The notes beneath the pieces were generated by a model. It ran no database searches and had not been told where the DNA came from. It saw only the letters and a list, made by a program, of their open reading frames with translations. The position numbers and the translations under genes are program-made. This document shows positions 1 to 32,000 of a DNA stretch of 32,000 nt, one piece after another. Within the stretch, counting starts at the first letter, position 1; each line of letters begins with the position of its first letter. This DNA is from Microcystis aeruginosa NIES-2549. GTDB taxonomy: Bacteria > Cyanobacteriota > Cyanobacteriia > Cyanobacteriales > Microcystaceae. The DNA lies in NCBI RefSeq assembly GCF_000981785.2, contig NZ_CP011304.1, positions 2,250,001-2,282,000 of the forward strand. The letters run 5' to 3'.

Positions 1-1
1 A

Positions 2-187
2 GCCGGAATTGGATGGAATGAGGTAGAATATATCCACTGGGGAGTAAAATTAGGACTTGATCGCTCCCTTCGTCAAGACATCAGCCATCAACTGTTAGGA
101 AATCGTGACACAGCCCCCCTCTGGCAAGGGAAAAAATTCGCCCAAAATATGGAAAATGCCTATTTAAAAATCTGGCAGGGAAATTGA
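2..187 (+). CDS. 3' end (61 codons plus stop) of a gene whose 5' part lies left of the window. The C-terminus resembles SPINDLY / O-GlcNAc-transferase-like (GT41) TPR glycosyltransferases.
   Basis: Frame 2 is open from position 2 to TGA at 185-187. It reads AGIGWNEVEYIHWGVKLGLDRSLRQDISHQLLGNRDTAPLWQGKKFAQNMENAYLKIWQGN. The ...PLW.GKKFA.N.E.AY..IW ending matches what I recall for cyanobacterial SPY-family transferases. It is absent from the ORF track because it has no start in the window. Confidence 0.5.
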   Translation, partial: AGIGWNEVEYIHWGVKLGLDRSLRQDISHQLLGNRDTAPLWQGKKFAQNMENAYLKIWQGN

Positions 188-293
188 CAATGAGAAAGTT
201 ATTCGCAATCAATAAAGTATCGAATCGGGGCAGGAAAAATTCAGCGTCGGGGAGTTTAAAAAGATTAGAGGATTTAATAGAACTCTTGCCAAT

Positions 294-534
294 TAATTAG
301 GGTTTGCTGAAAAAGTTTGTTGCTGGGGTTAGGCTTCGGCCGTGAGCTCAGCGTTCGACTGAGCTCACGCCGAAGTCCGAACGGAGTCGGTCGTCGGGAG
401 TCGAATGAAAGTGCAAGGATTTTGAGTCCCTCGGATCGATTTCTCAACGTTTATTTCTTGCACTTTTTTGACTAAAAAAGTCCCAAAAGTGTTTTCTAGT
501 AATGCTTCCATTAATATTCAGCAAACCCTAATTA
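294..534 (+). mobile_element. MITE copy A (variant subfamily). Core is 300-528, flanked by the direct repeat TAATTA (294-299 and 529-534).
   Basis: Terminal inverted repeats are GGGTTTGCTGAA (300-311) and TTCAGCAAACCC (517-528). The ends are shared with the copies at 4213, 9800, 13579 and 31279. The interior differs: it has no GGGGTGT array and carries a long palindrome at 334-375 (CTTCGGCCGTGAGCTCAG ... CTGAGCTCACGCCGAAG). No ORF. Confidence 0.8.
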
Positions 535-681
535 CTCACCTGCAGAAATGAGATGCTCCCTCTGAACAAGCTTGATGAATTAGGAAGTTATCATTATTGC
601 TTGTATATTTTTGCACATCCTCTGGCTAAAAAGTAGAGCGAGAGGTCAATTCATCCGGAGTCTTGCTGCTTTCTTGGGGGG

Positions 682-1638
682 ATGTTGTTCTCGGCTTTAG
701 TCATACTATATCTAACAATTTTCTCAATATATGATGCTTTCTGGAAATCTTACATACAACAGAATTTATTGATTTATTCTACAGATGGTTTGATGGGAAA
801 CGTAAATCAACTAAGCTTTTTCAGAAAAATTAACATATTTCTTGGGATGTTAAGGAGAGTGCAAGATACACAGATATTATTTTTACTAACAGCAATTGTC
901 TTGATATTAGGAGTACCATTTCTGATATTAAAGCGTGTTTCCTTAAGCCAAAATCAAGAAAAGTACCAGACATTTTGCTTTGTCTATTACAGTTTATTTA
1001 TTTGGGCAGCATCGAGTTATTCAATTATCAGACCGGGGAACGGGTTTACTCATTATTTGCTGTTTCTAATCATACCTAGTGGATTTCTCATCGGTGTTTT
1101 TATAGGTGAACTGGCACAAGTCTTACAAGTGTCAAAATTAACCCGTTCAAACTTAAATTTCTCTCTTTTAACAGGTGTAATTTTTATTACAGTTGCTAGT
1201 AGTTTTTTACAATTTGCCACAACGATAACATCAGATAATGTTTACCTTAATAATCGCCGAAGATTTGCTAGAAATTATCTTAGTCCGATTGCAAAAACTA
1301 TTCTCAAGTATGCTTCTCCTGGTGAATCTATGGCGGTCTGGGGATGGGCATCAGAGCTATATGTTGACACGGGTTTGGTACCGGCGATAAGAGATAGTGT
1401 TTCTCTTTGGCAAATCAAACCAGGTTCACTGCAAGAATATTTTCTGCAAAGATACGCGGAGGATTTCATTAATTCTAATGCTAAGTTATTTGTTGATGCT
1501 GTAGCTCCAAGAATGTTTTTCTTTACCGATAGACAAACTCAGGGACACGAAGTTTTTCCTGAAATTGCTAGGGTTATCAATGAAAATTATCGGCTAGTTG
1601 ATGAAGTTCAAGGAGTTCGTATTTATCTTAAAAAATAA
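682..1638 (+). CDS. Polytopic membrane protein. Possibly the C-terminal two thirds of an ArnT/PMT-like (GT-C) glycosyltransferase, and possibly 5'-truncated.
   Basis: 318-aa ATG ORF, AT-rich, with several hydrophobic helices followed by a soluble C-terminal domain. It lies directly downstream of a glycosyltransferase gene. Upstream (587-700), a second frame encodes TM-like sequence (VIIIACIFLHILWL...LAAFLGG) that would join the ORF with one extra G in the G6 run at 676-681. MITE A lies just upstream. The family assignment is weak. Confidence 0.45.
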   Translation: MLFSALVILYLTIFSIYDAFWKSYIQQNLLIYSTDGLMGNVNQLSFFRKINIFLGMLRRVQDTQILFLLTAIVLILGVPFLILKRVSLSQNQEKYQTFCFVYYSLFIWAASSYSIIRPGNGFTHYLLFLIIPSGFLIGVFIGELAQVLQVSKLTRSNLNFSLLTGVIFITVASSFLQFATTITSDNVYLNNRRRFARNYLSPIAKTILKYASPGESMAVWGWASELYVDTGLVPAIRDSVSLWQIKPGSLQEYFLQRYAEDFINSNAKLFVDAVAPRMFFFTDRQTQGHEVFPEIARVINENYRLVDEVQGVRIYLKK

Positions 1639-1987
1639 TCCTACGCTGCCTTACCTCTTGTTCTTGGTCAAGCAATCACTGGCAACCTAGAAAAGGGTAA
1701 GCGCATCTCAAACGCTGTTGACAATCGGCCAATTTTATGAGCCGATTGCTGTGTAGTCATTTCAAATGATACCAGTCAATCAGAATAGTTACGAACTCGA
1801 CCTATTTGCTCGATTTCTCCTCAAATATGTCTGAATCGTGGGTAGGCGACGAAGAAAAACATGGGGCAATTAAAATCATTTCTATTCAGGGAAGTTTCTT
1901 AACTAGAAAGACTTTTAGTCTTTAGATAATATTAGGTCTAGATATCCTGTTCACCGATTACTGACCTAGGAAATTAACTTGGCACGA

Positions 1988-3910
1988 CTACTTAATTTCT
2001 ACGGGTTCTAAATTGTCGGCAGGAGTAAAACCAAAGAGACGGGAATAAAAATAAAATTCTGCATCTAATGCTCGTTTTATCGATTCAGCTTGACGAAATC
2101 CATGTTGTTCTCCCGCAAAGGGAACGTAAGCGACGGGTAAACCTTTTGCTTTTAGAGCTTCTACCATCATTTCCGCTTGATTGGGTGGAACCACCCGATC
2201 TTCTAAACCTTGGAAAAAGATCACCGGACAGGATAACTGAGCGGTAAAATGAATAGGCGAGCGCTGATAGTAAATTTCCTTTTCTTCGGGATAACGTCCC
2301 ACCAATTTATCTAAATATCTCGACTCGAATTTATGGGTATCGGTGGCTAAAACCTCTAAATCACTAACTCCGTAATAACTAGCTCCTGCTTTAAAAGTAT
2401 CATGAAAAGTTAGGGCTGCTAAAGTTGTATAACCACCGGCACTGCCTCCAGAAATTGCCAATCTTTCCCCATCGACTAATCCCTGATTAACCAAATATTT
2501 TGCCCCGTTGATGCAGTCTTCCACATCGACAATTCCCCAATTTCCCTGCAAACGCTGACGATATTGACGACCATAACCCGTACTACCGCCATAATTGACA
2601 TCTAGATAGCCAAAACCGCGACTGGTCCAGTATTGCACCCGCAGACTTAAACTAGAGGTGGCCGCAGCCGTCGGTCCACCGTGACTTTTGACTAAAAGGG
2701 GCGGTAATTCGCCATTGGGGGCGGTATAATCGGGGTTTTTGGGCGGATAATACCAAGCATAGGCCGTTAGTCCCTGACTGGTGGGAAAAGCGAGCATTTC
2801 CGGAATCGAGAAATAATCGCTAGAAATAGTTAAATTACTGGAAGATTTGAGAATTTCTCTCGTTCCTGTGGCTAAATCCATTGAGACAACCGCCGTTACT
2901 TCCCTGAAAGAACCGCCAATAAAAACTATTTTGTTATCGCTAACTTGTAGGGAAGAAATGTTAGTATCAGCAGTAATAATTTCTCGAAATTCCCGATTAA
3001 CAGTATCGATACTTCCTAAATACCAACGACCATTTTTTGTATAGCTACAAATAATCTGGGATTCCCCAGCAAAACCGTAGTTAGATAAACCAAAAACCCA
3101 ATGAGGATAGGCAAATTCAGCCTCGATGGGTTCGAGAACTTGTTCTATTTGTTCATCGTATTTAAAGCAATAAAAGTTCCAGAAATCATTGCGATCGCTG
3201 GTAAAATATAACTGTTGATCGGCAGACCAGCGCGGTTCACACACCGACTCATTTTCACCACCAGCAATGACCCGAATATTACTCAAATAAAGATTATTAA
3301 TATCCGCCACCCAGAGAAAAGAACTATCCCAAGGCATATTAGGATGATTCCAACTAATCCAAGCTAATCGAGAACCGTCGGCAGTTAAGCGAGGAGAGGT
3401 ATAAAAATCATCGCCAGATACTAAAGTTTCTATTTCTCCTGTATCCACATCGATGCTGACAATACTATTAACCGGTTCCCGATCTTTTTGGCTATGATCT
3501 TCACAAACACAGATTAAACGATTGCGAAATTCATCGAGAATTAAATCCGCATAACGACAGGAATTTTCTGGGGTCAGAGGTTGGGGTAAACTCTCAGCAG
3601 TTTGGCGATAAATTCTTTGGTCGGCAAAATTACAAAAATAGATAATTCCAGCAACAATTAGATAGGAACCTCCCCCGTATTCATGGACACGAGTTCGCAC
3701 ATTAAAAGGTGCTGGGGTGATTTCTGTGGTTGTGCCGTCGGGGTTTAATTTAACTAAAACATTTCGCCCCTTTTCCTGTGGTCTGCCTTCTAACCAATAA
3801 ATATCTTCTCCATCTAGAGTTACACCGCCAAGACTAATCGATGCTGCCACAATTAGATCGGAGGTAATCGGTGATTTCCAGGAACCGTAAGCTGATATTT
3901 GATGAGACAT
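1988..3910 (-). CDS. S9-family serine peptidase (prolyl oligopeptidase / acylaminoacyl-peptidase type) with an N-terminal beta-propeller region.
   Basis: 640-aa ORF with ATG at 3910 preceded by AGGAG. The C-terminal alpha/beta-hydrolase triad context is present: GGSAGGY (nucleophile Ser), GLEDRVV (Asp) and GEQHGF (His). Confidence 0.85.
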   Translation of the reverse strand: MSHQISAYGSWKSPITSDLIVAASISLGGVTLDGEDIYWLEGRPQEKGRNVLVKLNPDGTTTEITPAPFNVRTRVHEYGGGSYLIVAGIIYFCNFADQRIYRQTAESLPQPLTPENSCRYADLILDEFRNRLICVCEDHSQKDREPVNSIVSIDVDTGEIETLVSGDDFYTSPRLTADGSRLAWISWNHPNMPWDSSFLWVADINNLYLSNIRVIAGGENESVCEPRWSADQQLYFTSDRNDFWNFYCFKYDEQIEQVLEPIEAEFAYPHWVFGLSNYGFAGESQIICSYTKNGRWYLGSIDTVNREFREIITADTNISSLQVSDNKIVFIGGSFREVTAVVSMDLATGTREILKSSSNLTISSDYFSIPEMLAFPTSQGLTAYAWYYPPKNPDYTAPNGELPPLLVKSHGGPTAAATSSLSLRVQYWTSRGFGYLDVNYGGSTGYGRQYRQRLQGNWGIVDVEDCINGAKYLVNQGLVDGERLAISGGSAGGYTTLAALTFHDTFKAGASYYGVSDLEVLATDTHKFESRYLDKLVGRYPEEKEIYYQRSPIHFTAQLSCPVIFFQGLEDRVVPPNQAEMMVEALKAKGLPVAYVPFAGEQHGFRQAESIKRALDAEFYFYSRLFGFTPADNLEPVEIK

Positions 3911-3996
3911 TTTCTCCTAGAGCAGTGATCCTAATGGTGAACTAACTTGATCAGAAAGGCTGATAAATTAAGAAAATTTCGAGTAAACAGGACAAA

Positions 3997-4019
3997 GTAG
4001 GGATTGGCTGCATCCCTAC
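3997..4019 (-). terminator. Hairpin downstream of tRNA-Pro; possible intrinsic terminator.
   Basis: GTAGGGAT / ATCCCTAC form an 8-bp stem with a 7-nt loop. On the minus strand the hairpin is followed by CTTTGTCCTGTTT, a weak and interrupted U-tract. Confidence 0.4.
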
Positions 4020-4041
4020 CTAACTCTCTGTTTTCCTGCAA

Positions 4042-4115
4042 TCGGAGCGGCGGGATTCGAACCCACGACCCCTACTACCCCAAAGTAGTGCGCTACCAAG
4101 CTGCGCTACGCCCCG
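4042..4115 (-). tRNA. tRNA-Pro (anticodon UGG).
   Basis: The minus strand reads CGGGGCGTAGCGCAGCTTGGTAGCGCACTACTTTGGGGTAGTAGGGGTCGTGGGTTCGAATCCCGCCGCTCCGA. It folds as a full cloverleaf with a 7-bp acceptor stem, GTTCGAATC T-loop and anticodon loop TTTGGGG. CCA is not encoded. Confidence 0.93.
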
Positions 4116-4131
4116 ATATTGAACCTTAACC

Positions 4132-4160
4132 ATCATAGCGATAATCGCGGCATTTTGCAA
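4132..4160 (-). promoter_or_regulatory. Sigma70-type promoter candidate for tRNA-Pro.
   Basis: The minus strand reads TTGCAA (4155-4160), a 17-nt spacer, then TATGAT (4132-4137). The -10 element ends 16 nt upstream of the mature tRNA 5' end. Confidence 0.5.
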
Positions 4161-4212
4161 GCTTTTTTTTTCTTCCTTTCTCCCCCATCCCCGGAATTAG
4201 TGGCCGGCTATC

Positions 4213-4451
4213 TAGCTAGGGTTTGCGGCAAAAAGTTGTTCGTGGGGACAGGGTGTGGGGTGTGGGGTGTGGGGTGTGGGGTGTAGGGTGTAGAGTTTTA
4301 CCAGTTTTGAGGTGGCCAATTACCTAATTTTCAGGGAAAAAGTGCCTAAATTTCCCCCCGATCACTCCCATATCTGGGACTTTTTGATTGACAAAAAGTC
4401 TAAAGGTCTTACCCAATAAGGTTTTTAGATTTATTCAGCAAGTCCTAGCTA
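4213..4451 (+). mobile_element. MITE copy B. Core is 4219-4445, flanked by the direct repeat TAGCTA (4213-4218 and 4446-4451).
   Basis: About 90 percent identical by eye to the copies at 9800 and 31279. It contains about five GGGGTGT-type heptamers (4247-4285). Its right end supplies the last two codons and the stop codon of the adjacent monooxygenase gene. Confidence 0.85.
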
Positions 4452-5670
4452 ATTGGGGAATACGTCCTTTTAGTCCCGTCATTAATTGCAGGGCAAACAA
4501 TTTCAACGGGGGGAAACCGCGCATCATTGCCAATCCGAGACGACGGATGACAACGATAGGCGGCCAGTTATTGGAGAACAGGCGATCTAGAAAATCCGTG
4601 AAGCCTAAAATCGCTAAATTCTCCGATCTACGCCATTTTTCGTAGGATTTTAGGGTAGAAAGCGCTCCTATATCTTCTTGCTTTTCTACTGCTTCCTTTA
4701 ATACCTGCGCTAAAGCGGCTGCGTCGCGAATGCCTAAATTTAAACCTTGACCACCGACGGGATGACAACAGTGAGCAGCATCACCAATTAAAGCCAGTCG
4801 GGGTTTAACATAAGTATCACTCTGCATTAACTGTACGGGAAAGAGAGCGCGGGAGCTAACTAATTCCAGTTTTCCCAGTAATCCCCCCGTATATGCCTCT
4901 AATTTGTCAAGAAATTCCCCTTCGGGCATTTCTTGCAGTTTTTTCGCTTCCCCATGGGGATTTGTCCAAACGATCTGACAGCGATTACCCTGGAGCGGTA
5001 AAATGCCCATCGGACCGGTGGGCCAAAATCTTTCAAAGGCGGTATCGTTGCGATCGAGTTGATGTTTAATGGTGAAAGCGACACAGGATTGCCAATACTT
5101 CCAACCTTTGGTTTTAATTTGCGCCCCTTGTCGGATAGCGGATCTGGCCCCATCGGCCCCGATGACTAATTTTGTGGTGATTTTTCGGGTTTGACCGGCT
5201 TCTTCCAGGGTGACAGTGGCTGTTTCTGCTCCGTACTCCACTTCTAAGACTTTAGCAGGGGATAACCAGTCAATGCGATCGCAATCTTGGCTGGCCTTGT
5301 GCAGGGCGGTTAAAATCACTTGATGTTCGCCCACATAGCCCAAATAATCGGTTTTTAGCTCATCGACCACAAAGGGGACAAAAATCGGGTAATCGGCATC
5401 AGAAAGGCGAATATGACGAAATTTACCGATACTGGGCGAGATTTTATCCCAGATACCCAAGCCTGTAAAAATCCGGCTCGACATCAGCGAGAGGGCATAA
5501 GCTTGACGACGGGAGGCGGCCACCTCTAGGGGACGTTCCTCGATCATAGCGATATTTAATCCTGTATTTTTTAAAGCCACCGCTAGGGTGGTCCCGACTA
5601 TACCGCCCCCGACAATGATTAAATCGTAGCTGTCCCGTCCTAACATATAAATATTTTTCTCAAAGATCAT
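4435..5670 (-). CDS. FAD-dependent monooxygenase of the UbiH/UbiF/Coq6 family (prenylquinone ring hydroxylase type).
   Basis: 411-aa ORF. It has an N-terminal dinucleotide fold (DLIIVGGGIVGTTLA), a GADG motif (VIGADGARS) and a C-terminal GD motif (LIGDAAHCCHPVGGQGLNLG). An alternative start is the ATG at 5646 (MLGRDSYDL...). Confidence 0.85.
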   Translation of the reverse strand: MIFEKNIYMLGRDSYDLIIVGGGIVGTTLAVALKNTGLNIAMIEERPLEVAASRRQAYALSLMSSRIFTGLGIWDKISPSIGKFRHIRLSDADYPIFVPFVVDELKTDYLGYVGEHQVILTALHKASQDCDRIDWLSPAKVLEVEYGAETATVTLEEAGQTRKITTKLVIGADGARSAIRQGAQIKTKGWKYWQSCVAFTIKHQLDRNDTAFERFWPTGPMGILPLQGNRCQIVWTNPHGEAKKLQEMPEGEFLDKLEAYTGGLLGKLELVSSRALFPVQLMQSDTYVKPRLALIGDAAHCCHPVGGQGLNLGIRDAAALAQVLKEAVEKQEDIGALSTLKSYEKWRRSENLAILGFTDFLDRLFSNNWPPIVVIRRLGLAMMRGFPPLKLFALQLMTGLKGRIPQLARTC

Positions 5671-5854
5671 CAGTGACTACAATGATCTATTCTGACACGA
5701 TTTTCGGGGTTGCTGTCGGGTTTGATCGTCTTCACCCCACCTAGCCATTGATAGACTTTCAAGGGTTTTGTCCTTTGCCGAGAGTTTCGGGTTAGGGTTA
5801 AGTAAGTGTTTTGGCTCTCTGGCAAGAGCGCCCCTCGTCAACTAGGAAATCACC

Positions 5855-6697
5855 ATGGAACTTTATCAACGAATAGCCGATTTTTATGACTCCTCTAGTG
5901 GACTATGGGAAAGGATTTGGGGCGAACATATGCACCATGGTTACTACGGTCGCGGCGGCAAGATTAAACTCGATCGCCGTCAGGCACAAATTGATTTAAT
6001 AGAAGAATTATTAACTTGGGGTGCTGTCACCGGTGCTAATCAGATTCTCGATGTAGGTTGTGGTATTGGTGGCAGTAGCCTTTATCTGGCCGAAAAATTT
6101 CACAGTCAAGCGGTGGGGATTACCCTTTCCCCGGTACAAGCCGCTAGAGCCAGCCAAAGAGCGCAAGAGTTCAATTTAGAAGAACAAGTCAGTTTTTGTG
6201 TGGCTGATGCCCTAAAAACCCCTTTTCCTGACGATAATTTTGATCTGGTCTGGTCATTGGAAAGTGGCGAACATATGCCCGATAAAAGGCAATTTCTGCG
6301 GGAATGTTATCGGGTTTTGCAGCCCGGGGGGACTTTTTTGATGGCTACTTGGTGTCATCGTCCCACCACTTCCCTGGCCGGTAATTTAACGGAAGGGGAG
6401 ATTAAACTATTAAACGAGATTTATCAGGTTTATTGTCTGCCCTATGTGATTTCTTTGCCAGAATACGCCGATATTGCCCGTGAAGTTGGCTTTCGAGACC
6501 TAAAAACCGATGATTGGTCCCTATCGGTGGCGGCCTTTTGGGATGTGGTGATTGATTCGGCCTTAACCACAGATGCGATCGCTGGTTTGTTAGCAAGCGG
6601 TTACACTACTATCCAAGGAGCTTTATCTTTAGGGTTAATGCGGCGCGGTTACGAGTCGGGTTTAATTCGTTTTGGCCTACTGCAAGGGAAAAAATAA
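5855..6697 (+). CDS. SAM-dependent methyltransferase; gamma-tocopherol methyltransferase-like (Synechocystis slr0089 type).
   Basis: 280-aa ORF. As I remember it, the sequence is collinear with Synechocystis gamma-TMT: FYDSSSGLWE..WGEHMHHGYYG, RRQAQIDLI, SAM motif ILDVGCGIGGSSLYLA, WSLESGEHMP, ATWCHR, YCLPYV and GLIRFGLL. Confidence 0.8.
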   Translation: MELYQRIADFYDSSSGLWERIWGEHMHHGYYGRGGKIKLDRRQAQIDLIEELLTWGAVTGANQILDVGCGIGGSSLYLAEKFHSQAVGITLSPVQAARASQRAQEFNLEEQVSFCVADALKTPFPDDNFDLVWSLESGEHMPDKRQFLRECYRVLQPGGTFLMATWCHRPTTSLAGNLTEGEIKLLNEIYQVYCLPYVISLPEYADIAREVGFRDLKTDDWSLSVAAFWDVVIDSALTTDAIAGLLASGYTTIQGALSLGLMRRGYESGLIRFGLLQGKK

Positions 6698-6700
6698 AGG

Positions 6701-7331
6701 CTGATCTCTCCATTTCTTTTTAACAAAACTTAACAATTATTGGCAAAATTTTGCTTGCTTTTCTGGGGAGATTTTGAGATAATATTTTTAAAAGATTTTA
6801 TTCATAATGGAAATATTGACAATCATCTAAATTGGCACAGATTCCCATTATAAGAAAAGCATAACGCAAACCGCCGCCTAAGTCAAGCCCTTTCCCATAC
6901 TTATGGGTGCGAATTTCCAGAAATCAAAAAAAGGCTTTGGTGGGGGGCAGTGATCAGGTAGAACCTGAAAGGAGCGTTCCCAGGTAGAACCTGGGAACGA
7001 GATAAAAGTCGAATTAAATCCTGTTTTTGTTCGGCGGTGATCCCTTCTGCGCTGATCTCTCCATTTCTTTTTAACAAAACTTAACAATTATTGGCAAAAT
7101 TTTGCTTGCTTTTCTGGGGAGATTTTGAGATAATATTTTTAAAAGATTTTATTCATAATGGAAATATTGACAATCACTAAAATTTGCACAGATTCCCATT
7201 ATAAGAAAAGCATAGCGCAAACCGCCGCCTAAGTCAAGCCCTTTCCCATACTTATGGGTGCGAATTTCCAGAAATCAAAAAAAAGGCTTTGGTGGGGGGC
7301 AGTGATCAGGTAGAACTGGGGAACGAGATAA
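6701..7331. repeat. Tandem direct duplication with a 351-bp period of non-coding sequence. Copy 1 is 6701-7005, copy 2 is 7052-7331.
   Basis: About 280 bp are repeated with only a handful of differences: ATCATCTAAATTGGCACAG versus ATCACTAAAATTTGCACAG, CATAACGC versus CATAGCGC, and A7 versus A8. Each copy ends in a GGTAGAACCTGGGAACGAG palindromic motif, which is itself doubled in copy 1. Confidence 0.9.
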
Positions 7332-7384
7332 TCTTCAAGCAAGATTCTGTATTTCTAAAATTCTACACTTAGGTTTTCCTAAAA

Positions 7385-7458
7385 TGGCTCAGGGCAGATT
7401 TGAACTGCCGACCTTGGGCTTATGAGTCCCCTGCTCTGACCAACTGAGCTACTAAGCC
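7385..7458 (-). tRNA. tRNA with anticodon CAU (elongator Met, or Ile2 if lysidine-modified). Not an initiator.
   Basis: The minus strand reads GGCTTAGTAGCTCAGTTGGTCAGAGCAGGGGACTCATAAGCCCAAGGTCGGCAGTTCAAATCTGCCCTGAGCCA. Acceptor, D and T arms are good and G1-C72 is paired. The anticodon stem has only three G-C pairs, flanked by G27.A43 and A31.G39. Confidence 0.85.
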
Positions 7459-7477
7459 GTTCTTTACACAGCTATCA

Positions 7478-7507
7478 ATCATAACACACAGTCACCCAAT
7501 TGCACAA
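7478..7507 (-). promoter_or_regulatory. Possible promoter for the CAU tRNA.
   Basis: The minus strand reads TTGTGC (7502-7507), an 18-nt spacer, then TATGAT (7478-7483), 19 nt upstream of the tRNA 5' end. It lies between the upstream terminator and the tRNA. Confidence 0.35.
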
Positions 7508-7511
7508 GAGC

Positions 7512-7542
7512 AAAAAAGGGAAGATTTTTTCTTCCCTTTTTT
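7512..7542 (-). terminator. Intrinsic terminator of the M23 peptidase gene, bidirectional in form.
   Basis: AAAAGGGAAGA (7514-7524) pairs with TCTTCCCTTTT (7530-7540) around a 5-nt loop. The hairpin is flanked by an A-run and a T-run and starts 8 nt past the stop codon. Confidence 0.8.
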
Positions 7543-7549
7543 GCCCTCT

Positions 7550-9403
7550 TTAACGTCTGCCTGGCAAGAAAGCCATGGGATTAACTGCGCCCTGGCCGGA
7601 GGGGTGAACCTCGAAATGTAGATGGGGGCCGGTGCTAAAACCGGTGCTACCCATCTGGGCGATTGGCTCGCCTTGCTCAACAGTTTGGCCGCGACGCACC
7701 AACAGACGGCTGTTATGGGCATAGAGAGTGACGCTACCATCGGGGTGACGCAGTTTCACCAGATTGCCATAACCGCCAGAATTCCAACCGGAGGAGATTA
7801 CTTCACCGGCAGCCGCCGCCACAACTGGCGTACCCACTGGACCGGCGATATCGATGCCGCGATGAGGTCTGCCCCAGCGCCAACCGAAACCGGAGGTTAA
7901 CACACCCCTGGTGGGCCAGATAAAGCCGGTAAAAATAGGGGCGGGATTAGGTAAATGCTCATCAGGATTAGCGAGGGGAGGAAGGGAAGGTTCTACGGTT
8001 TCGCCGACGGGGATTCGTAGGCGGTCATTATATTCTTCCACATTAGTAGGAGCCGAACCGATAATCTGGGGGGGGTTGCTTTGGTTAGAACGAGAACGAA
8101 GGGCGGTCCATTGGGGATTAGCGGTTATTTGCCGATCCTCGACAGTTTCTGGGGGATTATCGACGGGAATAGCGATACTTTTCTGGGTTTCCGAAAGGTT
8201 AGTTTCCCGCAGATTAGCCACCTCTTGGCGCAATCTTTCCCGATAGCTGCCGGTGATATTTTCGGGGAATTCTTCCGTCTCCGTGGTGACAGTTTCCGCG
8301 GGCGGATTTTGTCGATTGCTGGGGTTAAAGGACAACCTAGGGCGCTCGCCGACTAAGGGGGTAAGATTTTGATTAACTCTAGCGTTGGCAGAGCGGTCGG
8401 GAACCACTAGGGTTTGATTGACTTTAATCCGGTTGGGGTTGTCAATGCCGTTTTCCCTAGCTAATTCGGCGGGGGTGATGCCGAGAGCGCGAGCGATCGT
8501 GTTTAAGGTATCCCCGGGCCGAACCCGATAAACTTGGTTTTCTGGGGGAACTATGACCCTAGGATTGGGAACGGCGGGAATTTCAGTCACAGGAGCCGGA
8601 TTTCGTAGGGCAACGCTGGGAATTTCCGGTCTGCTAGTCAAGGGAGGATTAAGGGGAATTGTGGCTATCGGGCGATCGCTTTCAGGGGTGGGAACGGGAA
8701 TCGGGATCACCTGGCTAGTTGGTTGGGGGGATTCTTCGGGAGCGATAACGGGAATCTCGACGCTAGTTGGCGAATTATCGGGAACGAGAGCGGTGGTTTC
8801 AGTGACGATTACCGTTTCCCCAGAATGGGACTGATGGGGGGTTTCCTCGGTCCGTAAGGCGGCCAAACTTTCTTGGAGACGTTGACGGGTTTGACGGAGA
8901 CTAGCAGAGGAACTATCCAACTGCTCAGGAGTTGCTGCCGGGGCTGCCGGGGGCAACTGCTCAGGAGTGGGTATTTTTAAAGTTTGTCCGATAATCAAAT
9001 CGGAATGGGGGGAGAGATTATTGCGGGTAGCGATCGCTGTGGGGGTGGTTTGATAGGTGTCGGCTAAACTCCACAGGGATTCTCCCGGTTTTACCTGATG
9101 CTCAACCACTGATGTGGCGATGAATTTGACGGTAGCCAGTGCTTGGGATGGGATTATTTGCGGTTCTTTTAGTTCTTTACCCCCATCTTTGGCTTTTGGG
9201 GACAGATCGATCAATTCCCATTCTAAGGGTACAGAATTGGCGGCCTGGGCTGATTCCGAGGTGGAGTTGAGAATGCTAGGTACTCCCAGGGAGAGTGCTA
9301 ATCCCAGTAGAGCAACTGAGTAACGGACTCGGTTAGACTCAGCGGTGTAATTCTGTTCTGGGGTAGCGGATGTCATGGTGTTGTGGATAAAAGTCTCTTT
9401 CAA
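7550..9403 (-). CDS. LysM-domain M23-family metallopeptidase (peptidoglycan endopeptidase) with a long Pro-rich linker.
   Basis: 617-aa ORF. The start is TTG at 9403, preceded by AGGAGG at 5-nt spacing. It has a signal-like N-terminus and two LysM modules (HQVKPGESLWSLADTY...GQTLKIP and YRVRPGDTLNTIARAL...NQTLVVP). The C-terminal M23 motifs are HRGIDIAG and GSTGFSTGPHLHFEV. Confidence 0.9.
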   Translation of the reverse strand: MKETFIHNTMTSATPEQNYTAESNRVRYSVALLGLALSLGVPSILNSTSESAQAANSVPLEWELIDLSPKAKDGGKELKEPQIIPSQALATVKFIATSVVEHQVKPGESLWSLADTYQTTPTAIATRNNLSPHSDLIIGQTLKIPTPEQLPPAAPAATPEQLDSSSASLRQTRQRLQESLAALRTEETPHQSHSGETVIVTETTALVPDNSPTSVEIPVIAPEESPQPTSQVIPIPVPTPESDRPIATIPLNPPLTSRPEIPSVALRNPAPVTEIPAVPNPRVIVPPENQVYRVRPGDTLNTIARALGITPAELARENGIDNPNRIKVNQTLVVPDRSANARVNQNLTPLVGERPRLSFNPSNRQNPPAETVTTETEEFPENITGSYRERLRQEVANLRETNLSETQKSIAIPVDNPPETVEDRQITANPQWTALRSRSNQSNPPQIIGSAPTNVEEYNDRLRIPVGETVEPSLPPLANPDEHLPNPAPIFTGFIWPTRGVLTSGFGWRWGRPHRGIDIAGPVGTPVVAAAAGEVISSGWNSGGYGNLVKLRHPDGSVTLYAHNSRLLVRRGQTVEQGEPIAQMGSTGFSTGPHLHFEVHPSGQGAVNPMAFLPGRR

Positions 9404-9799
9404 ACAGACCTCCTGTGGTGTAAAGAGTTAGCTAGAGCCAGTCGATTAGGTCGATGATTCTAGCTTTCAGCATTAGCCTTGAGGCTAGAGTAGAAGCTAG
9501 GCAACTCTCTTTTTAGTCAAAATACCTAAAGGTGACTTTTAGGAGAGATTAACTTAGATTTTGAAATCATGCAAGTCTCCCTCTGACCATTAGCGCCGGG
9601 ATCACGGCAAGTTGGTGACATTTTGAATGTCTAGATTGACGATGCTCTATCTCAGATGTTCCAAGCTGATCAGCATTTTTCGTCCTGCCAATTTTTGCCA
9701 GTTTTTTGATAGAAAATTTTTATCTGTTTTGCCGTTTAGAAAGAAATTATTGATGATTCGCTGCTCGCAAGGAGCAATGATGGCTATTGGGGGGGGCAA

Positions 9800-10015
9800 T
9801 AATTAGGGTTTGCGGCAAAAAGTTTTTCGTGGGGGTAGGGTGTGGGGTGTGGGGTGTGGGGTTTTACCGATTTTCAGGTGGTCAATTACCTAATTTTCAG
9901 GGAAAAAGTCAAAATTTCGCCCCGATCACTCCAATGGCTGGCATTTTTTGATCTCAAAAAAGTCTAAAAGTCTTATCCCACAAGGTTTTTAGATTTAATC
10001 AGCCAACCCTAATTA
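9800..10015 (+). mobile_element. MITE copy C. Core is 9806-10009, flanked by the direct repeat TAATTA (9800-9805 and 10010-10015).
   Basis: Same family as copies B and E, with about 3.5 GGGGTGT heptamers (9836-9862). The right flanking repeat contains the stop codon (10013-10015) of the 1154-aa gene. Confidence 0.85.
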
Positions 10016-13000
10016 AAAAGAATACACGGCTGTTTTGATATTTTGGTAGTTATCATCTAGGTCTGATTCTAGGAGAATAATCGCAGTAATTCTTCTAGTC
10101 ATCTCGCTGACTTCCTGCACTTCTGCGATAGTTAATCCCCGTCCTAATAATTTTTCCTCGCGATAACTTAGCCATTTTTTAATGACTTGATAACCCCCGA
10201 TGGTATATTCCCACACCCGGACTGGTATATTTTGCCAATAGGCTCGATCGTTGAGATAAATATCATAGGTGGTTGTTCCTAATAATTTTCGCATTTCTGG
10301 ACTAATTACGCTCATTTCTGCGGTTGTATATTGTCTGGCGATCGCTTTTCCTTTACCCGGCATTGTCACGCCATTTTTCCCCCCGTGTCCCCAACCGACG
10401 TTAATAATTAAATCCCCCTTATCTGGGTTTAAATTTCCCCCATCAGTGCAGGAAATCAAGGCGATTTTTTGCAGTGCAGGGGTCGGTTTTTTGGTGACTC
10501 CTATAACGGGTTTTTCTGTGTCTAAAAGAGATGCGATCACTTGTCCTAGTTCGGCAGATTTAATTAATAATTCTTGGCTATTGGGAAGGGGAATCCTTGG
10601 GAAGTCTTGACGAATACCGTCGGCATTTTCCCCAAGATACAAGGGGGAGTACCCAATCGCTAACGAGTGCAGCCAAATTAAGGAAGCATTCTCGATATTT
10701 TCATCAAGATTATTAATACCCAGTTCATTTAAGTATTGACGAGATTTTTCTGAAAGATTGGCTTTTATTGAAGGAATATTCAAGTTACTGGAATCGAATA
10801 ATTTTCCTTGAGTATTATCTTCTGTCTTCACCTTCTCTGAATTTTGACGTAATCGTATAGGAAAGTGATAAGCATGACCTCTAATAAAGTCAAAGTCTCC
10901 TAAACAGTTAGTAAAATAAAATGGTATTCCTTCGGGAGAGGCAACACCAGCAGGACGACTGACTAAAAAGGAATTACCTTGAAATTGATGAATAAATAGC
11001 GAAGGTCTAGACTCATTCCAAAGCGGTCTAATTTGAGTATAATAACACCACTTAACCTCATAGGGTCTGAGCAGATAAGGTAACAGCATTTGAGGATTAA
11101 ATTTTTCGCGTAACTTTAAGACTTTATCTCTTGCTTTTTTGGCATCAAATCGAGCTGCATCTTTAGTTAAACCTGTATTAAGTGATGCTAATTCTTCCCA
11201 TGAAACATTTTGATCAAAGTATTTACTTATCCTTTCCGAAAGAATAGTTTTATCACTATCAATAAAACTATAGCCTCGATTCTCTTTATAACCTGTAATT
11301 GGAGCTTCATCAGATAAATCTGTTAACTTTGGCCATGCTAAATAGTGAGAAGAAACATCGGAGGGACGGAAAGAATAACGATTAGATTGTTCTGGGTTAG
11401 AGACTTGATACAAAGAATCAAAATCTTGATTATTTAAACTATCTAATAACTGTTCTCGTTTAGCAACTCCCCAGAAATGGCGAAAATAGACATCAACATT
11501 TTTATTCCTTACTTCCTTTCTTACCATTAGTCCGATAGTTGTCCCGACTCGAATTCCTTCCTTATTGTATTGAGTAGAAAAAACACTAGGATCGGGATTA
11601 CCTTCAGGGGTTAACTTTCCTGTTTCGCGACTATCCCCATTGAGACAATCAAACCAAAGACGATCAAATTCTTGTAAAAATCTTTGTCGCATCACCACAA
11701 AAGAAGGATCACCGAGATAGGAAAAATTAGAAATATAACAAACAACCCCTTTACCAGTATTTTCTGAAATACATCTTTCCGCTAAACGAAAAAAGCGCAC
11801 ATATAACTCATCCAGATTAAACTTTTTAATCCCCCAATCGGAGATTAAACCCTGTTTATACAATTCCACTAAACCTGCTTCTTCTGCGGGACTGGTTCCA
11901 GCAAAAGCATTGTAGGGAGGATTACCGAGAATAACTAAAATCGGTTTACCGCGCTTAACTTCATCAGCTGCCTCTCGTTCCTTATTTAACTCTGGAAAAC
12001 TCAATTGTAGCTGTTGAATTTTCTGTTTACTTTCCTCATCGGGAGGTTGCCAACCAGTTAAAGCATTAGTCAGATAAATCCCCACCCGTTCACTATCTTC
12101 TATTAAAGGTACACCCAAACTTTGCAGGAATAAACCTAATTGTAGATGAGCGACGACAAAAGGAGCGGTTAAAATCTCGAAACCGAAAATTCTTTCTATG
12201 GCTGCCTTTTTCACCAAAGCCATGGCTAAAGCACCCGCCCCATTTTCCTGTAAAGTATCGGTAATATAGCGCAAAACCTCGACTAAATAAGCACCAGTGC
12301 CACAGCAAGGATCGAGAATATAAACATCGGGATTAGCTAAACCGTCCTCGATATTTAATTCTTCTCGCAAAACTCGATCGACTCGCGCTACCATATAGCG
12401 AACAATTTCCGGAGGAGTGTACCAAACTCCCAATTCTTTGCGTAAATCGGGATCAAAAGCTTGCAAAAATGGTTCATAGAAATACTGTACCGCTTGTCCC
12501 TCATCGAATTGACGAAAAAATTCCTCTCGTCGCACTCGATTTAAAGCTGCACCGGTCCAATTCAAGACTTCTACTAATCCCAAAGATTTTAACTTACTCG
12601 GTGCGGCGATCTGCTCAAATAGGATCGCTAACATGGGAACATGGAGATGGTGGGCTGCGGATTTCCAATCGAACTTATCCTCTTTATCCTCGCGATTGAG
12701 GTTTTGCTTGTGCCATAATACCCAAGCGGAGAATAAACCATAAAAGAGGGTTTGCACGAGGGTAGAACGAAAAAATTTATTCCCCTGTTCCCGTTCAAAT
12801 TTGATACCTAGGGCATTTTCTAAAGCTTGACGAATATTGGCCAGAGCAGGAAGATCGGAATGATGTTCTAAGCGTGCTTTTGCGTCCCGCGCATAGGAAG
12901 CAAGAAACCAAGCAACATCGGCCGGTGAGGTGATAGGAGCCGCCTGTAAAAGCACTCTCTTTAGGTATTCTAAGAGGCTATCACCGTGTTCAGCGGCAAA

Positions 13001-13477
13001 TTTGGATGGATTTGAGGTTTTTAGCCAAAACTCGGCTTCTGACGGGGCTAAACTATAGGCTTCTAATTCTACCGGTTGACCTTGGCTATTGCGACCGATG
13101 AGCAGAAAATCGCGATAATTGCTGACTAATACTTGACCGTATTTTTGCCAGTATTTTTGTACTTGTTCGCTGGCGGCGATTTTTTTGATATCTTCTTTGG
13201 TTCCCTTAATCTCGATCGCACCTCTTTCGGGAAAAATCGCCGTAAAAGGTTCTAATTCTTGATTTTTGGGGAATTGATCGACGTTAAAAAGTCCCCCGTC
13301 CGGCAATCCCGCACCCTGATTTCTGAGGTTGATAATGCAGCGTACTCGCGGTTTTAGGGTTTTACCGATTTCGTTGAGGAGAGTTTCAAGAGTGCCGTAG
13401 TAAGAGGTTTCTTTTACTGCTGCTTGGGAGGAGTGGATTTCTTGCAGGTTGCGAAAATAATTAACGAGGGGATTCAT
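10013..13477 (-). CDS. Single-chain restriction-modification enzyme candidate. It combines an N-terminal PD-(D/E)XK-like domain, a gamma-class N6-adenine DNA methyltransferase and a type ISP-like C-terminal specificity domain, with no helicase/ATPase module.
   Basis: 1154-aa ATG ORF. Motif I is YILDPCCGTGAYL (about 12291-12330) and motif IV is VILGNPPYNAF (about 11907-11936), preceded by WYTPPEIV. The N-terminus has LPD (D codon 13298-13300) ... GAIEIKG (K codon 13205-13207). The C-terminal WEYTIGGYQVIKKWLSYREEKLLGRGLT matches my memory of the type ISP C-terminal domain signature. Confidence 0.75.
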   Translation of the reverse strand: MNPLVNYFRNLQEIHSSQAAVKETSYYGTLETLLNEIGKTLKPRVRCIINLRNQGAGLPDGGLFNVDQFPKNQELEPFTAIFPERGAIEIKGTKEDIKKIAASEQVQKYWQKYGQVLVSNYRDFLLIGRNSQGQPVELEAYSLAPSEAEFWLKTSNPSKFAAEHGDSLLEYLKRVLLQAAPITSPADVAWFLASYARDAKARLEHHSDLPALANIRQALENALGIKFEREQGNKFFRSTLVQTLFYGLFSAWVLWHKQNLNREDKEDKFDWKSAAHHLHVPMLAILFEQIAAPSKLKSLGLVEVLNWTGAALNRVRREEFFRQFDEGQAVQYFYEPFLQAFDPDLRKELGVWYTPPEIVRYMVARVDRVLREELNIEDGLANPDVYILDPCCGTGAYLVEVLRYITDTLQENGAGALAMALVKKAAIERIFGFEILTAPFVVAHLQLGLFLQSLGVPLIEDSERVGIYLTNALTGWQPPDEESKQKIQQLQLSFPELNKEREAADEVKRGKPILVILGNPPYNAFAGTSPAEEAGLVELYKQGLISDWGIKKFNLDELYVRFFRLAERCISENTGKGVVCYISNFSYLGDPSFVVMRQRFLQEFDRLWFDCLNGDSRETGKLTPEGNPDPSVFSTQYNKEGIRVGTTIGLMVRKEVRNKNVDVYFRHFWGVAKREQLLDSLNNQDFDSLYQVSNPEQSNRYSFRPSDVSSHYLAWPKLTDLSDEAPITGYKENRGYSFIDSDKTILSERISKYFDQNVSWEELASLNTGLTKDAARFDAKKARDKVLKLREKFNPQMLLPYLLRPYEVKWCYYTQIRPLWNESRPSLFIHQFQGNSFLVSRPAGVASPEGIPFYFTNCLGDFDFIRGHAYHFPIRLRQNSEKVKTEDNTQGKLFDSSNLNIPSIKANLSEKSRQYLNELGINNLDENIENASLIWLHSLAIGYSPLYLGENADGIRQDFPRIPLPNSQELLIKSAELGQVIASLLDTEKPVIGVTKKPTPALQKIALISCTDGGNLNPDKGDLIINVGWGHGGKNGVTMPGKGKAIARQYTTAEMSVISPEMRKLLGTTTYDIYLNDRAYWQNIPVRVWEYTIGGYQVIKKWLSYREEKLLGRGLTIAEVQEVSEMTRRITAIILLESDLDDNYQNIKTAVYSF

Positions 13478-13578
13478 GAGTAATAAAGTAATAGGACAAA
13501 ATTAACTTCTTGGTTAGGATAGGCAAAAGGCAAAAGTATGTGTAATTAATTGTGTCTAGCTACTTAAAAAGTGTAGTC

Positions 13579-13655
13579 TAGATAGGGTTGGCCGAAAAAG
13601 TTTTTCGTGGGGACGGATTGTGGGGTGTCGGTCGTCGATACCCAATTAGGTTACA
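13579..13655 (+). mobile_element. Truncated MITE fragment (copy D): left end only.
   Basis: TAGATA then GGGTTGGCCGAAAAAGTTTTTCGTGGGGAC...GTGGGGTGT matches the left 60-75 nt of copies B, C and E. There is no matching right end and no second TAGATA. Confidence 0.6.
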
Positions 13656-13718
13656 CTTCATCTTAAGAAAGGCTGTCACCAGCGATGGTATATTTTGGCC
13701 ATAGTATAGCTCGCTAGT

Positions 13719-15905
13719 TTAGATTTGTTCAATTGGAGAAATAAGATTAGATAAAATTTCGTTCCATTTTAATTTATGAATAGTTTGTAATTCCGAATCT
13801 ATTTCAATTAGATGGGAATAGCTATTGACAAATTCTTCTGGAGATGATATCAGTCTCAGATAATATTTAATTGTCGGTATAATACCATTGGTGATTATTT
13901 GACAACCATGGTTGTTTTTGATAGTTTGAATCTCAGACATGATTAACTCCACTTCTGTGGGTTTAACATCAAACGATGATAGGATATAATATCTTCTCGG
14001 ATTAAATTTAATAATTTTATCTTTGGCAATTCGGAGAATTTGTAAATCAATGTACTTACCATGCTTAATTTCAATAACTTCTACTAATTGTTTATTTTTA
14101 TCAAAAATCTCAATATCTCCTGCACTACCAGAAGTTAGATCAGAAGCTGTGTGACTGCCTAGAGGTTTTAATGTGCAGGATTTGTATCTTTCTACTTCTA
14201 TAATTAACCTTTGATAAATTGCATATAGTGCTAAAACAGGTAATTTGGAAGCTCCGCGAGTTTGATAATTGAAACTAAAATGATTTTCTAGGCAACTGCT
14301 CAAAGTGTTGATATCAAAAGGTTCAGGATTATCTATCTTCAAAATTTTAATCTTTTGAGTCTGGATAATCTGATTAACTTGATGAAGTAAAAGCGTTAAA
14401 ATAACTTCAGCTTGTTGAGGATTAGTTTCAATAAAATCAATTAAACCCAGAAAAGCATCTTTGGTTTTTTGATTACTAATTTTACCTTGATAATCTAAAG
14501 TATAGGGAAAGGGTTGTTCTAAAGAACGAGTTAGCCAGCCACTTTCTGCCATAGCTGGTAATCCCAATTGTTTCAAGGTGGGAGTAATATACTGAGTATC
14601 AATAGTTCTTCCTGAAAATCCTCCAGGTAAATTAGTTTGATGGTATCTAATATCTTGATTAGGATAGAGAATTTTATGAACTAATAAAGTTATTAAAACC
14701 GTATAAACTCCCTTTTTTTTTGAGCAATTAGTAGCAATTTGTTGGATATAGTTTTGATAGGGTTGAGGGAGCAGTGGTTGCCGATCATCTAAATTTAAGG
14801 ATTGGTCATAAATGTCTAATAACTTTTCTTTATGGTTCATAAAATCTAATCCGATAATTTCCAATTGAATATTCTGACGAGAAAAAGAAAACTCCTTTAA
14901 GGATACTCTAGAATTGTTTTCAAAAATATGTTTCTTAATGGCAATAGCCAACTCTTGAATCATGGGAATACAAACCGAATTACCCACCTGTTTATAAGAC
15001 TCAGCTAAGTTAGGATGAATTTGAAAACTATCGGGAAACTTCATCAGTCGATAGCATTCTTGTATAGTTAATTTACGCACCTGATCTTGTTCGGGTATAT
15101 AAATAAAAAAACGTCCAGATGTTTCCTGAGATGGTATAGTAGGATGTACTCCATCGATCGAATAAATTCGGTTAGGTTGATGATGAACCCGGGATAAATG
15201 TTCTGTATTTGGTCTGATACCTTTTTTCCAGATAGTTTTATTGCGATAACCGACAAAAATTAATCCTGATGGTTGTAAGGTAGGATTATCAATGAGAGTA
15301 TATTCTTTTTTATCTAAGTATTCAAAATTGCCTTGAGGAGACAGAAAATCGCGTAACTTAGGTATTGGTGAAGTATATTTTAATGAGTTGAAATTAAATT
15401 TTTTATTTTGGGTAGCAATAATAATAATTCTTTCTCGATTTTGCGGCACACCAAAATCCTTGGCATTTAAGAGCTTATAATCAACTAAATAACCCAGTTC
15501 TTCCAAAGAATGCAAAATAATATCTAAGTTTTTGCCTTTGTCGAGGTGAATTAGGTGTTTAACATTTTCCAGAAGAATTATTTTCGGCTTTTTTAATTCT
15601 ACTATTTCGCAGATGTGAAAAAATAGAGTTCCCCTTGTATCTCTAAATCCGGCTCGTTTTCCAGAAATGCTAAAGGGTTGACAGGGAAATCCTGCTGTCA
15701 ACACTTCAAAATCAGGCAGGTCATGGATAGCAATTTTTCTAATATCTTGATCGGGAATTTCTTGAAAATTATTGAAATATACTTTTCGACAGTTTTCGTC
15801 TATTTCACAAGAATATACACAGTCATAACCAACGCTCTCGAAAGCTAATCTAAATCCTCCAATACCAGCAAAAAGATCGATAAATCTGAGTTTTTCGTTT
15901 GTCAT
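13719..15905 (-). CDS. DNA (cytosine-5)-methyltransferase fused in frame to a C-terminal domain of about 390 aa that carries a PD-(D/E)XK-like motif (predicted endonuclease).
   Basis: The ORF is open to TTG at 15911; the ATG at 15905 gives MTNEKLRFIDLFAGIGGF. The m5C motifs are complete and in order: FAGIGGF, GFPCQPFS, LLENVKHL, QNRERIIII, ECYRLMKFPDSF and GNSVCIP. The C-terminal part has GDIEIF (D codon 14115-14117) ... VIEIKHG (K codon 14064-14066). The gene is very AT-rich (13 G+C out of 60 at 14041-14100). Confidence 0.8.
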   Translation of the reverse strand: MTNEKLRFIDLFAGIGGFRLAFESVGYDCVYSCEIDENCRKVYFNNFQEIPDQDIRKIAIHDLPDFEVLTAGFPCQPFSISGKRAGFRDTRGTLFFHICEIVELKKPKIILLENVKHLIHLDKGKNLDIILHSLEELGYLVDYKLLNAKDFGVPQNRERIIIIATQNKKFNFNSLKYTSPIPKLRDFLSPQGNFEYLDKKEYTLIDNPTLQPSGLIFVGYRNKTIWKKGIRPNTEHLSRVHHQPNRIYSIDGVHPTIPSQETSGRFFIYIPEQDQVRKLTIQECYRLMKFPDSFQIHPNLAESYKQVGNSVCIPMIQELAIAIKKHIFENNSRVSLKEFSFSRQNIQLEIIGLDFMNHKEKLLDIYDQSLNLDDRQPLLPQPYQNYIQQIATNCSKKKGVYTVLITLLVHKILYPNQDIRYHQTNLPGGFSGRTIDTQYITPTLKQLGLPAMAESGWLTRSLEQPFPYTLDYQGKISNQKTKDAFLGLIDFIETNPQQAEVILTLLLHQVNQIIQTQKIKILKIDNPEPFDINTLSSCLENHFSFNYQTRGASKLPVLALYAIYQRLIIEVERYKSCTLKPLGSHTASDLTSGSAGDIEIFDKNKQLVEVIEIKHGKYIDLQILRIAKDKIIKFNPRRYYILSSFDVKPTEVELIMSEIQTIKNNHGCQIITNGIIPTIKYYLRLISSPEEFVNSYSHLIEIDSELQTIHKLKWNEILSNLISPIEQI

Positions 15906-15938
15906 TGCCAAATTATGACATCAAAGAAATTAATCAAT

Positions 15939-15966
15939 GGGTGCGTTAACCAAGAGTAACGCACCC
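15939..15966 (-). terminator. Hairpin terminator of the glutamate synthase gene.
   Basis: GGGTGCGTTA / TAACGCACCC form a perfect 10-bp stem with an 8-nt loop, 9 nt past the stop codon. The minus-strand tail is ATTGATTAATTTCTTTG. Confidence 0.55.
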
Positions 15967-15974
15967 CGAGGAAA

Positions 15975-18900
15975 TTACACCGAAGTTAAGGTTTTCTCCG
16001 CGCTAATTTGCGCTTCGGGACTATCCGCTTCCGAGGGAGGGACTACTTGCCAGAATTGACCGAGATAGCTATCCCAATTAGCTAAAATTAACTTACCTTT
16101 GGGGCTATTAGTGCGTTCTACATGGGCCTCAATTAAAGATTTTAACTGTTCCGCACCGGCAGCCGTGGCAACCCGTTGAATCTTGACAATTTCGGGGTTG
16201 AGTTTCTCCGGTAGGGACGGATCGAGGATATAAGCTAATCCTCCCGTCATCCCGGCGCCGACGTTGCGACCGACGGAACCAAGCACGACAATTACCCCCC
16301 CGGTCATATATTCACAGAGGTGATCCCCGGCCCCTTCGATAACCGCTTTCGCGGTGGAATTGCGGACAGCAAAGCGTTCACCAGCGCGACCATTAGCGTA
16401 TAACACCCCACCGGTGGCCCCGTAGAGACAGGTATTACCGATAATAGCGTTATCTTCGGGCTGATAATTGGCGTTTTGGGGCGGTAAGATGACAATTTCG
16501 CCGCCGTAGATGCCTTTACCCACATAATCGTTAGCTTCTCCCTCTAAATGGAGATTGACACCGGGTAAATTAAAGGCTCCGAAACTTTGACCGGCCGCAC
16601 CCTGGAAATTGAGCTTAATTTCGCCTTCAAAGCCGTCATTCCCGTATTTTTGGGCAATTACCCCCGCAATTCTCGCCCCGACAGAGCGATCGGTATTGAC
16701 AATCCTGTAGGTTTTGCTGACGGTTCCCTGTTGCTCGATCGCTTGTTTAATCTCGCTATCGGCTAGAATATCGTCATCGAGAACAGCACCGTTACTATGT
16801 ACTTCCTCGTGCTGCAACCAAGAGCGATCGCCACGGCCATCGGGTAAATTCAATAAACAATCAAGATTGAGGGATTCTGTCTTAGTTAAACGAGCATCGG
16901 AGCGCACTTTTAACAGATCTGCTCGGCCAATCACCTCATTTAAACTGTGATAGCCTAATTTCGCTAATAATTGCCGCGTTTCCTCAGCCACCAAAGTAAA
17001 GAAATTGACCACATGAGCGGGAATTCCTGGAAAACGAGCGCGGAGACGTTCCTGCTGGGTAGCGACTCCCACAGGGCAATTATTCGTGTGACAGACGCGG
17101 GCCATGATACACCCCTCGGCAATCATGGAAATGGAACCAAAACCGAATTCCTCCGCACCCATCACGGCAGCCATGAGGATATCCCAACCGGTTTTCAGTC
17201 CCCCATCTGCACGCAAAATCACCCGATGACGCAGTTGATTTTCCATTAACATCCGATGCACTTCCGTTACTCCCAATTCCCAGGGACTACCCGCGTGTTT
17301 GATCGAACTTAGGGGTGATGCACCTGTACCACCATCGTGGCCAGAAATCTGGATAATATCAGCGTTAGCTTTGGCAACTCCGGCCGCAATTGTGCCGATA
17401 CCGATCTCGGCCACTAATTTGACGGAAACTTTGGCCCGGGGGTTAATTTGGTGTAAATCGTAGATTAATTGTGCTAAATCTTCGATCGAGTAGATATCGT
17501 GGTGAGGAGGGGGAGAAATCAAGGTAACACCAGGTTTTGATCGCCGTAACATGGCAATATAGGGACTAACTTTTTTCCCGGGTAATTGACCTCCTTCTCC
17601 CGGTTTTGCTCCCTGGGCCATTTTAATCTCTAGCTGTTTTCCACTCATTAAGTATTCGGGAGTGACTCCAAAACGTCCCGAAGCTATCTGTTTAATGGCA
17701 GAATTAGCTGTATCACCGTTTTTTAAGCCGTTTAGGTGGGGCATGGTCACGGAATGTCCCTCGGCATCCACATCGCTTAAGCTGGTGTAACGGATCGGAT
17801 CTTCTCCCCCTTCTCCAGAATTGGACTTACCTCCGATGCGATTCATGGCGATCGCTAGGGTTTCGTGTGCTTCCCGGCCCAAGGCACCGAGGGACATTCC
17901 CCCTGTGCAGAAGCGTTGCAGGATACTTTCGATCGATTCTACTGCTTCGAGGGGAATTGAGGCTCGATCGCTGTTAAATTCTAATAAGTCGCGCAATGCA
18001 GTAACGGGTCTTTCCTGCAAGATTTGACGATAGGTTTCGTAATGGTCATATCCTTCCCCTTGGGAGTGAGCGGCCACGGCTTTATGGAGTGCTTTCGCCA
18101 TTTCCGGGGAATTCATGTGGTATTCTCCCCCCGGACGGTAGTTGACAAAACCGTAGTTTTCTAGTTTTTTAGCGGTAAGATTGGGGAAAGCTTTACTGTG
18201 GAATGCGATCGCTTCTTGGGCCACCTCAGCAATGCTTAAACCCCCGACGCGACTGGTAGTACCGTTAAAAGCTAGTTTAACTAAATCTGCCGACAGACCG
18301 ATCGCCTCGAAAATTTGCGCCCCATGGTAGGAAGATAGGAGAGAAATACCCATTTTCGAGAGGATTTTCAGTAATCCTGCTTCTACGGATTTGCGGTAGT
18401 TAATTAGGGCTTTTTCGAGGCTAATAGCTTCTAATTTGCCGTTTTCCATCAATTTCTGGGTTTTTGGCTCGATCCACCACTGGGCGATCGTTTCTAGGGC
18501 CAGATAGGGACAAACTGCGGAAGCGCCATAACCAATTAGACAAGCGAAGTGATGGGTACTCCAACACTGGGCCGTGTCGATCACGATCGAAGCTTTTAAA
18601 CGCAAGTGTGAGCGAATCAGGTGATGATGGACGGCACCAACAGCTAATAAGGGGGGAATATAGCTAGTTTTTTCGTCAATAGGAGCAGTTCTGTCACTGA
18701 GAATTAAAATTTCTGCTCCCGATTCTACTTTCTTGGCGGCCTCAGCGCACAAATTAGCGATCGCGGTTTCTAATCCCCCCGGTCCGGTGGTCAGATCATA
18801 AAGGGTAGAAAGTTCGGCTGTTTTGTAGCTAGAGGTTTTAACTTTGGCTAATTCCGCATTATTGAGCAGGGGAGAGTCTAATTTCAGTAAATGTGCGTCA

Positions 18901-20579
18901 TCAACCCCTAATTTAAGGATATTGCCCCGTCGTCCCAGATACATAGTCAAGGACATGACTAAACTTTCGCGTAAAGGATCGATGGGGGGGTTAGTAACTT
19001 GGGCAAAACGTTGTTTAAAGTAATCGTAGAGAAGATGGGGTTTACTGGAGAGGACTGCTAGGGGAGTGTCATCACCCATACAGAAAGTCGGTTCTTTTCC
19101 CTGTTCTGCCATGGGAACGATAATCATATCCACATCTTCGGCAGTATAACCAAAAGCGGTTTGCAGGGGAAGGAGATGACTAGGAGCGGGAATGTCTATC
19201 GCTGTTTCTTTGTCAATCAAGGTGCGTTGGGATTTCACCCATTCACCGTAGGGATTAGCTCGGGCAATTTCCTGTTTAATCTGCCAATTACGCTTAATTT
19301 CGCCTTTTTCTAGGTCCACTGCGAGCATTTGACCGGGGCCGAGACGACCTTTTTCCATAATGGTGGTTTCATCGAGGGGAATAGTTCCCGCTTCCGAGGA
19401 AACGACGATATAACCGTTGTTAGTAATGCTATAACGGGCCGGTCGCAAACCGTTGCGATCCAAACAAGCGCCGACGATTCCCCCGTCACTGAATACCAGT
19501 AAAGCCGGACCGTCCCAGGGTTCCTGTAAACCGCTATAGTATTCGTAGAAGTCGATAATTTCGGGATAATCCTGTAAATCCGGCTGATTATTGTAGGCCT
19601 CCGGCACTAGGATCATAGCCGCTTCTAGGGGACTGCGACCGGTTCTCACCAATAATTCTAGGGCGCTATCGAGGTTATAGGAGTCGCTGTTAGCGGGGTT
19701 AACAATGGGGGTCAGGGATTGTAATTCTTCGTGGGTCCAACCTTGGGTTTCTAAAGCGGGTTCCCGGGCCGACATCCAGTTAATATTGCCCAAAAGGGTG
19801 TTAATTTCGCCGTTATGACCCAATAAGCGCATCGGTTGAGCGAGGGGCCATTTGGGTTGGGTATTGGTGCTAAAACGTCGGTGATAAATAGCGAATTGAC
19901 TGCTATAGGCGGGATTTTGCAGGTCTAGATAGAATTCTCGCAGGATTTCGCCCCGTACCATGCCTTTATAGACAATGGTGCGACAGGAAAAGGAACAGAA
20001 ATAGAAATCATCGGCCAGTTGCTTACCGACTTCAGAACGGGCAATATAGAGTAGGCGATCGAATTGAGAACCGGCTAAATCGGGGGAAGTCACCAGAATT
20101 TGCTCGACGTAGGGTTGATTTTCCCTTGCTTGTCTTCCGAGGACTTGGGGATGGACGGGAACAGCACGCCAACCTAAAATCTTAATATTATATTTATTGA
20201 CAATTTCCTCGATGTGTGCCTTAGCCTCGGCTCGTTCCCGGTCCGCTTGGGGAAGAAAGACCATACCCACCCCTAGACGCTCAGATTCTGGCATATTTAA
20301 GCCATTTTCGGCGAACCAAGGAGCGAGGACATCTCTGGGGATAGCGGTCATCATACCGGAACCGTCCCCGGAATCCTGATCGGCGCTGCAGCCTCCCCGG
20401 TGTTCCAAACAACCTAAGGCTAAAAGGGCCTGTTCAATCAGTTGATGGCTACCAGAACCGCGCACATCGGCAATAAAACCGACTCCGCAAGCGTCCCGTT
20501 CCTCTACGAGCCATCGGGGACCCCAATAGGGATCGATTTGGTGTATATTGTCGGTTTTTAGGTTATTTTGTTGTGCCAT
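15975..20579 (-). CDS. glsF: Ferredoxin-dependent glutamate synthase (Fd-GOGAT).
   Basis: 1534-aa ATG ORF. Motifs include the N-terminal amidotransferase Cys ([10 protein letters not shown]), the FMN/Fe-S region ([14 protein letters not shown], [19 protein letters not shown]) and the C-terminal GXGD repeats. As I remember it, the protein is collinear with Synechocystis sll1499 down to the EKTLTSV terminus. No small-subunit gene is adjacent. Confidence 0.95.
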
Positions 20580-20879
20580 AGAAGTTATCCTTAGGGTCGT
20601 TGTCTAGAAGGGTGGGATAGTTGGTCTGCTGAAAGGGTCAATCTAGAATAGAATTTTTTTTGATCTTGCCGTTTCGATTGTCGCTGATTTTTCCTAATTT
20701 TTGCCTGTTGCCATCTTTGTCTTGGCCGGTCTGAGGAATCACAGGTGATCTACCATGATATAGTAGCTCTCAGGAATTGTCATCAAAAATCCCCTGGATG
20801 GGGTGAAACATCCTGTTAGGTGCTTATTTTCGCAGAATATTCTCAGATTATAAATATTATTGGAGCAATGGGGTCAAAT

Positions 20880-21767
20880 TCAGGACAAGACTTTCGCTAA
20901 AGAGGTGGGTAAATCGGCCAATTTTTCCACCACTGTCACCCCAGCTTCTTGAAAATGACGTAAGCTATCTTTTCTGGTATTCTTAGCGGCAACAGAGTAG
21001 GAAAGTTGGTTAGAAATAATTGTTTCTGTATCACCGAAATTGGTTTCAATGGCTGTATTTAACCCCACAAGATAGGCAATCACTGGTTTTTCGATCGCCG
21101 AGGCAATATATTTGGCCGCCTCGATTTCGGACTTTCCTCCCACCTGACTGACGAGGAGAATCGCCTCGGTATTTTCATCTTCCTCAAAAACCTGCAACCA
21201 TTGGGACAAATTGGAGCCAATAATGCCGTCAGTACCCAAATTTACCGCCATAGATTCACCATACCCCGCCGCTGTTAAAGTTTTCGCCACTTCATCCCCT
21301 ATGCGATCGCCACGCGTGATCAGACCGATTGTCCCCGATTGATAAAAACTGGGTTCACAAATACCCAACCAAAGATAATTGGGAATAATTACACCCTGGC
21401 TGCCGGGGCCGAGAATTAATGTTCCGGTGGTACTAGCTATCTTTAATAATTCCACCAGATCCAAGGGGGGAACTCCGGGGGTGACGATAATTAATTGGGT
21501 AATTGCTGCTGCGATCGCTTCTAAAGCCGCATCTAGGACTTGATTGGGGGGGACTAAAATTAAACTGGTCTTGATTTCTCCGGCTTCAGCAACGGCCTCG
21601 GCCACTAGATCAAACACTGGTATCTCTGCGATTATCTCACCACCGTGGCCACTAGCCACCCCCGCTACTAAACAGGTTCCCTGAGCTTTCAATCGTGCCG
21701 CATAATATTTGCCTAGGGGTCGATCGATCCCTTGCATAATTATCTGATCTTTATCTGTCCATTTCAT
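20880..21767 (-). CDS. SucD-like CoA-binding protein (succinyl-CoA synthetase alpha-subunit fold), apparently lacking the phosphohistidine.
   Basis: The 295-aa ORF aligns over its full length with my recollection of E. coli SucD (QG...G....VAGV..G.GG, PVF..V.EAV, LIIV.T.G.P..D). [25 protein letters not shown] of SucD corresponds to KPVIAYLVGLNTAIETNFGDTETII here, so the His position is Asp. Confidence 0.65.
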   Translation of the reverse strand: MKWTDKDQIIMQGIDRPLGKYYAARLKAQGTCLVAGVASGHGGEIIAEIPVFDLVAEAVAEAGEIKTSLILVPPNQVLDAALEAIAAAITQLIIVTPGVPPLDLVELLKIASTTGTLILGPGSQGVIIPNYLWLGICEPSFYQSGTIGLITRGDRIGDEVAKTLTAAGYGESMAVNLGTDGIIGSNLSQWLQVFEEDENTEAILLVSQVGGKSEIEAAKYIASAIEKPVIAYLVGLNTAIETNFGDTETIISNQLSYSVAAKNTRKDSLRHFQEAGVTVVEKLADLPTSLAKVLS

Positions 21768-21790
21768 ATATTAAGTGTTGGGAGTTGTTT

Positions 21791-21893
21791 CAGTAAACAG
21801 TAAACAGTAATCAGTAAACAGTAAACAGTAATCAGTGAGACACTGTTGATGGGAGTTTTTTTCAGTGGTCAGTAAACAGTAAACAGTAATCAG
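21791..21893 (+). repeat. Heptamer tandem repeats (STRR-like) in two blocks.
   Basis: Block 1 (21791-21839) is CAGTAAA CAGTAAA CAGTAAT x2 followed by CAGTGAG. Block 2 (21863-21893) is CAGTGGT CAGTAAA CAGTAAA CAGTAAT CAG. A 23-nt spacer separates the blocks. Confidence 0.9.
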
Positions 21894-22045
21894 GTTCTGA
21901 AGGCAAGAGTCACTCATGCAAGAGGCAAAAGAAAGAATCTGGCAATTCTCTCACCTAAAAAGAAGGTTAGAAACTAGGCACATCAAAGCTTTTAGCTTAA
22001 CCAATTAGGTTTTAGATTCGGCCCTTGTGAACTGAAAACTCACAT

Positions 22046-22072
22046 CTGATGACTGATGACTGATGACTGATC
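22046..22072 (+). repeat. Heptamer tandem repeat: CTGATGA x3 plus CTGATC.
   Basis: Read directly at 22046-22072. Confidence 0.9.
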
Positions 22073-22122
22073 TACTTTAGTCGTTCATAATCTGAGATTT
22101 AAGTAGGTAGGCACAATTATTT

Positions 22123-22187
22123 GTAGGATGGGTTAGCGGTAGCGTAACATAATCGGGCGTTGGGTTTCATGCTTCAACCCAACCTAC
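22123..22187. repeat. Palindromic GTAGGNTGGGTT / AACCCAACCTAC element, possibly terminal sequence of the adjacent IS630 remnant.
   Basis: GTAGGATGGGTT (22123-22134) and AACCCAACCTAC (22176-22187) are inverted with one mismatch. There is an inner hairpin GTTGGGTT-TCATGCTTC-AACCCAAC. This motif type is widespread in cyanobacterial genomes as far as I recall. Confidence 0.5.
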
Positions 22188-22214
22188 GTTCATTTTATAT
22201 TTAATTCCACCCAC

Positions 22215-22500
22215 CTACTTATTAAACTTCTGAAATCCTAGAGTGAGCAAGGAATCCAGTTCTTTTTTATGTTTCAGATGGGCATCATTCAGACATTCAT
22301 AAATAGTTGAAGAAAAGTCGGAAAAGTTTTCATAATATTTACCATATAAACATTTCTTTTTGACAAATTTCCACAGGCTTTCAATTAAATTTAGATTAGG
22401 CAATAAGACGGCAGATAGAGTAATTCTATTGACAAAGAAAGAGCCAATTATTCAACAATTTTACATTTTTGATAGCGGGCATTATCTAATACTAGAGTGA
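22215..22500 (-). pseudogene. IS630-family transposase remnant: C-terminal catalytic part only, frameshifted.
   Basis: The minus strand reads TLVLDNARYQKCKIVE then a stop. After a frame change it reads ELLYLPSYC, then PNLNLIESLWKFVKKKCLYGKYYENF... to the stop at 22215. The DNA..H/Q and PxLNxIE motifs are the second and third catalytic-residue regions of IS630/Tc1 transposases. The N-terminal two thirds are absent. Confidence 0.75.
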
Positions 22501-22908
22501 TTTGAGGAAAAAATGCAAGTTATAGCCGTGCAAAGTATAGCTCAAGAGAGCATAGGCTATGATCGCAATCACAATATTAACATCAAATATGTTTGCTCCA
22601 CCAGATGAAGCAGGGCTAATGAATAAGGTGGAAAATGGCTCAATGAAAGGTGCAGATAGATGATTAATCAACTGAGCAAATTGATTTTGTGGGTTCGCAC
22701 CAAACAAACGCAGCAAGAACCTCATTACCAGTGGTATTTGCACTATTCCTGCCAGCACGAAAATGCTATTAATTATCCAATTTAAGGTATTACTTCGTCT
22801 GGCAGATCGCAGGCGTTTCTCTTCTTGATCAAGTCGAAAAGCCTCTTCATCATGTAGCAGTTCTTGTCGCCGCTCAAGATTGGTTTCATCATCCCGATCG
22901 TGATTCAT
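22492..22908 (-). CDS. YggT-family membrane protein with a charged N-terminal extension. Its 3' end abuts or overlaps the IS630 remnant.
   Basis: 138-aa ATG ORF. The segment MRFLLRLFGANPQNQFAQLINHLSAPFIEPFSTLF...IFDVNIVIAIIAYALL fits the YggT pattern (R.LL..F.aNp...F...i...t.P...PF). The last roughly 10 codons may derive from IS sequence. Confidence 0.55.
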   Translation of the reverse strand: MNHDRDDETNLERRQELLHDEEAFRLDQEEKRLRSARRSNTLNWIINSIFVLAGIVQIPLVMRFLLRLFGANPQNQFAQLINHLSAPFIEPFSTLFISPASSGGANIFDVNIVIAIIAYALLSYTLHGYNLHFFLKSL

Positions 22909-23048
22909 TCTTAGACCTCAGAGTCAATATTTTTCTGATTTATAGCAGTTCTCACATCTGTGTGGCACACTTAAACCTTTGCTGATTAAGCTTTTCAATA
23001 TCGATAATGTACCTCGTGCGAACAGGAAACGCTATAAATAAATTCTCC

Positions 23049-23079
23049 AATCAGTGGCGGGTACAAGCCACCACTGATT
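23049..23079 (-). terminator. Hairpin downstream of the cyanophycinase gene.
   Basis: AATCAGTGG (23049-23057) pairs with CCACTGATT (23071-23079) around a 13-nt loop. The minus-strand tail is GGAGAATTTATTTAT. Confidence 0.4.
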
Positions 23080-23091
23080 GTTCCCTCCGAC

Positions 23092-23955
23092 CTACTCCCT
23101 TTCAACTTCTGCCTCCTTTTTAGGATTGCTATCCTTTAACTCTATTGATCGAGAGAAAACGGGCTTGCGAGTTTTCAAGTTAAAGCGGAATCCTTGAGGT
23201 AAGATGTGCAACCTGACTCCACACACTGCCATCGCTTCATCTTTGAGCAGTTCGTCTAAATTATCATAAGTTGCTTCTGATTCATCGACAACTGTTATAG
23301 CCCCACGCCCCACCACTTTAAATTCGTCACCGTCCACAATTACTGCTGTATCTTCGTCAATGCCAAAGCCTAAGTTAGCTGGCTGCTGTAAGAGAGCGGA
23401 AATCAGGCGACCTAGCCGTCCGCGCTGGGCAAAATGCTGATCGATCACCACTGAGTGCAGAAATCCCATTCCCGGACCCATATCTATCGCGTCCATGCGT
23501 GGGTTGGTTTCGGAGTCTCCTTCAATAATCATCAGATCGGGCATTATGGCAGCACCGGCACTTGTCCCACCTACCACCATTCCCTCCCGATTGCGTTGGT
23601 GAAGTAAGGTATCTAGCTGAGTTCCCTTGATGTGTTCAATGATTAGGGCTTGATCTCCCCCGGTAAAAAACGCTCCTGTGGCTTCCTCAATGATTTTCAG
23701 GTTTTCTGGATCGTCGGCATCTTCCCTGTGAATGGTATCGAGGACACGCACATCCTCGACACCGAGTCGCTCAAACACTCGGGTATAGGCTTCTCCAGCC
23801 GAACGAGGCTCACTTGTTGCCGCCGTTAACACGGCAATTTTAGCTTTAGTCCCGCCAGCACAGCGAACAAACTCTCGCAAGATTTGACAATCTCCTTCTT
23901 TGTCTTCTGCTCCACCAATGATGATTAATTGCCCGCGCTCTTTTGTAGATTCCAT
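23092..23955 (-). CDS. cphB: Cyanophycinase (S51 peptidase).
   Basis: The ATG at 23955 is preceded by AAGGAG at 7-nt spacing; the longer ORF to 23985 starts at GTG. Motifs present are LIIIGGAEDK, FFTGGDQ, GGTSAGAA (nucleophile Ser) and VIDQHFAQRGRLGRL. Confidence 0.88.
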   Translation of the reverse strand: MESTKERGQLIIIGGAEDKEGDCQILREFVRCAGGTKAKIAVLTAATSEPRSAGEAYTRVFERLGVEDVRVLDTIHREDADDPENLKIIEEATGAFFTGGDQALIIEHIKGTQLDTLLHQRNREGMVVGGTSAGAAIMPDLMIIEGDSETNPRMDAIDMGPGMGFLHSVVIDQHFAQRGRLGRLISALLQQPANLGFGIDEDTAVIVDGDEFKVVGRGAITVVDESEATYDNLDELLKDEAMAVCGVRLHILPQGFRFNLKTRKPVFSRSIELKDSNPKKEAEVERE

Positions 23956-24057
23956 ACAAAAACTCCTTGTTAAACTAAACAGCACAACAACATAAATTTA
24001 AATTATGATCGTTCACACCTCCCCTACCCAATACCGTTCGGTTGAGCCAACCAGCCA

Positions 24058-24104
24058 CCACCCCTCTCTTATCTCCCCTTTCAGGGGAGATAAGAGAGGG
24101 GTGG
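24058..24104. other. Perfect 21-bp inverted repeat (hairpin) without a U-tract.
   Basis: CCACCCCTCTCTTATCTCCCC (24058-24078), loop TTTCA, then GGGGAGATAAGAGAGGGGTGG (24084-24104). It lies 10 nt downstream of the small membrane-protein gene. The minus-strand tail TGGCTGGTTGG is not U-rich. Confidence 0.85.
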
Positions 24105-24114
24105 GAATGAATAA

Positions 24115-24264
24115 TTACCGTCGCCTCATAAACAAGTTGTAGACAACGCCAATCAGCACCAAAACCAAAAGCAGGTGGATTAAGCCGCCGCCAATGTTAA
24201 CGGAGAATCCTAACAACCAGAGGATGAAAAGTATAACAACGGCAGTCCAAACGAGATCGAACAT
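24115..24264 (-). CDS. Small (49 aa) two-helix membrane protein, lmo0937-like family.
   Basis: It is not in the ORF track because it is shorter than 60 aa. ATG at 24264 and TAA at 24115-24117. It translates to MFDLVWTAVVILFILWLLGFSVNIGGGLIHLLLVLVLIGVVYNLFMRRR. The LWLLGF...GGLIHLLLV...RRR pattern matches the small stress-associated membrane protein family I recall under that name. Confidence 0.65.
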   Translation of the reverse strand: MFDLVWTAVVILFILWLLGFSVNIGGGLIHLLLVLVLIGVVYNLFMRRR

Positions 24265-24314
24265 ATTTCCCCCCTTGATTTAGAGAAAAGTGATGGAAAT
24301 TCAGTCATCGATAC

Positions 24315-24794
24315 TTAATTGAGGATATCTTGAACCTGATCTTTCACATCTTCTACTGCATTGCGAACTTGGCTTTCGACTTGTTTAGCTTTTCCAGCAA
24401 CTTGATCTTGGCGGTTGCCAGTAGCTTTACCTATCGCTTCTTGAGCTTTGCCTTCAATGTTTTTTGTGACTGCTTTTGCCCTCCCTTTTAACTTCATCTG
24501 GTCTTTTATATCTTCTGCTGCGTTACGAGCCTGACTTTCGACTTGCTTGGCTTTTCCCATCATCTGATCTTTGGGATCGCCTGTCATGTTGCCAATCGCT
24601 TCTTGAGCTTTGCCTTCAATATTTTTCGTAACTGCCTTGGCTCGATTCATGCTGGCGATTTGAGTCTGCGGTTGGGTGGGTAAAGTTGCAGCCCAACTAT
24701 TTGTAGTTCCAAAATCAAAAGCTATAGTAATTGCCAGCATTATAGTTAAAATAATGGTGACAAAAAAGCGACGAATCTGTTGAAGTGACATCAT
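24315..24794 (-). CDS. Secreted or membrane-anchored protein with two tandem CsbD-like domains.
   Basis: 159-aa ORF with an N-terminal hydrophobic signal or anchor (FFVTIILTIMLAITIAF). Two near-identical repeats follow: KAVTKNIEGKAQEAIG..TG...DQ..GKAKQVESQ.RNA.ED.KDQ. Confidence 0.85.
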   Translation of the reverse strand: MMSLQQIRRFFVTIILTIMLAITIAFDFGTTNSWAATLPTQPQTQIASMNRAKAVTKNIEGKAQEAIGNMTGDPKDQMMGKAKQVESQARNAAEDIKDQMKLKGRAKAVTKNIEGKAQEAIGKATGNRQDQVAGKAKQVESQVRNAVEDVKDQVQDILN

Positions 24795-25083
24795 TTTAAA
24801 TCCAAAAAAAAAATTGATGAATCGATTATATATGGATGATGAACAACTACTGTCTAGACCCTTTCGAGAAAGATTTTTCTAGTCTTTGACGGTGTAAGTT
24901 TACCGAGGGAGAGATCTTCGACTTCTTTGAGAAGCTAGGTATCTGGTGATATTGGGTTTATTTACGCCGCCTCGTCCTAGTGTTTCACCTGTCTCGAAAG
25001 AAACCATTTTTTGAGGAAGACTTCCGATGAAAGCCTGGTTTCAATCATTTGTCTGAATGGCGGTTGCTGTGACAAACGACCTA

Positions 25084-25266
25084 CTAATCAATGATTTTTT
25101 TGACTTCATCTTTCACATCTTCGATAGTGTGACGAACTTTTGCCTCTGCCTGTTTTTCCTTGCCCTCTGCTTGAGCTTTGGGATCGCCAGTTAGATCTCC
25201 TACTGCTTCTTGAACTTTACCTTCGATATTTTTGGCGGTTGCCTCGGTTCTATCTTTTAAGCTCAT
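25084..25266 (-). CDS. CsbD-family general stress protein.
   Basis: The 60-aa ORF reads MSLKDRTEATAKNIEGKVQEAVGDLTGDPKAQAEGKEKQAEAKVRHTIEDVKDEVKKIID, the canonical CsbD pattern. Confidence 0.88.
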   Translation of the reverse strand: MSLKDRTEATAKNIEGKVQEAVGDLTGDPKAQAEGKEKQAEAKVRHTIEDVKDEVKKIID

Positions 25267-25437
25267 GATGCTCTCCTTATTGAATTTGTTGGATTTGAGA
25301 ACTGCTTACCTAAGTTGAGCTAACAATTCTGCTTCTGGCATTACTGTAACGGGTGGTTGTTTGATTTACTGTATGAATTGATTGAGTCTGTATGAATTGC
25401 TTGAATACGACACAAAATGTAACGGGCGATGCACGAG

Positions 25438-26214
25438 TTAAACTCCATCGACTTTACCCGTCAGACGCTCATCAAACTTCTGCTCATAATCGGGGTCTTG
25501 AGTTCCGAGGAGTTTGTCCCAGAACGTGAAATATAGACCGTAATGTACGGTGTACTTGCGATGATGAATGGAATGATGGGCAGGACCAATAAACCACCGA
25601 CCCAACCAATGATGGGGAAATGAGGAAGGCAAGCGATCGATCCCAAGATGATTTAACACTGCCCAGATCGTCATCGTGGTGAGTGCCGCAATTAACGTGA
25701 TGAAATGCAGGGGAAGGACAAAGACAATGCCGACCAGGAAGAGAGACTGAACGATCGCCTCTAGTGGGTCAAAGGCAAACGAAGTCCACGGGGTAGGATA
25801 GCGCGAGCGATGATGCCCCTGGTGTAACCACCGAAAGAGTGACGGGTGGTGAAACAAGCGATGGGTGAAATAGAAATAGGCATCCTGGAGAACCAACACA
25901 GCGCCATAACTAACCCCTAAATAACACAGCCCATACTGTTGAGGGTGGCTGTATAAGCGGGTAATGCCCCAACTGTATCCTGTTATGATGAAAGCCGCCG
26001 CCAGCGCAAACACCCCCGCCGAAAGAACCGAGAGCGTGATATCTTGTTGAATCGATCGCCAAGAGGGAGACCAATGCCGCAGGTTGTGATTGACAAAGGA
26101 CTGACTCAAGGGCGAATAGAAGAACAAATAGGTTCCCCCAGCCACGAGAAAGTATCGCGCCAGGATGATCCCAAAGAAAGCGAACCCGTAAAATCCAAAT
26201 GAGTGGTCTATCAA
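25438..26214 (-). CDS. Membrane di-iron oxygenase of the fatty-acid hydroxylase / sterol desaturase superfamily.
   Basis: Three His boxes are present (HRLFHH, HQGHHRS, HHSIHH) in a polytopic membrane protein. The track ORF reaches TTG at 26277 and has no ATG. I prefer the TTG at 26212-26214, which is preceded by AAGGAG at 6-nt spacing and lies 1 nt after the NACHT stop codon. Confidence 0.8.
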   Translation of the reverse strand: MIDHSFGFYGFAFFGIILARYFLVAGGTYLFFYSPLSQSFVNHNLRHWSPSWRSIQQDITLSVLSAGVFALAAAFIITGYSWGITRLYSHPQQYGLCYLGVSYGAVLVLQDAYFYFTHRLFHHPSLFRWLHQGHHRSRYPTPWTSFAFDPLEAIVQSLFLVGIVFVLPLHFITLIAALTTMTIWAVLNHLGIDRLPSSFPHHWLGRWFIGPAHHSIHHRKYTVHYGLYFTFWDKLLGTQDPDYEQKFDERLTGKVDGV

Positions 26215-26215
26215 T

Positions 26216-28525
26216 TTAATCTCCTTGCCATTCCCGATCTTCCAAGTCCTTTTGAGGTAACAGCAACGTGGCTTCAATTTCTTGCCGGATTGCGGCTGTT
26301 ATTTCGCAGTTACTATTCAAACAATCGATCAGGAGTTGATTGGCCTCATAGTAGCGTTGGAGCAGCTGCTGTTGCTCAGTCGTAAACTGCCAGGGGTGAT
26401 GAATATTGCGATAATTGGCGATCGCACCCCGCAACTGTTCCACCCAGGCAGAATAGTTTTTCTGCCACCAGTGCTGAAGCCGTTCCAGGTTTTGACTCGG
26501 AGGTGGCAGTTGGTCTCTCAATTGTTGCAAAGACTTATAAAATCCAGCATCCAGAACCATCACCAGAATGTTGTTGAGTGCCTCGCTACAAGCATTGACG
26601 TATGCAAAATCCTGACTGTGGTCGATGGCAAACTCTACCAGCAAGTTCTCCAACGCCGCATCTAAAAACATCCCCTGATCGAGCGTGCTGGCTAAGGCAA
26701 AGCGATCTGCCGTATGCGGGCTTTGGGCAAGGGCAAGGTAAAATGCGCGTGCGGTCGCCACTTTGGTTTCGTCTGGGAGCTGCTGGGATTTTTGGCTGGC
26801 CCAACTCAAAAACTCTTGCAGATAGGAGTCTTGCGCGACTAAGGCATCAATTTGTTGCTTCATCAACTGCACCAGCGCATCTGCACTTCGCAACATGGCA
26901 GCCGTTAACAAGAAGACTTCGCGCCAGTGGGAATCGGTGATGTGACTCACCAACCCTCCCAGTGCTTGTTCTAATGCCTGCAAATTATGGCTGGCAACTA
27001 TTTTTCGAGCCGTGAAGTATTCTTGAAATGCCAGATAAGAAAATGAAAAAATGCCTCGCGCCCTTTCTGTGAGGATTCCATGCTGTGCCTCGATCGCTTT
27101 CAGCATGGCTTCGCTTTCGAGTTGGAGTTCCTCTGCTTCCAGGGTTGCACCTGGCAAATTCCGCAAATAGTCGCCAATGTATTGCTCAATCGTGCGTTGC
27201 TCAAAAAAATACTGCCCCTGTTCAAAAGTCACTGCTGCAAGCTGGCTCAACAGCTTCAATTTTTGGGGCAATAAAAACCCCCGGTAAACCTGATCGCGTT
27301 CGACTCCTCGAGCTTCATCCCATTTACCCAGCAGCAAATCCAGCCCTTGTTTATAAAACTCAGCCCGCTTGCTCGGAAATTTCCCTTGACCCTGAAACAC
27401 CCAGCAGGCGAGATGCAGAAACAGAGGTGTCACCACCAGTTGCCGAAATTGCCAGTTTTCCGGCAAGTCCAACTTCTCCATAAACTGAGCCGACTGCTCC
27501 TGCCCCGCTTGAGCAGTCGTTTTGCTCAGTGCCACAAACCACTTTTGCGCGAAGGTGCTGATTTGTGCCTGGGTAAAGGGGGCAATTTCTACATCAGTGA
27601 AACCTCGAATCTGGAGTTTTTGGGCAGCGGTGCGACAGGTTACTACAAATCGATTGCGATGATACTTTTCTGAGAATTGGCGAATTTCTCTCAGAACTGC
27701 TGTAATGTCCTGGTTGAGAACTTCATCCATGCCATCGAGCAACAGCAGGACTCTGCCCGCTTGCAGTAAGGTTTCCAGCACAGACGGGTTGGAAATTCCC
27801 GAGGTGAGCAATGCCTGACGGATGTAGTTGAACAGGCTAAATTCACCCCTGGGACTGGACTCCTCGGCAAATTCTCTCAATAAGATAAAAATCGGCACTT
27901 GATTCGCCGCAAACTCGCCTTGGTTGCACTGAATCGCCAGATGTTGCAAAAAGGTCGTTTTGCCAACCCCCGGCCTGCCCAAAACTCTAAGCTTTGAGTA
28001 AGTTTCAACAGCCTGCATTCCGGGTATTTGCTTCTGCTCAACCTCTCCCAAGCCGACGCGATCGAATTCAGCGGGACCCAAGTTTTGCCAATCGGCAATC
28101 TCCACCCACTGTTGACTGGCAATTTCCGCCAAAATATTGACATCCACATAGATGTCATCAATGCTGACTGGATGGCTGATGTCTAGTAACTGCAAGATGC
28201 CGCACTGGTTTTGGATGGTGTCCAGGCGTTGCGCTCGCACCTCTTGCACCAGAGCATCAATATTAGTTTTCGCCAGTTCTCCGGGTTCAGGAAATTCTGC
28301 GGGCGGAGCGAGGGCAATCTCCCGCCAATCCAAATCCAGAATCGAACAAATTTCCAGGAAAACCTGGCGATCAACGGGTTTTCCTGTGAAAAACCGCCAA
28401 ATCGGCTGGCGGGTCTTTAAGTTCACTTCCCCTGCTAGATTTTCCTGAGTCCACCCCTTGAGCGCAAAGGCTCGTTTAGCCTGTTTAATTCCCGAAGGGG
28501 AAGCCTGGAGCGATCTCTTGACCAT
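26216..28525 (-). CDS. STAND NTPase: N-terminal XRE-like HTH, NACHT P-loop domain and a C-terminal helical domain of about 400 aa, with no WD40/TPR repeats.
   Basis: The ATG at 28525 (MVKRSLQASP...) is preceded by GGGAGG; the track start at 28534 is TTG. The HTH-like N-terminus is GIKQAKRAFALKGWTQENLAGEVNLKTRQPIWRFFTGKPV. Walker A is GRPGVGKTTF (about 27950-27980) and Walker B is LLLLDGMDEV (about 27720-27750). TCR and the downstream NACHT helical motifs are present. Confidence 0.85.
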   Translation of the reverse strand: MVKRSLQASPSGIKQAKRAFALKGWTQENLAGEVNLKTRQPIWRFFTGKPVDRQVFLEICSILDLDWREIALAPPAEFPEPGELAKTNIDALVQEVRAQRLDTIQNQCGILQLLDISHPVSIDDIYVDVNILAEIASQQWVEIADWQNLGPAEFDRVGLGEVEQKQIPGMQAVETYSKLRVLGRPGVGKTTFLQHLAIQCNQGEFAANQVPIFILLREFAEESSPRGEFSLFNYIRQALLTSGISNPSVLETLLQAGRVLLLLDGMDEVLNQDITAVLREIRQFSEKYHRNRFVVTCRTAAQKLQIRGFTDVEIAPFTQAQISTFAQKWFVALSKTTAQAGQEQSAQFMEKLDLPENWQFRQLVVTPLFLHLACWVFQGQGKFPSKRAEFYKQGLDLLLGKWDEARGVERDQVYRGFLLPQKLKLLSQLAAVTFEQGQYFFEQRTIEQYIGDYLRNLPGATLEAEELQLESEAMLKAIEAQHGILTERARGIFSFSYLAFQEYFTARKIVASHNLQALEQALGGLVSHITDSHWREVFLLTAAMLRSADALVQLMKQQIDALVAQDSYLQEFLSWASQKSQQLPDETKVATARAFYLALAQSPHTADRFALASTLDQGMFLDAALENLLVEFAIDHSQDFAYVNACSEALNNILVMVLDAGFYKSLQQLRDQLPPPSQNLERLQHWWQKNYSAWVEQLRGAIANYRNIHHPWQFTTEQQQLLQRYYEANQLLIDCLNSNCEITAAIRQEIEATLLLPQKDLEDREWQGD

Positions 28526-28554
28526 ACAATCCAATCCTCCCTATCGAGTCAGAA

Positions 28555-30123
28555 TCAGTTCTGGTTGGGACGACCAGAAACTTCTAAGGGATCGTAGCCT
28601 AGTTGTTGAGTAATCCGTTCTCTGGCTAAGGCCCGGTACTCCCAAAAATGTTCTCCCGCCGCGCACAGACCTAAATAGAGATTGAGAACTTGGGGCTTTT
28701 TTTGCCAAATCGTCCATAATTGCCGCCAAAACTGTCCCCGAATGTTCCCTCGGCGGATACCCTGATGCCAGATTAACTGGGTAATTAGCCGTAACCCCTT
28801 ACCCACGGGAAATTGCATGGTTTGCTTGTGTTTTGACTGCAAACCCAGACCGAGACATTGTTGGAAACAGCGTCGGAGATAGTGGCTGGGTTCGTACAGC
28901 GTCCAGAAGCCTTCGACATACTCTCTGGCAATTTCGGCAATCGGGCGGGTGGGGATAAAATTCATCAAGCTATTCTGATCTCCCGTCGGATGGATGCTGT
29001 CACCCTCAACTAAACGCTGTTCTTGCTGGAGACGATGCCAAAGAGCCGTATTCGGCAAAGATTGGAGAATTCCTAACATGGGCTGAGGAATACTGGTTTC
29101 TTCCACAAAGGCTTGAATCCTTTCCCCCGCACCAGAGCGCTCTCCATCAAACCCCAAGATAAATCCAGCATAGATTAGCAAACCGGCTGCATTAATCTTA
29201 CGACAGGCTTCCACCAGTGGATTGCGAGTATTTTGCAGTTTGCGCGTCACTTGCAGACTATCTTGGTCAGGAGTTTCAATCCCCAGAAAGACAGAATAAA
29301 ACCCCGCCTCAGCCATCAGGCTTAACAATTCATCATCCTCTGCCAAATTGACCGAGGCTTCAGTAATAAAGGTGAAGGGATAGTCGTGCTGCTTCATCCA
29401 GGGAATCAAGTCTCTGAGAAAGCGTTTGACGTTGCGCTGATTGCCAATAAAGTTGTCATCGACGATGAACAACGAACCGCGCCAGCCTAGGTCGTAGAGA
29501 GTCTGCAATTCTGCTAAAGTCTGACTCGGCTCTTTAGTACGAGGTTTGCGCCCGTAGAGGGAAATAATGTCGCAAAATTCGCAGTTAAAAGGACAGCCGC
29601 GAGAGAACTGCACTGCCATCATTAAGTAATCGTCTCGCTGAAGTAGGTCAAAGCGGGGGATGGGGCTGAGGGTCACGTCTGGCTTGTCCCCAGAGCGGAA
29701 AATTCCCTGGCTTTGACCTTGAGCGATCGCCTCCAAAAACAGGGGAACGGTTAACTCTCCCTCATCCAAAATGAGATAGTTCGCTCCAGAATCCAGGGCA
29801 TCCTGGGGGACAGAGGTGGGGTAGGGACCGCCAACGGCGACTTTTTTGCCTAACTGCACGGCTTTTTGAATCAGAGCTTGAAAATCTGGCTTCTGGACTA
29901 ACATGGCAGAGAGGATAACCAACTCACACCACTCCCAATCGGCTTCTGTTTCAGGATTGACGTTGCGATCATAAAATCGAATCTCCCAGTTTTGGGGGAG
30001 GAGGGCGGCGACAGTAATGATGCCGAGGGGTGGAATGGTGGCTTTCAGTCCCGCGATTTCCATAAAGCGATCGTAAGACCAGAAAGACTGGGGAAACTCA
30101 GGGTAGAGTAACAGGGCTTTCAT
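28555..30123 (-). CDS. Cobalamin-binding (class B) radical SAM enzyme with a DUF4070-like C-terminal domain.
   Basis: 522-aa ATG ORF. It has an N-terminal B12-binding-type Rossmann region (PPLGIITVAALLP...VILSAM...VAVGGPYPT) and the radical SAM cluster motif SRGCPFNCEFCD (about 29569-29605). The C-terminal W/F-rich helical region (FWRQLW...HFWEY) is typical of DUF4070 as I recall it. Confidence 0.88.
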   Translation of the reverse strand: MKALLLYPEFPQSFWSYDRFMEIAGLKATIPPLGIITVAALLPQNWEIRFYDRNVNPETEADWEWCELVILSAMLVQKPDFQALIQKAVQLGKKVAVGGPYPTSVPQDALDSGANYLILDEGELTVPLFLEAIAQGQSQGIFRSGDKPDVTLSPIPRFDLLQRDDYLMMAVQFSRGCPFNCEFCDIISLYGRKPRTKEPSQTLAELQTLYDLGWRGSLFIVDDNFIGNQRNVKRFLRDLIPWMKQHDYPFTFITEASVNLAEDDELLSLMAEAGFYSVFLGIETPDQDSLQVTRKLQNTRNPLVEACRKINAAGLLIYAGFILGFDGERSGAGERIQAFVEETSIPQPMLGILQSLPNTALWHRLQQEQRLVEGDSIHPTGDQNSLMNFIPTRPIAEIAREYVEGFWTLYEPSHYLRRCFQQCLGLGLQSKHKQTMQFPVGKGLRLITQLIWHQGIRRGNIRGQFWRQLWTIWQKKPQVLNLYLGLCAAGEHFWEYRALARERITQQLGYDPLEVSGRPNQN

Positions 30124-30182
30124 CGAAAAACTGGGTCTGAAACCCCGCCCTTTAGCGATAGCGGAGGGCGGCTTTATATAAG

Positions 30183-31615
30183 TTAGCGAGAAACAATTAA
30201 ACCGTTAGAACGACGAATTAACTGAATCTTACTAACAGTTATCTGTCCCAATCGTTGACCATTGGCATCGCTTACAGATAGCTGTTTTTCGGTATCTCCA
30301 CTCACATAACCAATTCCTTTGGGAGAAGAAATTAAATCTCCTTTACGGAACCCATGTCTTGTGGTAGAGCCACATTTACGTCGTTTACCACCTTACAACT
30401 ATGTCTGCTTCTTTATTGGAGGGGAATATACCGATGATCGAGTGAATATTTGTCATGAATTTCCTGTTTTTAGTACATAATTAGATTATATCTAACATTC
30501 CGCAGATCAGATTCCACTTCATAAATATCCCTCTTTGGGAGTATCTCATTTATGCAAGTGAGTAATTATATTTATCCATAAAACTGGTTTCTAGCAAGGC
30601 TTTCAAAATAGCTTGACATAAAAACCTGATTTAGGGGTTACAAAGGTGAGATGCTCCCTCCCTCTTAGCAATGCCATCGTTAGCATGACTTTCTGGTGAT
30701 TGTTCTGCTTTATTTTTGGACTTTTCTAGTCGCAAATATTTTCTGAGATTAGAGGTTTGCCAACCAAAGCGAGTATGGACTGTTGCCAATTGAGATAGTT
30801 GCTCAATCGCCCATTTCTCTCCGACCATAACTGGCGAGAAACCTTTTCCAGACTTAGCTCCTTTTCTACTGGAAGTTAGATCAATATCGGTTTTGACATA
30901 CTCAAAGTAAATGTCAGTAATTGGATAGATTTTGGTTAGTTCAGAAACGTCTCGACTTCGCTCGACGTTGACGATTAGCTCTGATTGAGGGAGCTAATTT
31001 TCCTTGTCTTCTATTTGAAAATCGTTTTTGTCGATGCGCTCTTAGATTAAGGGGAAGTTGGCGGTTAATCCGTCTTTTTCTACGTCCTCTTCGCATTAAG
31101 CAGCGATTGTCTACGCGCTCTCTTACTCGCTTAAAAGGAAGTTCTAAGTGAGCCTTCCAAAGAGTAAAAAGGGAGGATTGAACGCCAATTCCAGAGAATA
31201 ATTTACCCCGGTCAATACCAATAGCAATCGGTTGGGTTTTGCTATCGGAAGGTTCAGTGGTTAGCTGGACATAGAAAATATCTAGGGTCTGCTGAAAAAG
31301 TTTTTCGTGGGGGCAGGGTGTGGGGTGTGGGGTGTGGGGTGTAGGGTTTTACCGATTTTGAGGTAGTCAGTTACCTAATTTTCAGGAAAAAAGTCCAGGA
31401 ATTTTACCCCCGATCACTCCAATGGTAGGCACTTTTTGAGGGGAAAAAAGTCTAAAAGCCTTATCCAACAAGGTTTTTAGATTTATTCAGCCAGCCCTAT
31501 CTAAGTCGTTGAATTTACCGATAGCTTTTCCTTCCTTAATCCACCGTCTGGCCCGACTGGGTTTGGTGGGCATCAACGGTTTTCCGTCTTTTGAGATAAC
31601 AGGAACTCTTGCCAT
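30183..31615 (-). pseudogene. Decayed IsrB-like (HNH-less IscB; OMEGA / IS200-IS605-associated) RNA-guided nuclease gene. It is interrupted by MITE E, one frameshift and a non-coding replacement of about 225 bp.
   Basis: The N-terminus from ATG 31615 is MARVPVISKDGKPLMPTKPSRARRWIKEGKAIGKFNDLD (PLMP domain). Beyond the MITE it continues IFYVQLTTEPSDSKTQPIAIGIDRG (RuvC-I), followed by an Arg-rich bridge (RRGRRRKRRINR...RFSNRR..LAPSIRA). After a frameshift near 30950-30985 it reads ELTKIYPITDIYFEYVK (RuvC-II), with no Cys/His HNH block, then SHANDGIA (RuvC-III). The segment 30411-30650 is non-coding. The C-terminal TID-like end is HGFRKGDLISSPKGIGYVSG...LIRRSNGLIVSR, with the stop at 30183-30185. 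Confidence 0.7.
31279..31503 (+). mobile_element. MITE copy E. Core is 31285-31497, flanked by the direct repeat TATCTA (31279-31284 and 31498-31503). It is inserted in the IsrB-like gene.
   Basis: Same family as copies B and C, with about 4.5 GGGGTGT heptamers (31313-31345). Removing the core plus one TATCTA restores the IsrB reading frame exactly (…GKFNDLDIFYVQL…). Confidence 0.9.
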
Positions 31616-32000
31616 GGAGATAATCCTTAAGAGTGAAGTTAAAGTCCCTTACCGCAACACAATCAAGATGTCTTGTCTAACAACGCTTTACCAATAAAGC
31701 TGAGAGGTAATCCGAACTAGGGAAGTATTCGGAAGTCTGTGCCAGATTGTGTCTCGATGCGGTAGTCTCTACTTGCGTCGCCTAAATTGGTCTAGGCAAG
31801 CCCCGTCCCTTTTAGGGCGGGGTTAGTGACGAATCAAATTATCTCAAACCCAGTCAACGCTTCGACATTTTGTCGGAAAGCGATTAAGGCATGATTAGCT
31901 TGATAGTTACTAATTCTGTACGCAAATATTGCATCTAGAATTAGCTTTGTACGCTTTGACCCGTACTGGGTTAACTACGAACCTCTCTATCGGATTCCCG

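What the first reader, a model, noticed from the sequence alone, without database searches (positions are those of the whole stretch)
13719..15911. Cytosine-5 DNA methyltransferase fused in frame to a PD-(D/E)XK-like C-terminal domain
The first roughly 330 residues carry the full ordered m5C-methyltransferase motif set. The ORF then continues without a stop for about 390 more residues. That extension is a helical region followed by GDIEIF-x12-VIEIKHG (D codon 14115-14117, E-I-K ending at 14064-14066), which looks like a restriction-endonuclease catalytic core.

The single-chain restriction-modification enzymes I know of (type IIG/IIC/IIB, ISP) use N6-adenine (gamma-class) methyltransferase modules. 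An m5C methyltransferase-nuclease fusion would therefore be unusual.

Alternatives:
- The internal ATG at 14838-14840 (MNHKEKLL...) could allow separate translation of the nuclease part.
- The fusion could reflect recent loss of a stop codon between M and R genes.

The gene is strikingly AT-rich (13 G+C of 60 nt at 14041-14100). I found no HIP1 site in it, which fits recent horizontal acquisition.
Basis: partly seen in the sequence, partly recalled or inferred. Interest (0 to 1): 0.65.

Follow-up and report, generated by a model that had tools for sequence, protein, structure and literature searches.

The report
Natural cytosine-methylase–restriction-nuclease fusion gene
This Microcystis gene joins a DNA cytosine methylase and a SacI/EcoT38I-like restriction nuclease in one protein; the fusion is conserved in many cyanobacteria whose genomes have almost no GDGCHC sites, yet databases label it only as a methylase.

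Summary
Window 13719-15911 (-) is one 730-aa ORF (likely ATG start at 15905). Residues 8-327 are a complete m5C methyltransferase (Pfam E 6e-91).

Residues 358-730 fold confidently (pLDDT 89). Over their full length they match the solved EcoT38I restriction endonuclease-DNA complex (Foldseek E 2e-10, TM 0.63-0.66). D599, E611, E614 and K616 are invariant in 215 homologs.

The fusion is not an accident:
- About 100 full-length fused homologs exist in cyanobacteria and Firmicutes-type bacteria, and both catalytic motif sets are kept.
- Relatives such as Nostoc NIES-3756 carry the same two modules as overlapping M and R genes.
- Fused and split forms interleave on a tree.

Genomes with the fused gene almost lack GDGCHC (8 observed, 160 expected in 386 kb; 2 vs 26 in the window). 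Control GNGCNC words are normal. This points to a GDGCHC-specific enzyme that has really restricted.

Most likely it is a natural single-chain m5C restriction-modification enzyme with two independent modules on a flexible tether. Separate translation of the nuclease from the retained internal ATG is not excluded.

The low GC is a family trait, and the gene is syntenic across Microcystis, so recent acquisition is not supported. Verdict: new variant of a known kind, moderate interest.

The parts
13719..15905 (-). Fused M-R open reading frame. 728 aa from the ATG at 15905, or 730 aa from the TTG at 15911; stop TAA at 13719-13721.
   Evidence: The 99%-identical protein P0121 is 728 aa.
14931..15890 (-). 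Cytosine-5 DNA methyltransferase domain (aa 8-327). Carries motifs I (FAGIGG), IV (PCQ; Cys77 codon 15681-15683), VI (ENV), VIII (QNRER) and X (GNSV).
   Evidence: PF00145 E 5.9e-91, profile positions 1-324 of 324. TIGR00675 1.4e-85. PADLOC MTase_II 2e-108. PCQ, ENV, QxRxR and GN[SA] are kept in 101 of 101 fused homologs.
14841..14915 (-). Flexible tether (about aa 333-357). It contains the conserved IQLE motif and corresponds to the C-terminal tail of the free-standing M protein in split systems.
   Evidence: pLDDT about 30 in the full-length model, with pTM 0.48. Junction alignments.
14838..14840 (-). Met358 ATG. This is the start codon of the free-standing R gene in split relatives and is retained inside the fused ORF.
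   Evidence: Free-standing homologs begin here (MNHKEKLL...). Met is kept in 81 of 102 fused homologs.
14187..14840 (-). N-terminal, mostly helical part of the nuclease module (aa 358-575). Very strongly conserved at aa 400-490. Presumed DNA-recognition region; the role is inferred, not tested.
   Evidence: AF2 secondary structure. Invariant columns. Precomputed Pfam hit 'RE_SacI_N' on homologs.
13842..14126 (-). PD-(D/E)XK catalytic core (about aa 596-690): beta-beta-alpha-beta-alpha-beta. D599 at 14115-14117, E611 at 14079-14081, E614 at 14070-14072, K616 at 14064-14066.
   Evidence: The four residues are invariant in 215 of 215 homologs. D599 and E-x-K lie on consecutive strands in the model. 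Fold match to EcoT38I; weaker matches to AspBHI and Mus81.

Best explanation
The gene encodes a natural single-chain Type II restriction-modification enzyme. In formal nomenclature it would be Type IIC because both activities sit in one chain. In design it is a Type IIP-like pair joined end to end.

**Architecture (shown)**
- The N-terminal module is a complete cytosine-5 methyltransferase.
- The C-terminal module is a SacI/EcoT38I-like PD-(D/E)XK endonuclease with its own DNA-recognition region.
- A disordered tether of about 25 residues joins them. This tether is simply the old C-terminal tail of the M protein.

**Origin (shown)**
- The fusion arose from an overlapping M-then-R operon by a small frame change or by loss of a stop codon.
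- In this family the fused and split states have interconverted repeatedly.

**Specificity (inferred)**
- Both modules recognise GDGCHC independently. This degenerate palindrome contains the SacI site, and by my own knowledge also the EcoT38I site.
- The methylase marks the inner C (GDGm5CHC).
- Two nuclease modules dimerise on an unmethylated site and cut it.

**Consequences of the design (inferred)**
- One chain enforces 1:1 stoichiometry.
- Monomers are M+ R-, so restriction starts only when the protein is concentrated enough to dimerise.
- With the methylase first, a nonsense or frameshift mutation in the methylase part also removes the nuclease. This is what is seen in a 98%-identical relative.
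For: - **Single ORF with both modules:**
- **Nuclease-module model:** pLDDT 88.9, pTM 0.81.
- **Fold match:** full-length match to the EcoT38I REase-DNA complex 7EDB, E 1.7e-10, TM 0.63/0.66.
- **Catalytic residues:** D599, E611, E614 and K616 are invariant in 215 homologs.
- **Both motif sets kept when fused:** all methylase motifs in 101 of 101 fused homologs and the nuclease motif in 100 of 101.
- **Fusion is conserved:** about 100 full-length fused homologs; 36 of the 80 best species-level genomes are fused and 41 are split.
- **Two-gene ancestor:** Nostoc NIES-3756 has an M gene and an R gene overlapping by 11 nt. Junctions show frame shifts or in-frame stops.
- **States interleave:** at least 14 fused/split changes on the R-domain tree.
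- **Site avoidance, pooled:** 32 fused-carrier species give GDGCHC 8 observed vs 159.5 expected. Other GNGCNC words give 178 vs 189.5. The three non-palindromic GDGCHC classes rank 1-3 of 2013.
- **Site avoidance, window:** 2 vs 25.6 for GDGCHC against 30 vs 25.6 for controls.
- **Site avoidance, per locus:** 31 of 36 fused loci have zero sites.
- **Other phyla:** the same depletion appears in Bacteroidota and Proteobacteria split carriers and in two Firmicutes-type fused carriers (2 vs 23.1; 1 vs 32.0).
- **Method control:** phage Ma-LMM01 gives 130 vs 124.
- **Tether:** pLDDT about 30 with no fixed domain packing, pTM 0.48.
- **Literature:** GDGcHC is a known Dcm-type methylation motif (PMC11001535) and Bsp1286I cuts GDGCHC (PMC3459991). 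An engineered R-M(m5C) fusion is active both ways (PMC3039593). The idea that restriction is regulated by assembly in single-chain RM enzymes is in PMC12707154.
- **Relative with a broken gene:** a GAA-to-TAA change at Glu285 in the methylase part.
Against: - No enzymatic data exist. Cleavage, methylation and the site are all inferred.
- The link to EcoT38I is structural only (15% identity). A profile of the family finds nothing in PDB sequences.
- The window protein does not reach any Pfam or NCBIfam nuclease model.
- Avoidance of GDGCHC shows that some enzyme of this specificity acted in these lineages. It does not prove that this gene is the one.
- A clade of Microcoleus/Phormidium split carriers has intact genes and an equally conserved target-recognition region, yet shows no depletion. 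One Firmicutes-type fused carrier also shows none (L088, 21 vs 26).
- The retained Met358 could allow separate translation of the nuclease.
- Fused proteins without a junction Met were found only on short, mobile-element-like contigs. Depletion was absent there and statistical power was very low.
- The Microcystis phage Ma-LMM01 does not avoid the site.
Confidence: 0.6

Rival explanations
1. The locus still works as two proteins. The long chain acts mainly as the methylase. Free nuclease of about 43 kDa is made by internal initiation at the retained ancestral start Met358 (14838-14840). The fusion would then be a near-neutral change of the stop/start overlap.
For: - Met358 is kept in 81 of 102 fused homologs and in all Microcystis copies.
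- Split relatives start R at exactly this codon, with no obvious ribosome-binding site either.
- Fused and split states toggle often, which suggests little functional difference between them.
- Met-less fusions gave no evidence of restriction pressure.
Against: - 21 of 102 fused homologs have lost this Met, yet they keep D599/E614/K616 and the methylase motifs.
- One Met-less cyanobacterial carrier (Thr at the junction, L039) still has 0 GDGCHC sites against 5.1 expected.
- No strong Shine-Dalgarno sequence lies upstream of Met358; there is only GGA at -12 to -10, read from the sequence.
- No promoter-like signal stands out inside the gene: 9 sites found against 10.6 in shuffles.
Confidence: 0.2
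2. The nuclease module no longer cuts. It survives as an extra DNA-binding or targeting module, so the protein is in effect an orphan cytosine methylase.
For: - Every source annotates the protein only as a DNA cytosine methyltransferase.
- Cyanobacteria carry several orphan methylases (PMC6105098).
- Some carriers show no site avoidance.
Against: - The four acidic/lysine catalytic residues are invariant in 215 homologs, fused or not. A binding-only role does not need them.
- Near-total loss of GDGCHC from carrier genomes is the signature of cutting, not of methylation.
Confidence: 0.1
3. The fusion is an artefact: a sequencing or assembly error, or a very recent stop-codon loss in a decaying gene pair.
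For: - Some close relatives are damaged. L004 has a nonsense codon at Glu285.
- L064 (M. ichthyoblabe) has frame changes.
- L034 and L023 are also degenerate.
Against: - The same uninterrupted fused frame is present in five other Microcystis species-level genomes.
- It is also present in about 100 homologs down to 49% identity.
- A 99%-identical protein cluster has 320 member sequences.
Confidence: 0.02
4. The protein is a real fused RM enzyme, but GDGCHC is not its site. Another restriction system in the same genomes causes the avoidance, and this enzyme recognises a narrower or different sequence, for example GAGCTC or GRGCYC.
For: - Microcystis and other bloom-forming cyanobacteria carry very many RM systems and avoid many palindromes (PMC8262939).
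- Several carriers with a conserved target-recognition region show no GDGCHC depletion.
- The only two GDGCHC sites left in the window are both GAGCTC.
Against: - Depletion covers all six GDGCHC classes and none of the three non-palindromic GNGCNC classes outside that motif.
- It follows the gene family across Cyanobacteria, Bacteroidota, Proteobacteria and Firmicutes-type genomes.
- The structural relative EcoT38I and the weak Pfam relative SacI have sites that are subsets of GDGCHC. The SacI site is in the Pfam family description; the EcoT38I site GRGCY^C is my own knowledge and was not verified here.
Confidence: 0.2

Closest known systems
Two-gene Type IIP systems of the SacI / EcoT38I kind (m5C methylase gene followed by a PD-(D/E)XK endonuclease gene), e.g. 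the homologous M+R operon of Nostoc sp. NIES-3756
   Same: - Same two protein families in the same gene order (M then R).
- 57-58% identity in the R module and 60-75% in the M module.
- Same invariant D...ExExK motif.
- Same site avoidance in most carriers.
   Different: Here the two genes form one reading frame. The tail of M (IQLE motif) has become an internal tether, and the R start codon is an internal Met.
EcoT38I restriction endonuclease (PDB 7EDB/7E8R)
   Same: Whole-chain fold similarity (TM 0.63-0.66 over about 380 aligned columns, Foldseek E 1.7e-10). Its site GRGCY^C (own knowledge, not verified here) is a subset of the inferred GDGCHC.
   Different: - Only 15% identity, and no profile-level sequence match.
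- EcoT38I is a free-standing R protein in a system with a C (controller) protein (PMC2632904).
Classical Type IIC/IIG single-chain RM enzymes (MmeI, BpuSI, Eco57I, BcgI; BtgZI as the odd one)
   Same: Nuclease and methylase sit in one polypeptide. That is the formal definition of Type IIC (PMC4081073).
   Different: - Those have an N-terminal nuclease, a gamma-class (or in BtgZI alpha-class) N6-adenine methylase and one shared recognition module, and they cut outside the site (PMC4081073, PMC3039593).
- Here the methylase comes first and is cytosine-5. Each module has its own recognition apparatus.
- The nuclease is of a kind that cuts within a palindrome (inferred).
- The window also holds a classical example next door, at 10013-13477.
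Engineered RM.Eco29kI fusion (Mokrishcheva et al. 2011, PMC3039593)
   Same: A Type IIP endonuclease and an m5C methylase joined by removing the stop/start overlap. It was shown to methylate, to cut, and to restrict phage about 100-fold. The authors predicted that natural counterparts could exist.
   Different: That fusion is artificial, has the order R-M, and uses a GIY-YIG nuclease. The present one is natural, has the order M-R, uses a PD-(D/E)XK nuclease, and is conserved over large evolutionary distances.
GDGCH^C enzymes Bsp1286I / SduI / NspII / AocII
   Same: Same inferred recognition sequence. Bsp1286I = GDGCHC is confirmed in PMC3459991. NspII and AocII come from cyanobacteria (own knowledge).
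   Different: I could not test whether they belong to this family or whether any of them is a fusion.
Dcm-Vsr type fusions (m5C methylase fused to a very-short-patch repair nuclease)
   Same: A cytosine-5 methylase joined to a nuclease domain (own knowledge).
   Different: - No Vsr family hit in Pfam or NCBIfam.
- The fold match is to a restriction enzyme, not to Vsr.
- The free-standing homolog is a 370-aa protein, far larger than Vsr.

Membership tests
Cytosine-5 DNA methyltransferases (PF00145 / TIGR00675) | Full-length match to the family profile above the curated cut-off | tested here: met
   PF00145 305.7 bits against a cut-off of 22, profile positions 1-324 of 324. TIGR00675 287.9 bits against 100.65.
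Cytosine-5 DNA methyltransferases (PF00145 / TIGR00675) | Ordered catalytic motifs: I FxGxG, IV PCQ (catalytic Cys), VI ENV, VIII QxRxR, X GN(S/A)V | tested here: met
   All are present in the window protein (translation). They are kept in 101 of 101 fused homologs, with motif I matching the strict pattern in 94 of 101.
Cytosine-5 DNA methyltransferases (PF00145 / TIGR00675) | AdoMet-dependent C5 methylation of a defined DNA site | not testable with these tools
   Needs a methylome or an enzyme assay.
PD-(D/E)XK nuclease superfamily | D ... (D/E)-x-K motif on adjacent beta-strands of an alpha-beta-beta-beta-alpha-beta core | tested here: met
   G-D599-I ... E611-x-x-E614-x-K616 is invariant in 215 homologs. 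The motif lies on strands 243-246 and 252-259 of the model, followed by helix-strand-helix-strand. Secondary fold matches are to the PD-(D/E)XK proteins AspBHI and Mus81.
PD-(D/E)XK nuclease superfamily | Mg2+-dependent phosphodiester cleavage | not testable with these tools
   Indirect support only: near-absence of the inferred site in carrier genomes.
SacI restriction endonuclease family (Pfam PF09566, RE_SacI / RE_SacI_N) | Match to the family profile at or above the gathering score | tested here: inconclusive
   - The window's C-terminal half gives no PF09566 hit even at E up to 10 in the local Pfam.
- Homolog P0076 scores 19.1 bits against a cut-off of 19.3.
- A newer Pfam release, precomputed, lists PF09566 for most homologs, some marked weak.
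- One source names a homolog 'restriction endonuclease, SacI family'.
SacI restriction endonuclease family (Pfam PF09566, RE_SacI / RE_SacI_N) | Recognition of GAGCTC | tested here: inconclusive
   GAGCTC is depleted in fused carriers (1 vs 10.9), but so are all other GDGCHC words. This fits a broader site that includes GAGCTC.
EcoT38I-like restriction endonucleases | Whole-chain structural similarity to the solved enzyme | tested here: met
   7edb_A: E 1.7e-10, probability 1.00, TM 0.63/0.66 over 381 columns.
EcoT38I-like restriction endonucleases | Detectable sequence homology | tested here: not met
   phmmer and a 115-sequence profile find no EcoT38I chain at E up to 10. Identity in the structural alignment is 15%.
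Type IIC (combined R and M in one polypeptide; Roberts 2003 nomenclature as summarised in PMC4081073) | Endonuclease and methyltransferase domains in the same protein chain | tested here: met
   One ORF carries both domains, and this is conserved in about 100 homologs.
Type IIC (combined R and M in one polypeptide; Roberts 2003 nomenclature as summarised in PMC4081073) | Usual architecture: N-terminal PD-(D/E)XK domain, gamma-class N6-adenine methylase, shared specificity module, cleavage at a distance | tested here: not met
   The order is methylase then nuclease. The methylase is cytosine-5. The nuclease module is homologous to complete free-standing Type II endonucleases that have their own recognition region.
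Type IIC (combined R and M in one polypeptide; Roberts 2003 nomenclature as summarised in PMC4081073) | Both activities shown for the single chain | not testable with these tools
   Needs protein work. Internal initiation at Met358 is not excluded.

The most novel reading that the evidence does not exclude
This would be the first recognised natural family of single-chain restriction-modification enzymes built on a cytosine-5 methylase: an obligate M-R chain specific for GDGCHC.

Restriction would be gated by dimerisation of the tethered nuclease modules. Monomers would be methylase-only and dimers would cut.

The methylase-first order would act as a built-in fail-safe, because truncating mutations in the methylase part also remove the nuclease.

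The repeated toggling between fused and split states would make the family a natural experiment on why and how RM genes fuse.
Probability: 0.4. Interest if true: 0.65.

Novelty: new variant of a known kind. Interest (0 to 1): 0.5.

Why it matters
- **Textbook gap.** Single-chain restriction-modification enzymes are described as N6-adenine enzymes that share one recognition module. Here nature has repeatedly joined a complete cytosine-5 methylase to a complete Type IIP-like endonuclease and kept the product for a long time.

- **A testable regulation model.** The family allows a direct test of two ideas. One is that single-chain systems control toxicity through concentration-dependent dimerisation. 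The other is that gene order protects against 'nuclease without methylase' accidents.

- **Annotation and censuses.** These 700-730-aa proteins are annotated as plain methylases. They fall below the 750-aa filter that one large census used to look for hidden nucleases (PMC8262939). Restriction systems in bloom-forming cyanobacteria are therefore probably undercounted.

- **Genetics of carrier strains.** The inferred GDGCHC barrier is directly relevant to transforming Microcystis, Crocosphaera (Cyanothece 51142), Stanieria, Anabaena and others. Removing or pre-methylating GDGCHC sites in vectors may help.

- **New tool enzymes.** The family may offer enzymes with Bsp1286I/SduI-like specificity.

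Tried and rejected
- **Sequence-family searches of the C-terminal half.** Pfam, NCBIfam, PADLOC and PDB sequence searches gave nothing significant. The only hits were DUF3969 (E 0.02-0.17) and YraN (E 0.74). A 115-sequence profile against PDB gave only chance hits to imidazoleglycerol-phosphate dehydratase.
- **Stop-codon loss or assembly error.** Rejected after finding about 100 fused homologs.
- **Recent horizontal acquisition.** Rejected from synteny and equal divergence in Microcystis, and from family-wide low GC.
- **HIP1 absence as a signal.** Not informative, because about one site is expected.
- **Palindrome avoidance in the window alone.** Microcystis avoids dozens of palindromes, so this could not single out a site. 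Pooling many carrier species and using non-palindromic members of the degenerate motif solved the problem.
- **Narrower site in the non-depleted Microcoleus clade.** No GDGCHC word is depleted there, and its target-recognition region is as conserved as elsewhere. This is unexplained.
- **Phage avoidance.** Ma-LMM01 shows none.
- **Met-less junction fusions as a test of the internal-start rival.** Contigs were short, AT-rich and mobile-element-like, with 2.6-6.3 sites expected, so the result is inconclusive.
- **Promoter and terminator scan.** Nothing above shuffled background.
- **Literature.** No paper in the library describes a natural m5C methylase-restriction endonuclease fusion or links Bsp1286I-type sites to cyanobacteria. 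The primary EcoT38I paper (PMC151499) is not held, so the EcoT38I site rests on my own knowledge.
Full report
**1. The observation**

The window carries one uninterrupted ORF at 13719..15911 on the minus strand, 730 aa.
- D599 at 14115-14117.
- E614 at 14070-14072 and K616 at 14064-14066.
- The internal ATG (Met358) at 14838-14840.
- 13 G+C in 14041-14100.

The listed TTG start is followed two codons later by an ATG (15903-15905). A 99%-identical database protein is 728 aa, so the ATG is the likelier start.

Residues 8-327 match the cytosine-5 methyltransferase profile end to end (PF00145 E 5.9e-91; TIGR00675 1.4e-85; PADLOC MTase_II 2e-108).

**2. What the C-terminal half is**

Sequence-family libraries and PDB sequences give nothing significant for residues about 340-730. 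Homology search does.

The region has more than 3000 relatives. Most are free-standing proteins of 365-377 aa that begin at the position of Met358. Many carry a precomputed Pfam PF09566 (RE_SacI / RE_SacI_N) hit, and one source names a member 'restriction endonuclease, SacI family'. An exhaustive profile search finds 889 cluster representatives.

In my own Pfam scan the link to PF09566 is borderline. Homolog P0076 scores 19.1 bits against a cut-off of 19.3, and the window protein gives no hit. Membership of the SacI family is therefore left open.

An AlphaFold2 model of residues 358-730 is confident (pLDDT 88.9, pTM 0.81). Its best match among solved structures is the EcoT38I restriction endonuclease bound to DNA (7EDB: E 1.7e-10, TM 0.63/0.66 over about 380 columns, 15% identity). 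Weak matches to other PD-(D/E)XK nucleases follow.

D599, E611, E614, K616 and K632 are invariant in 215 aligned homologs. In the model they lie on consecutive strands of a beta-beta-alpha-beta-alpha-beta core. SacI itself was assigned to the PD-(D/E)XK superfamily by sequence analysis (PMC2441816).

It is not supported by direct sequence-family membership.

**3. Fusion or two genes?**

In Nostoc sp. NIES-3756 the homologs are two genes: a 364-aa m5C methylase and a 370-aa R protein whose ATG overlaps the end of M by 11 nt.

The window's arrangement is nevertheless not a private accident.
- A search with the full-length protein returns about 100 fused proteins of 696-760 aa.
  - They reach 61-69% identity in Crocosphaera subtropica ATCC 51142, Stanieria PCC 7437, Pleurocapsa, Waterburya, Spirulina, Anabaena, Nostoc, Nodularia, Richelia and others.
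  - They reach about 50% identity in Priestia, Virgibacillus, Terrisporobacter and Oscillospiraceae.
- All are named only 'DNA cytosine methyltransferase'.
- Of the 80 best species-level genomes carrying the R module, 36 are fused, 41 are split and 3 have no methylase directly upstream.
- All 101 full-length fused proteins keep PCQ, ENV, QxRxR and GN[SA], and 100 keep the nuclease motif.

The junctions are informative. The 'linker' is the old C-terminal tail of M. In cyanobacteria it carries a conserved P-IQLE-IP-L motif whose codons differ synonymously between loci. The two states differ by a frame change within the stop/start overlap or by in-frame stop codons (Anabaena cylindrica against A. 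azotica).

On an R-domain neighbour-joining tree the two states interleave, with at least 14 changes. The tree has no bootstrap, so this number is only indicative.

A full-length model shows two well-folded modules joined by about 25 residues of very low confidence, with pTM 0.48. The modules look independent on a flexible tether.

**4. Host and history**

The window is from Microcystis: 97-99% matches to several Microcystis species-level genomes.

In most of them the gene lies next to the ferredoxin-type glutamate synthase gene, as it does here. Its nucleotide divergence (96.5-99%) equals that of the flanks. The gene is more AT-rich than its flanks in all 29 fused loci examined (0.30 against 0.40).

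Low GC is thus a property of the family, and recent acquisition by this strain is not supported.

Some copies are decaying.
- One 98-99% identical relative has a single GAA-to-TAA change at Glu285, inside the methylase part.
- M. ichthyoblabe FBCC-A1114 has frame disruptions.

**5. Evidence that the system restricts, and at which site**

EcoT38I (GRGCY^C, my own knowledge) and SacI (GAGCT^C) cut related sites. I therefore compared observed and expected counts, using a maximal-order Markov model, for all G-N-G-C-N-C words in the DNA around the gene in many carrier species.

| DNA set | GDGCHC observed / expected | Other GNGCNC observed / expected |
|---|---|---|
| 32 fused-carrier species, 386 kb | 8 / 159.5 | 178 / 189.5 |
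| Window, 32 kb | 2 / 25.6 | 30 / 25.6 |
| Split carriers, pooled | 148 / 294.6 | 273 / 301.2 |
| Firmicutes-type fused carrier L087 | 2 / 23.1 | 47 / 42.1 |
| Firmicutes-type fused carrier L090 | 1 / 32.0 | 24 / 26.6 |
| Firmicutes-type fused carrier L088 | 21 / 26.0 | 16 / 11.7 |
| Phage Ma-LMM01, 50 kb | 130 / 123.6 | 79 / 75.2 |

Further points:
- In the fused carriers, the three non-palindromic GDGCHC classes (GAGCCC, GGGCAC, GAGCAC) rank 1, 2 and 3 of 2013 non-palindromic hexamer classes for depletion.
- 31 of 36 fused loci contain no site at all.
- The two surviving sites in the window are both GAGCTC, inside one hairpin at 335-385.
- Depletion is also seen in split carriers from Nostocales, Bacteroidota and Proteobacteria.
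- The phage value near 1 serves as a control of the method.

GDGCHC is the Bsp1286I site (PMC3459991), and GDGcHC is a documented Dcm-type methylation motif (PMC11001535).

I infer that the family recognises GDGCHC and that the nuclease has been active over evolutionary time in lineages with the fused gene.

Caveats:
- Avoidance cannot be tied to this gene with certainty.
- A Microcoleus/Phormidium clade of split carriers has intact genes and an equally conserved target-recognition region, yet shows no depletion.
- The third Firmicutes-type fused carrier (L088) shows none either.

**6. Mechanism**

*Shown.* There is one ORF with two complete and conserved catalytic modules joined by a disordered tether. 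It descends from an overlapping M-R operon. The inferred site has almost vanished from carrier genomes.

*Inferred.*
- The methylase module methylates GDGm5CHC as a monomer.
- Two nuclease modules must pair on a palindromic site to cut. Restriction would then depend on protein concentration, an idea already put forward for Type IIC enzymes in PMC12707154.
- Stoichiometry is fixed at 1:1.
- Because the methylase comes first, truncating mutations in it also remove the nuclease, as in the relative with the Glu285 stop.
- An engineered Eco29kI R-M(m5C) fusion shows that such a chain can methylate, cut and restrict phage (PMC3039593).

*Main rival.* Free nuclease may be made from Met358, which is retained in 81 of 102 fused homologs. 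I tried to test this with fusions that lack a junction Met. Their contigs were short, AT-rich and mobile-element-like, and statistical power was too low. One Met-less cyanobacterial carrier has 0 sites against 5.1 expected. The rival stays open at about 0.2.

**7. Comparison with what is known, and novelty**

By definition this is a Type IIC enzyme, because R and M sit in one chain. It fails the usual Type IIC/IIG architecture of an N-terminal nuclease, an N6-adenine methylase, a shared recognition module and cleavage at a distance (PMC4081073).

What the literature I could read says:
- In 2011 all proven Type IIC enzymes had m6A methylases (PMC3039593).
- In 2014 only 0.9% of predicted Type IIC systems resembled two-gene Type II systems, mainly in Firmicutes (PMC4176335).
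- I found no paper describing a natural m5C methylase-restriction endonuclease fusion.
- REBASE could not be consulted, so prior listing there cannot be excluded.

Both modules belong to known families and the proteins are already in the databases, mislabelled. I therefore rate this as a new variant of a known kind and of moderate interest. It is a real, conserved and probably active oddity that gives a clean natural system for asking why RM genes fuse. It also has practical weight for RM censuses and for the genetics of bloom-forming cyanobacteria.

Noticed in passing
window 10013-13477 (-): Directly downstream lies a second, classical single-chain RM gene of 1154 aa.
- PADLOC REase_MTase_IIG E 2.5e-86.
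- Pfam Type_ISP_C 1.7e-31 plus N6_Mtase.
- An NPPY motif, and an N-terminal ...AIEIKG... nuclease-like motif.

Among Microcystis strains its middle part (about 10766-11312) does not align. N-terminal fragments (13003-13477) are duplicated in two strains (L004, L007), and one relative has no full-length copy, only such fragments. This looks like target-recognition-domain swapping or decay.
   Followed up: partly
window 335-385: A near-perfect hairpin, GGCTTCGGCCGTGAGCTCAG-cgttcga-CTGAGCTCACGCCGAAGTCC, holds the only two GDGCHC (GAGCTC) sites in the whole 32 kb. It may be a small repeat element or a terminator. Why the sites survive there is unknown.
   Followed up: no
loci L044, L046-L048, L050, L053, L055, L078 (Microcoleus / Phormidium / Oscillatoriales): These split-gene carriers have intact M and R ORFs and a methylase target-recognition region about 72% identical to the window's. 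They show no GDGCHC avoidance at all, e.g. GAGCTC 10 observed vs 4.3 expected. Possible reasons are recent arrival, silence or a changed function. Not resolved.
   Followed up: partly
cyanobacterial M/R junctions, e.g. window 14841-14915; L043, L056, L028, L037: The C-terminal tail of the methylase carries a conserved P-IQLE-(I/L)-P motif in both fused and split cyanobacterial forms. Its codons differ synonymously between loci, yet AlphaFold predicts it as disordered. It is absent from Bacteroidota, archaeal and Firmicutes-type relatives. It could be an M-R contact peptide.
   Followed up: no
L004 7140-9326 (Microcystis GCA_977016975.1); L064 (M. ichthyoblabe FBCC-A1114): Close relatives carry inactivated copies. 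One has a single GAA-to-TAA nonsense change at Glu285 of the methylase part, with the nuclease part otherwise intact. The other has frame disruptions near window position 15484-15492.
   Followed up: yes
proteins P0316 (1008 aa), P0332 (1060 aa), P0317 (575 aa), P0347 (528 aa): Relatives of the nuclease module occur in other architectures. In two proteins it sits at the C-terminus of chains of 1000 aa or more. In another it sits near the N-terminus, followed by an extra 185 aa or so. What it is fused to was not examined.
   Followed up: no
window 26216-28534 (-): A 772-aa NACHT + NCH2 (STAND NTPase) protein, a kind often linked to defence, lies about 10 kb from the RM genes.
   Followed up: no
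window, whole: HIP1 (GCGATCGC) occurs 14 times against 0.27 expected. None lies between 10346 and 16823, the stretch holding both RM genes. Many 6-bp palindromes are absent from about 128 kb of Microcystis DNA, including TGCGCA, GACGTC, GGGCCC, GTGCAC, AGTACT, GCTAGC, ACTAGT, GTCGAC and ATGCAT.
   Followed up: partly
L094 / L095 (metagenome contigs): A Met-less fused homolog (P0211) sits on a small contig between a MobC-like gene and a GmrSD_N (Type IV restriction) gene. This suggests a mobile defence cassette.
   Followed up: no
literature, PMC8262939: A large census of RM systems in bloom-forming cyanobacteria re-examined only methylase-containing proteins longer than 750 aa for hidden nuclease domains. 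Fusions of 700-730 aa like this one would have been counted as plain methylases.
   Followed up: no

Follow-up and report, generated by a model that had tools for sequence, protein, structure and literature searches.

To our knowledge, bacterial NACHT or NLR-like proteins have so far been characterized by experiment only as antiphage sensors. The D[GAS]hDE Walker B signature of these proteins (bNACHT) and architectures with a DNA-binding N-terminal "adaptor" have been catalogued (Kibby et al.; bioRxiv 10.1101/2022.07.19.500537). MalT, AfsR and GutR, which belong to STAND clades other than NACHT, combine an ATP-dependent switch and a helical sensor with a small DNA-binding domain, recognisable as a LuxR, SARP or other HTH, and are encoded beside the metabolic pathway that they target. 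Among cobalamin-dependent radical SAM enzymes, the hopanoid C-2 methylase HpnP consists of B12-binding, radical SAM and DUF4070 domains (PMC10697835). CrtG, the carotenoid 2,2'-beta-ionone-ring hydroxylase (cf. Thermosynechococcus elongatus tlr1917 and Brevundimonas SD212), and ERG3/SC5D-type enzymes belong to the FA_hydroxylase / sterol-desaturase superfamily (PMC3324416, PMC10784355). In the window, the stretch of 32,000 nucleotides from Microcystis aeruginosa NIES-2549 that was analysed, proteins of these three kinds are encoded side by side, an association of which no description was found in the literature searched. The features of this group of genes are as follows.

28555..30123, minus strand: gene 1, rSAM, a class-B, cobalamin-dependent radical SAM enzyme (522 aa)
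28526..28554, minus strand: 29-nt spacer between rSAM and NACHT, read from the sequence
26216..28525, minus strand: gene 2, NACHT, a STAND NTPase (769 aa, ATG start)
26212..26226, minus strand: NACHT-to-FAH translational-coupling junction (AAGGAG, TAA, 1 nt, TTG)
25438..26214, minus strand: gene 3, FAH, a membrane di-iron oxygenase of the FA_hydroxylase / sterol-desaturase superfamily (258 aa, TTG start)

The stop codon of rSAM (28557-28555) is followed by the spacer (28554-28526), which contains the Shine-Dalgarno sequence GGGAGG at 28541-28536, 10 nt 5' of the NACHT ATG at 28525. The NACHT stop codon TAA (26218-26216) is separated by a single nucleotide (26215) from the TTG start of FAH (26214-26212), and AAGGAG (26226-26221) lies 6 nt 5' of this TTG, within the final NACHT codons (...EWQGD). 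The ATG at 28525 and the TTG at 26214 are the true starts, as the homologue alignments begin there; the in-frame TTG starts further upstream in the list of open reading frames (28534 and 26277) were rejected on the same ground. The first-pass annotation had described a compact same-strand unit of three genes with gaps of 29 nt and 1 nt and with separate Shine-Dalgarno sites, had considered its packing not to be due to chance, and had assigned the domains of the three proteins. The sequence bears out the layout, at least 10 lineages outside Microcystis conserve the nucleotides of the NACHT-to-FAH junction, and the Pfam profile searches matched the assigned B12-binding, Radical_SAM, DUF4070, NACHT and FA_hydroxylase domains. 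Internal terminators and promoters of the operon were no more numerous than the shuffled expectation, and the Rfam search found no riboswitch or structured RNA near the operon and only two distant tRNAs. We infer that the three genes are co-transcribed. Judged by sequence, the orthologue groups of the three proteins are strongly conserved in cyanobacteria, with about 75-89% identity between members of different orders, and strong purifying selection acts on each of the genes across these orders.

The rSAM protein matches B12-binding (PF02310) with 42.7 bits and Radical_SAM (PF04055) with 52.6 bits, both above their cut-offs, and DUF4070 with 167 bits. Its CxxxCxxC motif is intact (CPFNCEFC, aa 177-184, nt 29572-29595), and the N-terminal B12-binding domain together with this core assigns it to class B. 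The domain architecture is identical to that of HpnP. However, rSAM lies outside the HpnP set delimited by Hoshino et al. 2023, and its identification as HpnP was rejected. HpnP is given as "ND" in 4 Microcystis genomes, Calothrix PCC 7507 and Richelia sinica (Hoshino et al. 2023), and rSAM orthologues are nevertheless present in the latter two (P0044, L069); in 6 HpnP-bearing genomes, the HpnP accession given by Hoshino et al. differs from the rSAM orthologue. The scores of rSAM against the NCBIfam class-B equivalogs were far under the cut-offs. Sequence comparison places rSAM in an uncharacterised cyanobacterial "HpnP-like" clade, whose orthologues are 78-89% identical across orders; this clade confounds the hpnP-based reading of 2-methylhopane biomarkers. 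In L023, L047 and L058, the rSAM orthologue is adjoined by a paralogue 58-62% identical to it, which is possibly the true HpnP. Squalene-hopene cyclase is present in Microcystis. It is unlikely that hopanoids are obligatory, because the cyclase is absent from Pseudanabaena ABRG5-3, which has FAH and NACHT, and because the cyclase is not listed for Spirulina subsalsa IAM M-223, another strain of that species, CS-330, having the rSAM orthologue (L083). No universal neighbour of rSAM was found, and no hopanoid or carotenoid genes were found as its conserved neighbours, where only lineage-specific synteny was seen.

The FAH protein matches FA_hydroxylase (PF04116) with 101.5 bits, its three His boxes are intact (HRLFHH at 25846-25863, HQGHH at 25810-25824 and HHSIHH at 25561-25578), and its hydrophobic segments at about aa 6-32, 57-85 and 146-192 indicate a polytopic membrane topology; by these three features it belongs to the FA_hydroxylase / sterol-desaturase superfamily. 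Its orthologues are 60-87% identical, and no sequence homologue was found in the PDB. FAH shares the superfamily and a similar size (~257-269 aa) with CrtG and the ERG3/SC5D-type enzymes, and its homologues carry the annotation "Delta7-sterol 5-desaturase" in source databases. However, IMG names these homologues ERG3-like, not CrtG, and the recurrent neighbours of FAH are genes for stress proteins and an acyl-lipid desaturase rather than crt genes. The plasmid and phage collections held no usable homologue in a crt cluster, the plasmid tblastn matches lying outside such clusters. The identification of FAH as CrtG is a lead only. A separate rSAM-linked FAH subfamily was considered and rejected, as the FAHs of L155 and L168 are just 60% identical to each other; the rSAM-coupled FAH of L155 groups with the NACHT-coupled FAHs in one orthologue group.

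The NACHT protein scores 69.1 bits against NACHT (PF05729; cut-off 26.7) and 123 bits against NCH2. Its Walker A motif is intact (GRPGVGKTT, aa 183-191, nt 27953-27979), and its Walker B motif DGMDE (aa 264-268, nt 27722-27736), which fits the D[GAS]hDE signature, is invariant among 33 orthologues; the Pfam score and the two motifs identify a NACHT-clade STAND NTPase. The orthologue profile also matched the NACHT domain of NLRC4 (E = 1.2e-6), and the PDB held no sequence homologue of the full-length protein. The orthologues are uniform in length and 77-88% identical across orders. The wider NACHT family has many and diverse members, among which the N-termini have been swapped. The C-terminus of gene 2 is all-helical and ends in NCH2, in which a CLNSNC motif and many Trp and Cys residues are invariant.

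The N-terminal HTH of gene 2 that the first-pass annotation had reported found no support in sequence searches and weak support in structural ones. The N-terminal 135 aa gave no Pfam match to an HTH or any other family at E ≤ 1, the PDB profile search gave no significant HTH match, and hhalign against XRE domain sequences gave nothing significant; against 434 Cro-type HTH domains, hhalign gave P = 0.02 in the expected register. In the AF2 models, residues of about 10-72 form a small five-helix domain (pLDDT about 51), and about 40 of the 50 top Foldseek matches of this N-terminal model were XRE-type HTHs, none of them significant (E ≥ 1.1). The AlphaFold models of the protein and of its N-terminal domain are poor (pLDDT 50.7 and 51.3) because the input orthologues are all 77-88% identical. 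An N-terminal HTH is plausible, and the modelled domain is possibly XRE-like.

The exact rSAM-NACHT-FAH operon was found in Microcystis only. The first-pass annotation had named as a refutation that homologues of the three genes are never syntenic in other genomes; the gene-neighbourhood search shows that their linkage is recurrent. Of the 65 FAH loci outside Microcystis that could be evaluated, 12 have NACHT directly 5' of FAH and 8 have it at another place in the flank, and FAH stands alone in the other 45. The conserved NACHT-to-FAH junction reads GGCAAGGAGAT-TAA-A-TTG or GAT-TGA-ATG (L103, L104, L106, L109/110, L112, L120-L123, L048 and L058). Conversely, some NACHT orthologues have no FAH nearby (L176, L177 and L179). 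Neither partner lies within 10 kb at about 71 of the 77 non-Microcystis rSAM loci. Where rSAM is linked, the linkage recurs in at least 7 lineages and at least 6 different arrangements: in L154/L155 rSAM ends directly against the start of FAH and NACHT lies 1.6 kb upstream, and in L036, L040, L048, L073 and L178 NACHT and rSAM lie 2-9 kb apart, the pairs occurring in tandem, divergent and convergent orientations. In a genome of 5-8 Mb, two given genes would lie no more than 10 kb apart by chance in about 0.3% of cases. The recurrent coupling of rSAM to a specific FA_hydroxylase-family oxygenase, together with the apparent independence from squalene-hopene cyclase, provides a testable handle on the rSAM substrate.

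Around the operon, the following features were identified.

31487-31615: N-terminal fragment of a degraded RRXRR/HNH-type gene (from ORF translations)
30183..30305, minus strand: C-terminal remnant of the degraded RRXRR/HNH-type gene (PF14239 match on a 42-aa product)
25084-25266, minus strand: CsbD (Pfam)
24315-24794, minus strand: tandem CsbD (Pfam)
about 24116-24265, minus strand: DUF5670 (Pfam)
23092-23985, minus strand: Peptidase_S51 (Pfam)
22492-22908, minus strand: YggT (Pfam)

General-stress-type genes thus trail the operon on the same strand (22492..25266). The same stress families flank FAH in Crocosphaera (L172), on a Pseudanabaena plasmid (L174) and in L143, L148, L154 and L155; the genes that recur beside FAH and NACHT encode CsbD, YflT, BON, YggT, Pmp3, PRC, ferritin and hemerythrin proteins, and a Delta9 acyl-lipid desaturase gene recurs in the neighbourhood in four lineages. 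A further recurrent neighbour of both anchors is an allophycocyanin-like gene. The three genes had been described as a compositionally distinct segment, which holds at the codon level: each has a GC of 0.50 and a GC3 of 0.54-0.57, the maximum of the window, the other genes ranging from 0.23 to 0.51. The accompanying statement that the segment is flanked by IS remnants is loose; the degraded RRXRR gene does lie directly upstream of rSAM, but the DDE_3 fragment at 22215-22403 is under the Pfam cut-off and lies 3 kb and five genes downstream of the operon. Conserved wGTTTGAwTT repeats are enriched only upstream of the NACHT orthologues, at 20 sites in 10 of 20 lineages. The repeat occurs upstream of none of 71 rSAM genes and of one of 40 stand-alone FAH genes, and therefore no shared operator links the genes. 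It is also absent upstream of the window's operon; in Microcystis another sequence has taken the place of the ancestral NACHT promoter region.

The best explanation of these results, tentatively held, is that a STAND-type switch is coupled to two enzymes that tailor membrane lipids or isoprenoids; the three genes probably cooperate in stress-linked membrane-lipid tailoring rather than in phage defence. They would constitute a facultative cyanobacterial functional module that became fused into one operon in Microcystis. FAH would act as an O2-dependent membrane di-iron hydroxylase or desaturase, and rSAM as an O2-independent cobalamin-dependent enzyme, which most likely acts on an unactivated carbon of a hydrophobic substrate by C-methylation or another modification, so that the two would tailor what is presumably a membrane lipid or an isoprenoid in a general-stress or membrane-remodelling response. 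The NACHT protein would not be an immune receptor but a conserved STAND switch that binds ATP, senses a signal via its helical NCH2 C-terminus and controls the pathway. The most likely route of control would be the small, putatively DNA-binding XRE-like N-terminal domain, following the logic of MalT, AfsR and GutR, and translational coupling would keep NACHT and FAH in a fixed proportion. The first-pass annotation had proposed a STAND regulator of a two-enzyme lipid-tailoring pathway as one of its two hypotheses; this proposal fits better than defence, but the HTH has no significant support, being putative where those of MalT, AfsR and GutR are recognisable, and no operator common to the candidate target genes of gene 2 was found. 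Such a NACHT protein, vertically conserved, translationally coupled to a membrane oxygenase and encoded amid stress genes, would clearly exemplify a physiological, non-immune role in bacteria.

The triad operon is Microcystis-specific and most orthologues are unlinked, and therefore the association could be partly relic synteny. In its full form, this alternative holds that only the NACHT-to-FAH pair is functionally meaningful and that rSAM is tied to it by relic or fortuitous synteny, in a lineage-specific operon that was perhaps acquired as a block. It would account for the many rSAM loci with neither partner nearby, for the lack of a universal rSAM neighbour, for the replaced promoter region of NACHT, and for the allophycocyanin-like gene, which hints at an old common neighbourhood. 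However, in rearranged cyanobacterial genomes relic synteny does not readily explain linkage in so many lineages and arrangements, including the abutment of rSAM and FAH, and the codon composition is common to all three genes. We consider this alternative rather unlikely.

Regulators are not usually coupled in translation to the enzymes that they control, and such coupling better fits a stoichiometric partner. NACHT and FAH may accordingly form a real two-gene unit, in which NACHT is a post-translational, ATP-dependent partner of FAH in fixed stoichiometry, such as a scaffold, an assembly or insertion factor or an allosteric gate, with rSAM as a looser associate. The 1-nt or 0-nt spacing of stop and start, with the Shine-Dalgarno sequence inside an invariant EWQGD C-terminus, is kept across orders and is typical of fixed-ratio subunits; the lack of significant support for the HTH, the missing shared operator, and the invariant CLNSNC motif and Trp and Cys residues of NCH2 agree with such a partner as well. 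This alternative is nonetheless distinctly unlikely, since FAH often stands alone, NACHT orthologues occur without it, a phage carries FAH alone, and FAH persists where NACHT is disrupted. The disruptions were found in other Microcystis populations at one site.

26604..26630, minus strand: insertion or assembly-break hotspot in the C-terminal region of NACHT

At this hotspot, L101 is interrupted by a MITE-like insert of 145 bp that contains a stop codon, and nine contigs (L002-L010) break off. NACHT is thus disrupted or lost in some Microcystis populations, and therefore FAH has no strict need for it.

Least compatible with the results is the other hypothesis of the first-pass annotation, an NLR-like anti-phage system in which NACHT senses infection and triggers FAH, rSAM or both as membrane-damaging or metabolite-altering effectors, the phage copy of FAH with the NACHT 3' end being a counter-defence decoy or antidote; we regard it as very improbable. 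Antiphage sensing is established for bacterial NACHT proteins, which are abundant in cyanobacteria (bioRxiv 10.1101/2022.07.19.500537), and gene 2 resembles bNACHT in its NACHT module with the D[GAS]hDE Walker B motif and in its non-repeat, helical NCH-type C-terminal domain. The diversity of the wider family, the weak PADLOC match of NACHT to the candidate family PDC-S60 (37.6 bits), and the capture of FAH with the NACHT 3' end by a Microcystis phage also speak for defence. However, gene 2, whose translation is coupled to that of a lipid-type oxygenase, belongs to a conserved, single-copy-like and uniform orthologue group that bears no mark of arms-race diversification. Pfam gives NACHT and NCH2 only, with no nuclease, TIR, SIR2, protease or EAD/Death-like domain. 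None of the three proteins matched a known PADLOC system, FAH and rSAM match no defence effector family, and the NCBIfam EruA model gave NACHT 25.5 bits against a cut-off of 1000. A defence-island context is absent in the window and at more than 20 loci, where the neighbours are stress or housekeeping genes, and the nearest restriction-modification genes lie more than 10 kb from the operon. If this system were true, lipid- or metabolite-modifying outputs would be a new effector class of bacterial NLR immunity, beyond nuclease, TIR and protease.

The phage copy was found in Mic1-like Microcystis phage contigs, which carry a host-derived segment of 872 bp with 97% identity to 25484..26355 (minus strand), comprising the final 44 codons of NACHT, the junction and codons 1-244 of FAH. 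Because the phage carries FAH alone, the copy implies that this enzyme works on its own and is beneficial, and that it is not a suicide effector, which if unregulated in the phage tail module, where the copy sits, would harm the phage itself. The capture of the oxygenase gene by a siphophage suggests a new auxiliary metabolic gene in a cyanobacterium that forms blooms and produces toxins.

The three genes under study are packed on the minus strand of the window as follows.

30123-28555, minus strand: gene 1, open reading frame of 522 aa for the B12-radical SAM enzyme (rSAM)
28541-28536, minus strand: GGGAGG, 10 nt ahead of the NACHT ATG at 28525
28525-26216, minus strand: gene 2, open reading frame for the STAND NTPase (NACHT), ATG start at 28525
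26226-26221, minus strand: AAGGAG, 6 nt ahead of the FAH TTG at 26214, within the final NACHT codons
26214-25438, minus strand: gene 3, open reading frame for the membrane di-iron oxygenase (FAH), TTG start at 26214

The compact three-gene unit proposed in the first-pass annotation was thus recovered, with its reading frames, both ribosome-binding-type motifs, and spacers of 29 nt (rSAM/NACHT) and 1 nt (NACHT/FAH). The starts of NACHT and FAH were set by where homologue alignments begin; in-frame TTGs further upstream in the open-reading-frame listing were rejected because the alignments do not begin there. The domain assignments of that annotation were likewise upheld by a Pfam profile search of all three proteins, which gave B12-binding, Radical_SAM and DUF4070 for gene 1, NACHT and NCH2 for gene 2, and FA_hydroxylase for gene 3. 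The catalytic motifs are intact in gene 1 (CPFNCEFC), gene 2 (GRPGVGKTT and DGMDE) and gene 3 (HRLFHH, HQGHH and HHSIHH). All three genes share a GC content of 0.50, and their GC3 exceeds that of every other gene in the window, a pattern compatible with a shared history.

The flanks had been described as IS remnants, a loose wording for what is present: a degraded RRXRR/HNH-type gene upstream of the operon (fragments at 30183-30305 and 31487-31615) and a 62-aa C-terminal fragment of a DDE_3 transposase downstream of yggT (22215-22403). Between FAH and csbD (25301-25437) lies a repeated sequence, about 124 bp long and probably a small mobile or repetitive element, with more copies at 13236-13348 and 16169-16292 of the Microcystis locus L101 (L-numbers denote homologue loci in other genomes or contigs). 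The stretch 10013-15911 resembles a defence islet, with gltB among the genes that part it from the operon: a restriction-modification gene of Type ISP-like kind (N6_Mtase and Type_ISP_C, 1154 aa) adjoins a 730-aa C-5 cytosine methylase there, and the GC of both is low (0.32-0.40).

Among 80 species-level loci anchored on rSAM, the tandem triad was restricted to three Microcystis genomes. A NACHT and/or FAH orthologue lay within 10 kb of rSAM in 5 of the 77 non-Microcystis loci (L036, L040, L048, L058 and L073), and a NACHT remnant was near rSAM in one (L021). When the survey was anchored on FAH, 65 non-Microcystis metagenome loci were evaluable, with NACHT directly upstream in 12, at another flank position in 8 and absent from the flank in 45; rSAM was close by in 3. 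The NACHT-to-FAH junction is kept at the nucleotide level, as GGCAAGGAGAT-TAA-A-TTG or GAT-TGA-ATG, in L103, L104, L106, L109/110, L112, L120-L123, L048 and L058. Other arrangements also occur: in L154/L155 a P-II-like gene, rSAM and FAH follow one another, the rSAM stop touching the FAH start, with NACHT 1.6 kb upstream; in L048 and L058 rSAM converges on NACHT-FAH; in L036 and L073 NACHT and rSAM are divergent; and in L178 they share a strand, NACHT lying 6.2 kb upstream of rSAM. The rSAM-coupled FAH of L155 clusters with the NACHT-coupled FAHs.

These results confirm that the rSAM-NACHT-FAH association is real, and no prior description of it was found in the literature searched. The synteny elsewhere agrees with the earlier proposal of one unit: members of the triad are linked in seven or more lineages and in no fewer than six arrangements, against a chance that we estimate at about 0.3% for two given genes to lie within 10 kb in a 5-8 Mb genome, which argues for a functional tie among the three genes. 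The tie is facultative, since for each gene the majority of orthologues lack the partners nearby; NACHT-FAH is the tight core of the module and rSAM its looser member. In the explanation tentatively preferred, two membrane lipid- or isoprenoid-tailoring enzymes within a stress-response neighbourhood would be coupled to a STAND-type switch. Relic synteny as the explanation for rSAM is unlikely, though of appreciable weight. No universal neighbour was found among the rSAM neighbourhoods compared.

The identity of gene 1 can be read against the hopanoid C-2 methylase HpnP. B12-binding, radical SAM and DUF4070 domains are common to HpnP and to "uncharacterized HpnP-like proteins" (Hoshino et al. 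2023, PMC10697835), and many cyanobacteria possess both (PMC10697835). Table S5 of that study records HpnP as undetected for Calothrix PCC 7507, Richelia sinica and four complete genomes of Microcystis (PMC10697835). Orthologues of gene 1 are present in the HpnP-negative Calothrix PCC 7507 and Richelia sinica (protein P0044 and locus L069), and in six genomes having HpnP its accession in Table S5 differs from that of the gene 1 orthologue, as in Phormidium CLA17 (MBM0743900 and MBM0743443, respectively). Gene 1 was therefore rejected as HpnP and assigned as an HpnP-like protein, with the same three domains as HpnP but distinct from it. An rSAM paralogue of 58-62% identity lies directly upstream of the gene 1 orthologue at L023 2978-4582, L058 7829-9406 and L047 1-339; this may be true HpnP, and hence a tandem HpnP/HpnP-like pair.

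A P-II-family protein (PF00543, 105 aa) is encoded directly upstream of or near the HpnP-like rSAM in about ten lineages (L154 1428-1748, L155 7990-8310, L021 5597-5923 and L168 1005-1331; also L028, L030, L033, L037, L050 and L056), and is absent from the window. In L178, from a genome of 7.25 Mb, Psb34 and an orange-carotenoid-protein gene (Carot_N and NTF2) come after the rSAM orthologue (18536-21753).

No riboswitch was found near the operon, and its terminator and promoter counts showed no excess over shuffled sequence. Upstream of NACHT orthologues, same-strand wGTTTGAwTT repeats occur near positions -160, -110 and -45 relative to the ATG, the -110 copy being TTTTGTATGATTTC, with 20 sites in 10 of 20 NACHT lineages versus 0.2 in shuffles. 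The array, at times expanded in tandem and conserved across distant cyanobacterial lineages, lies in the 250 bp upstream of NACHT in L048, L104, L120, L122 and L178, and also in L124, L138, L155, L176 and L036. The motif was found upstream of none of 71 rSAM genes and 1 of 40 stand-alone FAH genes, and was not found upstream of the Microcystis operon. This shows the Microcystis layout, with NACHT 29 bp behind rSAM, to be a derived fusion. The lipid-tailoring pathway with a STAND regulator, one of two earlier proposals, is the better fit of the two; the upstream motif comparison gave no evidence of an operator shared by rSAM, NACHT and FAH, and the HTH is unproven. That NACHT is instead a stoichiometric partner of FAH, with a role outside transcription, is rather improbable.

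Gene 2 is a NACHT protein by its Pfam domain, its Walker A and D[GAS]hDE motifs and a profile match to the NLRC4 NACHT domain, and its helical C-terminus ends in an NCH2 domain (123 bits). The first 80 residues are nearly invariant among orthologues and matched no Pfam family and no PDB sequence. An HTH had been claimed there; hhalign against 434 Cro-type HTH domains gave P = 0.02 in the expected register, two AlphaFold models, both poor (pLDDT 51), showed five short N-terminal helices, and XRE-family HTH domains made up about 40 of the 50 best Foldseek matches, none of them significant. An XRE-like HTH is thus plausible but unproven.

Orthologues of gene 2 are 77-88% identical and uniform in length (767-781 aa), with a mean column identity of 82% over 33 orthologues, and occur in Gloeocapsa, Merismopedia, Geminocystis, Leptolyngbya, Pseudanabaena, Nodosilinea and Planktothrix. 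Such conservation is not what fast-evolving immune receptors show. The group is nested in a very large diversified family (2,307 clusters at 50% identity, E <= 1e-30) with many full-length paralogues at 38-50% identity, some with different N-termini. NLR-type defence, the other earlier proposal, is very improbable: besides this conservation, no effector domain was found in gene 2, no defence neighbourhood around it and no matching PADLOC system, the sole match being the candidate PDC-S60 at 37.6 bits.

In one Microcystis population, NACHT is interrupted by a MITE-like element of 145 bp (L101 7549-7693, window ~26604), which has GGGACTTAG/CTAAGTCCC as its terminal inverted repeats and brings in a stop codon; nine contigs of another sample (L002-L010) end about 25 bp from the insert site (window ~26630). 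Within the genus, NACHT is therefore dispensable or polymorphic.

For gene 1, the same 522-aa protein is also encoded on BJCJ01000013.1 (GCA_009811855.1), loci in other Microcystis genomes are 98-99% identical, and orthologues in Nostocales, Oscillatoriales, Leptolyngbya-type and Chroococcales share 78-89% identity. Gene 3 orthologues share 60-87% across cyanobacterial orders.

Downstream of the operon, on the same strand, lie genes for CsbD, a tandem-CsbD protein, DUF5670, Peptidase_S51 and YggT. The same families, with YflT, BON, PRC, Pmp3, holin-like, ferritin and hemerythrin genes, repeatedly adjoin FAH and/or NACHT elsewhere (Crocosphaera L172, a Pseudanabaena ABRG5-3 plasmid L174, the Geminocystis NIES-3709 chromosome L176, and L124, L132, L138, L143, L148 and L154/155). 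In four lineages (L110 6670-7512, L040 11124-11963, L106 2320-3174 and L033 7927-8754), NACHT, FAH or rSAM has beside it a gene for a 280-aa Delta9 acyl-lipid desaturase of DesC-like type. Hopanoids are unlikely as the obligatory substrate, since Pseudanabaena ABRG5-3 has FAH and NACHT and lacks squalene-hopene cyclase. Beside the NACHT orthologue, at L176 12485-14301 and L174 2647-4321, are genes for a hemerythrin-domain protein of 345 aa and for a small protein lacking an annotated family (237 aa in L176, 184 aa in L174).

FAH was also found on three contigs, L102 and, from IMG/VR, L180 and L181, at 97% identity over residues 1-244 and with the final 44 codons of NACHT in front. The host segment is placed as follows.

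Window 26355-25484 (872 bp, 97% identity): NACHT 3' end, coupling junction and the first 244 FAH codons, which in the phage lead into a new C-terminus
L180 9860-10731, L102 9860-10731 and L181 2-367: phage-borne copies

Over 89% of its length, L180 matches Microcystis phage Mic1 at 95.3% identity, and the insert of about 1 kb lies in the tail module between Mic1_32 and Mic1_31; FAH was not found in Mic1 itself, and the NACHT gene was found on no viral contig searched. The same junction in three assemblies from different samples argues against chimerism. Carriage of a host-derived copy by a Mic1-like phage favours FAH as an autonomous, beneficial enzyme, and the FAH of this Microcystis siphophage is a candidate new auxiliary metabolic gene.
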